Positions 1 through 40,067 of a stretch of 40,067 nt of DNA are shown here, piece by piece (the first letter of the stretch is position 1; every line of letters starts with the position of its first letter). Below the pieces are notes generated by a model. That model worked only from the letters and a program-made list of their open reading frames with translations. It searched no databases and was not told the origin of the DNA. This DNA comes from an uncultured Ignavibacteriales bacterium (lineage in GTDB: Bacteria; Zixibacteria; MSB-5A5; GN15; FEB-12): contig CAZLBP010000016.1 in the NCBI GenBank assembly GCA_964557855.1, forward strand, positions 41,703 to 81,769, in the 5' to 3' direction. Both the position numbers and the translations under genes were made by a program.

Positions 1-53
1 TGTCATTCCCGCGAAGGCGGGAATCCAGTCAGGACCGAAGGTCCTGACCTGAG
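1..53. repeat. REP-like double-hairpin element copy 1 (ATTCCCGCG-N3-CGCGGGAAT followed by GTCAGGACC-N3-GGTCCTGAC)
   Basis: Two consecutive perfect inverted repeats seen directly: attcccgc/gcgggaat (8 bp) and gtcaggacc/ggtcctgac (9 bp). The same architecture recurs at 57..108 and 16997..17046. Confidence 0.8.
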
Positions 54-56
54 TTT

Positions 57-108
57 GTCATTCCTGCGCAGGTAGGAATCCAGTCAGGGCCAAAAGCCCT
101 GACACAGA
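57..108. repeat. REP-like double-hairpin element copy 2 (tandem with copy 1)
   Basis: tgtcattcctgcgcaggtaggaatccagtcagggccaaaagccctgac. The second stem carries compensatory changes relative to copy 1 (gtcagggcc/ggccctgac versus gtcaggacc/ggtcctgac). Confidence 0.75.
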
Positions 109-114
109 AGATAT

Positions 115-570
115 ATGATAACAAAGTTCTCGAAAGAAGACGCCGACAAGGTCGCCGCCGTCATCGGCGCACAACAGGTCAGTTTCCAAACCGACCACTA
201 CCGCTTCCGAGTGGAAAACGTCGAGGAGAAGCGGATCCTCTCGCTGGAGGTCTACCCCGAAACTTCCCTGGGCAAAGCGAAAGGCATGCTGATCGTGGTC
301 TACACCGGCAACGCGCATCTGCAGCTTCACAATTGCTCGGGCTATATCGTTTCCGAAGAATTGGGCGAGGTTACTTTCGTGGCCGAGTTCGAGAAGCAGC
401 TCTCCGGACTGGTAGTTGAAAAGGGCGCCGCCTGCTCCCAATATGCCGCTATCGACCGTGCTCTGATATCGTCTGATTTCACGCAGTTAGGCGTCGAGGT
501 CATGCTCTCCGGCGTGGCGCTGTCTCTCGCGGAGGATGTGTTGAAGGAGGAGGGGGGCAAGGGGGAGTAG
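115..570 (+). CDS. hypothetical protein (151 aa), no recognisable domain
   Basis: Intact ORF with GC3-rich codon usage consistent with its neighbours. Bounded by REP elements upstream and the convergent kinase gene downstream. No motif recognised. Confidence 0.45.
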   Translation: MITKFSKEDADKVAAVIGAQQVSFQTDHYRFRVENVEEKRILSLEVYPETSLGKAKGMLIVVYTGNAHLQLHNCSGYIVSEELGEVTFVAEFEKQLSGLVVEKGAACSQYAAIDRALISSDFTQLGVEVMLSGVALSLAEDVLKEEGGKGE

Positions 571-681
571 TTGTCAGTTCGTGCGGGGTAATCTCAGGAT
601 TCTTCGAGTTTCACTGGTCAACCAAATACTTCCCGAATACACATGTCGGGTGCTCTCGACTGCGGCGAATCGGAACCCGAC

Positions 682-3183
682 CTACTTAGCCGCAAACGAT
701 TCCACAAAATCCGCCAGGGCGGTGGCGATCTCCGAGGCCTTCTGGTAGCGCATCGCCGGGTCTTTTTGCAGCGCCTTCATGATAATATGATCGAACAGAA
801 GCGGGATCTGCGGGTTTACGTTCGACGGCTTTTCAGGCTCATTATTGATAATGGCGTAGATAAGCGAGGTTATGTTCTCCCCCTTGAACGGCCGCTTGCC
901 CAGCAGCATCTCGTACATGACGACGCCGAGTGAAAAAATATCGGCCCGATGATCCGATTTACGCCCTTTGAGCTGCTCCGGTGAAATGTAGTTCGGCGTA
1001 CCCATGGCGATGCCGGTCTTGGTCATCGAGTTGGAATCGATACGGGCGATACCGTAATCCATGACCTTAACCCGATAGTCTTTCAAGACCATGATATTGG
1101 CCGGCTTGATGTCGCGGTGGACAATCCCGAGTTCGTGAGCATATTGCAGCGCGTGGCAGATCTGGACGATTATCTGGGCGATGATGCGGTAATTGAACTG
1201 TACCTTCTTCTTGATCATTTCCTCCAGGGTCCGGCCTTCCAGGCACTCCATGGCGATAAACTGCAGGGAGCCTTCGGAACCCACATCGTAGATAGTCACG
1301 ATATTGGGGTGCGAAAGTTTGCCGGCGGCCTGTGCCTCTCGGTGCAAGCGTTCTTTGAGCTCAGCCAGTTCGTTGGGATCGTTAACAAAATCGAGCCTGA
1401 TCGTTTTCAGAGCGACCGGCCGGTTGATGGCCGGGTCGACGCCCTTGTACACCATACCCATAGCGCCCTTACCCAGTGATCCAGTGATCTGGTAGCGGCC
1501 GAGATTGCCGGGCGTACCCTGTAGCGAACCGCTGTCATCGGCTTCGGCCGGTTGTTTTTCTGCGTCGGTGTCAGGTATAACGATTTCGTCCGAGGCGGAG
1601 TCTGAGAAAATCTCGTCAGGCGCAGATGTATCGGGGGTGATTATTTCGGGTTGCTGCGACGCTTTGGTGTCGGCTGTGCCGAGGACCGCGGTTTTGATCT
1701 TCTCACTGCGCAACTCGGGGTTAGCAGCCGTTTCTTCGATATCCAACTGCCTGCTGATATCCTGGTGGTCCTCAGGATGAACACCATCCGAGTCTACCGA
1801 TACTGTCTCGACGTTCTCGGGATCGTCCGGTGACGACTTCACTTCCCGTACGGGTGGCTCCTCGAACAGAGGTTCAGACGGCCGTTTCCTCTCTCTCTTC
1901 GGAAGGTCTACTTTCGGCATCTTTGATTCGCCGAGTGTTCCCAGATCCACTTTGCCGGTAATCAACTGGGTATCGAGCATGGGAGCGGCTACCAGGAAGA
2001 GGACCAGTTCCAGGGCGATGTACATAGTTTCCGGCAGGATGCGCATGTAGTTGGCCATAATGTAATTCAGGGCCGCGAGAATGATCAAGCCGCCCAGGAG
2101 CACCAGTATACGCGACATAAGCTTCAACTGCGGCATGACAAAAGCGCACAGACCGCCCAGGAAAAACAGAAGCAACAGACTATGAAGAGGTTGATTCTCC
2201 TTCAACAGCAGGAAACTGCCGTTCGTGATATTCGCTATAACAGTAGCCCGGACTTCCATCTTGCTGGTCTGCTCATTGACCGGCGTCTCGAAGTACTCCG
2301 GGTTTTCCGCATTGTGCAGTCCGATTACGACGATTTTGCCTTTCAACGCGGTCCGGTTGAACTCATCGCTGAGAACGTGAGCCGCCGAATGCCGCGTAAA
2401 CGAACCGGGCTTGTGGAAGTTAACGAAGTATCCGGATTGTGCATTGATCGGAACTTCGACCTTCTTGCCGATCCGGATCAACTCTCCTTCCACCACCTGG
2501 ATCTCTTCAGAAGGCACACCCAGATGGGCGGCGGCGGCCAGCAGCGACAAAGACGGATAGTAGAAGCCTTCGAAATTCATGACCAGCGGCTCGTGGCGCA
2601 GCACCCGGTCGTCATCCGGCATCATGTAATCGAAGCCGAGGAGCGCGTGAGTCTCCAGCAACTTCTCCGCCGGGAGAAACACCTTGCGCACCTGCAGGCT
2701 GGAACGTTCCTCCATCACGCCGAGCGGGTTATTTATTACGAGCGAATTATTGAACAGGAAATCCGGGTTATTGGTTTTGTTGCTGCGATATGTCGCCAGG
2801 GCAATGTCATACGGCATCACCATGTTGTCGATCCAGCCGAGCTGGCCAGCCAGGATTCTGGTATAGCCGGCGGAGTCCTGCTGGGTGTCCTCGCTCAAAT
2901 CCAGATTGAGAACGACGGTACTGGGTTCGCCGGCGGCCGTGGCGGCCACCAGGTCCGCAATCAAGTCTCGATTCCAGGGCCACTCGCCATATTCCTCGAT
3001 TGACTTCTGGTCGATTTCCACCAGGATGACATTCGGCTTGGCCGGTTTGGAAGCCGTCACCCGGCTCAGCGTGTCGTGGACGGATTGCTGCAGGCTCTCT
3101 ATGGGACCGAAGTCATTAAGATACAAAATAACGACCAGAATCGACAGCAGCAGAAAAACGATGTATGACGAGTATTTGTGCAT
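682..3183 (-). CDS. Ser/Thr protein kinase with N-terminal CHASE2 extracytoplasmic sensor domain and multiple TM helices
   Basis: C-terminal Hanks kinase motifs: GxGxxG-like (LGKGAMGMVYKG), VALK, HRDIKPANIMV, DYGIA, GTPNYISPEQ. N-terminal signal/TM, then a CHASE2-like region (NVILVEIDQKSIEEYGEWPWNRDLIADLV), then a block of about four TM helices. AAGAGGA RBS upstream, overlapping the stop of the preceding phosphoesterase gene. Confidence 0.9.
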   Translation of the reverse strand: MHKYSSYIVFLLLSILVVILYLNDFGPIESLQQSVHDTLSRVTASKPAKPNVILVEIDQKSIEEYGEWPWNRDLIADLVAATAAGEPSTVVLNLDLSEDTQQDSAGYTRILAGQLGWIDNMVMPYDIALATYRSNKTNNPDFLFNNSLVINNPLGVMEERSSLQVRKVFLPAEKLLETHALLGFDYMMPDDDRVLRHEPLVMNFEGFYYPSLSLLAAAAHLGVPSEEIQVVEGELIRIGKKVEVPINAQSGYFVNFHKPGSFTRHSAAHVLSDEFNRTALKGKIVVIGLHNAENPEYFETPVNEQTSKMEVRATVIANITNGSFLLLKENQPLHSLLLLFFLGGLCAFVMPQLKLMSRILVLLGGLIILAALNYIMANYMRILPETMYIALELVLFLVAAPMLDTQLITGKVDLGTLGESKMPKVDLPKRERKRPSEPLFEEPPVREVKSSPDDPENVETVSVDSDGVHPEDHQDISRQLDIEETAANPELRSEKIKTAVLGTADTKASQQPEIITPDTSAPDEIFSDSASDEIVIPDTDAEKQPAEADDSGSLQGTPGNLGRYQITGSLGKGAMGMVYKGVDPAINRPVALKTIRLDFVNDPNELAELKERLHREAQAAGKLSHPNIVTIYDVGSEGSLQFIAMECLEGRTLEEMIKKKVQFNYRIIAQIIVQICHALQYAHELGIVHRDIKPANIMVLKDYRVKVMDYGIARIDSNSMTKTGIAMGTPNYISPEQLKGRKSDHRADIFSLGVVMYEMLLGKRPFKGENITSLIYAIINNEPEKPSNVNPQIPLLFDHIIMKALQKDPAMRYQKASEIATALADFVESFAAK

Positions 3184-3195
3184 GATATCCTCTTG

Positions 3196-3924
3196 TTAGC
3201 GCCCCACCGCGAGCCGGTCGATTAACAGCTCGGGCAGCTCGGCGGCTGTCATTTTCTTCTGCGCGGCGGCAATGTCGTACTCCACGCGATGAAAGCGGAT
3301 TGCCCTGGTATTCAAATCCATGGTTACGAAGCAAGCACGCGGATCATTATCGCGCGGCTGTCCCACCGAACCGACATTGACCAGGTAACGGCTTTCTTCA
3401 AAGGGATCGAAATCATGGGCGGTCTTTCGCTTGGGACGTGTGCCCGGTACTTCCGAGAAAATCTGGGGTATGTGAGTGTGACCATGAAAGCATATGGCGC
3501 CGGTCATATGTTCGAAGGCGATGTCGGCTTCGTCTGCGGTCAGTATGTAGTGCCAGTTTTCCGGTTCGAAGGGGGAGGCATGCACGAAAGTGATATCACC
3601 GAGCTCATGCACCATTTCGTACCGAGCGATCGTGGACAACTCCTGATCTGACAGAGACTCCCGAGTCCACTCGGCGGCAATACGGGCGACATTCGTATAG
3701 CCGCTCGTGGCCTCCAGGCCCAGGACAACCGATTCATGGTTGCCCATGAGTTTGACGGCGGCGTGTTTTTCGATCAGCTCCAGACAGGCGTGAGGATCAC
3801 ATCCATATCCGACGACGTCTCCGAGGCAATAGATTTCATCGACGCCGCTTTCTTCCACCGCGCGCAAAACGGCGGTCAAGGCTTCCTGATTCCCGTGGAT
3901 GTCAGAGAGCAAGGCTATTTTCAT
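3196..3924 (-). CDS. metallophosphoesterase (calcineurin-like/YfcE-type phosphodiesterase/phosphatase)
   Basis: MKIALLSDIHGN...LGDVVGYG...GNHE...GHTH motifs of the calcineurin-like metallophosphoesterase fold. Translationally coupled between the FHA gene and the kinase gene. Confidence 0.85.
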   Translation of the reverse strand: MKIALLSDIHGNQEALTAVLRAVEESGVDEIYCLGDVVGYGCDPHACLELIEKHAAVKLMGNHESVVLGLEATSGYTNVARIAAEWTRESLSDQELSTIARYEMVHELGDITFVHASPFEPENWHYILTADEADIAFEHMTGAICFHGHTHIPQIFSEVPGTRPKRKTAHDFDPFEESRYLVNVGSVGQPRDNDPRACFVTMDLNTRAIRFHRVEYDIAAAQKKMTAAELPELLIDRLAVGR

Positions 3925-4635
3925 CTATTCTCTGCCTTCAACATACTTGTATGTACTTTTGCCGACCGTAATGAGATCATCGTTTTTCAGCGTGCAGCGA
4001 TCAACCTGTTCACCATTGACTTTGACCTTGCCTTTCTTGCCCAAGTTTACCAATTGGTGGCCGCCGTTCTCTTTGACGATCTTGGCCTGGATGCCGGATA
4101 TGAAGAACCCTTTGGCGCGCACGTGAACGAACTTGGCCTTACCCAGGGTCGTCACGTCTCTTTCCAGGCGGTATTCGGAGAAGTCGGCGTTCTCTTCTCC
4201 CAGCAGTACGGAGCCGCCATACCGTTGTACAATCTCTCGTTCTATCTTGTCGTTTTCAAGAAGTTTTTTCTGAGCTTTCGTGTTCAGCACCATCGTGCCG
4301 TCGAAATTCGACGCATCTTCCTCAATCTGATCCGAGTTAGCGTTGTAGATGAGTTGGTACTTCCCGATGGTAATGGTGTCGTGGTTACGCAGGACTTCTT
4401 CATTGATTTTGCGTTGATTGACGAACGTGCCGTTGAGTGACTCGTTGTCAATGACGACGGCGGCATTGTCGTTGAATTCGATCAAGGCATGTTTTCGCGA
4501 AACACCGCGATTTTCGAGGACAATATCGTTGTCATTGGTACGTCCGATCGTGATCCGTTTCTTTTCCGTCACGATTCGTTCGATTACCTTGTTGTCGTAT
4601 TTGACAGTTATTTCCGCCATGGGGAATCCTTTCAC
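3925..4635 (-). CDS. tandem FHA-domain protein
   Basis: First FHA: ITIGRTNDNDIVLENRGVSRKHALIEF...NGTFVN. A second, degenerate FHA-like repeat lies in the C-terminal half. AAGGA RBS. First gene of the FHA-phosphoesterase-kinase operon. Confidence 0.85.
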   Translation of the reverse strand: MKGFPMAEITVKYDNKVIERIVTEKKRITIGRTNDNDIVLENRGVSRKHALIEFNDNAAVVIDNESLNGTFVNQRKINEEVLRNHDTITIGKYQLIYNANSDQIEEDASNFDGTMVLNTKAQKKLLENDKIEREIVQRYGGSVLLGEENADFSEYRLERDVTTLGKAKFVHVRAKGFFISGIQAKIVKENGGHQLVNLGKKGKVKVNGEQVDRCTLKNDDLITVGKSTYKYVEGRE

Positions 4636-5046
4636 TATATGAATACGATCATTTGCCGCTGTAATAGAGTTTCGGTATTCCTTTACCTCATTCTAGCCAC
4701 TACTTTCCCGTAGGTACGGGAAAACGTCCGCTCCAGTTCGGAGACTTATGAATATTGTCGGCACTCGAATATGAAACTTAATTTGCCTGATTCACGTCCG
4801 AACGGCAGGTTCGGGATTTGTGCTACGGCCGACGGCCATATCAGCCCTTTGTGGAGTAAGCCCTGGGCGGGACCGTTAGTTCTTGAGAAAGAAGAATGGT
4901 TTCGACCGGAGGGTTAGTACCCCAACGCTCCCGACCTCAGGGACTTATCCATAAATGGATATGTCGGGACTCTGCCGGCCAAATGCGCGGTTTTGCAGTG
5001 CACCTGAATAACCATGATTTGAGGGTCGACAACTTGAGCAAATTTG

Positions 5047-5075
5047 TTGCATATTGGCTGCAATATGTGTATAAT
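5047..5075 (+). promoter_or_regulatory. near-consensus sigma70-type promoter (TTGCAT-N17-TGTGTATAAT) upstream of etfA
   Basis: The sequence ttgcat, a 17-nt spacer, then tgtg tataat is seen directly. It lies ~35 nt upstream of the GAGGAT RBS and the GTG start at 5111. Confidence 0.6.
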
Positions 5076-5110
5076 TTCCGATTGAACTGAAAGACTTGCG
5101 AGGATTCTAC

Positions 5111-6073
5111 GTGAAGACATTCATAATTGCTCTACAAAAAGACGGTACGCTGGTACCGATGTCGTTCGAACTTATCGAAGCTGCCAAATCGCTGAACTGC
5201 GAAATATCCACCGCAATCCTGGCTGAAAGCGCAGATAAAATGGCTTCGGAACTGGCTTCCAGAGGGGGTGGTCAGGTGCTGGCGGTATCCGATCCGAAGC
5301 TCAAGTACTTTAATGACGAATTGTATACGCTCGTACTGAAGGAGCTGATAGAAAAACACTCGCCCGATCTTGTTCTGGGTACGGCGACTTTCTACGGCAA
5401 AGCATTATTCGGCCGATTGGCCGCCAAGTTGGCCGCACCGATGGCCAGTGACGTTACCAAAGTGGCCGTTGAGGACGGTCAGGTGATGGTGACGAGGCCT
5501 CATTATGGCGGGGCAGTAATGTCGACCATCGTCAAGAATAGTGATAAGCCGTTGTTGGTGACCGTTCGCCCCAAGGTGTATCCGGAATCGAAGGAAGGAG
5601 CCGGTGAGGTGACCGCCGAGCCACTGGAAAGTTTGAACGCCGAGGTGCGCACGAACGTCAAAGAAATGAAAGTTGAGTCGGCGGGCGCTGTCAACCTGAC
5701 TGAGGCCGACGTGATCGTTTCGGCGGGTCGCGGTCTTAAGGGTCCGGAGAATCTGGATATGGTCAAGGAACTGGCCGATGCACTAAAAGGCGCGTTTGGC
5801 GCGTCCAGAGCCATAGTTGATGCCGGCTGGACGGAGTACGCGAATCAGGTGGGACAGACCGGTAAGACGGTCAACCCCAAATTGTATGTCGCCGTCGGTA
5901 TTTCCGGCGCCATACAGCACCTGGTCGGCATGCGGTCGTCGGGAACGATAGTCGCCGTGAACAAGGACAAAGACGCCCCCATCTTCAATGTCGCCAATTA
6001 CGGGATAGTGGGGGATGCTTTCGAGGTCGTACCGGCTTTGACAAGGAAGTTTAGGTCCGAATTGGGCACATAG
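5111..6073 (+). CDS. etfA: electron transfer flavoprotein alpha subunit (EtfA)
   Basis: FAD-binding C-terminal signature [16 protein letters not shown]-terminus [12 protein letters not shown] aligns with the EtfA start. GTG start at 5111 preceded by a GAGGAT RBS; the ORF track's TTG at 5096 is less likely. Confidence 0.85.
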
Positions 6074-6123
6074 TCCCGGTAGGGAAACCGGTTCGAGCAC
6101 AGCTTGAACAGGTATTTGCGAAA

Positions 6124-6152
6124 CAGCCCGTTGGGTCCCTGACCCAACGGGC
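6124..6152. terminator. bidirectional stem-loop terminator between convergent etfA and the PKD lipoprotein gene
   Basis: agcccgttgggt-ccctg-acccaacgggct is a perfect 12-bp stem. It sits between two convergent stop codons. Confidence 0.6.
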
Positions 6153-6187
6153 TTAACTTTGTGTGGGCGGAAGGCTCTTCTCAATTG

Positions 6188-7597
6188 CTATGGCGCCGTT
6201 ACCACAATACTATCGGTTCGCTCCCCGGTACCGCAAACGTTGGTTAATCTTAACGTAACGGGATACACGCCGGCGGTGTCGAAGCTGATAGTCACTTGCG
6301 GCACGTTACCGATGCTGGAGTCAGCCACGATCCATTCGCGGTCAGTGAACGGCACGGCACTTTGACCACTAATAGTAAATGTCTGCGATGTGTCGCCCGT
6401 TTCCGGGTCAACTGTGATCGTGATGTCGTCGCTTGTTATCTCGTCGTACAGTATAATAAGGCTATCTTCAGTGATTGAGTCCCGGCCGCACGGACCGTCA
6501 ACGACCAACTTGACATCAAAAACGCCTATATCCGTGAAAGCGTGAATCGGGCTGGAATCGGTGGACGTGAAGCCATCCCCGAAGTACCACGTGCGGTCAG
6601 TAATGTCACCGCTGGAACTGTCAGCGAATTTGACCAGGAATTGTTCTGCGCCGACTCCGCAGGCCGTTGTGGCGCTCAGCACGCCGATATTGACGGTCGG
6701 CACACCGTAGACGATAAGAGTCTCGACGGCGGTGTCTGCGAACCCGGACGTGCTGGTCACGGCCATCGAGATCACGTATTCTCCCGGTGTCTCGTATGTC
6801 GTGGTGGGGTTGGTGTCCGGGGAATTGCTGCCGTTGCCGAGATTCCAGGTCCAGTTCAGCAGTTGGTTGGTGTCCTGGGGATGAGTTGCACTGGAATCTC
6901 CGAATAGAGTAATCTCCAGTGGCGCGCAATACTCACTCAGGGTATCATAGATCTTAACTACCGGACAGGGTTGGATGCGAATAGTATCAGGAAGTCTCAT
7001 GATGTTCTGCGGGCAGTCATCGCTGGTCAGAGTCAATGTTACGACATATTGACCGACGCTGTTGTAGGTATGGCTCGGATTCGGTTCATTTGATGTTGGA
7101 GTGCCGTCACCGAAATTCCAGGTGAAGCCGGTGATGCCGCCGGTATCAAGGGGTGTGAAGGTTATCTCCGAGCCGGGACAACCGATCGTATCACTCAGTT
7201 CCACGTCACTTATGGCAGACCCAACAATTAGGAATCGCTTTTTCCTCTCGCTGTCCTGACCGGTGTCCGGAAGCGTAGTGTCCTTCACTGTGAGAATGAC
7301 CTGATAGGTTCCGGCGGAGTCGTAAATATGTATGGGATCCGGGTTGTTGGTGTCGACCGTGTCGACACCGTCGCCGTAATTCCAGATCAGGATTTGGTAC
7401 GGTCCTTGTGAGAGATCCTGGAACTGGACGGTGCAGGGAGTACAACACTGGTCTTTGTTGGCTGTGAACTCAGCGATGGGGTGCCCGGCTATCTCGATTA
7501 TCGTCTGTTCGGTTATGAGTTCGTCGCAAGCAGCCAGCAGATACACGATAGCGACTATTGAAATCCCGGCTGTCGCAAGAATGGTTGGTCTTTTCAT
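6188..7597 (-). CDS. PKD-repeat lipoprotein (secreted/cell-surface)
   Basis: Signal peptide with a lipobox (LLAAC). At least four PKD-type repeats with WxFGDG / NYGDG cores (WNFGDG, WYFGDGF, WNYGDGV, WNLGNG). Confidence 0.8.
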   Translation of the reverse strand: MKRPTILATAGISIVAIVYLLAACDELITEQTIIEIAGHPIAEFTANKDQCCTPCTVQFQDLSQGPYQILIWNYGDGVDTVDTNNPDPIHIYDSAGTYQVILTVKDTTLPDTGQDSERKKRFLIVGSAISDVELSDTIGCPGSEITFTPLDTGGITGFTWNFGDGTPTSNEPNPSHTYNSVGQYVVTLTLTSDDCPQNIMRLPDTIRIQPCPVVKIYDTLSEYCAPLEITLFGDSSATHPQDTNQLLNWTWNLGNGSNSPDTNPTTTYETPGEYVISMAVTSTSGFADTAVETLIVYGVPTVNIGVLSATTACGVGAEQFLVKFADSSSGDITDRTWYFGDGFTSTDSSPIHAFTDIGVFDVKLVVDGPCGRDSITEDSLIILYDEITSDDITITVDPETGDTSQTFTISGQSAVPFTDREWIVADSSIGNVPQVTISFDTAGVYPVTLRLTNVCGTGERTDSIVVTAP

Positions 7598-7803
7598 AGC
7601 GAATTGTCCATTTCTCTGTTTGGCACTCGGTATATAGTCTTCCGGTCTTCGGGAGTCAATTAGTATTTGACTTCCTTTCGCAGGCGGTTCGGCGGACCAC
7701 TGGTTCTACATCCGAATCACCACAAAGGTGCCGGTCCGCCGTTTAAGTATGTGCCGCAGCATGACGACTAAGATACAAAAAGTATCAAAACTCGGAGAGA
7801 ATA

Positions 7804-8931
7804 ATGTCACTGCTAATTGAGGTAATCGAATGGATGGATCCCAGCGGTCAGGAGATGATCCACCGAATCCCGGAACAGGGTTCAGCCGATTTCAAGCTGG
7901 GAGCACAGCTCATCGTTCGTGACAGCCAGATGGCGATCTTCTTCAAAGACGGCCACGCGGCCGACCAGTTCAGCACCGGACGGCATACCCTTTCGACACT
8001 CAACGTACCGATCCTGACGCGACTGCTGGCTTTCCCCTTCGGCTTCAATTCCCCGTTTCGCGCCGAAGTGTATTTCATCAATCAGAAGGTATTTACCGAC
8101 TTGAAGTGGGGGACCAAACATCCGGTTACGTTTCGAGACAGTCAGTTCGGATTGATCAGACTGCGAGGTCATGGGGCTTACACCATGAAGATCGTTCAGC
8201 CGAGTCTCTTCATCAATTCCATCGTCGGCCGCCAGTCACGGTACACTACCACGGATATTCAGGACTACTTGCGCGACGTCATCATCGCCCGGATGAACGA
8301 TCTCCTGGGAGAACAGCTCGACACTATGCTGAATCTGCCCGCGCAGTATACGGAATTGTCCGAACAGTTCAAGGAAATCGTTCGAACCGAGTTCGACAAG
8401 TACGGTCTGGAACTGGTCGATTTTTATATTTCATCGATAACGCCGCCCGAAGAAGTGTCCCGGATGATAGACCAGCGTTCGGGCATGGAAGCAATCGGTG
8501 ATCTGGACAAGTTCATGAAATTCGGTATGGCCCGCGGCCTGGGCTCGGCCGGAGGCGCCGGTGCGGCCGGAGCCGGGGTCGGCATGGCGGCCGGCGTGGG
8601 CGTGATGATGCCGGGCCTGATGCAGAAAGTGTTTGCCCCGGATCAAACCGAACTCAAACGTGAGCCGGTGCCCACCGTCACCTGCCCCAAATGTCATACC
8701 GACACTCCGGAACAGTCGCGATTTTGTTATCGCTGCGGACATCAGATGGTCCTGATGAACACGTGCCAGGCCTGCAATGCCCAATTAGCGCCCGAAGCCA
8801 CGTTCTGTTCGAATTGCGGGTTGAAACTCGATGCCAAGGTGCAATGTCCTCACTGTCACGCCGAGCTGATACCGGGTTCCAAGTTCTGTGGTGAGTGTGG
8901 AAAACCGATCAATGAGCCGGACGCCGAATAG
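7804..8931 (+). CDS. SPFH/Band-7-like (Band_7_1, COG4260-type) protein with Gly/Ala-rich linker and four C-terminal CxxC zinc-ribbon motifs
   Basis: The N-terminal ~230 aa resemble the SPFH 'Band_7_1' family, which characteristically precedes zinc ribbons. The C-terminus carries CPKC...CYRCG, CQAC...CSNCG and CPHC...CGECG pairs (double zinc ribbons). GGAGAG RBS. Confidence 0.7.
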
Positions 8932-10345
8932 CAAGAGCGGCTTCTACATTGACGTCGGGTGTCCGGGGTGCGGCGGCCGGCTCGAGCTGGAAGAGAACTT
9001 CTTTGTTCTGCCGTGCCGTTACTGCGGTTCCATCCTCAGAATCCGAATGCCCGATTCTCCTCCCGCCTATCTGGTTAAGAGCAAGGTCGACAGATTCAAG
9101 GTCCGCTTTGGCATTGATCGCTATTTGAAAGAGCAGAATCAACCTCTGACCGATTCCGGTACACAATTCAAACAGATATATTATCCCTATTGGAAGATCC
9201 GGGTGATCCTCCTGAAGACCCGTAATCGCATCGAGACCGTTGAGCACGACAATAATGAGTATGGTTCCTATGGCTCCTGCGAATATGGGTCTACCGGAGG
9301 CAGCAGAACGGTTGAAACGAGAAAGACCGAAATATCACTTTCGCCGGCGGAATTCACGTTTCCGGCCGGGGCCGAATTGGCCGGCGTGCCGAGTTCGCTG
9401 GGCAGACGTGTCGAGTACCTGCACGCAGTACCGTTCGGAATTGAAGAAGTAGAAAGTGATTTTCATTCTTTGCCGGTAGGGATATCATGGGAGTCAGTCC
9501 AAAAACGACTTGAGAAATCGATTCGATCTGTCGGCATGCTGGATAACGCTGATTTCGGACGCAACCGGACCGAGTTTTTCTATCCGGTCGGCTCCATAGT
9601 CTACTTCCCCTATGTAATTGCTGAGTCCTACGGGACCGGGTCAGTTCGTCGGTGGATAGTCGACGGCGTTACGGGAAGAGTAGTAAACGGAATGGATCAC
9701 CGTCTCAAAGAAACCGCCGGTCCCCTGCCGGACAACGCCGCCGTCGCATGCGGACAACTTCAAGTGGAGCATCACCGGTGCGGCAATTGTGGGTATGATT
9801 TGCCGGAACGGCAATCGTACATCTATCTCTGTCGACACTGTCACCAACTCATTACCATGGAAGACAGTCCCTGCCTGCAGTCCGAACTCAGAATCACGTC
9901 GAATCGCGGGAATCACGAGGACCGGCTAGTGCCGTTTTGGGTCATTCGGTTTGAGTACGATATCATTCAGTTGTCCGGCAGTTCGCTCGGAAGCTCAACC
10001 AACAGCAATCGGTTGGTCTTACCGGCGTTTCGACTGCGGAATTTCGAATCGGCCTACCGTCTCTCGAGACGCATTTCTTCCGCTCTCGACAAGCTCGACC
10101 TTGAGGATCTGATTCAGCCGGATAGTCGATTAAGCCCGGTGGATATTGGTCCGTCCGAGGCCCTGATTATGGCCGAAGTAGTCTGCGCTCGAGACCGGAT
10201 GAACGTGTCAACTTCTCTTGACTTACCTTCTTTCAAGGATGCGGTGAAGGAGATGAGCATCGCCTATGTGCCCTTCCATCCGGAGCACTACTTCAATGTT
10301 GATTCAGTCCTGGGAGCAGTGACGTTCGAAAAGAGCGCAGGCTGA
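8912..10345 (+). CDS. zinc-ribbon-containing hypothetical protein (two CxxC...CxxC ribbons), translationally coupled to the SPFH gene
   Basis: CPGCGG...CRYCGS near the N-terminus and CGNCGYD...CRHCHQ mid-protein. The start overlaps the upstream stop by ~20 nt. The ATG at 8912 is preferred over 8888. Confidence 0.6.
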
Positions 10346-10443
10346 GAGTTCTTATTAATACCCGGGGTGCAACTCTCCCTTCGGTGGTCGCCCACCGCTC
10401 CGGAGGCTGTTTCATAAGTAGTAAATCGGCGTTGAGGCTTGTC

Positions 10444-10554
10444 GACTGTGCCCTCCACGCGTAGGGTGCAGCCTTGCGCCGCACGGACTTACCGGATCGG
10501 CGGGGACGAGCCCCGCCTCTACGCGACACGAAAGTTGAACGAATATCACGTTTT
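10444..10554 (+). repeat. conserved ~110-nt structured repeat, copy A (candidate ncRNA or MITE core); inverted copy at 38246..38356
   Basis: About 85% identity to the reverse complement of 38246..38356. Contains the hairpins gtgcagc-cttgc-gccgcac and ggcgggg-acgag-ccccgcc. Weaker similarity extends ~80 nt further upstream. Confidence 0.6.
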
Positions 10555-10863
10555 GCGACAGCCTCCCCCTTCCTGACCGCTTGGACCGTCCTGAGATTGA
10601 GGGTAATGCTGTTAACAAGAGTTGTTCCATCTTCCGGCGACCGGGAACTTTGTCTGCAAATCGTTGTCTAACAGGTAACCTAAGGAGACCTGTCGCGAAA
10701 AATCTTGCTATCGATTAAAGATTTGTCTATGTTCGGACGATGATTGAGGCCGGGTTGTCCTCGGATCCCGGCTGTCTGAGGCACTGTTGCTGAACAAAAC
10801 GGTGGCCGTGGCTATAAAGACAAAAGCAGAAGCCACGGTCGGTTTTCTGAATCGGAGTAAGAT

Positions 10864-13473
10864 TTGAGTAAAGGCAGTTTTCCGGCCATTGTCGTTGCAA
10901 CCGCACTTCTCCTGCTTTTATCGGGGCCGGTATCGGCCGGGATTGCAGTCAGTTTTGACAATCCCGATACCGTAATAGCCAGCAATACAGTTATCGAGAT
11001 TATTGAACACAACGGTGGCATCTGGATGGCCACCGGCGAAGGCGTCAATTTCACCTTCGACAGCGGCCGCACGTGGCTGTTGTACGACTCATCTAACGGT
11101 TTGATAACGAATGACATTTCGGCACTCTATGCCATTAAAGGCCGCCTTTGGGTGGCTACCGGCCATTCGGAAAATATTGGGGGACAGAGCGTGGGATTCT
11201 CCGATGCGCTGATGTATACCGATAACAACGGACAAACCTGGGGCATTGCCGATTTCGAGGGAATACCCGATGTGATCGGAGGCGACAAACAGATTTTCGA
11301 TATTACGGGTCACTACGACCCGTCGCAGAACGAAGACTGGCTGTTTTTTGCCGCGTTTGCGGGTTCATTCCTGGCGTCACGCGACGGCGGTGTGAGTTGG
11401 CGGCGCATATATTCCTCGGCAGCCGACTCTTTCAGGTATGTTAATGAATCCCAGCCACCGGTGCAGACGCGCTATTTCTCATGTGTCACGGATACCTCAC
11501 ACGGCGATTCACTCTTCGTGTGGACCGGCACGGCCGGTGGTATATTCCAGTACGTGTTTGCTCCACCTGATCAACGTCCCAGCTCTAAATTGATTACTGA
11601 TATAATGTTCTGCAATGAATGCGGTCCGGGGGACAGCAGTCGAGTTTATTTTGGCGGGGCCAATGGCGTGACCCGAGGAACAGCTTCAGGAGGGCCGTTT
11701 ATTTCTCGCTTCCTGGAAGATGGTTTGCCGGGTCTATATATATCGAGGATATTCCCATTCGCCGGCAGAGTGTTCGTGGGTACCAAGACGGATGTGGATG
11801 GTCTCTCGACCGGATTGGCGGTTTCGACCGACGGTGGTGACAGCTACACGGCTCTGAGCGGTTTCACGGACGTGATTGGTCCGGACAGAACGGTCTTCGA
11901 TATGGCCGTCAGGCGAGACCGCATGTACCTGGCCGGTGAAAGAGCGGGTTTGTTCGTATCCCTCGATACCGGAGCCAGCTGGACCCATATTTGGGTCGAC
12001 TCGTCGGACACCAGCGCCGCCAATGCCCGCAATACGGTGCTTGCTCTCGATGTATTTGTGGACACGCTCAGAGTCGGCACCGATTCCGGATTGGTGACGT
12101 TGTACATGGATTCTACAGGTGCTATTGATTCGTCGCGGTACGATGTATTTCCGGAGACGCCCGGTTTCGGCAGCGCTCGAGTGATCGGAGTTCACACGCA
12201 GGTCTTCTATGACTCGACCGGGCCGACATACGATTCCCTGGCTATCTGGACAATCAACCGACCGCTTACTGCCTCGGGCAGCCCCGTGGTGCTTCGTTCC
12301 CGCGAGGCTCCGTTACAGGACGGTGAACAAGATACTCTCTGGCAGGCCTTACAGCCGGAAGTGCTGACAAATGATATCGTGTTTATCGGCGACACCGTGT
12401 GGGCCGTCGGCGAGGCCGGGTTGCGGTTCAGCGATGACGGTTCCAATCCGTCCAAGGTCTTCACGATTAGAGACACGACCAGCCTTGATGAGTTCGACAG
12501 CGAAGAAATAACCGTCATGTCCGTCAGCGGCGACACTGTCATAGTCGGTACGAATCAAGGATTTGCGATCTCCCACGACTGCGGTCAACGGTACAAGATA
12601 TTCAGAGTGAACACGGACACGCTCGCCGCCGATATTGTGATTAATCACACGCGGAATAGTACGTCCGGGCAAATATCGGGAGATTTCATTCCGGCGCTGG
12701 GAGTCCAGTACCTGGAGGATGAGTTGGCGCGTATTTGGGTCTCGGCCCGACCGGCGCTCACAGGAGGGTCGCAGGCTATCTCGACGGGCATCTATCTGCC
12801 GGTCGATTCCGGTGGCAACGTCCTGGAGTCCGAGTCAGACAGCGGTTTCGCTCGCTATGACATCCAATGGGGCTTAGGTTATGACACCGGTTTTGCCTGG
12901 AATTTCGGCTTTAACGGTGACACTGTTTTCGCCGCTTCGGACAACGGCTTGCTCTTCAACTTTGGTGACACCGGGAGGACCTGGGATACAGTCGCACTGG
13001 TCGACGCCGACAACAACGTCCTGGTAGAACCAGACGTGTCCATCTTTGCCGTTGAAGTTGTAGGAAACTCTCTCTGGGTGGGTACCGAACAGGCTACCGT
13101 ACGGGTGGGTCTGGATGACTTTGTGGCCGACAGCACATTCTTCTTTGTTGATCGTGAGAGTGCCTCGGATCTTGTCTATGGTTTCCCTGTGCCGTTCAGT
13201 CATTCAGCCGGCGGTGGCGTCGACTTTCATTTCGTTCTGGATGAGCAGCAACAGGTCACGCTGGAAGTCTACGACGCAGCCATGAACCTGGTCGCGCGGG
13301 TTATAGAAAACCGATCTTTCGGTCCCGGAACGTATCACGGCCGCAATACGGGCGTACCGACCTGGGACGGTCGCAACGGTGCGGGCGATAGGGTAGCCGT
13401 AGGACCCTACTACTTCAAAGTCGAATTATCTTCCGGCGACGTGCGCTGGGGCAAACTGGCGGTGATACCATGA
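10864..13473 (+). CDS. large secreted BNR/Asp-box repeat beta-propeller protein with T9SS-type C-terminal sorting domain
   Basis: Signal peptide. Repeated S/T-x-D-x-G-x-(T/S)-W Asp-box motifs (TDNNGQTW, SRDGGVSW, STDGGDSY, SLDTGASW, GDTGRTW). The C-terminal ~90 aa match the T9SS CTD / FlgD-Ig-like pattern (VTLEVYD...GRNTGVPTWDGRNGAGDRVAVGPYYFKV). TTG start at 10864. Confidence 0.75.
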   Translation: MSKGSFPAIVVATALLLLLSGPVSAGIAVSFDNPDTVIASNTVIEIIEHNGGIWMATGEGVNFTFDSGRTWLLYDSSNGLITNDISALYAIKGRLWVATGHSENIGGQSVGFSDALMYTDNNGQTWGIADFEGIPDVIGGDKQIFDITGHYDPSQNEDWLFFAAFAGSFLASRDGGVSWRRIYSSAADSFRYVNESQPPVQTRYFSCVTDTSHGDSLFVWTGTAGGIFQYVFAPPDQRPSSKLITDIMFCNECGPGDSSRVYFGGANGVTRGTASGGPFISRFLEDGLPGLYISRIFPFAGRVFVGTKTDVDGLSTGLAVSTDGGDSYTALSGFTDVIGPDRTVFDMAVRRDRMYLAGERAGLFVSLDTGASWTHIWVDSSDTSAANARNTVLALDVFVDTLRVGTDSGLVTLYMDSTGAIDSSRYDVFPETPGFGSARVIGVHTQVFYDSTGPTYDSLAIWTINRPLTASGSPVVLRSREAPLQDGEQDTLWQALQPEVLTNDIVFIGDTVWAVGEAGLRFSDDGSNPSKVFTIRDTTSLDEFDSEEITVMSVSGDTVIVGTNQGFAISHDCGQRYKIFRVNTDTLAADIVINHTRNSTSGQISGDFIPALGVQYLEDELARIWVSARPALTGGSQAISTGIYLPVDSGGNVLESESDSGFARYDIQWGLGYDTGFAWNFGFNGDTVFAASDNGLLFNFGDTGRTWDTVALVDADNNVLVEPDVSIFAVEVVGNSLWVGTEQATVRVGLDDFVADSTFFFVDRESASDLVYGFPVPFSHSAGGGVDFHFVLDEQQQVTLEVYDAAMNLVARVIENRSFGPGTYHGRNTGVPTWDGRNGAGDRVAVGPYYFKVELSSGDVRWGKLAVIP

Positions 13474-14471
13474 CAAAGTCCAGGAACCGTTGCAGCATGT
13501 TCTTCATAGTGGCGGTGCTCTTACTTCCGCCAACGATAGCCCTCCGGGCCGCCGACGGTGACGGCGGTCAGCCGGGAGCGTTCTTCCGGATTCCGATCGG
13601 GGCTCGGCCCACGGCTATGGGCGGGGCCTATCTGGCGATCTCCAATGATGGCGCCGCGCCACTCTTTAATCCGGCCGGGGTCGTCTCTCTTAAGAAAAAG
13701 CTCTTCGCTACTTCGTATCGCGCCATGGATCTGGACCGCTCCCTCGGTTATATTACTTTGCTCGTACCGACCAGAGAAGAATCCACAATCGGTATCAACT
13801 GGCACTATTTCGGAGCCGGGGAGATAACGCTGCGCAACAGCGACGGGCGTGAAATTGGCCGGGAAGTCAGTTTCAATAATCACGATATCTCGATCCTTTT
13901 TGCCAAGCGATTCGAGGAGTACCTGTCGCTCGGTTTGCGGGCCGGTTACCTGTACTCGACCTTTGCCGAGATGTCAACCTTCTCCGTGGGAGTGGATGTG
14001 GGAGCCATGATCTATCTCAGCGGCTTCTACAACCGGGAGCGGCGAGATGAAGCCTTCATGCGCGATGTACAAATCGGACTGACGGTCAAAAATCTGGCCG
14101 CCACCTACCGGTGGGACACCGAAAAGTACAACGAGGAAATCGGCGGCGGCGACCTGAGCGTTGAGCAGGAAGATAAGATACCGGTTGAAGTGGGACTCGG
14201 TGTGTCCGCCCGGTTCCTGAAACGGAAGTTGCTGGTGGCAACGGACATTATCAAGAACGAAAAGCAGGATCCTTTCTTTCACGGCGGCGCGGAGTATTTC
14301 ATATCTCCGGAATTCGCCATACGCGGGGGTTATTCCGATGGTCGCTTCACGGCCGGCACGGGGTATGTCTTCACCATCGGCAACCAGGTTCTGGCCATCG
14401 ACTACGCTTTCGCCACCGACAAAGTCGATGAAGGCTCTGAACATATTTTCTCATTTGATTTGTTGTTCTGA
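13470..14471 (+). CDS. outer-membrane beta-barrel protein, PorV/PorQ/FadL-like (T9SS-associated family)
   Basis: Signal peptide, then the family signature GARPTAMGGAYLAISNDGAAPLFNPAG (G-x-R-x-x-AMGGA...NPAG). Ends in aromatic residues (FSFDLLF). 4-nt overlap with the upstream CTD-cargo gene. Confidence 0.65.
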   Translation: MTKSRNRCSMFFIVAVLLLPPTIALRAADGDGGQPGAFFRIPIGARPTAMGGAYLAISNDGAAPLFNPAGVVSLKKKLFATSYRAMDLDRSLGYITLLVPTREESTIGINWHYFGAGEITLRNSDGREIGREVSFNNHDISILFAKRFEEYLSLGLRAGYLYSTFAEMSTFSVGVDVGAMIYLSGFYNRERRDEAFMRDVQIGLTVKNLAATYRWDTEKYNEEIGGGDLSVEQEDKIPVEVGLGVSARFLKRKLLVATDIIKNEKQDPFFHGGAEYFISPEFAIRGGYSDGRFTAGTGYVFTIGNQVLAIDYAFATDKVDEGSEHIFSFDLLF

Positions 14472-14483
14472 AGGTAAACGGTG

Positions 14484-15386
14484 ATGAAACGAACTACTTG
14501 CGGTCTGGTTTTTATGTTCCTCCTGTCGATCGTTGCCAACTCCGCTTACGGTAGTGACGGTCTGTCAATGCTCAAAGTCGAAACCGGGGCCGAACCCTCG
14601 GGCATGGGCGGTGCCGTGGCGGCCGTGACCGGCTCGCCGGATTTGATTGTTTACAACCCGGCCGCAGCAGCCGACTTTAACAAGTTTCATGTCTCATTAG
14701 GGCACACCGCCTACTGGAACGACATTCGCATGGAGAGCGGCCACTTTGCGATGAAAGTATCACGGCGCGTGAACCTCCATGGCGGTATTCGTTATGCCGC
14801 CATCGACGAACTGGAGTTCCGAGGGGAAGTGGCCAGCGAGGAACCGCTGGGCTATTTTGATGCTCACGATATCTCCGCAAAAGCAGGGCTGGCTGTCGAA
14901 CTGACCGACTGGCTCTCAACCGGCTTCTCATTGGGGGCCGTGTCGGAGAAGATCGAGGCCTGGCACGGAGGTACTTTTGCCTTCGATTTCGGTCTACTGG
15001 CGCGAACGACGCAGAACGTGACTGTCGGTGCGGCAATCACTAACCTCGGCTCAGACTTCAGGCTCAGCAAGGCCGACAATACCGAGTCTCGGGACATAGC
15101 ATTGCCCACGACCTACCGGGTCGGGGCGGCGTATCAGTACGGCGAATACCTCGGGGCGGCCGATCTGGTTTATGTCGATGACGAGGCGCACGTTCACGTG
15201 GGCGCCGAAGCGGCGATCGAGGAGATCTTCGAGGTGCGGGCCGGTTACATGTTTAATTACGATATTAAGAACTTCACGGCGGGCGTATCGTTTACACGCT
15301 ACTCCATCAAGATCGATTATGCCTTTGTTCCCTTCGAAAAGGACCTGGGCACGTCGCATATGTTTAACGTGACGTTTAGTCTATAG
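14484..15386 (+). CDS. outer-membrane beta-barrel protein, paralog of the preceding PorV/PorQ/FadL-like gene
   Basis: Signal peptide, then GAEPSGMGGAVAAVTGSPDLIVYNPAA, the same signature as the upstream gene. Tandem duplication. Confidence 0.65.
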   Translation: MKRTTCGLVFMFLLSIVANSAYGSDGLSMLKVETGAEPSGMGGAVAAVTGSPDLIVYNPAAAADFNKFHVSLGHTAYWNDIRMESGHFAMKVSRRVNLHGGIRYAAIDELEFRGEVASEEPLGYFDAHDISAKAGLAVELTDWLSTGFSLGAVSEKIEAWHGGTFAFDFGLLARTTQNVTVGAAITNLGSDFRLSKADNTESRDIALPTTYRVGAAYQYGEYLGAADLVYVDDEAHVHVGAEAAIEEIFEVRAGYMFNYDIKNFTAGVSFTRYSIKIDYAFVPFEKDLGTSHMFNVTFSL

Positions 15387-15439
15387 GAGATAGAACGAGA
15401 GATATTTGGTAACGGGAGACGGTCAGGTGGAGGGATCTT

Positions 15440-15634
15440 CTCACGAAATACGAACGAGCGAATGGATTTGTGAGCAGGTCAATCTCACTTCGGGATTGAC
15501 TTCAGGTGTCAAGTCCGAATGAGCTTGACCTGTGAAACGGTAAACCCACCGCAAGCGGTGGGGCACCGCCGGGCATTTGCCCCCCACATTGAAACGAAAG
15601 ATTAATGAAATAGAGATACAGGAGCAATTGATCA
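15440..15634 (+). promoter_or_regulatory. structured 5' leader upstream of the isocitrate dehydrogenase-like gene (nested hairpins plus a CCCACCGCAAGCGGTGGG stem-loop)
   Basis: Long-range stem caggtcaa(15475)...ttgacctg(15525) enclosing the hairpins tcaatc...gattga and ttgac...gtcaa. A perfect 7-bp hairpin follows at 15545..15562. Confidence 0.4.
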
Positions 15635-16753
15635 ATGGCCAAGTACAAAATCGCATGGTTGCCGGGTGATGGGGTTGGAAACGATGTTATGGAGGCTGCC
15701 AAAATCGTGCTGGACAAGATGCAGTTTGATGCGGAGTACATTCACGGCGACATCGGTTGGGAGTTCTGGCGCACGGAGGCCGACCCGCTGCCCAAGCGAA
15801 CCGTCGAGCTGCTGAAGAAAGTCGACTGTGCGCTCTTTGGCGCCATCACTTCCAAACCGAAAGAAGAAGCCGAACAGGAACTGATACCGGAACTGCAGGG
15901 CAAGGGGCACGTTTATTCGTCGCCCATCGTCCGCCTCCGCCAGGAATTCAATCTCCGTACCAACCTGCGGCCCTGCAAGGCGTACCCGGGCAACCCGCTC
16001 ATCTACAAAGAGGGTATTGATCTCGTCGTTTTTCGAGAAAACACCGAGGACCTGTACAGTGGCGTGGAGTTTTTCCCGCTGCCGGACGAAGTTCGGGAAG
16101 TCGTCAAGAAGCACAACAAGAAGATGGCGCGTTTCGACCCGACCCCAGCCGATGAGATCGCCGTCTCGTTGCGAATCAACACCAGGACCGGCTGCCGGAA
16201 CATCATCACCGACGCCTTTGAGTACGCCAAGAAGCACGGTTACAAGTCCGTAACGGTCGTCGAGAAACCGAATGTCATACGGGAAACCTCGGGTCTGATG
16301 GTGCGCACCGCGCGCGAAGTGGCCAAGAATTATCCGGATATCGAGCTGTGGGAGACCAACATCGACGCCATGTGTATGTGGCTGATCAAAAACCCGATGG
16401 ATTACTCCGTGATAGCTACTTCGAACATGTTTGGCGACATCGTCTCCGACCTGTGCGCGCAACTGGTGGGCGGCCTGGGCTTCGCGGCTTCGGGCAATAT
16501 CGGCGACAATCTGGCGGTGTTCGAACCGACACACGGTTCCGCCCCGAAGTACGCCGGTCAGTACAAAGTCAACCCGATGGCGATGCTGTTGACCACGAAG
16601 ATGATGTTCGATTGGCTGGAGGAGACGGACAAAGCGGCCGCACTGGAAAACGCGATTGCTGAAGTAATCAAAGAGGGCAAAGTCCGCACGTACGACATGG
16701 GCGGCACGAGCACGAGCCTGGAAGTAGCGGAGGCGGTGGCGGCGAAGGTGTGA
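15635..16753 (+). CDS. icd: isocitrate dehydrogenase (NADP-type Icd/IMDH superfamily)
   Basis: THGSAPKYAGQYKVNP closely matches E. coli Icd HGTAPKYAGQDKVNP. The NMFGDIVSDLCAQLVGGLG motif matches N-x-x-GD-x-x-SD of the family. AGGAG RBS 10 nt upstream. Confidence 0.8.
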   Translation: MAKYKIAWLPGDGVGNDVMEAAKIVLDKMQFDAEYIHGDIGWEFWRTEADPLPKRTVELLKKVDCALFGAITSKPKEEAEQELIPELQGKGHVYSSPIVRLRQEFNLRTNLRPCKAYPGNPLIYKEGIDLVVFRENTEDLYSGVEFFPLPDEVREVVKKHNKKMARFDPTPADEIAVSLRINTRTGCRNIITDAFEYAKKHGYKSVTVVEKPNVIRETSGLMVRTAREVAKNYPDIELWETNIDAMCMWLIKNPMDYSVIATSNMFGDIVSDLCAQLVGGLGFAASGNIGDNLAVFEPTHGSAPKYAGQYKVNPMAMLLTTKMMFDWLEETDKAAALENAIAEVIKEGKVRTYDMGGTSTSLEVAEAVAAKV

Positions 16754-16787
16754 CAAGAAGTAAGTCAGAATCACTCGGTGCCGGGTG

Positions 16788-16807
16788 CCCCACCGCTTGC
16801 GGAGGGG
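16788..16807 (+). terminator. hairpin ccccaccgc-ttgc-ggagggg downstream of icd, an inverted copy of the CCACCGC hairpin found upstream of the gene
   Basis: Stem-loop seen directly. It shares the gtgccccaccgcttgcgg core with the reverse complement of 15545..15575. No U-tract, so its function as a terminator is uncertain. Confidence 0.4.
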
Positions 16808-16996
16808 CACCCTGATACTGAGCTTCGGGTATAGCCCATCCCCCCCTCATTAAACTTGCCCCCATTTAATCCCTGTACTATGCTGAGCTGGTCGTTGCCG
16901 TCAGGTGAGGTCACCTGACGGCACACAGAGGGGCAGATGTGGACAACTGCCGCGCGCGAGGATGGACCCCTGCCTTCGCAGGGGTGACAAGAACAA

Positions 16997-17046
16997 TGTC
17001 ATTCCCGCGCAAGCGGGAATCCAGTCAGGACCAGATGGATCCTGAC
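16997..17046. repeat. REP-like double-hairpin element copy 3
   Basis: tgtcattcccgcgcaagcgggaatccagtcaggaccagatggatcctgac has the same two-hairpin architecture as 1..53 and 57..108. Confidence 0.8.
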
Positions 17047-17068
17047 TTACATTTGAAGGAATAGCCGG

Positions 17069-19363
17069 TTGCCGGAGAAGAACAACAACGGAGCGCCTCA
17101 GCAAGAGGCCGCGTTCGCGCGCGATCTGGGGCTGTTCGATGCCACCATGATCGGGGTCGGCGCGATGATCGGCGCCGGCATTTTCGTGCTGACCGGGATC
17201 GCCGCCGGCGAGGCCGGCCCGGCCTCGCTGCTGGCCTTCGCACTCAACGGCGTCGTGACTCTCCTGACCGCCTTCGCCTATGCCGAACTGGCCTCGGCCA
17301 TTCCCCGCGCCGGGGGCGGCTACTCGTTCGTCCGTATGGCCTACCCCGGAGCGATCGGGTTCGTGGCCGGGTGGATGCTCTGGTTCGCCTATACCGTAGC
17401 CTGCAGTCTCTATGCGCTCGGCTTTGCGGGTTACTTCTGGGAGTTCTTCCTCAAATACATTCCGGGGCTGAGCGGCTTTGTGTTCAACATCGTCGGACAT
17501 CATTTTGCTGTTCTTGGCGTGACGGTTCTGATTGGTCTTGCTTTCATAAGACTGAACGTCCGCGGCGCCGAGGTGACCGGCAAGACCGAAAACGCCCTGA
17601 CCCTTTCCAAGATCGCCGTGCTGGGCATCTTTATTTTTTACGGCCTGCGCAAGATATTCGAGACGCCCACACAGACAGCCGAGAGCTTCACGCCGTTCTT
17701 TCCCGAGGGCATGGGGGGCGTGCTGATCGCCATGGGGTTGACCTTTATCGCCTTCGAAGGATATGATCTGATCGCCACCGTCGCCGAGGAAATCAAAGAA
17801 CCCGAAAAGAACATCCCCCGCGCAACTTTCATAGCCCTCGGCATAACGATGATAATGTACATGTTTATCCTGTTCGTCTCACTGGGTGCAGTATCGGCCG
17901 GGGATAAGCCGTCGTGGCAGTTCCTGGGTGAATTCAAAGAAACGGCTATCGTGCGGGCCGCCGAAGATTTCATGCCCGCCATCGGCGTGGCCGTGATCGT
18001 ATTCGGCGGCCTGCTGTCGACCACGTCGGCGCTGAATGCGACGGTGATGGCCGCCTCTCGAGTCGCGTTTTCGATGGGGCGGGACCAGTGGCTGCCCAAA
18101 CCAATTGGGCGCATCCATGCCGTGCGCCATACTCCACACGTCGCCATTGTGGCAACGGGAGCGATCTTACTAGTCATGGCCGTGACGTTGCCTATCGAAG
18201 CGGTGGGGTCGGCAGCCAGTCTTATGTTTCTGTTGACCTTCGCTATGGTTAATCTGTCGGTGATTGTTCTGCGTCGCAAGTATCCCGATATTCCGCGGCG
18301 CTATCGCGTCCCGTTCTATCCGGTGGTGCCGGCTCTCGGATTCGGACTGAATATCTTCCTGGCAGTCTACCAATTCAACTTCCAGCCGATTGCCTGGTAT
18401 GTCACCATCGGCTGGATAGCAGTCGGCCTATTTATCTATTTTGCTTACTCGGAAAAGCAGGCCGCACCGTTCAAACCGCAGGTGCTGTTGTCCCGTCAGA
18501 GCAGTGTCGCGGCCTCGGTGGATTCAGCTGTGCTGGTCCCTCTGCATAATCCGGATAACGTGGAAATCCTGCTGGATTTTGCTTACCCGATCGCCCGCGC
18601 CAGGGGCAGGAAACTGGTGGCAATTACCGTGGTGGTTGTGCCGCGACAGTTGCCGATCCACGACGGTCTGCGCATAGCTCACCACCGTGAGGCACTGTTG
18701 CGAAAGGCTCGCGAATATGCCTCGCAAAAGGGGTTCGAGATCGAAACGGAAGTCGTGATCGCGCATCACAGCCATGACGGCATTTTCTCGGCGGCGCGAC
18801 AGTTCAAGGCGGATGTGCTCGTCATGGGCTGGAAAGGACACTCCAATACGCGCGAACGTATTTTCGGGCAAGTGGCGGATCAGATTATCCGCCATGCGCC
18901 GTGTGATCTGTTGCTATTGAAGATCGGCGAGAAACGAACGTTTGAAACCTGTCTGTTTCCGACCTCGGGCGGACCGCACGCTAAACTGGCGGCGTTCATG
19001 CTTGACGAACTGGCGGCGGCACATGATATGAAAGTGACAACGGCCTATGTTGTACCGGAAGGGGCCACTGACGAGCAGCGCGAAACGGGAATGCATTGGA
19101 TCGATGAGACGTTGTCACACGTACAGCACCACGACAAATTCGAGAAGGACTTGATTGAATCGCGTTCCGTTGCCGGCGGGCTGGCGCTGGCCAGTCGCGG
19201 GTTCGATCTGCTGGTGATCGGCGCCGCCAAAGAACCGTTTTTCCGGAAAGTGCTGTTTGGCGAGATCCCCGAGAAGGTCGCGCGGTTCTCACCGACCTCC
19301 GTATTGGTCGTGAAGCAGCACGAGGGTCACATGAAGTCGTTGTTAAAGAGGGCGTTCGGGTAA
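17069..19363 (+). CDS. APC-family amino acid permease fused to two C-terminal universal stress protein (UspA) domains
   Basis: The N-terminal ~470 aa carry 12 predicted TM helices with APC motifs (GAMIGAGIFVLTG). The C-terminal region carries two Usp-like alpha/beta modules (VLVMGWKGHSNTRERIFGQVADQIIRHAPCDLLL; FDLLVIGAAKEP...VARFSPTSVLVVK). TTG start. Confidence 0.8.
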   Translation: MPEKNNNGAPQQEAAFARDLGLFDATMIGVGAMIGAGIFVLTGIAAGEAGPASLLAFALNGVVTLLTAFAYAELASAIPRAGGGYSFVRMAYPGAIGFVAGWMLWFAYTVACSLYALGFAGYFWEFFLKYIPGLSGFVFNIVGHHFAVLGVTVLIGLAFIRLNVRGAEVTGKTENALTLSKIAVLGIFIFYGLRKIFETPTQTAESFTPFFPEGMGGVLIAMGLTFIAFEGYDLIATVAEEIKEPEKNIPRATFIALGITMIMYMFILFVSLGAVSAGDKPSWQFLGEFKETAIVRAAEDFMPAIGVAVIVFGGLLSTTSALNATVMAASRVAFSMGRDQWLPKPIGRIHAVRHTPHVAIVATGAILLVMAVTLPIEAVGSAASLMFLLTFAMVNLSVIVLRRKYPDIPRRYRVPFYPVVPALGFGLNIFLAVYQFNFQPIAWYVTIGWIAVGLFIYFAYSEKQAAPFKPQVLLSRQSSVAASVDSAVLVPLHNPDNVEILLDFAYPIARARGRKLVAITVVVVPRQLPIHDGLRIAHHREALLRKAREYASQKGFEIETEVVIAHHSHDGIFSAARQFKADVLVMGWKGHSNTRERIFGQVADQIIRHAPCDLLLLKIGEKRTFETCLFPTSGGPHAKLAAFMLDELAAAHDMKVTTAYVVPEGATDEQRETGMHWIDETLSHVQHHDKFEKDLIESRSVAGGLALASRGFDLLVIGAAKEPFFRKVLFGEIPEKVARFSPTSVLVVKQHEGHMKSLLKRAFG

Positions 19364-19375
19364 GAAATCGCCCGG

Positions 19376-19876
19376 CTATTCCATAGCTTTAATAGCGCGG
19401 ATCACTTCGCCGGGGGACTGAACGGACATCAGTTCCTCGCGGAATGATTCGTATCGGAGCATTTCGACGAGGGCTTTGAAGACTTTAAGATAGAGGGTGT
19501 CATCGTAGGGCGGGGCAGCCATGACAAAAAAGAGATGAACCGGTTTATTATCGGGAGCGTCGAAATCATATCCTTTGGTCGATCGCGCAAAAGCAATCAT
19601 AAACTCGGTAGCATGTTTGGATCGGATGTGGGGAAAAGCGATGCCGTCGCCGATGGCCGTCGTCGCCTTCTTTTCGCGATTGATGAAATCGATCAGCAGT
19701 TTGTTGCGATTGCCGACTCGGAAATGTTTATCCAGCAAGTCGACCAGTTCGCTCAATATTTCTTTTTTGGCATCCTCACGCCGACGTTCGACGGACTCAT
19801 CTTCCTCGGGCGGATCGATTTCCGTGGACATTTCCAGTTGGATCAATGATTCTTTTATGTAGCGCGATATGTTCAT
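19376..19876 (-). CDS. ptsN: PTS EIIA (Fru/Ntr type, PtsN-like) regulatory protein
   Basis: The EIIA-2 active-site region IGDGIAFPHIRS contains the phospho-His context (G-I-A-x-P-H). Length 166 aa. Confidence 0.7.
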   Translation of the reverse strand: MNISRYIKESLIQLEMSTEIDPPEEDESVERRREDAKKEILSELVDLLDKHFRVGNRNKLLIDFINREKKATTAIGDGIAFPHIRSKHATEFMIAFARSTKGYDFDAPDNKPVHLFFVMAAPPYDDTLYLKVFKALVEMLRYESFREELMSVQSPGEVIRAIKAME

Positions 19877-20160
19877 ATTGTTGGTGTCGGTCCATTACTG
19901 ATTCGATTTTAGGGACAAGTATAGATTTGATTCGGCTGGTTTGTCAATAGATAGAAAGGGGTGCGCAAAGAAAAGTGCGCCAGCCTAACTTATTTGTTTA
20001 TAATATGTTACTTCACAGGACCGAGACTGTTGCCCCGCTCTTTTCTTGACTTGAGAACCTTTTGGAACTACCTTTTTACAAAGAAAAATGGTGTGGTGCG
20101 GTCTTTGACTTTGACCGCAAATGACGACAAGTAGAGTAAATAAGGAGATACACAGCCTTA

Positions 20161-22002
20161 GTGGTAACATTTGCAGACGTTAAGCGAACTCACACATGCG
20201 GCGAGTTGCGCCGCGAACATGTGGGAGAAACGGTCAGTCTCAATGGTTGGGTCAACAGCTACCGCAATCTGGGCGGCTTGTTTTTTATGGACCTGCGGGA
20301 TCGCTATGGCCTCACGCAGGTTGTAATCAACCCCGAGTCGGTGGACAAGGCCGTCCTGGACGAAGCCAACCGTGCCCGCCACGAATATGTAGTGGCGGTA
20401 GTCGGTGAAGTACAGGACCGGCCGGACGGAACGGTCAATCCGAGGCTTGATACGGGCGAAATCGAAGTCAACGCGCAAGAGTGCTATATTCTGGCCGAGT
20501 CAAAAACACCGCCGTTCGAGATAGAAGACGAAACGAATGCCAGTGAGAAGCTGCGCCTGGAGTATCGCTACCTGGATCTGCGCCGCAAACCGCTGCAGGA
20601 GCGAATACGGTTTCGGCACGAGGCGACGATGGCGATCCGCAACAATATGAGCGGCCAGGGTTTTTATGAAATCGAAACACCGCTGCTGATCCGCTCCACA
20701 CCGGAGGGTGCTCGTGACTACGTGGTGCCGAGCCGGGTGTCAAAGGGTAAATTCTATGCGCTGCCCCAGTCACCACAATTACTGAAACAAATCCTGATGG
20801 TCTCCGGATTCGACAAGTACTTCCAGGTTGCCCGCTGCTTGCGTGACGAAGATCTTCGCTCCGATCGGCAGCCGGAACACACACAGATCGATGTCGAGAT
20901 GTCTTTTGCGACTCCCGATGACGTGTTTGCGGTCGTGGAACGGCTCATGGTTGATCTTTTCCGAACGACGCTGGATGTCCAATTGGAGACCCCGTTTCCG
21001 CGTATAACGTTCCAGGAAGCTATGAACCGATGGGGAATAGACAAACCGGACATCCGCTTCGGGATGGAGATTGTCGATCTCACGGAGACCGTTCGAGGCT
21101 GTGACTTCAAAGTGTTCGCCGACAACGTCAAATCCGGCGGTGTCGTTAAGGGCATTGTGCTCAAAGGCGGCGGGACAATGTCCAGAAAACAAATCGACAG
21201 CCTTACCGATGTTGCCAGGCAAGCCGGAGCGGGAGGCCTGGCATATGTTCTGCGTGCAGAGTCCGGTGACAAGTCGCCCATATTGAAATTCATCGGCGAG
21301 GAAGTGAAGGACACTTTGTGTGGCAAATCGGGCGCCGAGGTTGGGGATGCGCTGCTTATCATCTCTGACAGGGCTCTGAAGACGGAGTCGATACTGGGCC
21401 AAGTGCGGCTGTATCTGGGCCGTGAACAAAACCTGATTCAGCGAGGAGAGTGGCGGTTTCTATGGATTACGGAGTTTCCCTTGTTCGAATACGAAGAGGA
21501 GACCGGCACATTGCAGGCAGCCCACAACATCGTTTCACACCCGATGGATGAGGATATTCCGCTGGTGGAAGCCGGATTCCATTCGGAGTTGCCTCTGGCC
21601 GATCCGAATCATCCGTGGCGCAAGGCCCGAGCCAAGCAATATGATCTGGTACTGAACGGGTGGGAGATGGGCTCAGGCGGCCAACGTAACAACCGGAGAG
21701 ATTTGCAGGAAAAGATACTCAATATTCTGGGCATCGACAAAGATCGCGCCGAACGCATGTTTGGGTTCTTGTTGCGGGCACTCGAATATGGTGCGCCGCC
21801 GCATGCCGGCATAGCGCTGGGGTTGGATCGATTGATGGCGTTGATGACCGGCAGCGATATGATTCGGGATGTAATTGCTTTTCCCAAGACCACCAACGCC
21901 TTGTCGCTGATGGACGGTTCGCCTTCGGAGATCGATCCGGCGCAACTGGCCGAGCTGGGGCTGGAACTAAGAAAGGAAGCCGAGGTCCATACACAGGTAT
22001 GA
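20161..22002 (+). CDS. aspS: aspartate--tRNA ligase
   Basis: N-terminal RTHTCGELR anticodon-binding start. Class II motifs: FYEIETPLL (motif 1), QSPQLLKQILMVSGFDKYFQVARCLRDEDLRSDRQPEHTQID (motif 2), GAPPHAGIALGLDRLMAL (motif 3). Confidence 0.95.
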   Translation: MVTFADVKRTHTCGELRREHVGETVSLNGWVNSYRNLGGLFFMDLRDRYGLTQVVINPESVDKAVLDEANRARHEYVVAVVGEVQDRPDGTVNPRLDTGEIEVNAQECYILAESKTPPFEIEDETNASEKLRLEYRYLDLRRKPLQERIRFRHEATMAIRNNMSGQGFYEIETPLLIRSTPEGARDYVVPSRVSKGKFYALPQSPQLLKQILMVSGFDKYFQVARCLRDEDLRSDRQPEHTQIDVEMSFATPDDVFAVVERLMVDLFRTTLDVQLETPFPRITFQEAMNRWGIDKPDIRFGMEIVDLTETVRGCDFKVFADNVKSGGVVKGIVLKGGGTMSRKQIDSLTDVARQAGAGGLAYVLRAESGDKSPILKFIGEEVKDTLCGKSGAEVGDALLIISDRALKTESILGQVRLYLGREQNLIQRGEWRFLWITEFPLFEYEEETGTLQAAHNIVSHPMDEDIPLVEAGFHSELPLADPNHPWRKARAKQYDLVLNGWEMGSGGQRNNRRDLQEKILNILGIDKDRAERMFGFLLRALEYGAPPHAGIALGLDRLMALMTGSDMIRDVIAFPKTTNALSLMDGSPSEIDPAQLAELGLELRKEAEVHTQV

Positions 22003-22982
22003 GCGTAGACAGTGAGCAGCACGTGGTCCGGTTGTTTTCCGTCGAGGGACTCGATCAGCGCCTTCTATACGGTCAAAATGACCTGTTCCTGAAAGTAATC
22101 GAGGCCAGCCTGGGCGGCCATATCGTGGCCCGCGGCGACAAGATTCAGGTGGCCGGTCCGCCGGAAACGGTCGAACAAATCTTCCGGCTGTTTAATGACA
22201 TGATTACACGAATCAAACAGGGTAATTTCATCACCGAGCAGTACCTGACTTACGCCATTGCCATGATCAAGGAAAACGGTCTCGGCCCGGCCGACTCGAT
22301 TTCGACCCAGAGCTTGCTGACAAGCTCGCTCAAAAAAGAGATCAAACCGAAGACTATCGGTCAGACGAAGTACGTCGAAGCGGTCGAGAGAAACGATGTC
22401 GTATTCGCGATCGGTCCGGCCGGCACGGGCAAGACATACCTGGGGGTGGCGATGGCCGTGGCCGAGTTAAGGGCCGATCAGGTGCGCCGTATCGTCTTCA
22501 CCCGTCCGGCGGTTGAAGCCGGCGAATCTCTCGGTTTTCTGCCGGGGGATATTCGGGCCAAAGTTGATCCCTACCTGCGACCGATATACGATGCGCTGTA
22601 TGATATGCTGCAGCCGGACAAAATACGCAAGCTGGTCGATATGGGGGTGATCGAAATTGCGCCCCTGGCGTTTATGCGCGGGCGCACGCTTAACGATGCC
22701 TTCATAGTTCTCGACGAAGCTCAGAATACGTCGAGTGCGCAGATGAAAATGCTGCTGACCAGAATCGGCGAGGGCTCCAAAGCGGTCATCACCGGAGACA
22801 TTACCCAAATCGATCTGGAGGATCGCCGCAAGTCGGGTTTGATTATCGTGCAGAAGATACTGAAGCATATTCCCGGTATCGAGTATGTTTTCCTGACGGA
22901 CAAGGATGTGATTCGTCACCGTCTGGTCCAGGATATCATCAAAGCCTACGAAGTCTACGAAAAGCCCGGGCGGAAGCACTAG
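21999..22982 (+). CDS. phoH: PhoH-family ATPase (PhoH/YbeZ)
   Basis: Walker A AIGPAGTGKTY and the PhoH core RIVFTRPAVEAGESLGFLPGD. 4-nt overlap with aspS. Confidence 0.9.
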   Translation: MSVDSEQHVVRLFSVEGLDQRLLYGQNDLFLKVIEASLGGHIVARGDKIQVAGPPETVEQIFRLFNDMITRIKQGNFITEQYLTYAIAMIKENGLGPADSISTQSLLTSSLKKEIKPKTIGQTKYVEAVERNDVVFAIGPAGTGKTYLGVAMAVAELRADQVRRIVFTRPAVEAGESLGFLPGDIRAKVDPYLRPIYDALYDMLQPDKIRKLVDMGVIEIAPLAFMRGRTLNDAFIVLDEAQNTSSAQMKMLLTRIGEGSKAVITGDITQIDLEDRRKSGLIIVQKILKHIPGIEYVFLTDKDVIRHRLVQDIIKAYEVYEKPGRKH

Positions 22983-22999
22983 AAGGGTACAGGCTCATT

Positions 23000-25243
23000 A
23001 TGTTCTCTGCTCTGTTAAGACTGAAACGGGCGATTAAGCGCATTCTGAAAGTTCAGAGTGAAAGCCGTCAGAGGATGGTAATCACTCCACGCTCCCGAAC
23101 TCTCAAGATCCTCATGCTGATAGGGTTCTCGCTGCTGATCGGCATCTTCTATCCGGGTGAAGACTTGTATGATCCGTTCGATGTGCCTCGACGGGGCGAG
23201 ATCGCTCTGGAAGATATCGTTGCACCTTTCCAGATTACCGTGTTGAAGACGGAACGCGAAATTGAGGACGAACAGGATATCGTACGTCTCACGGTACCCC
23301 ATATCATTGATTACGATTCAACGGCGGTCGAGAATGCCTATCGGAATATGGCCCGGTTTTTTAGCCTCGTCGACTCGCTGGCCGGCGACAGCACTGTGCC
23401 GTCTCAGGAAGAGCCGTTGATCGACTCCATATCCCGGCGATTCCCGGTGTTGAGTCGCGACGCTATCAGACAGTCCTTGCGGCGGGATGATCTGGCCGAG
23501 GTGCACGAGAATCTGCAACGTGTCTACCGCAATGAGATCTACAAAGTCGGCGTGTTGCCGCTCAAGAATTCGTTGCCGCAGTCGGTCAATAAGAACGTGC
23601 TTATCCGGAGAGGAGAGAGAGAGAACATTTACTACAGAGACAAGATTCTCTATGTGGAACTGGCCAACGCTCATCTCTTAACGGCGCTGAATCGGTTGTA
23701 CATGAAGGAGTCGATCGACGTGGAATACTATTACCTGATCGGCCGTTCGTTCATCCTGCCCAATCTCCGCGTGAACATGGCGGAGTACAATCGGCGTCTC
23801 CGGGAAGAACTGGATCAGATCTCACCTATCAGTGAGATAGTGAAGGAAGGCGATGTAATTGTCCGTGCCGGGAACAAAATCAATGCGCGTCACGAACGGG
23901 TGTTGGGAGAAATGGCCCATATGCAGCGCGTCCGGGCGGCGCAGAAGGGCTGGTATCTTGATCTGCTGCCGGCTCTGTCGCGGTTGTTACTCATTGGTTT
24001 GGGGTTTATCACCCTGTATCTGTTTCTTTATTACTACCGCCAAGAAATATACTTCTCCAATCCGAAATTGCTCGTGGTATTCCTGGTCTTTGCTTTCCAG
24101 CTGCTGTTTGTCTACATCGCGGGCAGTTGGGACATATCTCTTTTCCTCTATCCGGTGGCGTTCTTGGCCATCATGCTGACTATCTTGTTCGACGCCGAAA
24201 TAGGCATATTGGCTACTATTGTCCTGGCCCTTCTTCTGGGCATCATGCACCGGTTCAACTTCACGATTGTCTTCATGACGGTCGTGGTCGGCACGGTGGC
24301 GGGGTTTGCGTCTCGCAAAGTGCGGCGGCGCTCACACTTCTTCAGGATTATGCTGCTGACCATGCTAACCAGCGCGCTGTTCATTCTGCTGGTTGAGAAT
24401 TTGAAACTGACGCCGCCGACCGATCTGTTCACCGAGGTCGGATTCGGTCTGATCAGTGGTGTGGCGACCGTCCTTCTTGTGATCGGATTGCTGCCGGTGT
24501 TCGAGGCCCTCTTCGGCATTACGACCGACATTACGTTGTTGGAGCTGTCGGACCTCAATCACCCCCTTCTCAAGCGACTGGCGGTGGAGGCGCCGGGCAC
24601 CTATCAGCATTCGCTGATTGTCGGCAATCTCTCGGAGGCGGCGGCCAAGGCGATCGAGGCCAACTCGTTGCTGGCCCGGGTCGGCGCGTATTACCATGAT
24701 ATCGGCAAAATGGAAATACCGGAGTACTTTGTTGAGAATCAGCTCAGCATCAAATCCAAGCATGAATCGCTGACTCCTTCCATGTCCGCGTTGATCCTGT
24801 CGTCGCACGTCAAAAAGGGCCGGTTGCTGGGTGAAGCCGCCGATATACCGGATGATGTACTTAATTTCATCGAAGAGCATCATGGAACAATGGTGCAGAG
24901 CTATTTCTATGATAAAGCGGTGAAGGCGGGTGCGGATCCGGAAGAGATGGACAAATATCGTTATCCGGGGCCGCGGCCGCTGACCCGAGAGACCGGGATA
25001 GCCATGTTGGCCGACGCCGTCGAAGCGGCCAGCCGGACGCTGGAGCAGCCGACGGCGGCGAGGATTGATCATTTGATCCAGCGGATTATCAATGATCGCT
25101 TTCAATCGGGTGAACTGAACAGCTGTCCCCTGACTCTGCATGATCTGGCCAAGATCAAGCAAGCGTTTGCACAAGTGCTGATTGCCACCTTCCATCATCG
25201 CGTGGAATACCCCCGTAAACAAAAAGTGGGTGAGCTTGATTGA
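23000..25243 (+). CDS. 7TM-receptor-linked HD-GYP/HDIG phosphohydrolase (YqfF/PgpH-like, 7TMR-HDED)
   Basis: Central block of 7 TM helices followed by an HD domain (HSLIVGNL...YYHDIGKMEIPEYF). Conserved position between phoH and ybeY. Confidence 0.85.
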   Translation: MFSALLRLKRAIKRILKVQSESRQRMVITPRSRTLKILMLIGFSLLIGIFYPGEDLYDPFDVPRRGEIALEDIVAPFQITVLKTEREIEDEQDIVRLTVPHIIDYDSTAVENAYRNMARFFSLVDSLAGDSTVPSQEEPLIDSISRRFPVLSRDAIRQSLRRDDLAEVHENLQRVYRNEIYKVGVLPLKNSLPQSVNKNVLIRRGERENIYYRDKILYVELANAHLLTALNRLYMKESIDVEYYYLIGRSFILPNLRVNMAEYNRRLREELDQISPISEIVKEGDVIVRAGNKINARHERVLGEMAHMQRVRAAQKGWYLDLLPALSRLLLIGLGFITLYLFLYYYRQEIYFSNPKLLVVFLVFAFQLLFVYIAGSWDISLFLYPVAFLAIMLTILFDAEIGILATIVLALLLGIMHRFNFTIVFMTVVVGTVAGFASRKVRRRSHFFRIMLLTMLTSALFILLVENLKLTPPTDLFTEVGFGLISGVATVLLVIGLLPVFEALFGITTDITLLELSDLNHPLLKRLAVEAPGTYQHSLIVGNLSEAAAKAIEANSLLARVGAYYHDIGKMEIPEYFVENQLSIKSKHESLTPSMSALILSSHVKKGRLLGEAADIPDDVLNFIEEHHGTMVQSYFYDKAVKAGADPEEMDKYRYPGPRPLTRETGIAMLADAVEAASRTLEQPTAARIDHLIQRIINDRFQSGELNSCPLTLHDLAKIKQAFAQVLIATFHHRVEYPRKQKVGELD

Positions 25244-25680
25244 GACTCCACATTTACAAACAAAAGCCTCTGCGCATTCCGCGCAAGCAAGCCGAGTCTC
25301 TTTTCGACGCTGTCAGTGGAGAAGAGGCGGAGCCTGACCAAAACGGACGAGTGAACCTGATCCTGACCGATGATCGGAGTATCCGGTCGCTCAATAAACG
25401 GTTCCGCGGGATCGACAAACCGACCGATGTATTATCCTTCAATATCGATGAGCCGGTCGACCACGACAGTGTCTTCGGTGAGATCTACGTTTCAGTAGAC
25501 ACGGCCGTCAGACAGGCGCCCGAGTACGGCCTTTCTCCGGGGCAGGAGGTGTTGCGTCTCCTTTGTCACGGCCTGCTGCATCTGTTCGGATTTGACCATG
25601 AAAAAAGCGCCGAGGCCGGAAAAATGAGAGCTCGGGAACAGTATTATCTCGAGCCTTTCGGGATTGTTGAGAAGAAATGA
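25240..25680 (+). CDS. ybeY: rRNA maturation endoribonuclease YbeY
   Basis: Zn-binding motif HGLLHLFGFDHE. ~146 aa. Overlaps the upstream gene by 4 nt. Confidence 0.9.
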   Translation: MRLHIYKQKPLRIPRKQAESLFDAVSGEEAEPDQNGRVNLILTDDRSIRSLNKRFRGIDKPTDVLSFNIDEPVDHDSVFGEIYVSVDTAVRQAPEYGLSPGQEVLRLLCHGLLHLFGFDHEKSAEAGKMRAREQYYLEPFGIVEKK

Positions 25681-26936
25681 CGGAATTGGCGTATATCATA
25701 CTGGCCGTGATCGCGTACGGTACGGCTTACATCGTGTCGTTGTATTCGCTGGCGGTATATATCGATCCGGATGAAGTCGAGGTGCTGTTTCCCCAGATGT
25801 CCCGGTCGCGTAAGGGCTTCCTGAAGAAACTCGCGGGCGATCCCCGGGCGTTCGTACAGGTCGCTATTATCTATCGCTCCCTGGCGCTGGTGGTAATCAC
25901 CGTAGCGGCCTATCGGATGTTCAGCACGTATTTGGTTTTCAACGGTGTGCCGCACTGGCTTTTGCCGGCGGTGGGATTGGGAGTGGTGTGGATACTGTTC
26001 GTCGTCACGGTAGAATACCTGCCGCGACGGTCGTCCCGGACCGCTATCAATCAGCGCATGAGCCGACATCTGTGGGTGATTTCCGTTATTTACTTCTTCT
26101 TCTACCCGTTCGTGCGGTTGTTTCGTTCGCTGCTCCGGAAGGTAAACAGCGGAGACATGATCACCGAAGAGGAGAAAGAGGAGATCGTGGAGCGGGCGAT
26201 CGAGACTCTGGCCGATCAGGCCGGGATCAATGAGGCCATCGTGGAAGAAGAAGAGAAGGAGATGATCGGCCAGATTTTCCAGCTCGACCAGACGCTGGTC
26301 AAGGAAATCATGGTGCCGCGAATTAATGTTACCGCGATCGAGCACTCACTTTCTTTCAATGAGATACGCCGGCTCGTGTTGCAGGACGGGCACTCCCGCT
26401 ATCCGGTTTTCAGGGATTCGATCGACAATGTAATCGGGATGATCTATGTTAAGGATTTGTTCACGAATCTTCCCGAGCGGGGTGAAACCTTCGAGGTCAG
26501 CAAGTACCTGCGCGAGCCCTATTTCGTCCCCGAAACGAAGGTCATCGGAGAATTGCTCTCCGAGTTCAAGACGAAGCGGCTGCACATCGCCGTCGTTGTG
26601 GATGAATTCGGCGGCGTCTCCGGCATCGTAACCCTCGAGGATATCATCGAGGAGATATTCGGCGAGATTCAGGATGAGCACGACTGGGAGCAGGAGAACA
26701 TCTCGGTCATGTCGGACGGCAGTTATGTCGTCACTGCCGGCATGCTCGTCGAGGACTTGCAGGAGAAGCTCGAGACCGACTATGAACAGGGGGACTATGA
26801 CACCGTGGGCGGCCTGATCTATGATCTGGTAGGCTCCGTGCCGAAAGAAGGGCAGAAGATCAGGTGGCATGATATCGAGTTCGAGATTCAGCAGATCGAG
26901 GGTCAGCGGATTGCGACGGTAACGGTGCGGCGATAG
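25677..26936 (+). CDS. corC: CorC/TlyC (CNNM) family transporter-associated protein (DUF21-CBS pair-CorC_HlyC)
   Basis: Four N-terminal TM helices (DUF21), a CBS pair, and the C-terminal CorC_HlyC domain (SYVVTAGMLVEDLQEKL...IEFEIQQIEGQRIATVTV). Conserved ybeZ-ybeY-ybeX synteny. Confidence 0.85.
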   Translation: MTELAYIILAVIAYGTAYIVSLYSLAVYIDPDEVEVLFPQMSRSRKGFLKKLAGDPRAFVQVAIIYRSLALVVITVAAYRMFSTYLVFNGVPHWLLPAVGLGVVWILFVVTVEYLPRRSSRTAINQRMSRHLWVISVIYFFFYPFVRLFRSLLRKVNSGDMITEEEKEEIVERAIETLADQAGINEAIVEEEEKEMIGQIFQLDQTLVKEIMVPRINVTAIEHSLSFNEIRRLVLQDGHSRYPVFRDSIDNVIGMIYVKDLFTNLPERGETFEVSKYLREPYFVPETKVIGELLSEFKTKRLHIAVVVDEFGGVSGIVTLEDIIEEIFGEIQDEHDWEQENISVMSDGSYVVTAGMLVEDLQEKLETDYEQGDYDTVGGLIYDLVGSVPKEGQKIRWHDIEFEIQQIEGQRIATVTVRR

Positions 26937-27039
26937 CCGCCCGCCGGATAGGGTCGACTCGCGATGTTTCCAACACCAGCTAACTCAGGTACTCATGAGT
27001 CGGTTGGGTCAGGCTGAATCTCAGGACAAATCGGCCGCT

Positions 27040-30000
27040 CTAATCAGGGACGACGGGTCGACTCTGGAAGCAGGCCAGAAGTCGGTCAAAATCGGGCAGT
27101 TCCTTGAAATTGGCCAGGGCATGGTCATAGAAGTCACTGAGTTGATACTCCATAGTGCCGCAATTGAGCATGACGTAGGGAATCGCCGCTCGCCGGCACA
27201 GCTCGATCATGCGGTACAGCTCCACTTTCCCTGAGAACCGGGCGTCGCAGATAACAAGATCGGCCAGGGCGGCCAGTTCGCTCTTGACCTGGGTGATACT
27301 GTCGATCCAGTGCAGCTTCACGCCGGCATCGCAGGCGGGTGTGAAGTACTTGCTCAGAATCGACTTTTGCAGAGCAAAAATGAGGACCTGCTGACCCTCG
27401 GTGGGTGCGGTCGTGTTCGAGACCCGAACGGATTGTTCGCCGGCCACCGGGAGCGTCAGTGTGAACGTGGTGCCGACGCCCAGAAGAGATTCGACGGTGA
27501 GATCTCCGCCGTGGTCACGAGCAATGTTGCGGCAGATGGAGAGGCCCATACCGGTACCGACCAGCTCATCCTTGCCCCATACGCCCTTGGTGGAGAAGAA
27601 CGGGTCAAAGATGCGGGCGAGGTTCTTCTCCGGAATGCCGCCGCCCGTGTCTCCGACTTTGACTTGGACAGCATTCTTGTTGCTGGTGAGAGCGATGGTC
27701 ACGACGCCATCGGAGCGAATGGCGTGTCGGGCGTTTATGAGAAGATTCAAGAGCAGTTGCTGAATCTTGCTCGGTGAGATCTCGACCGGGGGAGGATTCT
27801 CGAAATACGTGACTATTTCTATGGACCGATCCTTCATATCCTGTTCGACGAGAGCTGTAGCTTTGGTAATGACTTGTGGCAGGTCCTGGCTGACCAGATC
27901 TTCAACTTTGGACGTGGAGTATGTGAGCAGTGACATCGCCACATCGTTGGCTTTCTCGCCAAGCTCAATGACTTTGGCGAGGGAATCCCGAGCGGCTCCG
28001 ACATCCTTGGTTCGGTCCATTTCCTCGACTGCGAACGAAGCGTTGCCGATTATGGCTCCGAGGTAGTTTTTGAATTCATGGGCCACCCCGGCCGCGAGCG
28101 TCCCGATAGCGGACAGTTTGTCGTTTTCGGCCAGCTTCAACTGTGTTTGCAGCTCCAGGCTGATATCTTCACCCAGTGACACGAAGTTTATGATATCGCC
28201 CTCTTCATTGAAGATGGGTGAAACGGTCTTGCGTTCCCAGTAGATTTCGCCGTTCTTTTTGCGATTCTGGATGCGTCCGTGCCAGGTATGCCCGGCTTTT
28301 ATCGTGCGCCACAGGTCTTCGTAGAGGTCCCGGTCGTTCCGCTCCGATTTCAATATTCGGGGGGTCTGCCCGAGCACTTCTTCCGGCGTATAGCCGGTGA
28401 TGGTGCAGAATCGAGGATTGACGAATTCAATATGTCCCTCGGCGTCGGTAATGCAGATTATGTTGGCGGATTGCGTGACGGCCGCGGACAGCTTGCGAAG
28501 CTGACTTTCCTTATCTCGAAGTTCCGTTATTTCCTGCCCGTAACAGTGGACAAATGCTTCACCGCCCACGGGATAGAACTCCCACCGGAACGTACGCATG
28601 GTGCGAGTCTGACGCTGAGCTGACACGGCTGTCTGTTTATCGATACATGTCTGAATACACGAGAGGTAGTCGGGCGGAAGGACCTCGTGGGCTTGTTCCA
28701 GCGGCACTCCGAGTGCGGGGAGTTGTCGGTGAAAAGCGGGATTGGCGTATTCTATGGCGCCGTCGGCAGCCAGCTTGAGGACGGAGTGCGGATTGTTTTC
28801 GGGAAAAGCGGCCAAGTGTCTGAGTCGCTCGTTGGTCCGCTTGCGGTTCGATATATCACGTGCAAAAGCGCAGGTGAAGGGCATCCCCGAGACCTCCGTG
28901 AAATGCTCGCTGGTTTCGACCGGAATACCCCGGCCGTCTTTGGCTCGCAGCGATGCTTCCCTGGTCAGAACGCCGCTGTTTTTGAGATTCTGCCGGTGTG
29001 CCGACCAGGTTTCCTCCGGCAGGGCAGGACAAATTTCGCACATGCGCATAGTCAGCAGTTCTTCACGGCTGTAACCGAGAAGGTTACAGGCAGTGTTATT
29101 CACGTAGATGAAACGCGCGTCCGAGCCCATCCAGAAGACGGCATCACCCGACTTCTCGCAAGTAAACTGGGACAATTGCAGCACTTCTTCCGCCTTCTTG
29201 CGCGCCGTTATGTTATCGATTATGCCGACAACATTCGAGATATCGCCGGTCGCGTTTCGAGCCGCCGACAAAACTACGGAACACCAGATGATATCGTTGT
29301 TCTGCGTGATGAGTCTCTTTTCCGTCCGGGCATGCGGTGAGTTTGCGCAGAAGAGCTCGTGCAGCAGTTCTTTGCTTTCCGGAACGTCATCGGGCGCCGT
29401 AATCTTGAGAATGGATTTGCCGATCAGTTCGTCTTTAGGGCAGCCCAGCCAGTTACACAGTGTCTCGTTGACCTCGACGAAGAGAAAATCGCGATCAATT
29501 GAGCAAACGCCGATACATGAGTTTTCAGCGAGCGCGAGGAAGTCTTCTTGAACCCGCTCAACGGGCTTTTCCTTTTTCGTCTCCGCGGCTTTCGGGGAAG
29601 GCGTGAGCGTAAGCAGAAAGGCCGCTTTATCCTGGTAGGTTATGGGCAATGTCTTGGTTTCGACATCAACCGGCTGGCCGTCGAAGCGGACCATTCGGCC
29701 GGGCAGCTGCTCGATGCTAAGGGTAGCAGCCGAAGCGGATTGAAGTCGTTCTAGGAAGGGTTCCTGGAGTTCGGGATGTACAAATCCGAGAATAGGCTTG
29801 TGTAGAAGATCTTCGGCTTCCGTCGCTCCCAGGAGGCCGATCGCCGCCGGATTAACGTAGATGATCTGTCCCTTGTCATGTATCAGCATGGCCTCCGAAG
29901 ACTGCCCGAGGAGGGCAATATACTGCTCATTCGTCTGTTGCAGTTCCTTTTCGTGCCGGACTTCGTCTCGGTCTCTCAGTTGCAGTTTGAGGAGGAGCAG

Positions 30001-30189
30001 CAGCATGAACAGAAGGAGTGCAATAACCAGCCACAGGGCGTTTTGAGACGTAAACTCCCTAACGCTGCCGTCAAACGGTTTCAGTTCGACAGACAACCAT
30101 CCGACTCCGACCAGGAGGCCGATTACTCCAACGGCTTTGGCGCTGCTCAAAACGTACCGGAACAGCGGCTTATCAACGAGTTTGATCAT
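27040..30189 (-). CDS. membrane-anchored multi-PAS sensor histidine kinase with C-terminal degenerate receiver-like domain
   Basis: Two N-terminal TM helices and at least four PAS/PAC modules. HisKA H-box AAGVAHEFKNYLGAI. HATPase_c region GTGMGLSICRNIARDHGGDLTVESLLGVGTTF. A ~120-aa C-terminal tail resembles a receiver (DLVICD) but lacks the N-terminal acidic pair. Confidence 0.85.
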   Translation of the reverse strand: MIKLVDKPLFRYVLSSAKAVGVIGLLVGVGWLSVELKPFDGSVREFTSQNALWLVIALLLFMLLLLLKLQLRDRDEVRHEKELQQTNEQYIALLGQSSEAMLIHDKGQIIYVNPAAIGLLGATEAEDLLHKPILGFVHPELQEPFLERLQSASAATLSIEQLPGRMVRFDGQPVDVETKTLPITYQDKAAFLLTLTPSPKAAETKKEKPVERVQEDFLALAENSCIGVCSIDRDFLFVEVNETLCNWLGCPKDELIGKSILKITAPDDVPESKELLHELFCANSPHARTEKRLITQNNDIIWCSVVLSAARNATGDISNVVGIIDNITARKKAEEVLQLSQFTCEKSGDAVFWMGSDARFIYVNNTACNLLGYSREELLTMRMCEICPALPEETWSAHRQNLKNSGVLTREASLRAKDGRGIPVETSEHFTEVSGMPFTCAFARDISNRKRTNERLRHLAAFPENNPHSVLKLAADGAIEYANPAFHRQLPALGVPLEQAHEVLPPDYLSCIQTCIDKQTAVSAQRQTRTMRTFRWEFYPVGGEAFVHCYGQEITELRDKESQLRKLSAAVTQSANIICITDAEGHIEFVNPRFCTITGYTPEEVLGQTPRILKSERNDRDLYEDLWRTIKAGHTWHGRIQNRKKNGEIYWERKTVSPIFNEEGDIINFVSLGEDISLELQTQLKLAENDKLSAIGTLAAGVAHEFKNYLGAIIGNASFAVEEMDRTKDVGAARDSLAKVIELGEKANDVAMSLLTYSTSKVEDLVSQDLPQVITKATALVEQDMKDRSIEIVTYFENPPPVEISPSKIQQLLLNLLINARHAIRSDGVVTIALTSNKNAVQVKVGDTGGGIPEKNLARIFDPFFSTKGVWGKDELVGTGMGLSICRNIARDHGGDLTVESLLGVGTTFTLTLPVAGEQSVRVSNTTAPTEGQQVLIFALQKSILSKYFTPACDAGVKLHWIDSITQVKSELAALADLVICDARFSGKVELYRMIELCRRAAIPYVMLNCGTMEYQLSDFYDHALANFKELPDFDRLLACFQSRPVVPD

Positions 30190-30291
30190 TTATCCTACTG
30201 TTGGGAAACAGGTTCTTTTTGATACTCTGTCGGAAGAAAAGTAGTAATGTTGAGCGGCTATTGAGCCTGCCCGTCGCCGGGGATCTCTGCC

Positions 30292-31623
30292 CTAACGGAC
30301 GAACGGTCCCCAGACCGGGTTGGAGCAGTTCTGGGAACGAGTGAGGCGTCGCTGCTTACGTCCGGTCAGGTCCATGGTATAGATATCCTTACCGCCCAGG
30401 CGAGTCGAGGAGAAAATGATGTGCTTCCCGTCCGGTGAGAAATGGGGATTCTCGTTGGCGCCGACTTCCGTCAGCACTCGATAATCCCGACCGCTGGTGT
30501 CGATTGACGCAATATCGAAGCGCCCGAATTTGGTCCGGCTCACGAACGTTATTCGATCCCCCCGTTTGGACCAGACCGGCGAATCGTTGTAACCCCCTTC
30601 GTACGTCAGTCGCCTGACGTTAAGGCCATCGCTGTCCATGATGTATAGTTGCGGCTGACCGGTACGGTCAGAAGAGAATACGATTCGGTCACCGTCAGGC
30701 GACCATGAGGGCGCGGAATCGATTGCCCGGTGTCTGGTGAGTCGTTTGATTATATTCCCCTTCAGATCAAGAACGTAGATTTCGGAGTTGCCGTCCCTGG
30801 TGAGCACGCAAGCGACCTTGTTCCCGTCCGGAGAGACCGCGGGCGCCGCCGCCAGACCGGTGAAGCTGCCGATGCGTTCGATAGCTCCCGTTTGAACATT
30901 GACCTGGAAGAGCTGTGGGTTGCCCTCGAGATACGAGGTAAAGTAGATATGCCGGCCGTCCGGCGCATACTGCGGGGAGAGGTTCAAGGTGCCGGTATTA
31001 GTCAGCCGCCGTTCATTGGCCCCGTCGTAGTCGGCCACGAATATCTCTTTGGCGTTATCTATGGCTTTGATATAGGCAATTTGGGTGCGAAAGATTCCCC
31101 GCTCGCCGGTCAGGAAATGGACCAGCTCATCGGAAACGTTATGGGCGATTTCGCGCCAGTAACTCTTGTGATATTCCACGTTGCCTTTGGCCAGTTGCTG
31201 CTGGGTGCGGGTGTCATAAAGCCGCCAGCGGGCGCGCAGGTTGGCCCCGGGAAATTCGGCTTCCAGCCGGACCAGGTGGTGGGCGCCGAGACGTTCCCAG
31301 CCCATAAGGTCCAGTTCGAAGATTTCGTAGAGCTGCAGGTAGAACGAATCGATGGGTACGAGATCAAAGTGGGCATAGAAATCGATATCATTTTGGATGA
31401 CGTTGGTCACCCAGCGCATCATCGAGGAATCATCGGGAGATATATACTCCGAGCCGACGTATCTCATGTCCTCCACGCCGATGGGGGTCGGCACGAAATC
31501 ACCCGGCCGGAGCGTATCGAAGAAGATATTGCGAACGCCCGACTGTCCGGCCTGGGCCGCGGCCGTGACGGGAAGAACGGTCAGAGCGATGAGAAGCGTA
31601 CTGATGAGGTTTGATTTCTTCAT
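30292..31623 (-). CDS. tolB: TolB periplasmic beta-propeller protein
   Basis: Signal peptide, TolB N-terminal domain, then repeated propeller blades (PDGRHIYFTS, PDGNKVACV, PDGDRIVFSS, PDGKHIIFSS). Confidence 0.85.
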   Translation of the reverse strand: MKKSNLISTLLIALTVLPVTAAAQAGQSGVRNIFFDTLRPGDFVPTPIGVEDMRYVGSEYISPDDSSMMRWVTNVIQNDIDFYAHFDLVPIDSFYLQLYEIFELDLMGWERLGAHHLVRLEAEFPGANLRARWRLYDTRTQQQLAKGNVEYHKSYWREIAHNVSDELVHFLTGERGIFRTQIAYIKAIDNAKEIFVADYDGANERRLTNTGTLNLSPQYAPDGRHIYFTSYLEGNPQLFQVNVQTGAIERIGSFTGLAAAPAVSPDGNKVACVLTRDGNSEIYVLDLKGNIIKRLTRHRAIDSAPSWSPDGDRIVFSSDRTGQPQLYIMDSDGLNVRRLTYEGGYNDSPVWSKRGDRITFVSRTKFGRFDIASIDTSGRDYRVLTEVGANENPHFSPDGKHIIFSSTRLGGKDIYTMDLTGRKQRRLTRSQNCSNPVWGPFVR

Positions 31624-32364
31624 TTATCCTGGACCTACTTTAATGGGCAATGTAATCCCGATTATCTCGTCACGAAACTGATCCGGCAGGGGGGGAAAAG
31701 GAGCCGACCGTTCGATGGCGTCAAGGCAAATTTGATCGAATTCCGGAATCCCGGATGGTCTTTCGACTCGCAGTTCGATTACTCTGCCCGATCTGATCAC
31801 CTGGAAGTAGACGACGCACACCAGCGTGCCGTCATAGAGGACCGTGTTACGGAAATTCGATGATATCTTGTTGAAGGCCTGCGTGAACCAGTATGGGTAA
31901 TCAAAGGTGGCATTGTCGATAGTGGCGCCGGCGAAGGGGGAACCGCCGCCGCCGGGAGTCTCGATCTCCTTGGAATCATCTCTTTCAGCCCCGCCCGTCT
32001 TGTTGTCTTTCAGCACGTTCTTCTTCTTTGGTTTTGGTTCCGGCGGCGGTTCCGGTTCAGGTTCCGGTTCGGGCTCCGGCTCCTCCTCGATGACTGCCTC
32101 TTTCATGGTAGTAGGGTCGGAGATCGAAATATCAGGAACTTCGTCCTGCATGGCCGCTTCCGGCACCGGAACCGGTTCCAGCGCGACCGGTTCGTCAACA
32201 GCGATTTCAGCGGGCGCCGTGAGCTGAACCCGGATGATATCGTCATAGCTGAGCTGGCTGCGAACATCGAAGGGAGAAGACAGCATGGTGGCCAGAACAA
32301 TGAGCAAATGAAATACGGCTGAAAAGATGAATTCCCTTTTCATGGAATCAGCGATTCCTCCCAC
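31624..32364 (-). CDS. TonB-family energy transducer (TonB C-terminal domain; occupies the TolA position)
   Basis: N-terminal TM anchor, a Pro/Glu-rich spacer (EPEPEPEPEPEPPPEPKPKKK), and a C-terminal TonB_C-like fold (VLYDGTLVCVVYFQVIRSGRVIELRVERPSGIPEFDQICLDAI). Confidence 0.75.
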   Translation of the reverse strand: MGGIADSMKREFIFSAVFHLLIVLATMLSSPFDVRSQLSYDDIIRVQLTAPAEIAVDEPVALEPVPVPEAAMQDEVPDISISDPTTMKEAVIEEEPEPEPEPEPEPPPEPKPKKKNVLKDNKTGGAERDDSKEIETPGGGGSPFAGATIDNATFDYPYWFTQAFNKISSNFRNTVLYDGTLVCVVYFQVIRSGRVIELRVERPSGIPEFDQICLDAIERSAPFPPLPDQFRDEIIGITLPIKVGPG

Positions 32365-32782
32365 CGGTTTGTCCCTGCTGAACGGGCGCCGTGACCAGGC
32401 CTATATTTTCAATTCCCATGACTTTCATGCGGCCGATGACTTCAATAGCGACGCCGTACGCGACTGCCGAATCCCCCCGCAGATATACCGAGCTCGTGTT
32501 CCTGGCGCGCATTTCCTTTTCGAGAGCGGTCTCGAGGTTTTCCAGGCGGGACCAGACGTCATTGATGTAAATACCGCCCTTGCTGTCGATGGTAACGACC
32601 ACGCCCTCCGCCTCTTCTTCGATGGCGGCGGCTTTCGTCTTGGGCAAGTCGACCTCAATGCCCGATTGCAACAGGGGGGCGGAGATCATGAAGATGATCA
32701 GGAGCACCAGGACCACATCCACCAGATTGGCGATGTTGATATCGGACATGGCGCCGTATGTGCGACGACGTCTAAAACGCAT
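32348..32782 (-). CDS. exbD: ExbD/TolR biopolymer transport protein
   Basis: The pattern INIANLVDVVLVLLIIFMISAP (N-terminal TM plus conserved Asp) is typical of ExbD/TolR. Confidence 0.85.
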   Translation of the reverse strand: MRFRRRRTYGAMSDINIANLVDVVLVLLIIFMISAPLLQSGIEVDLPKTKAAAIEEEAEGVVVTIDSKGGIYINDVWSRLENLETALEKEMRARNTSSVYLRGDSAVAYGVAIEVIGRMKVMGIENIGLVTAPVQQGQTGGRNR

Positions 32783-32784
32783 GG

Positions 32785-33498
32785 TCAGATTTCCTTCTTG
32801 GCACGAGCGAGGAATTCAAGGATGAAATTGTGGCTGAAGTCGTTTATCTGTTTGGTGCGATTGTTGGCCCAGTTAAAAGCTATTACCGCCGGGATGGCGG
32901 CCCCGAGCCCGACAATCGTGGCCAGCAGGGCCTCGGCGATGCCGGGCGCAACTACTGCTAGTGATGCCGAACCCCGTTCCCCGATCGACCAGAAGGAATC
33001 CATGATCCCAACTACCGTTCCCAGAAGTCCCATAAACGGGGCGGAATTGCCGGTTGAGGCGAGGAATATCACTTTGCGCTCCAGTTGGCCCATTTGCTCA
33101 GAAAGAGCCTTTTCCATCGACATTTCAACGATTTCCAAATCATCCTGGTCCAGGGGACGCTGTTTTTCCTGAAGGCCGCCGCCTTCGTTCTTCCACTCCT
33201 GCAGTTGTCCCAGTTCGGTGTAACCGGCAATGAAAACATGCGATACCGGAGCGCGTGCGTGTGATTTAGCTTGTCCCAGACACTCGGAGAGGGTACGCGC
33301 TCGGCGAAAAGTCTGGATAAATCGTTGATTATCCTCGTCCACTGCTTTGAATTGTCGCCATTTGGCGAAAATGATCGCCCATGACATCAATGACATAAAC
33401 ACAAGTACCAGCAATATGAAGACACCGAAAGCGGAGGACTGCCCAATGATCTGCCAGATTGAACCAGAGAAGATGTTTGCGATAATCACTTGTTCCAT
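32785..33498 (-). CDS. exbB: MotA/TolQ/ExbB proton-channel family protein
   Basis: Three TM helices. Conserved region APFMGLLGTVVGIMDSF...AEALLATIVGLGAAIPAVIAFN is typical of ExbB/TolQ. Confidence 0.85.
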   Translation of the reverse strand: MEQVIIANIFSGSIWQIIGQSSAFGVFILLVLVFMSLMSWAIIFAKWRQFKAVDEDNQRFIQTFRRARTLSECLGQAKSHARAPVSHVFIAGYTELGQLQEWKNEGGGLQEKQRPLDQDDLEIVEMSMEKALSEQMGQLERKVIFLASTGNSAPFMGLLGTVVGIMDSFWSIGERGSASLAVVAPGIAEALLATIVGLGAAIPAVIAFNWANNRTKQINDFSHNFILEFLARAKKEI

Positions 33499-33778
33499 AC
33501 GTGTTCTACACCCATATCAGCGAAAACGTTTAGAAGCTCAAAAAGTTGTCAGTTTCTGCGCCACTCGACGCACACCACGTCAGTAAACACAGCCAACAAA
33601 CCTAGAGGCATTGTGTTAAGAGGTCAACAAAAACCGAGAGGGCCGAACGTGAATCCGCTGTCACCTGGTACTTCCCGTATACGGTACAATTTTCGAACAT
33701 TATAGTTGATTTGAGATCTATATTGCTTATTCTGGCTGACGTTTGAATAAACTGATTTACCGTAAGGAGGAATTGTAC

Positions 33779-33991
33779 ATGATGAGACCCGTAATTGCGC
33801 TGGTGATCATGCTTCTGGCCGCCTCATTAATGTTTGGCTGCGGCCAAAAGGAAGAACCGGAGACCGGCAAGACGCCGGTTGAAGAAAAGACTGCTGAAAT
33901 GGCGGATACCACTCGCATGGATACAGCGATGATGGATACCGGCATGGCTGATACGGCGATGATGGACACGACCGGTCATTCCGGCTACTAG
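33779..33991 (+). CDS. small Met-rich lipoprotein (70 aa) with MDTxMMDT repeats
   Basis: Strong RBS taaggagg 8 nt upstream of the ATG at 33779. Signal peptide with a lipobox (LMFGC). C-terminal repeats MDTAMMDTGMADTAMMDT. Followed by an intrinsic terminator. Confidence 0.7.
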   Translation: MMRPVIALVIMLLAASLMFGCGQKEEPETGKTPVEEKTAEMADTTRMDTAMMDTGMADTAMMDTTGHSGY

Positions 33992-34020
33992 TATTTGTCC
34001 GAGTAGTAAATATCAAAAAA

Positions 34021-34050
34021 AGCCTCCCGCTACGGCGGGAGGCTTTTCTT
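34021..34050. terminator. rho-independent terminator (agcctcccgc-tacg-gcgggaggct plus T-tract), bidirectional between convergent genes
   Basis: A perfect 10-bp GC-rich stem is preceded by A7 and followed by ttttctt. It sits 30 nt after the lipoprotein stop and ~195 nt after the stop of the minus-strand 34245 gene. Confidence 0.85.
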
Positions 34051-34244
34051 GTGAGCTTCTTAAAAATGCCTCATTCGTCTGTTGGAGCAGGTCTTGTGCG
34101 CTGCAGGCGGAAGCGACCTGCTGCTCTTACTTTTCCACAGGCTGCACGTCAAGTTATCCGCTACAGGCGGACCGACACGTGATTACGACCTGAAACAGCA
34201 TTATACCGGGTTCTTCGGCGCTACCGTATGAGCAGATATGCGGA

Positions 34245-35372
34245 TTATCCTTCAATCATTTCAACATTGGCTCGCGGGACGATGGCCTTTTCTCCACCAG
34301 CGAATTCGACTTCCAGGACCCTGGCTTTGGATTCGGACTCGAGGATTGTCAGGAGCGCCGGCAGATCGGTAACGGTGCCGAGTCTTCCGAAGTAGGGGTG
34401 TCTGATGACCCGAACCGGCGAGCCGACTTGAAGACCGCCGACGGCCGTTGCAGCCGTGGTGTCGTCGTCTTTCGAGACGTTCTCGGATAGTATGACGACT
34501 TCCGGCCGAATGACACCGGCCCTAATCTGGGTCGCACCGTTGATGCAGGCCAGAACACCTTCGTTGGCCTTCATCAGCTCAAAGGTGTGTTCAGCCATGT
34601 TTATTTGTCCGAAGCCTTCGGTTACAACGAGGGTACAGCCGATATCTTCAGAGCCGGTGATGGCGACGCCGATATCGTAACCGAGGAAATCACGCAGGTC
34701 CTTGTCGTCAAAGCCTCCGACCACAATCCCTTTGACACCGACTTCAATCGCTTTCCTCAAGGCGGCCGCCGTCACCAATGAGCCGCCGACGATGACGCAG
34801 CCTTTATGATCCGGGGAGATGGCCTTGTCATCGAGAACCGTCGAGTTCTCCGTTACAACGACTTTGATCTCTCCATATGTCTCACCGCCTATCCCGAAAA
34901 TCGCCTGGACAAAGCCCGCGTGGCAGGATACGACGACGCCTTCGCTGGGAATGACTTCAGTGACTTCGCCCCGTACGTACGCCGTCACTTCCACCGGAAT
35001 AGGGCGACCGCGCTGCAGGACCTGGCCGGTGATACTTGAGATTGACTCGATCGTGCCGTCGATCGTGGCCGGGCACGAGCTGGAGAACCACTTGATAAAC
35101 GACTTCTTCAGGGCGATAGGCTCACCTTCTTTGATGCGATCCCCTTCCTTCTTGAGCATTACCATGTCCAGGTCTTCGGGTGGCACCCCCAGTTTGTTCG
35201 CGACGTTCAGGGGTTCCACCGTACCCGGCAACTCCGTTCGAGCTACCACGTCGTCCGGTTCAACCTTATCGCCGACTTTGACGACCACGTCTCCCTTGAG
35301 GGGAAGAATGCGTCGTTTTTCTAACAACAGTCTTTCGGTGACCTTCAGGCCGGGAGTATATGCGTGCGCCAT
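34245..35372 (-). CDS. conserved hypothetical protein (375 aa), Gly-rich alpha/beta fold of unknown family
   Basis: Long intact ORF. Last gene of the three-gene minus-strand operon. Motifs GCVIVGGSLVTAAALRKAIEVGVKGIVVGGFDD. No family assigned. Confidence 0.6.
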   Translation of the reverse strand: MAHAYTPGLKVTERLLLEKRRILPLKGDVVVKVGDKVEPDDVVARTELPGTVEPLNVANKLGVPPEDLDMVMLKKEGDRIKEGEPIALKKSFIKWFSSSCPATIDGTIESISSITGQVLQRGRPIPVEVTAYVRGEVTEVIPSEGVVVSCHAGFVQAIFGIGGETYGEIKVVVTENSTVLDDKAISPDHKGCVIVGGSLVTAAALRKAIEVGVKGIVVGGFDDKDLRDFLGYDIGVAITGSEDIGCTLVVTEGFGQINMAEHTFELMKANEGVLACINGATQIRAGVIRPEVVILSENVSKDDDTTAATAVGGLQVGSPVRVIRHPYFGRLGTVTDLPALLTILESESKARVLEVEFAGGEKAIVPRANVEMIEG

Positions 35373-35385
35373 AAATAACCCAATT

Positions 35386-36159
35386 TCATGTATTTCGGTG
35401 CGTTGGTTTCTTGCGATAGCGGTAGATCACGTACACGACAATGAGGAACACCGCCACCGCCGGGATAATCCAGGTCGTGACGGAACCATTGCGAGCTTCT
35501 TCCCGCAGCGCTTCATTGATATCAGCAACTTCCACTTCTTCTGTGGGGAGAACATTATCTACGTTGCCGTAGGTGAAGGTTTCGATGACCTGGTTCATAA
35601 TGTCTTTGCTCACCGCGAACAGGGAATCGGGGGAATAGAAATAGAAGGAGGCCAGTCCCTGTTCGAAGAACTTCATCATGAGCAGGTGTTTCTTGGTGAC
35701 TTCCACCCCATCGCTGATTTCGCTCATAACGGTAGCGAGTTTGCGCTCACTGTCGTAAACCGGGGTGTTGGATTCGAGGTTTGCCATAAAATCGGCTACC
35801 GGATAATACTTGATACCTTCGCCGAACGATTGTCTGAGCGTATTGAGCGTCGAATCGATTTCGTGTTGTGTGAAGGCGTCGCTGGAATCGACGGTGAGTA
35901 TGAAGTACGGTCCCCGGTAGAACGGCACCGACCCTTCTTTGTAAAAGCCGGCTTCGTAGTCGAATAAAAGATCACCGGCGCCTCGCTGTTCGAGGAAAAC
36001 GTCGAGCAGCAGGTAATCCAGTTGCTCCCAGTCGGGCGGGTAGCTGAAGTAGAAGTTGCCTTTTAGGCTGACATAGTAGTTGGTGCTGTCCGAGGCAAAG
36101 GCGGAGACGGCCAAAAGCAGGATCAACAGGATTGTGCAACAGGTGCTTTTCATGATCAT
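35386..36159 (-). CDS. membrane-anchored exported protein of unknown function (signal peptide plus C-terminal TM anchor)
   Basis: N-terminal signal peptide (LLILLLAVSAFASDS) and a C-terminal TM followed by a basic tail (IIPAVAVFLIVVYVIYRYRKKP). 4-nt overlap with the upstream MutL-like gene. Confidence 0.6.
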   Translation of the reverse strand: MIMKSTCCTILLILLLAVSAFASDSTNYYVSLKGNFYFSYPPDWEQLDYLLLDVFLEQRGAGDLLFDYEAGFYKEGSVPFYRGPYFILTVDSSDAFTQHEIDSTLNTLRQSFGEGIKYYPVADFMANLESNTPVYDSERKLATVMSEISDGVEVTKKHLLMMKFFEQGLASFYFYSPDSLFAVSKDIMNQVIETFTYGNVDNVLPTEEVEVADINEALREEARNGSVTTWIIPAVAVFLIVVYVIYRYRKKPTHRNT

Positions 36160-38012
36160 CCGAAGAGTCGTTCCTTGGGATAGATGTCCAGATTCGTCAT
36201 CCAGGTTTTCAGGTGGGAGACCCGCTCGTCTTCAGAGAGCGTCGACAGATCGAACGGCCGCCCGCGACCGTCGAGAATTATGCCCACCACTCCTCCGTGC
36301 AGGGTTGTTTCGAGCTTGTTGCCCTTACCGGCGCCGACGTCGAACTGACGTTCCGGTTCGAGAACCGCTTTAACCTTGAGCGGCAAGCCGTCATCACCCA
36401 CGCCGAGTTCGTATTTCTTCATCTCCAGGCTGTTCAATGTTCCGGTGACCTGACCATCGGGCAAATCAATTCGGTATTTCATGATGGGTCCCGGTTTCTT
36501 GATCGTCCCGGAGGGGGCGACACAGGTGCCCAGATGAATGAGGCAGTCTTTTTCGAAGACCTCTGTAGCGGCTTTGGCTTGCACCTCGGTCAACACACCC
36601 AGCTGCGGCATCATGAAAATGGAGTCCACGGCGAGGCGAGTGACACCCTCGGGCAGGAAGGCATCGATCAACATCATGGCGGATTGCTGCCGGCGGGGTG
36701 CGTGCGAGAGCACTCCACCCGAGCCGATCAGCATATTGAGCGACATCATATTTACAATTGTAGCGCCGGAGCCGGATTGCTCGAACGCTTCGGCGATAGT
36801 GCGCTGTTGCTGGATGCCCTTCAACACAGTGGCGAAATTCTTGTGCTGAATGAAAGCCAGCCGCAGAGCCTCCTTGGCGATAGCCTGTTCGAAAATCAGT
36901 TCTTCCATCGATTGCGGAATCGTGGTCGGGCGGATCATCTTGTTCTTGACCCGATTGCGCAGATCCCTTTCGTCCATTTTGAACGGCGCCCAGCGCATGA
37001 CCATTGGCAGGGTAGCTTCCGCGAACACATTGGAAATGGAGTACGACATACCGAGGTTGGCGGAGACGGTACGGTTGAATACACCCTCGCCGCCGCCGGG
37101 ACGAAACACGGAAAACACATCGGTCGTCGCCCCGCCGATATCGACTCCGACCGCTTCGATATTGTACTGGTCGGCAATGGTCTTGATAATGAGTCCCACG
37201 GCGCCCGGGGTGGGCATGATGGGGGCGTCGGCCCAGGACATGAGCTTGTTGTACCCGGGTGCTTGCGCCATAACGTGTTCCATGAATAGTTCGTGTATTT
37301 CCTCACGGGCCGGGGCCAGGTTCTCTCGCTCGAGAATCGGTCGCAGGTTTTCAACCGTTTTCAGGTCGACTTTCTTGGCCAGTGTTTGATCGATATTCTG
37401 ACGAGCATTCTTGTTGCCGGCATAGATGACGGGCAGTTTGTAGGATGACCCCAGCCGGGGGCGGGGATCAGCGGCTGCGATCAATTCCGCCAGTTCGACC
37501 ACGTGCGTAGTCGTGCCGCCGTCAATGCCGCCGGAGAGAAGGATCATATCCGGGCGGAGATGCCGGATGCGCTCGATTTGCTGGTGCGGTTGGCGTTTGT
37601 CGTTGGAGGCGATGACGTCCATGACAATCGCACCGGCGCCCAGCGCGGCGCGCTCGGCCGATTCGGCCGTCATGGACCGCACCACCCCAGCCACCATCAT
37701 CTGCAGGCCGCCGCCGGCCGACGAGGTAGATATGAACACATCGGTTCCGGTTTTTCCGTTGGACGGATTGATGATCTTATTCTCTTCGTCCAGCAGCTTT
37801 CTCCCCGACAGCTCTTCCACTTCCTGAACGGCATTGAGCACACCCATCGTCACGTCTTCAAACGGGGCTTCAACCGTGGTCGGAGCCTCGCCGCGTGTGA
37901 TGAGGCGGTACTCGCCGTTGACATACTCGATCAGGATGGCCTTGGTCGTAGTGGAACCACAGTCGGTCGCCAGAATAACTTTAATATCTTTGGGGTTATC
38001 GAATTTTGCCAT
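36156..38012 (-). CDS. MutL(GlmL)/EutA-like ASKHA-fold ATPase (mutase-reactivase family homolog), 618 aa
   Basis: N-terminal phosphate-1 motif ILATDCGSTTTKAIL and internal VGVDIGGATTDVFSV match the paired motifs of the GlmL/MutL-EutA family (compare EutA GIDLGTTTTQ / IDIGGGT). It is ~150 aa longer than typical MutL. Confidence 0.5.
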   Translation of the reverse strand: MAKFDNPKDIKVILATDCGSTTTKAILIEYVNGEYRLITRGEAPTTVEAPFEDVTMGVLNAVQEVEELSGRKLLDEENKIINPSNGKTGTDVFISTSSAGGGLQMMVAGVVRSMTAESAERAALGAGAIVMDVIASNDKRQPHQQIERIRHLRPDMILLSGGIDGGTTTHVVELAELIAAADPRPRLGSSYKLPVIYAGNKNARQNIDQTLAKKVDLKTVENLRPILERENLAPAREEIHELFMEHVMAQAPGYNKLMSWADAPIMPTPGAVGLIIKTIADQYNIEAVGVDIGGATTDVFSVFRPGGGEGVFNRTVSANLGMSYSISNVFAEATLPMVMRWAPFKMDERDLRNRVKNKMIRPTTIPQSMEELIFEQAIAKEALRLAFIQHKNFATVLKGIQQQRTIAEAFEQSGSGATIVNMMSLNMLIGSGGVLSHAPRRQQSAMMLIDAFLPEGVTRLAVDSIFMMPQLGVLTEVQAKAATEVFEKDCLIHLGTCVAPSGTIKKPGPIMKYRIDLPDGQVTGTLNSLEMKKYELGVGDDGLPLKVKAVLEPERQFDVGAGKGNKLETTLHGGVVGIILDGRGRPFDLSTLSEDERVSHLKTWMTNLDIYPKERLFG

Positions 38013-38245
38013 GTATCCAACCTGTTATCTTGCAACAGACCTTTCTTCAAAATCGGAAACTCGTTTGTTCTGAAGCCCGACGCTTATCCGCCTGATAAAA
38101 TAGACTTCAGCTTATTTCTTCCCGGGCGGATTTCCGCCAAGACCGCAAGTATAATAACTCCGTTCGGAATTGTAAACAGGGATTTTTCAGGCGAAACAGC
38201 CCGATTTTGCTGCCGATGCGCCGTCAAGAATCCCGAGGCGGTCCC

Positions 38246-38356
38246 AAAAGGTGATATTCGGTCAACTTTCGTGTCGCGTAGAGGCGGGGCTCGTCCCAGC
38301 GGATCCGGCAAGTTGCTGCGGCGCCAGGCCGCACCCAGGGCGGGGAGGGCGCAGTC
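38246..38356 (-). repeat. conserved ~110-nt structured repeat, copy B (inverted relative to copy A at 10444..10554)
   Basis: The reverse complement aligns with copy A (gggacgagccccgcctctacgcgacacgaaagttga[a/c]cgaatatcac identical). The stem ugcggc-cuggc-gccgca corresponds to the copy-A stem with a compensatory A-to-G change. Confidence 0.6.
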
Positions 38357-38528
38357 AGTAGATGGGAACCTCCGTGGTTCCGACAGTCAATTCTTCACCT
38401 CACACCGTACCCTCTCCTTCGCAAAGAGAGGGGCGCCCGCAGGGCGGGGTGAGGATGGATCGGGTTTCGACATCATCTGCTCATTGACATCGCCGGTCCA
38501 AAGCGGTATACATAACACGGCAACGACC

Positions 38529-39581
38529 ATGACAGATAAGAGAAATGACATATCGATTAAGCTGACCGCCGAAGTCAGCTGCGCCGGTTGAGCCTCGAAA
38601 CTGGCGCCAAAGGTTTTGGCGGAAGCGCTCAAAGGATTGCCGGTCACGGCGCACCCGCAACTTCTGGTCGGCTACAACACGGCCGACGATGCGGGGGTGT
38701 TTCAGATCGCCGATGATCTGGCGCTGGTGCAGACGGTGGACTTTTTCCCGCCGATAGTGGATGATCCATACTATTTCGGGCAGATCGCGGCGGCCAATGC
38801 CATGTCCGACGTATATGCCATGGGCGGGCGGCCGCTGACTGCGCTCAATATCGTCTGCTTCCCGGGCAACATGCCGCCGGAGATTCTTACGGAAGTCCTG
38901 AAGGGCGGCGCGAAGAAGGTCGAAGAGGCCGGGGCGTTTGTGGTCGGGGGACACTCGGTCAAGGACAAGGAGCTTAAGTACGGCATTTCCGTGACGGGGA
39001 TAGTCCATCCTGACCGGATATTCACAAATGCCGGGGCGCGGCCGGGCCATATCCTCTATCTCACCAAACCGCTCGGCACGGGGCTGATAACGACCGGGAT
39101 CAAGCGCAATGCGGTCGGCGATGAATTGATTCGCCTGGTGACGGTCCAGATGACACAATTGAACAAGAACGCCGCCGAAGCGATGGTCAAATGCGGGGCG
39201 CACGCCGCGACTGATATAACCGGCTACGGGCTGCTGGGGCATGCTTTTGAGATGGCGGAAGCATCGGGGGTGACGATCCGCTTCGAGGCCGACCTAATAC
39301 CACTGATGCCTCAGGCGACGGAACTGGCGGCGGCGGGGATGATCCCCGGCGGGGCGAATGCCAACCGGGATTTTCTCGAGGGGCACATCCGGATAGCATC
39401 TTCGGTGGACAAAAATGTCGAGCATGTATTATACGATCCGCAAACATCGGGCGGCCTGCTGATCGCCATCCCCGAAGAGCGAGCGGAGCAGCTTGAGCGC
39501 GAGTTCGCGGAGAAAAAGGTATTCGGGCAGCGGGTGGGGGTGGTGCAGGAAGAATCGGGCGTGGGGATTGTGGTGGGGTGA
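38529..39581 (+). CDS. selD: selenide, water dikinase (selenophosphate synthetase) SelD, predicted selenoprotein with in-frame UGA (Sec) at 38592..38594
   Basis: After the TGA the ORF is clear SelD (VGYNTADDAGVF, DFFPPIVDDPYYFGQIAAANAMSDVYAMGG, AIR-synthase-like fold). In frame upstream, an ATG at 38529 gives MTDKRNDISIKLTAEVSCAG-U-ASKLAPKVLAEAL. This aligns with E. coli SelD [25 protein letters not shown] and places the TGA at the catalytic Cys17 position. Confidence 0.8.
38595..38630 (+). promoter_or_regulatory. candidate bacterial SECIS stem-loop immediately 3' of the selD UGA
   Basis: 13 nt after the TGA lies cgccaaa-GGU-uuuggcg, a 7-bp stem with an apical GGU. This is consistent with the position and loop G/U requirement of bacterial SECIS elements. 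Confidence 0.45.
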
Positions 39582-39654
39582 GTTTCGACCAAACATCTGA
39601 CAAAGTCTCTTAAGTCGGGGTGACTTTCAGCGGGTTCAGTAGCATTAGGCGATA

Positions 39655-40032
39655 GTGATGGAAGCGATTATTAATGTAGTTGATTGGCCGCATGTAACGC
39701 TGATTTTCGCAGTTGTCTTTATCCTGGTATTTAGACGTGCTATTACAGGTCTTATTAGTAGAACTAAGTCTATAAATCGGATCGGTCTTGACACCGTAGA
39801 CAATCCAAAGGTGCAGGATGACGACTCAAGAAAGAAGTCTGTCCAAGAGCTACTTGACAGAGCAGGAACGTCAAATGCCTTACAAGAAACAGAGAAGAAA
39901 ATAAAGAGAGACCTCCTACAAAGGGGTTTAGAGTCAGATGGAGATACTGTAAACGTCCTGGTCAAATACCTTGCTACCTTTCAGGTAATTCTTGAGTTTG
40001 AGCAAATCAATAATCCCGGATTTCCCATTTGA
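39655..40032 (+). CDS. hypothetical small membrane-anchored protein in an AT-rich terminal segment
   Basis: ORF with an N-terminal TM (VTLIFAVVFILVF) and a charged tail. The local GC content (~42%) contrasts with the rest of the window. Confidence 0.35.
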   Translation: MMEAIINVVDWPHVTLIFAVVFILVFRRAITGLISRTKSINRIGLDTVDNPKVQDDDSRKKSVQELLDRAGTSNALQETEKKIKRDLLQRGLESDGDTVNVLVKYLATFQVILEFEQINNPGFPI

Positions 40033-40067
40033 ATCTGGGTTCTGGGATCAAGATGCGTTATTTTCGG

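Follow-up and report, generated by a model that had tools for sequence, protein, structure and literature searches.

Introduction

The GTAG REPs of bacteria are repeats defined by a GTAG tag and stems of 6–13 bp, which occur in complementary variants and include G·T pairs (PMC3733652). They can be organized as head-to-head (HH) heterodimers, some are found within small palindromes, and RAYT genes with REPs on their flanks form the so-called “REPtrons” (Di Nocera, De Gregorio & Rocco 2013, PMC3733652). The TnpA-REP protein of E. coli acts on single-stranded DNA, where it requires the hairpin and a complete GTAG on its 5′ side; both binding and cleavage are lost when any one of these four bases is mutated (PMC3479197).

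Here we analyzed a pair of inverted repeats found in a stretch of 40,067 nt (hereafter, the window) of a contig from an uncultured member of the Zixibacteria. With high probability, each copy of this pair is a decayed head-to-head GTAG-REP heterodimer (REPIN-like), that is, a non-autonomous selfish repeat belonging to a Zixibacteria family. Elements of this kind are familiar from other bacteria, and the Zixibacteria family is an addition to them. Such repeats can themselves receive insertions: elements of the IS1397/ISKpn1 type and of the ISPpu9/10 type insert into REPs. One report deals with ISPpu9 (PMC8450116).

Results

The repeat search of the window identified one outstanding long repeat, whose inverted arms are located at positions 10444–10580 and 38220–38356 (137 nt; 83% complementary). 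When aligned without gaps, positions 10444–10565 and 38356–38235 present 86% identity over 122 positions. The initial annotation had described an inverted pair of about 85% identity separated by 28 kb, with both copies intergenic, and the repeat search and the positions of the genes confirm this description. Over their entire length, copy A (10434–10565, plus strand) and copy B (38372–38235, minus strand) are 82% identical, gaps included. To the right, the similarity reaches position 10565, about 10 nt past the limit given initially. To the left, it stops around position 10434, at the left terminal repeat (GAGGCT…), or possibly at 10403; the weaker similarity previously reported for about 80 nt further upstream is not supported, as the copies resemble each other over only ∼10–30 nt to the left of 10444. 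The two copies share an identical core of 36 nt (GGGACGAGCCCCGCCTCTACGCGACACGAAAGTTGA; 10503–10538 in copy A and 38297–38262 in copy B). The chance expectation of this core is 0 in shuffled sequence and, relative to the overall divergence of the two copies, the core is mildly longer than expected (P about 0.03). It coincides with one of the hairpins of the element (unit X, below) and its GTAG tag, which constitute the best-conserved stretch of the whole family, and this is more in line with selection by the transposase, or with gene conversion, than with a function for the host.

Copy A is a REP-dimer element of 132 nt (10434–10565, plus strand), as delineated with a family HMM and by alignment to other members of the family. 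The HMM was built from five 122-nt metagenome copies, the window sequence being left out, and its positions 1–122 matched positions 10403–10565 of the window (E=4.4e-9). Copy A may therefore span the whole of 10403–10565 and contain an internal insertion or a partial duplication, as the left terminus finds its better match at 10403–10422. This alternative, or outer, left terminal repeat (10403–10422, plus strand) reads GAGGCTGTTTCATAAGTAGT, for a family consensus of GAGGCTGTCCCACAAGTGGT, and the left terminal repeat at 10434–10445 (plus strand; GAGGCTTGTCGA) is degenerate. The tag of the first hairpin unit, Y, is CGCGTAG (10458–10464, plus strand), with GTAG itself at 10461–10464. Hairpin Y follows at 10466–10484 (plus strand; GTGCAGC-CTTGC-GCCGCAC) and forms 7 bp with one A·C mismatch; it corresponds to the “first hairpin” of the initial annotation. 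Hairpin X, at 10499–10517 (plus strand; GGCGGGG-ACGAG-CCCCGCC), is a perfect stem of 7 bp and is read on the minus strand as GTAG-A-GGCGGGG-CTCGT-CCCCGCC. Its tag lies on the minus strand at 10519–10525, where the plus-strand CTACGCG is the minus-strand CGCGTAG (CTAC at 10519–10522). The right terminal repeat (10549–10565, plus strand) is CGTTTTGCGACAGCCTC, for a family consensus of ACTTTTGGGACAGCCTC. Copy A thus presents the layout CGCGTAG-Y, 14 nt, X-CTACGCG, with both GTAG tags kept. The terminal inverted repeats are degenerate (GAGGCTTGTCGA / GCGACAGCCTC), and no target-site duplication was found around copy A, whose flanks are CGTT and CCCC.

Copy B is an element of 138 nt on the minus strand (38235–38372), identified by repeat search, HMM and alignment; model positions 37–121 of the family HMM matched this copy (E=5.4e-4). 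It presents the same layout as copy A, with the Y tag lost and both stems mismatched. Its degenerate left terminal repeat is located at 38361–38372 (minus strand; GAGGTTCCCATC), followed by a degenerate Y tag in which CGCGTAG is replaced by CGCCCTG, such that GTAG has become CCTG (38336–38342, minus strand). Hairpin Y (38316–38334, minus strand; GTGCGGC-CTGGC-GCCGCAG) contains 6 bp and a terminal G·G, and hairpin X (38283–38301, minus strand; CGCTGGG-ACGAG-CCCCGCC) contains T·C and C·C mismatches. The tag of X is intact: it reads CTACGCG on the minus strand and CGCGTAG on the plus strand (38275–38281, plus strand; CTAC at 38281–38278 of the minus strand). The right terminal repeat is found at 38235–38251 (minus strand; CCTTTTGGGACCGCCTC). 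As in copy A, the terminal inverted repeats are degenerate (GAGGTTCCCATC / GGGACCGCCTC) and no target-site duplication was found, the flanks being CACG and GGGA. Across the four hairpins of the window, the stems are 6–7 bp long and the 5-nt loops are CTTGC, CTGGC and ACGAG (CTCGT on the tag strand). Mismatches are present in three of the four stems, and GTAG is present in three of the four units (A-Y, A-X and B-X, with CCTG in B-Y).

We then compared the hairpins of the two copies with each other. The A/G difference that had been pointed out in the first hairpin is present: copy A carries GTGCAGC/GCCGCAC with its A·C mismatch and copy B carries GTGCGGC/GCCGCAG without it. This is a one-sided change with no compensatory pair. 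More generally, no compensatory substitution separates copies A and B, and a hairpin that is intact in one of them carries mismatches in the other. Because the change in the first hairpin is one-sided and the second hairpin presents the reversed pattern, the A/B pair alone cannot show structural conservation.

The search for related sequences was extended to other genomes. The exact 24-mer of the core had no match in the genome or metagenome contig collections, and copy A had none in the phage and plasmid collections. Since the exact core 24-mer was unmatched in both contig collections, the subfamily of the window may be low-copy (two copies seen). A profile of copies A and B searched against 1.38 Mb of Zixibacteria loci retrieved partial relatives in two loci, L025 (E=1.7e-7) and L016 (E=2e-3). 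Both lie at non-orthologous intergenic sites and share the sequence GGCGG(G/A)GAC(G/A)AGCCCCGCC(T/G)CTACGCG. With up to four mismatches allowed, the core pattern occurs just four times in the window and 1.4 Mb of Zixibacteria loci taken together, each time at an intergenic, non-orthologous position. The scan of metagenomes with a degenerate core pattern (GACRAGCCCCGCCNCTACGCG) yielded at least 120 stretches, often several per contig and up to 4 or more; the contigs with multiple stretches include five from assembly ERZ795048.

These metagenome sequences contain a recurrent composite of 122 nt, which begins with GAGGCTGTCCCACAAGTGGTGTGGACC-CGCGTAG-GTGGCGGC-CTTGT-GTCGCCAC-AAGCCTTTGCGCTG and continues to the right with GGCGGAG-ACAAG-CCCCGCC-C-CTACGCG-ACTCTGTCGACTTTTGGGACAGCCTC. 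The two halves of this composite are homologous and inverted relative to each other; in each, a terminal arm is followed inwards by CGCGTAG and then by a GC hairpin. The copies of the window are 80–82% identical to the 122-nt consensus and contain ∼14 extra nt in the right spacer. The family HMM returned 100 matches in the collected loci, and the family is dispersed and multi-copy in our data, with intergenic positions for the relatives in L016 and L025 as for both window copies.

On the tag strand, the unit of the family consists of GTAG, 0–1 nt, an 8-bp GC stem, a CTTGT loop and the complementary arm. Among 319 units, the tag and the loop are constant and the stems are variable. We analyzed covariation in units selected only by the anchors GTAG-N8-CTTGT-N8, in order to avoid circularity, which gave 71 distinct sequences, some chance matches included. 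In this set, the stem was paired in 80.5% of cells, compared with 57.6% in shuffled sequences and 43–60% when the partner was slid, and two-sided changes were observed in 8 of the 8 stem pairs. At stem pair 11-19, G·T prevails on the GTAG strand; the opposite strand would have C·A there, and the hairpin is thus strand-specific. The conservation at the structural level proposed by the initial annotation is therefore observed across the family, whose stems covary, although the single A-to-G change that it cited between two copies cannot show it.

Three ORFs with HUH and Y motifs were identified in the collected loci (L136, L155 and L120). All three match the Pfam family Y1_Tnp (PF01797) and score 88.7–106 bits on the NCBIfam model NF047646, “REP-associated tyrosine transposase” (cut-off of 80), and none of them passes the IS200 model. 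The RAYT gene of L136 has X and Y units on both sides, including two tandem doublets, and the encoded protein is identical to an NCBI protein of a Zixibacteria MAG; a homolog with 66% identity is labelled RayT by JGI. The RAYT gene of L155 shares its 3′ end with a Y unit, and an X unit is found 150 nt beyond. The RAYT gene of L120 is flanked by a second palindrome family with a GTGG tag. RAYT genes flanked by X/Y units are thus seen in related Zixibacteria contigs, and no Y1_Tnp/RAYT ORF was found in the 40 kb of the window.

Full-length members of the family also possess terminal inverted repeats of 12–16 nt (GAGGCTGTCCCA…TGGGACAGCCTC). The GTGG-tagged palindromes mentioned above, GTGGGC-GGCAGATG-TCCA-CATCTGCC, typically harbor the intact 122-nt copies in their 4-nt loop. 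The target palindrome GGCAGATG-TCCA-CATCTGCC occurs both filled (5 junctions) and solo (17 sites). Direct duplications of 4 bp flanking the elements were perfect in 8 of 18 cases and matched at three of the four positions in 6 of 18, versus 1 of 72 shifted controls. A fixed 4-bp duplication is not expected from the single-strand chemistry of Y1/HUH enzymes. It is conceivable, if unlikely, that the intact 122-nt composite, with its two RAYT-type GTAG hairpins enclosed in GAGGCTGTCCCA inverted termini, is more than a plain REP dimer and duplicates the loop of this second REP family when it inserts there. On one reading it would be a REPIN variant for which RAYT-driven insertion yields the 4-bp duplication; on another, a hybrid element employing a different transposase. 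Either, if true, would be a transposition outcome that is not described for HUH/Y1 enzymes.

The same termini, duplications and filled or solo target palindromes could be taken as the marks of a conventional MITE, and since 4-bp duplications are unexpected for Y1/HUH enzymes this reading stays alive at a low probability. The ∼122-nt composite would then descend by deletion from a DDE-type insertion sequence. Its mobilization would rely on the terminal inverted repeats GAGGCTGTCCCA…TGGGACAGCCTC and involve a staggered cut of 4 bp, with the internal GTAG hairpins carried along as passengers. Several observations make this quite improbable. Among pairs of termini separated by 400–6000 nt in 2.3 Mb of loci, no transposase-encoding element with these termini was found; the sole transposase located between a pair of termini belongs to an IS3-family insertion sequence that has its own ends and sits inside a hairpin loop (locus L177). 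The putative terminal inverted repeats correspond to the outer extremities of the two halves, which are homologous, inverted and in each case end with CGCGTAG and a hairpin, like REP HH dimers, and the X and Y units surrounding the RAYT genes are found without these termini. Moreover, REP dimers inside small palindromes have already been described (PMC3733652), and the duplications are missing at both window copies.

We further examined the genomic context of the two copies. Copy A follows a 485-aa gene of unknown function that ends at position 10345, leaving 58–88 nt before the start of the element. On its right lie a gene for an 869-aa secreted beta-propeller-like protein and then PorV- and PorP/SprF-like genes. 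As for copy B, its neighbors are the glutamate mutase L (mutL) operon (36156–38012, minus strand) on one side and a divergent ThiL-like gene of the AIR-synthase family (38616–39581) on the other. Outside copy A, a sigma-70-like promoter of the T9SS-cargo/PorV operon (TTGCTA-17-TATGTT; 10705–10733, plus strand) is conserved in locus L216. Outside copy B, the promoter of the glutamate mutase L operon (TTTACA-17-TATACT; 38148–38176, minus strand) is conserved in loci L001 and L009-L013. The first promoter is located 140 nt downstream of copy A and the second 59 nt downstream of copy B, and the two copies are oriented alike with respect to the operon that follows each of them. Because they lie upstream of these conserved promoters, the copies are not part of the leaders of the downstream operons.

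Homologs of MutL place the organism within the Zixibacteria, and the orthologous sites of relatives were then inspected. For copy A, L216 is the sole relative with the same gene order (SPFH, 478 aa, 869 aa, PorV), and its homologue of the 485-aa protein presents 56% identity. Its intergenic region is 306 nt long, compared with 518 nt in the window; the promoter block CTTGCTA-17-TATGTT is kept and about 200 nt, including the REP-dimer element, are absent. For copy B, the element is absent upstream of mutL in the six relatives (L001, L009-L013; 88–90% protein identity), all of which keep the promoter; their neighbors upstream of mutL are divergent DUF6754 genes, and a ThiL-mutL junction was found in none of the 213 loci. 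As these relatives are distant (56% and 88–90% protein identity), the exact boundaries of the insertions are unreadable. A MAFFT alignment placed the right part of the element against the divergent promoter motif of the relatives (GAATCTAT…AAGTCAAGCGAAAA) and was judged forced, since the −35-like hexamer sits on the opposite strand. Two independent Logan assemblies of the same organism end inside the core of copy A, as expected for an exact repeat.

The initial annotation had proposed a novel ncRNA or a MITE. The first proposal would make the copies a pair of paralogous small RNA genes, or a cis-regulatory leader shared by both downstream operons, and it draws on their identical orientation relative to these operons, on the family-level covariation of the hairpins with its strand-specific G·T pair, and on the gene immediately upstream of copy A, with which the element could be co-transcribed. 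The strand-specific conservation of GTAG REP hairpins has been considered a hint that many of them act as RNA (PMC3733652). Hairpin covariation is likewise expected of REP hairpins formed in single-stranded DNA. The search of Rfam returned no match at gathering score across the whole window and none of significance up to an E of 10: with a permissive threshold, positions 10300–10900 gave only chance-level matches (E ≥ 0.4). The scan for tRNA and tmRNA genes in the window found none. The minimum free energy is no better than that of dinucleotide shuffles on either strand of either copy (z from −0.03 to −0.92), and copy B does not reproduce the multibranch fold that is predicted for copy A. Neither a promoter-like nor a terminator-like site of the element's own was found; for sigma-70, sigma-54, ECF and Bacteroidetes-type promoters, neither the scans nor inspection by eye gave a convincing conserved match inside the element. 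The sigma-70-type promoters lie downstream at unequal distances (140 and 59 nt), which leaves both copies outside the leaders, and the two copies present no compensatory change. With an empty Rfam search, z-scores close to 0, an unshared fold, orthologous sites without the element and copies located upstream of the promoters, a structured ncRNA is unsupported and we regard it as very unlikely. Of the initial proposal, the mobile-repeat half was close to right, since these are dispersed REP dimers, and the structured-ncRNA half was not borne out.

Another reading gives the copies a role as DNA: a shared operator or upstream activating sequence of the T9SS-cargo and glutamate mutase L operons, or the inversion repeats of the 27.6-kb segment that separates them. 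Their position upstream of promoters in the same relative orientation and the excess length of the 36-nt core (P about 0.03) favor a regulatory site, and their inverted arrangement favors an inversion. However, the distance to the promoter is unequal (59 vs 140 nt), the relatives keep the promoters of the same operons without the element, and the best-kept part is the X hairpin with its GTAG tag, as in the whole mobile family. In turn, the DNA between the two copies is ordinary housekeeping chromosome, and reversing this segment would not recreate the gene order of the relatives. Both versions therefore appear extremely doubtful.

A small ORF is rejected, as the differences in the three forward frames open in both copies (N/T, V/L, R/G and Q/P) are all non-synonymous and there is no 3-nt periodicity, and so is the TR/VR pair of a diversity-generating retroelement, as the mismatches are not restricted to adenines and a reverse transcriptase is absent.

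Discussion

The reading that we favor, that of two decayed REP heterodimers, leads to the following scenario. The element is organized as a terminal repeat, CGC-GTAG, hairpin Y, a 14-nt spacer, hairpin X, CTAC-GCG, a spacer and an inverted terminal repeat. By analogy with TnpA-REP of E. coli, a REP-associated tyrosine (HUH/Y1) transposase, encoded at another place in the genome, would recognize each hairpin with its 5′ GTAG as a module on single-stranded DNA and would spread or maintain the elements in trans. The two copies of the window would derive from independent insertions into two intergenic regions, their shared orientation relative to the downstream operon reflecting chance or weak selection. 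They would later have diverged to about 82% identity and lost their features of mobility. Given the lost GTAG of unit Y in copy B (CCTG), the mismatches in three of the four stems and the lack of duplications, the copies of the window are most likely immobile. They are probably old relics of two insertions.

Any present role of these copies would be incidental. One possibility is that copy A supplies the transcript of the 485-aa gene with a 3′ hairpin. Co-option of the copies as upstream elements of the two operons is a further, if unlikely, possibility.

These results remove the pair from the candidates for novel ncRNAs and explain the inverted repeats of the window as relics of selfish repeats. 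They also document, for Zixibacteria, REP dimers with GTAG tags together with their cognate RAYT genes; this uncultured phylum of the FCB group lies outside the surveys consulted. Repeats of this kind break metagenome assemblies, as seen from the Logan contigs that end in them, and this has a practical bearing on the quality of MAGs. Finally, the 4-bp duplications and the loop-targeted nesting of the intact members could inform the insertion of REPINs, a step that, to our knowledge, has never been reconstituted.

How does this family compare with the systems described in other bacteria? The IS3-family insertion sequence of L177, located in the CTTG loop of a Y hairpin, parallels the insertion sequences that target REPs; it belongs to the locus of a relative and leaves the element itself unexplained. 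The subterminal hairpins of IS200/IS605 and the TnpA-REP system of E. coli (Messing et al. 2012, PMC3479197) resemble the Zixibacteria units in combining a hairpin with a 5′ tetranucleotide, recognized on one strand by an HUH/Y1 enzyme, and the strand-specific G·T pair of the family fits the same recognition of single-stranded DNA. Unlike these systems, the Zixibacteria element contains no internal transposase, and its intact members are flanked by 4-bp duplications, whereas the chemistry of IS200/IS605 and TnpA-REP creates no target-site duplication.

The REPINs of Pseudomonas fluorescens SBW25 (Bertels & Rainey 2011, PMC3116915; PMC3337134) are likewise non-autonomous and tied to a single-copy RAYT flanked by the same repeats. 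The two REPs of classical REPINs are near-identical and pair into one long hairpin, whereas in the Zixibacteria dimer Y and X differ, and complementarity between the two halves is limited to the outer arms and the CGCGTAG tags. Because its two hairpins differ in sequence (heterodimer), the Zixibacteria element does not form a single long hairpin. The Zixibacteria family is putatively mobile.

The closest counterparts are the GTAG REPs and their HH dimers, such as the REP/BIME of E. coli and the SMAG of Stenotrophomonas (PMC3733652). The Zixibacteria (FCB group) are not among the phyla that this survey lists for GTAG repeats, and no paper linking Zixibacteria with REPs was found in the literature searched. 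Two features set the family apart from the GTAG REPs: its loop is a conserved CTTGT of 5 nt, compared with 2–4 nt for most described loops, and the composite adds conserved arms of ∼25 nt, GAGGCTGTCCCA inverted ends and 4-bp duplications (PMC3733652). The two also share a series of features (PMC3733652). In both, a GC-rich stem of 7–8 bp has an unpaired GTAG at its foot, and there are sub-families of complementary stem variants and frequent G·T pairs. Both form HH dimers in which the GTAG termini face outwards and the spacer is conserved, including heterodimers with unlike stems. Both are extragenic, dispersed and multi-copy, with some families lying within small palindromes, and in both the repeats serve as targets for insertion sequences and flank the genes of RAYTs, as seen for the Zixibacteria family in contigs of relatives.

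Other palindromic repeats in the window

The window contains a second dispersed family of double-hairpin repeats, organized as TGTC-ATTCCCGC-GAAG-GCGGGAAT-CCA-GTCAGGACC-GAAG-GTCCTGAC. This family is represented by three copies, two of which form a tandem pair at the very start of the window (1-48 and 56-103), while the third is located at 16997-17044. The first hairpin of the family was also found in about 10 other loci of Zixibacteria and metagenomes. The Logan contig L214 starts at window position 1, as does the TGTC repeat, which indicates that this repeat, too, breaks assemblies.

We also observed a BIME-like cluster of palindromes (16897-17046) between the genes of an isocitrate/isopropylmalate dehydrogenase and an amino-acid permease. 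The palindrome GTCAGGTGAGGTCACCTGAC (16900-16919) is followed by GGCAGATGTGGACAACTGCC (16932-16951) and then by the third TGTC copy. The second of these palindromes is a degenerate member of a GTGG-tagged 8-4-8 palindrome family, whose members flank a RAYT gene in locus L120 (3314-3939; NF047646, 106 bits). There, inverted GTGGGC-GGCAGATGTCCACATCTGCC palindromes are found on both flanks of the gene; with it they make up another REP/RAYT pair (“REPtron”) of this group of organisms, in which the tag is GTGG instead of GTAG.

Finally, a nested palindrome, CCTCACCCCGCC…CCCCTCTC-TTTGCGAAG-GAGAGGG…GGTGTGAGG, is located on the minus strand immediately upstream of copy B (38396-38452). We did not detect any further copy of this sequence in the DNA examined, and it may represent another REP-like relic.

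Promoters and reading frame beside copies A and B

Two sigma-70-like promoters, both well conserved, were identified upstream of their genes. The promoter of glutamate mutase L (mutL), TTTACA-17-TATACT (38148-38176, minus strand), has been retained by six or more Zixibacteria, and that of the T9SS-cargo/PorV/PorP operon, TTGCTA-17-TATGTT (10705-10733, plus strand), is kept in the related locus L216. A divergent-promoter motif, GAATCTAT-N-AAGTCAAGCGAAAA, is shared by relatives upstream of mutL but is absent from the window because the upstream neighbor of mutL differs: the gene is ThiL-like in the window, whereas relatives carry DUF6754 genes.

Downstream of an SPFH/zinc-ribbon protein lies an ORF of 485 aa (8888-10345), whose true start is probably at 8912, yielding 477 aa. 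This ORF presents no Pfam domain and is conserved across Zixibacteria (179 homologs). Its nearest non-self homolog is only 56% identical, so no near relative of the source lineage has been sequenced.

Insertion sites of family members

Intact 122-nt composites of the family that includes copies A and B are flanked by 4-bp duplications in L127 (7590-7735), L145, L153, L133, L140, L182 and other loci. Target-site duplications are not expected from HUH/Y1 transposition. These composites occupy the loops of GGCAGATG-TCCA-CATCTGCC palindromes, and both solo and filled sites exist. A family member can itself be interrupted: in L177, an IS3-family insertion sequence (3223-4352), whose OrfB carries rve and HTH_21 domains, lies precisely within the CTTG loop of a Y hairpin of a 165-nt member, with GGCTTG flanking it on either side. 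This insertion in the loop of the Y hairpin resembles those of IS1397 and similar REP-targeting IS elements.

Follow-up and report, generated by a model that had tools for sequence, protein, structure and literature searches.

A MutL-family ASKHA protein and its three-domain partner form a conserved pair often encoded beside DUF6754 membrane cassettes

An operon in DNA from an uncultured Ignavibacteriales bacterium (GCA_964557855.1 CAZLBP010000016.1:41703-81769) encodes a protein with the motifs of the MutL/GlmL group and, as the original prediction had pointed out, a B12-dependent enzyme was not detected in any other large ORF of the window (the whole stretch of 40,067 nt that was analysed), which raises the question of what system this protein serves. 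The three predicted ORFs of 618, 257, and 375 aa are present on the minus strand; together with two candidate transcription signals they are as follows.

A618: 36156..38012, minus strand; long-form MutL-family ASKHA (actin-fold) ATPase, 618 aa
B257: 35386..36159, minus strand; predicted lineage-specific exported single-pass membrane protein, 257 aa, encoded between the A618 and C375 genes
C375: 34245..35372, minus strand; partner of A618 with three domains, 375 aa
Promoter-like site: 38148..38176, minus strand; TTTACA-17 nt-TATACT, ~135 nt 5' of the A618 start codon
Intrinsic terminator: 34014..34051, minus strand; 17-bp stem (9 G-C pairs), 4-nt loop, and T-run, closing the operon

The anticipated 4-nt overlap between A618 and B257 takes the form of an ATGA stop/start, and 13 nt separate B257 from C375. 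The promoter-like site is the top sigma-70-like consensus match of the region (10/12); as such matches are no more numerous there than in shuffled sequence, we base the promoter call on the ~60 nt around the site, which is the sole upstream stretch conserved in related loci (L006, L018, L011, and L003), and consider it the putative promoter of the operon. An A-run precedes the terminator stem on the minus strand, giving a T-run on the plus strand, and the terminator is predicted to be bidirectional, common to the operon and a convergent small lipoprotein gene (33743-33991). A repeat search of the flanking intergenic regions identified nothing besides this terminator.

A search with Pfam MutL (PF13941) confirmed that A618 belongs to the MutL/GlmL superfamily of ASKHA proteins, which scored 430.7 bits (cut-off 27) and aligned over aa 13–490 to model positions 1–450 of 450; beyond this ASKHA core lies a C-terminal domain of ~128 aa that is clade-specific. 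Both motifs named in the original prediction, DCGSTTTK (aa 17–24, D17–K24) and DIGGATTD (aa 291–298, D291–D298), were found, and along with the adenosine motif SGGVL (S431–L435) they show at least 97% identity across 81 homologs from several phyla, being among the 258 of 618 positions conserved to this degree. With this site intact, A618 would be expected to bind, and probably to hydrolyse, ATP. The 119 other homologs listed, mostly from Zixibacteria, are 84–90% identical to A618, and those in Planctomycetota-type loci 61–69%. While A618 shares with GlmL and Or-4 (PF13941, TIGR01319) the core of ~450 positions and the phosphate-1, phosphate-2, and adenosine motifs, it adds the C-terminal domain to the 448–459 positions of their models, is typically paired or fused with C375 and often located beside membrane cassettes, and reaches only about half of their equivalog cut-offs (236.8 bits against 475 for GlmL, NF040745; 219.3 against 600 for the GlmL-related ornithine degradation protein Or-4, NF040744). 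It also scores below the subfamily cut-off of TIGR01319 glmL_fam (169.8 against 204.05), and these scores rule out A618 as an ortholog of GlmL or Or-4. Pfam and PDB-sequence searches gave no sequence match to the EutA/DdrA families, and PDB profile and sequence searches identified no relative of solved structure; an AF2 model of A618 (pLDDT 50), built from a shallow alignment of sequences with 84–90% identity, was discarded.

The original prediction had called for a check on whether the triad of genes is conserved, and comparison with other genomes shows that it is not: B257 is present in just 43 of 80 loci, with 25–49% identity, and other genes or none occupy the same place in the remainder. 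Judged by sequence and gene order, what is conserved is a two-protein ATPase module, A618 with C375. A618 is directly 5' of C375 on the same strand in 74 of the 80 C375-centred loci, and this adjacency spans Zixibacteria, Calditrichaeota, CSSED10-310, Pirellulales, and Spirochaetia bins; one of the six non-adjacent loci is masked sequence, and C375 occurs without A618 nearby in a few lineages (WOR-3 and one Zixibacteria clade). In addition, the two proteins are fused into single chains of 995 and 1003 aa in two separate clusters from different lineages, one of which comprises eight or more full-length members from independent contigs (up to 97 kb). The pair was identified in at least 565 species representatives, and 763 clusters (50% identity) match at E ≤ 1e-30.

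The original view of B257 as exported and membrane-anchored is consistent with its two hydrophobic segments (aa 5–23 and aa 227–245), which predict a signal peptide, a periplasmic domain of ~200 aa, and a C-terminal TM with a basic tail after it. We found 16 homologs with 38–49% identity and no matching family in Pfam, NCBIfam, or PADLOC, and B257 is a fast-evolving protein restricted to one Zixibacteria clade. The identities of A618 (84–90%) and C375 (71–85% among its homologs), against the 38–49% of B257, point to purifying selection and are counted in favor of the module proposed below.

C375 had been described as a Gly-rich alpha/beta protein; it contains 10.9% Gly and is modelled as beta-rich plus alpha/beta. 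Its domains are, in order, a barrel-sandwich hybrid of the RnfC_N/NqrA_N/biotinyl-like type, a swivelling beta/beta/alpha domain, and a KOW/SH3-like barrel, a combination that is previously unseen. RnfC_N matched 30 of 63 C375-family members (best E-value 8e-7) and NQRA_N nine of the 63, the window protein itself being sub-threshold (16.1 against 25.6). RnfC and NqrA are peripheral subunits of the Rnf and Na+-NQR membrane complexes, and we count the RnfC/NqrA type of the N-terminal sequence in favor of an association of C375 with a membrane complex; unlike these proteins, C375 has no RnfC NADH/FMN-binding, SLBB, Fe-S, or NqrA C-terminal Pfam domains, and no redox cofactor motifs were seen. The central domain has the swivelling beta/beta/alpha fold of the PEP-utilising-enzyme mobile domain, as in PTS EI, PEP synthase, and pyruvate kinase, where it forms the mobile phosphotransfer domain; RraA/HMG-aldolase enzymes have this fold as well. 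Since no His, Cys, or Lys is invariant across the 63-sequence family alignment, C375 is neither a phosphohistidine carrier nor a biotinyl/lipoyl carrier, and there is no conserved Lys for modification at a hairpin tip; as no His is even nearly invariant, a phospho-relay via C375 was rejected. The polar residues Q156, T281, R284, and R289 are invariant family-wide, and E164, E252, Q282, and E291 nearly so. A KOW profile matches eight of the 63 members and matches to NusG/Spt5 are weak; the NusG/Spt5 identity suggested by the JGI name of some homologs was set aside, C375 having no NGN domain and just the KOW-like C-terminal barrel. A Foldseek search of C375 against the PDB gave no significant global match.

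The genes that recur with A618 and C375 in other genomes are those of a four-gene membrane cassette, F3-F8-F7-F9, of invariant order and in one to three tandem copies, along with small genes.

F3: DUF6754 protein with a periplasmic FN3 domain, a TM, DUF6754 (cytoplasmic by charge), and a second TM
F8: protein with ~6 TM segments
F7: bitopic protein with a periplasmic domain
F9: multi-TM protein
F14, F15, and F16: small accessory genes, two or three, upstream

This cassette lies within 10 kb in 33 of the 80 C375-centred loci, divergent upstream or co-directional downstream, and is not within that distance in over half of them. In the reverse search, A618 and/or C375 were present in 21 of the 37 DUF6754-centred metagenome loci that extend 3.5 kb or more upstream; as the other 16 have neither nearby, the adjacency is frequent and not obligatory, and part of it could be caused by the shared ancestry of related genomes (inherited synteny). 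In marine loci, F15-F14-A-C-F3-F8-F7-F9 is a recurrent operon, in part with C375 proteins that carry a Planctomycetota label, and in a close relative (89% identity) three DUF6754 cassettes are encoded divergently from A618. Scans with Pfam, NCBIfam, and PADLOC identified only DUF6754 among the cassette and small proteins, with no defence-system matches in PADLOC, and PDB profile searches found nothing for F7, F8, and F9, and F3 only via its FN3 domain. While the sizes of the cassette subunits resemble those of NqrB/D/C/E, no cassette protein has similarity to the Rnf/Nqr Pfam families (RnfD/E/A/G, NqrB-E), and F3, with its FN3 domain and three hydrophobic segments, is unlike NqrB or RnfD in topology; on both grounds a divergent Nqr/Rnf set was rejected. 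The idea that B257 is a divergent F7 was likewise dropped, as hhalign comparisons among F2, F3, F7, F8, F9, and F14-16 revealed no relationships. Neither the DUF6754 cassette nor F14/F15/F16 is found in the window. The claim of an uncharacterised system stands, with conserved partners that lay outside the view of the original prediction.

Based on these associations, we propose, with a probability of about one half, that A618 and C375 are two subunits of a cytoplasmic nucleotide-driven module serving an undescribed inner-membrane envelope machine. C375, with its barrel-sandwich, swivelling, and KOW-like domains, would be a cofactor-less adaptor or transducer, and the module would most likely act on or with the modular F3-F8-F7-F9 complex, possibly in direct contact, accompanied by the small F14/F15/F16 proteins, as the energising or assembly ATPase of a cell-envelope machine. 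In this genome the pair would be transcribed with B257 from its own promoter, and the cassette would have to lie outside the window.

The family name invites another reading, in which A618 is a reactivase or chaperone like GlmL, EutA, or DdrA with an adenosylcobalamin-dependent client elsewhere in the genome, and we regard this as highly improbable. EutA and DdrA/DdrB are ASKHA ATPases, and DdrA combines an actin fold with a swivelling beta/beta/alpha domain, the same combination as in A618 plus C375; however, the DdrA swivelling domain is an insertion in one chain, whereas here it belongs to a second protein or, in the fusions, follows the ATPase on its C-terminal side, and is flanked by barrel-sandwich and KOW-like domains. 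As the match to DdrA is also weaker than those to RraA or EI, this likeness is at the level of fold only. The scores of A618 under every NCBIfam GlmL, Or-4, and glmL_fam cut-off argue against a reactivase, as does its genomic setting: an Rfam scan of the window identified no family, cobalamin riboswitches included, no B12 enzyme is among the conserved neighbor families of ~160 related loci, glmS/glmE and oraS/oraE never adjoin A618 in the related loci examined, ethanolamine ammonia-lyase and diol dehydratase are absent from the window ORFs and the conserved neighbors, and the constant partners are instead C375 and membrane proteins. The selD gene is divergent from the operon, as had been noted (its start is at 38529 and codon 21 is an in-frame UGA), but the linkage is not conserved, a tblastn search having found no selD in 160 related loci; upstream in relatives with 88–89% identity there is instead a peptidase S41 gene or DUF6754 cassettes, and the adjacency to selD is accidental. 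We thus reject a role for the module as a B12-mutase reactivase; the operon has no B12 partner in the window, as originally predicted, nor in the ~160 related loci.

Could the pair be a soluble metabolic enzyme that uses ATP (e.g., as a kinase, carboxylase, or hydrolase of the hydantoinase/oxoprolinase kind), in which the C375 swivelling domain shuttles an intermediate and the cassettes are a substrate or product transporter, or unrelated? The fold of the central C375 domain, known from such enzymes as PTS EI, PEP synthase, pyruvate kinase, and RraA/HMG-aldolase, is in its favor, the invariant polar residues of C375 may mark a defined site, and A618 has weak similarity to Hydantoinase_A (PF01968, 17.9 against 22.9) and Hydant_A_N (PF05378, 16.7 against 25.2). 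These are sub-threshold matches to short fragments; the refutation named with the original prediction, a reassignment of A618 to an unrelated ASKHA family such as the hydantoinases together with a lack of synteny, fails, the genes being syntenic elsewhere. We consider a soluble enzyme unlikely: C375 lacks an invariant His, Cys, or Lys, the conserved partners are nearly all membrane proteins with no further soluble enzyme gene conserved nearby, and an identity of 84–90% among the listed, mostly Zixibacteria, homologs would not usually be expected of a peripheral catabolic enzyme. With its actin fold and very strong conservation, A618 could also be a polymer-forming or scaffold protein (cf. FtsA, MreB, PilM) in cell division or envelope organisation, with C375 as adaptor, and the operon directly adjoins the downstream Tol-Pal cluster (tolQ-tolR-tolA-tolB-pal-ybgF) in the clade of the window and lies amid housekeeping genes in other clades, e.g., rpsF-ssb-rpsR-rplI. 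The Tol-Pal adjacency is, however, limited to Zixibacteria genomes that are related, in which the synteny may have been inherited, the Pfam FtsA, MreB, and PilM models gave nothing above noise with A618, and a review counts the MutL family with those enzymes of the actin superfamily that do not polymerise (PMC5597319), making a scaffold still less probable than a soluble enzyme.

Returning to the envelope module, an analogy may be drawn with the ECF-type ABC transporters. These use a shared energising module for modular transporters, and a single cytoplasmic ATPase module encoded beside one to three paralogous membrane cassettes would be a comparable arrangement, the difference being that the ATPase here is actin-fold and not P-loop ABC. 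It is a tentative, rather doubtful extension of our proposal that A618–C375 drives an envelope machine of a new class, the DUF6754 complex being energised by an actin-fold rather than a P-loop ATPase and possibly acting as a primary transporter or a lipid-linked-glycan flippase. The glycan idea comes from a hint, namely that genes for polyprenyl-phosphate glycosyltransferases (GT2) and genes of the GT-C/PMT type separate or flank A618 and C375 in several separate lineages.

The searchable literature on DUF6754, PF13941/ASKHA, GlmL, TIGR01319, and Zixibacteria with glutamate mutase yielded nothing relevant except the actin-superfamily review (PMC5597319), and we found no solved structure or literature mention for A618, C375, or the cassette components. 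Public records list A618 homologs as "glutamate mutase L" or "methylaspartate mutase", and those of C375 sometimes as NusG or glycine-cleavage H protein. With the former names, reconstructing the metabolism of Zixibacteria, Calditrichaeota, Planctomycetota, and further uncultured lineages would falsely point to B12-dependent glutamate fermentation. The A618–C375 pair ranks with the most conserved proteins of the genomes that carry it, making it a candidate core system. It also shows that membership of the Pfam MutL family does not imply a B12 enzyme, a point of relevance to GlmL itself, whose putative role as a "reactivase" is still inferred.

Reading of the ORFs in the window placed an operon of three head-to-tail genes on the minus strand at 34245-38012, all three as originally predicted, with the expected 4-nt overlap of A618 and B257 (the stop of one and the start of the other share ATGA) and a gap of 13 nt between B257 and C375. 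The operon, its signals and the genes 3' of it are as follows:

38176-38148, minus strand: sigma-70-like site (TTTACA-17-TATACT), the best match of the region, ~135 nt 5' of A618
36156-38012, minus strand: A618, MutL-family ASKHA (actin-fold) protein, 618 aa
35386-36159, minus strand: B257, exported single-pass membrane protein, 257 aa
34245-35372, minus strand: C375, three-domain partner of A618, 375 aa
34051-34014, minus strand: hairpin terminator (17-bp stem and T-run), end of the operon
33743-33991, plus strand: small lipoprotein-like gene, 82 aa
32785-33498, minus strand: tolQ, in the Tol cluster (30292-33498) immediately 3' of the operon
32348-32782, minus strand: tolR/exbD, Tol cluster
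31624-32364, minus strand: tolA/TonB-like, Tol cluster
30292-31623, minus strand: tolB, Tol cluster

Relatives keep only one stretch of the region upstream of A618, and the sigma-70-like site falls inside it, while the terminator is common to the operon and the convergent small gene. The 3' untranslated region of C375 (34052-34244) carries an 18-nt motif twice (TTGTGCGCTGCAGGCGGA and TTATCCGCTACAGGCGGA, 60 nt apart between stop codon and terminator), two-copy matches often being due to chance. The small lipoprotein-like gene has no Pfam family and belongs to our family F17, present in 12 related loci; it lies on the opposite strand between C375 and tolQ, a position kept in the window's clade, and its product has a Met/Asp/Thr-rich repeated tail (MADTTRMDTAMMDTGMADTAMMDTTG) whose Met-rich repeats might bind a metal.

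The assignment of A618 to the MutL family proved right at the superfamily level, because Pfam MutL (PF13941) matches it end to end (430.7 bits); profiles of the hydantoinase family, the alternative named at the time, scored 17.9 and 16.7 bits, both below threshold. Against NCBI-curated models of the MutL type, A618 scored under the cut-offs for GlmL (236.8 against 475), Or-4 (219.3 against 600) and the TIGR01319 subfamily (169.8 against 204.05), and it continues past these 448-459-position models in a C-terminal extension of ~128 residues. Judged by membership tests, A618 is a MutL-family protein at the level of fold and family, outside GlmL, Or-4, EutA, DdrA and hydantoinase, and no solved-structure relative was detectable by sequence. 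Its homologues carry public names such as 'glutamate mutase L' and 'methylaspartate mutase', which are misleading for this clade. Across 81 sequences, other phyla and fusion proteins included, identity reaches at least 97% at 258 of the 618 positions; since DCGSTTTK, DIGGATTD and SGGVL are among them, the nucleotide site is very likely intact, and we infer that A618 hydrolyses nucleotide.

A scan with a C375 profile, one genome per species, gave at least 565 confirmed relatives; adjacency statistics refer to the top 80 loci by score in each scan, not to a random sample, and taxon labels, taken from metagenome bins, are possibly unreliable (many loci are labelled 'Ignavibacteriales'). A618 precedes C375 on the same strand in 74 of these best 80 C375 loci; one of the six exceptions is masked sequence, and the rest, in WOR-3 bins and one Zixibacteria clade, have C375 alone. 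The proposed three-gene unit thus held elsewhere for A618 and C375 but not for B257, homologues of which stand between the two in 43 of the 80 and match at only 25-49% identity, in contrast to 84-90% for A618 (to 119 other homologues among the matches listed, mostly Zixibacteria) and 71-85% among homologues of C375. A618 and C375 are immediate neighbours in ~20 of the 80; in other loci the insert is a GT2 polyprenyl-phosphate glycosyltransferase-like gene, the same with two PMT_2 genes, an HD protein with a 184-aa protein, a DinB-family protein or an 8xMP protein. Glycosylation genes (GT2 polyprenyl-phosphate-sugar synthase-like, PMT_2 of the GT-C type and, in WOR-3 bins, a TMEM260-like O-mannosyltransferase) recur at the pair in separate lineages, either between the two genes (loci L039, L043, L052 and L065) or directly 5' of C375 (L078 and L082); they may reflect a link to periplasmic glycosylation or just an insertion hot spot.

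An exhaustive profile search recovered 763 clusters of C375 relatives (50% identity) at E <= 1e-30, two of which are natural fusions of ~1000 aa, a full A618 followed by a full C375. At least eight full-length members of one fusion cluster stand on independent contigs, the other cluster is from Ca. Ozemobacteraceae, and in both the N-terminal half resembles A618 in its scores against the GlmL models. Fusions together with synteny across phyla are strong evidence that A618 and C375 work jointly as one complex.

The full architecture of C375 has no counterpart among solved structures. The protein's C-terminal domain is a KOW/SH3-like barrel, likened to NusG and Spt5, and RnfC and NqrA resemble its first domain only; domain matches among 63 diverse family members were to RnfC_N (30), Biotin_lipoyl (24), NQRA_N (9) and KOW (8). 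Residues R21, G135, Q156, G160, G167, G253, G255, T281, R284, G286, R289, P290 and E371 are invariant family-wide. As no His or Lys is invariant in the family, a role as phosphohistidine carrier or as biotinyl/lipoyl carrier was ruled out. Model confidence is low in two conserved loops, 236-240 and 283-287, which would fit their becoming ordered upon partner binding. Public records call some homologues 'NusG' and others 'glycine cleavage system H lipoate-binding protein', again misleading for this clade, and a longer variant (~450-475 aa; P0307, P0389 and several further cluster entries) has the N-terminal barrel-sandwich region duplicated, with two matched stretches.

The divergent arrangement with selD is real in the window, where selD occupies 38529-39581 on the plus strand (the listed ORF, 38616-39581, is its C-terminal part only) and presumably encodes a selenocysteine-containing SelD, given an in-frame UGA at codon 21 (38589-38591, motif SCAG-U-ASKL). 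The linkage is not kept: selD was found in none of 160 related loci, and close relatives (88-89% identity) have at its position either a peptidase S41 gene or a set of three DUF6754 cassettes; this marks the upstream side of A618 as a rearrangement breakpoint, with no functional signal in the selD adjacency. Downstream, the Tol cluster of relatives runs on into pal, ybgF and ligA, whereas the window has a large PAS histidine kinase (27040-30189) next after tolB. The other large ORFs (signalling proteins, an ETF subunit, an isocitrate/isopropylmalate-type dehydrogenase, AspRS, PhoH, PorV-like proteins and transport proteins including an amino-acid permease and a CorC/CNNM-type transporter) include no B12 enzyme, bearing out the original prediction, and an Rfam scan of the window found no family. 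Names of homologues place the window in Zixibacteria. A signalling cluster at 682-4635 (minus strand) comprises a CHASE2-Ser/Thr protein kinase (833 aa), a metallophosphoesterase and an FHA-domain protein. At 10864-15386 (plus strand) an 869-aa protein with a C-terminal FlgD-Ig-like domain precedes two paralogous genes, the first PorV-like by Pfam and the second, with no Pfam match of its own, joined to it by sequence clustering (family F30); F30 members also lie a few genes 3' of C375 in L039, L043 and L053.

Clustering of all ORFs in the best 80 C375 loci gave three sets of recurrent neighbours. The first, in 33 of the 80 and usually in two to three tandem copies, is a four-gene membrane cassette placed divergently upstream of A618 or co-directionally downstream of C375: F3 (~415 aa; signal, FN3 domain confirmed by search against the PDB, TM, DUF6754 domain (Pfam PF20539, 420 bits), TM), F8 (~215 aa, ~6 TM segments), F7 (~280 aa, N- and C-terminal TM flanking a ~220-aa domain) and F9 (~210 aa, 4-6 TM segments). 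In other clades the small genes F16 (72 aa), F15 (150 aa, a hydrophobic segment and possible PH-like domain) and F14 (140 aa) lie upstream of A618, usually directly. The third set is the downstream Tol-Pal cluster of the window's own clade, which may be plain inherited synteny. Cassette genes and F14/F15/F16 are absent from the window. In the reverse test, a DUF6754 profile against metagenome contigs, the order F3-F8-F7-F9 was invariant across the 80 best-scoring loci, A and/or C stood next to the first cassette in 21 of the 37 with at least 3.5 kb upstream, and the operon F15-F14-A-C-F3-F8-F7-F9 recurred; some of the distant C375 proteins there are labelled Planctomycetaceae or Phycisphaerales.

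The data support a cytoplasmic module with two subunits, an actin-fold ATPase and an adaptor, that is very strongly constrained and linked in function to a modular membrane complex. We give a probability of about 0.5 to A618-C375 serving an undescribed envelope machine as the ATPase that energises or assembles it; within F3, the DUF6754 domain, predicted to be cytoplasmic from charge distribution, would be the natural docking candidate. A soluble ATP-dependent enzyme using the swivelling domain is a distinctly weaker candidate, and an actin-like scaffold with a role in division or at the envelope is less probable again. DdrA shares the actin fold and swivelling domain with the pair, with a different arrangement and no sequence relation. 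That A618 is a B12 reactivase with its client encoded far away is very improbable: the equivalog tests failed, no context examined holds a B12 enzyme, and its company is constantly membrane proteins. Known defence systems gave no matches.

The 'glutamate mutase' family appears in a review (PMC5597319) as one of the actin-superfamily enzymes that do not form polymers, and our literature searches gave no mention of DUF6754, of TIGR01319 or of this long form of the family. The ATPase family of A618 is known, while its partner, C-terminal domain and genomic system are undescribed; if the membrane coupling is real, the whole system would be new.

Follow-up and report, generated by a model that had tools for sequence, protein, structure and literature searches.

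A probable selenocysteine-type selD gene with an in-frame UGA codon and a candidate SECIS hairpin in an uncultured bacterium

Selenocysteine (Sec)-containing forms of SelD (SelD/SPS2) are carried by Haemophilus influenzae, Methanocaldococcus jannaschii and Aquifex aeolicus, and by many Desulfobacterota, Clostridia, Campylobacterota and Chloroflexota. Sec-type SelD is widespread and has been catalogued across many bacteria, where it is often mis-annotated; in particular, gene callers routinely cut the gene short (PMC13326102, PMC4607533). In bacteria, Sec is decoded by a complex of SelB, GTP and Sec-tRNA(Sec) (PMC4607533, PMC12013277), and this is the basis of the mechanism proposed below. The SECIS element of Escherichia coli fdhF is a stem-loop spanning nucleotides 15-31, located 11 nt past the UGA, with a bulged U at position 17 and the loop nucleotides G23/U24 (PMC8659212). 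Bacterial SECIS elements are heterogeneous (PMC12013277). The SelD SECIS example in BSepDB, from Acetomicrobium mobile, is a hairpin over the same codons as the one described here (PMC13326102). The autoregulation of selD is what Guimaraes et al. 1996 ask about in their title, a work cited in PMC1717018 and PMC8659212. Sec-type SelD, a SECIS within the ORF and the idea of self-dependence or autoregulation have been described since 1996, and nothing in the gene reported here is biologically new. The value of the finding lies in annotation.

We analysed a stretch of 40,067 nucleotides (the window) from an uncultured bacterium. A selD gene near its 3' end is highly likely to be of the Sec type, with the UGA at 38589-38591 read as Sec by means of a hairpin at 38605-38621 that serves as a bacterial SECIS. 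The features of this locus are collected in the table.

Table. Features of the selD locus, in window positions
Feature	Position	Strand	Remarks and basis
Full selD coding sequence	38529..39581	+	350 codons including the Sec codon; stop TGA at 39579-39581; translation and homology
ATG, probable true start	38529..38531	+	The same Met opens the closest relatives
In-frame UGA, inferred Sec codon (residue 21, E. coli Cys17)	38589..38591	+	Alignment; relatives
TTG mistaken for the start by ORF finders, actually Leu30 of SelD	38616..38618	+	ORF list
SECIS-like upper hairpin	38605..38621	+	MFE fold; covariation; contrast of Sec-type with Cys-type genes
Possible extended SECIS, lower stem around the upper hairpin	38589..38631	+	Single-sequence MFE only

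The frame that opens at the ATG is broken solely by this one TGA. The 20 codons that lead up to it encode MTDKRNDISIKLTAEVSCAG, and the peptide resumes after it with ASKLAPKV. A mechanical ORF list opens a 321-aa ORF at the TTG, 29 codons past the ATG. The closest relatives share the start Met: L002 reads MTDKREEISVKLTAQVSCAG, an in-frame stop and then ASKLGP; L001 reads MEDKREQIRIKLTAEVSCAG, a stop and then ASKLAP; and L082 reads MSMNDKRKEIGIKLTAEVSCAG, a stop and then ASKLGP. No conservation was seen among the relatives 5' of the ATG. The in-frame TGA, the upstream codons, the TTG and the hairpin are all present where the original prediction had placed them.

The region 5' of selD has a putative promoter consisting of TTGACA (38484-38489), a 17-nt spacer and TATACA (38507-38512), which ends 16 nt before the ATG. 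On our own reading of this site there is no obvious Shine-Dalgarno sequence between TATACA and the ATG, which suggests that the selD leader is very short. The promoter was not listed in a consensus scan because its second hexamer lacks the final T. Farther upstream, at 38300-38470, the 516-bp intergenic region that separates selD from a divergent MutL-like gene contains GC-rich inverted repeats, one nested in the other. Their arms pair 38398-38407 with 38445-38454 and 38410-38419 with 38423-38432, and the window has no second copy of the motif. As a candidate regulatory RNA these repeats were rejected as unsupported, with a fold z-score of -1.29 and no match to an Rfam family.

The identity of the protein was established with profile and structure searches. 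With the TGA scored as Cys, the read-through protein scores 389.3 bits against the TIGR00476 selD equivalog, whose cutoff is 125, and the match covers profile positions 1-310 of 311. The TTG-started ORF scores 364.4 bits, and its match begins only at profile position 33. The 29 upstream codons contribute profile positions 1-32 and 25 bits, and are therefore the missing N-terminus of SelD. The read-through protein also matches NF002098 (331.3 bits, cutoff 299), and the product contains the domains AIRS (PF00586, 3.2e-28) and AIRS_C (PF02769, 2.9e-17). The only exact match is a 1.8-kb Logan contig (SRR7048221_74649), on which the public gene call gives a 107-aa upstream ORF that stops at the TGA, followed by a 321-aa product. 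The view that the ORF call is truncated is thus borne out, both by the absence of profile positions 1-32 from the TTG-started product and by the identical error in the Logan gene call.

The best matches among solved structures are SelD of E. coli (3u0o, E = 1.9e-70) and SelD of Aquifex aeolicus (2yye, E = 3.5e-65). In the alignment with 3u0o, residue 7 of the query corresponds to chain residue 3, residue 21 (the TGA) to Cys17 and Lys24 to Lys20, and the SelD motifs DDA, DFF, N..SD and TD.TG are all intact. The loop from Cys17 to Lys20 is essential in the E. coli enzyme. It had been claimed that the translation of 38529..39581 would align with the SelD N-terminus and place the TGA on Cys17, and both parts of this claim agree with the alignment. 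The catalytic loop (window 38580-38600) reads C-A-G-U-A-S-K, with a Cys three residues before the Sec in a CxxU-like spacing. This Cys is found in many Sec-type relatives but not in all of them.

We compared the gene with relatives from genomes and from metagenomes (80 loci each), whose encoded proteins are 45-64% identical to its product. Among the genome loci, the column of the UGA holds TGA in 64 of 79 and a Cys codon (TGC or TGT) in the other 15, with one further locus cut off. A motif search over genome and metagenome loci together gave TGA in 127 of 149 and Cys in 22. The peptide is conserved both before and after this column. Judged by sequence, a column of this composition is the classical signature of a Sec/Cys pair. 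The original prediction of a Sec-type selD with its UGA at the Cys17 position is upheld by the relatives, by the alignment with the E. coli protein and by the match to the SelD profile.

The hairpin after the UGA consists of seven base pairs between the arms CGCCAAA (38605-38611) and UUUGGCG (38615-38621), capped by a loop of three nucleotides, GGU (38612-38614). It begins 13 nt past the TGA, so that the GGU loop is at +24..+26 counted from the U of UGA. The 17-mer has a folding energy of -7.1 kcal/mol, and the helix belongs to the MFE fold. However, the fold of the 62-nt region is not significant against shuffled sequences (z = -0.49), and in total stability the hairpin region does not exceed synonymous recodings. 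We also applied generic SECIS criteria patterned on the bSECISearch model: at least seven contiguous pairs, a loop of 3-8 nt with G in its first two positions, and a loop located 16-37 nt past the UGA. Roughly 10% of synonymous recodings produce a hairpin of this generic kind, and one follows 93 of the 1420 TGA triplets of the window (6.5%), whereas the exact in-register helix of seven base pairs arises in 24 of 20000 recodings (0.12%). None of the eight window genes that terminate in TGA has a hairpin of at least seven base pairs after the terminator. On its own the hairpin is weak evidence; it is the comparative data that are convincing.

In the MFE fold the upper hairpin is enclosed by a lower stem in which UGAGCCU (38589-38595) pairs with 38624-38631 with one bulge, and L001-L003 form a lower stem in a slightly shifted register. 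The extension of the SECIS by the lower stem is a tentative feature of the folding model. A search of the whole window against Rfam at gathering thresholds gave no match, and when 37950-38750 was scanned permissively, the only matches were to eukaryotic families, at chance level.

Among Sec-type relatives other than those of the Chloroflexi, at least six differing stem sequences maintain the helix at +17..+33. The variants include CGCCAAA/UUUGGCG, GGCCAAC/GUUGGCC, GGCCAAA/UUUGGCC and CUCCAGG/CCUGGAG, as well as GCCUAGC/GCUGGGC, ACGCAGC/GCUGCGU and GUCCGGG/CCUGGAC. At least six of the seven in-register pairs are present in 22 of 41 Sec-type relatives as compared with none of 14 Cys-type relatives (Mann-Whitney p = 8e-4). 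In the ungapped alignment A1, 77.4% of the cells of the named helix are paired, as opposed to 24-48% after a shift of the 3' arm by one to three columns. The covariation score in A1 is 0.418 against 0.225 for shuffled alignments and was reached by none of 500 of them, and both sides change in five of the seven pairs; as the sequences are related and protein-coding, these helix statistics are not to be taken as probabilities. RNAalifold found no consensus structure in a heterogeneous alignment of 41 sequences; the helix is not part of its prediction and becomes evident only once its pairs are specified and tallied. The claim of a SECIS-like hairpin downstream of the UGA is therefore sustained by the MFE fold, by covariation and by the absence of the helix from Cys-type relatives.

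The hairpin is common to the window and to some relatives of the Zixibacteria, Ignavibacteria-labelled, Krumholzibacteriia and Desulfobacterota types. Its three-nucleotide loop at +24..26 is G-rich, being GGN in most cases and also GUU, GUG or AGA. Sec-type selD genes of the Chloroflexota type (L018-L079 and many metagenome loci) are without the +17..33 helix and have two neighbouring hairpins, GGGCC/GGCCC at +15..28 and GGCGCAG-GUN-CUGCGCC at +30..46. Some Cys-type genes partly retain the latter hairpin, owing to the LAQVLRP peptide.

A single in-frame stop looks like a fresh nonsense mutation, and gene callers treat the TGA as such, so the gene might be a pseudogene, or the TGA an error of sequencing or assembly, with no full-length protein made. 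The 20 upstream codons are nonetheless open and conserved at the protein level, every SelD motif has been retained, and the independent Logan assembly, compared by its gene calls alone, has an identical 321-aa product and an upstream ORF whose end comes shortly before that product, just as in the window. The decisive observation is that most relatives have TGA in the very same column and the remainder have Cys. Because this Sec/Cys column is conserved, a nonsense mutation or sequencing error is effectively refuted, and we regard such an origin as extremely improbable. An open frame across the TGA would likewise be accounted for if UGA were reassigned throughout the genome to Trp (code 4) or Gly (code 25). 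However, 8 of the 21 Pfam-supported genes in the window, selD itself among them, use TGA as their normal stop; selD alone of these 21 confident genes has an internal TGA, the other 20 having none, and TGG encodes Trp throughout. As TGA is a normal terminator in the window and is internal nowhere else, the recoding is site-specific and the code has not been reassigned. In addition, the homologous position holds Cys and never Trp or Gly, and we give a reassigned code virtually no credence. No other selenoprotein gene was found in the window when TGA was read as sense and ORFs were joined across it; the joined ORFs were only shadow frames overlapping Pfam-supported genes in another strand or frame. 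It can also be imagined that the locus makes two products, a leader peptide of 20 residues plus a functional, N-terminally truncated SelD from the TTG, which lies 8 codons past the TGA and is the start that ORF finders choose. Such a truncated form would lack the loop from Sec/Cys17 to Lys20 and would cover the SelD model only from where the TTG-started match begins. Moreover, the TTG is a conserved Leu codon within the 3' arm of the hairpin, and homologues, Cys-type genes included, encode an uninterrupted N-terminus. Two products are in our judgment just as improbable as a pseudogene or an error.

A closer rival accepts Sec at the UGA and takes the hairpin for a by-product of the peptide and of the high G+C content, the real SECIS being elsewhere or not a simple hairpin. 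The fold z-score that falls short of significance, the frequency of comparable hairpins in synonymous recodings (10%) and after TGA triplets of the window (6.5%), the absence of an RNAalifold consensus and the different registers of the hairpins in Chloroflexi Sec-type selD genes would all fit with this. What speaks against it is that the in-register helix has been preserved through compensatory changes, that it is lost in Cys-type genes despite their similar peptides, and that the exact helix appears in so few recodings (0.12%). We consider a by-product hairpin to be quite improbable, and prefer the reading in which the hairpin itself acts as the SECIS of a Sec-type selD.

In the preferred reading, translation would open at ATG 38529, and the ribosome would insert Sec at the UGA rather than terminating. 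As the ribosome arrives at this codon, the hairpin would recruit SelB-GTP-Sec-tRNA(Sec). The predicted enzyme has 349 residues and carries Sec21 in its N-terminal glycine-rich loop near Lys24, and selenium would be the catalytic nucleophile. Without Sec-tRNA(Sec), translation would end after 20 residues, so the synthesis of SelD should require its own product; if so, expression should follow the supply of selenium in a positive feedback. Autoregulation of selD by selenium, a plausible and old hypothesis, would then apply to this gene as well.

The machinery for Sec would have to be complete elsewhere in the genome. Within the 40-kb window there is no selA, selB or selC: no SelA or SelB domain occurs among the ORFs, and ARAGORN found no tRNA in the window and hence no selC. 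In three relatives with a Sec-type selD, a gene for tRNA-Sec (selC) is located directly 3' of selD (L029, 7001-7095; L106, 1556-1650; L109, 3989-4083), and all three have the hairpin in the same register. No such gene follows selD in the window. Neither selA nor selB was found beside selD in the gene neighbourhoods of L001, L002 and L029, which instead contain unrelated housekeeping genes (isocitrate dehydrogenase, GlyRS and RNase G), and these three neighbourhoods show no synteny with the window. Because a Sec-type selD is conserved, there is nevertheless a strong case, drawn from sequence comparison, that the organism uses selenocysteine.

The gene would be correctly annotated as a selenoprotein of 349 residues, with a translation exception for 38589-38591, and not as a 321-residue protein that starts at TTG 38616. 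The gene also flags its source as a probable user of selenocysteine, in which other genes interrupted by UGA merit a selenoprotein search.

Right after selD, at 39582-40067, the G+C content falls to 0.42, from 0.60 within selD, and this segment may be foreign or recently acquired. It contains an ORF (39655-40032, 125 aa) with no Pfam match, and in Logan contig L081 a 124-aa gene is called at the matching place just after selD. The segment 10864-14471 encodes a large protein whose C-terminal domain is of the FlgD_ig type and, after it, a PorV-like protein; both are hallmarks of type IX secretion. These hallmarks, together with the Ignavibacteriales and Zixibacteria MAGs that have the closest SelD relatives, indicate that the source is likely an uncultured bacterium of the FCB group. 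At 5096-6073 there is a gene for an ETF alpha subunit without an adjoining ETF beta gene; upstream of it is a gene encoding an FHA domain on the opposite strand.

When compared with the SECIS of E. coli fdhF, the hairpin spans nucleotides 17-33 rather than 15-31, its spacer is 13 nt rather than 11 nt, and its loop presents G24-G25-U26 in the place of G23/U24. It therefore shares the spacing of about 11 nt and the exposure of G and U in an apical loop, at nearly the same distance from the UGA. The bulged U17, however, has no counterpart in the window: the E. coli SECIS requires a bulged U, whereas the window helix is a perfect stem of seven base pairs with a loop of three nucleotides and has no bulge. 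The lower stem of the window element is poorly conserved, and there is no match to an Rfam family. Since the loop and the spacing are alike and the bulge is absent, the putative element is best called SECIS-like and not a copy of the fdhF type. A bolder proposal, suggested by sequence and in our view unlikely, is that the hairpin would represent a distinct SECIS subtype, and that Cys18-x-x-Sec21 might in addition form a selenenylsulfide acting as a redox gate on SelD activity. If a bulge-less subtype of this kind were real, SelB would recognize it in a mode other than that of E. coli.

SelD of E. coli (3u0o) is collinear with the window protein over residues 7-328, with conservation of the catalytic Lys and of the motifs that bind metal and ATP. 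In E. coli, however, Cys17 is encoded by UGC and there is no SECIS, whereas the window gene has UGA at this position. The window loop also has Ser where the E. coli protein has Cys19. The Sec-containing SelD/SPS2 proteins are closer still to the window gene: they likewise belong to TIGR00476, likewise have UGA at the Cys17 position in an N-terminal G-x-G-[U/C]-x-x-K loop, and likewise have a SECIS hairpin right after the UGA, within the coding sequence. The best relative in a genome is 64% identical and comes from an Ignavibacteriales MAG, followed by Zixibacteria MAGs at 58-59%. From known Sec-type SelD, the gene in the window differs in lineage and sequence only.
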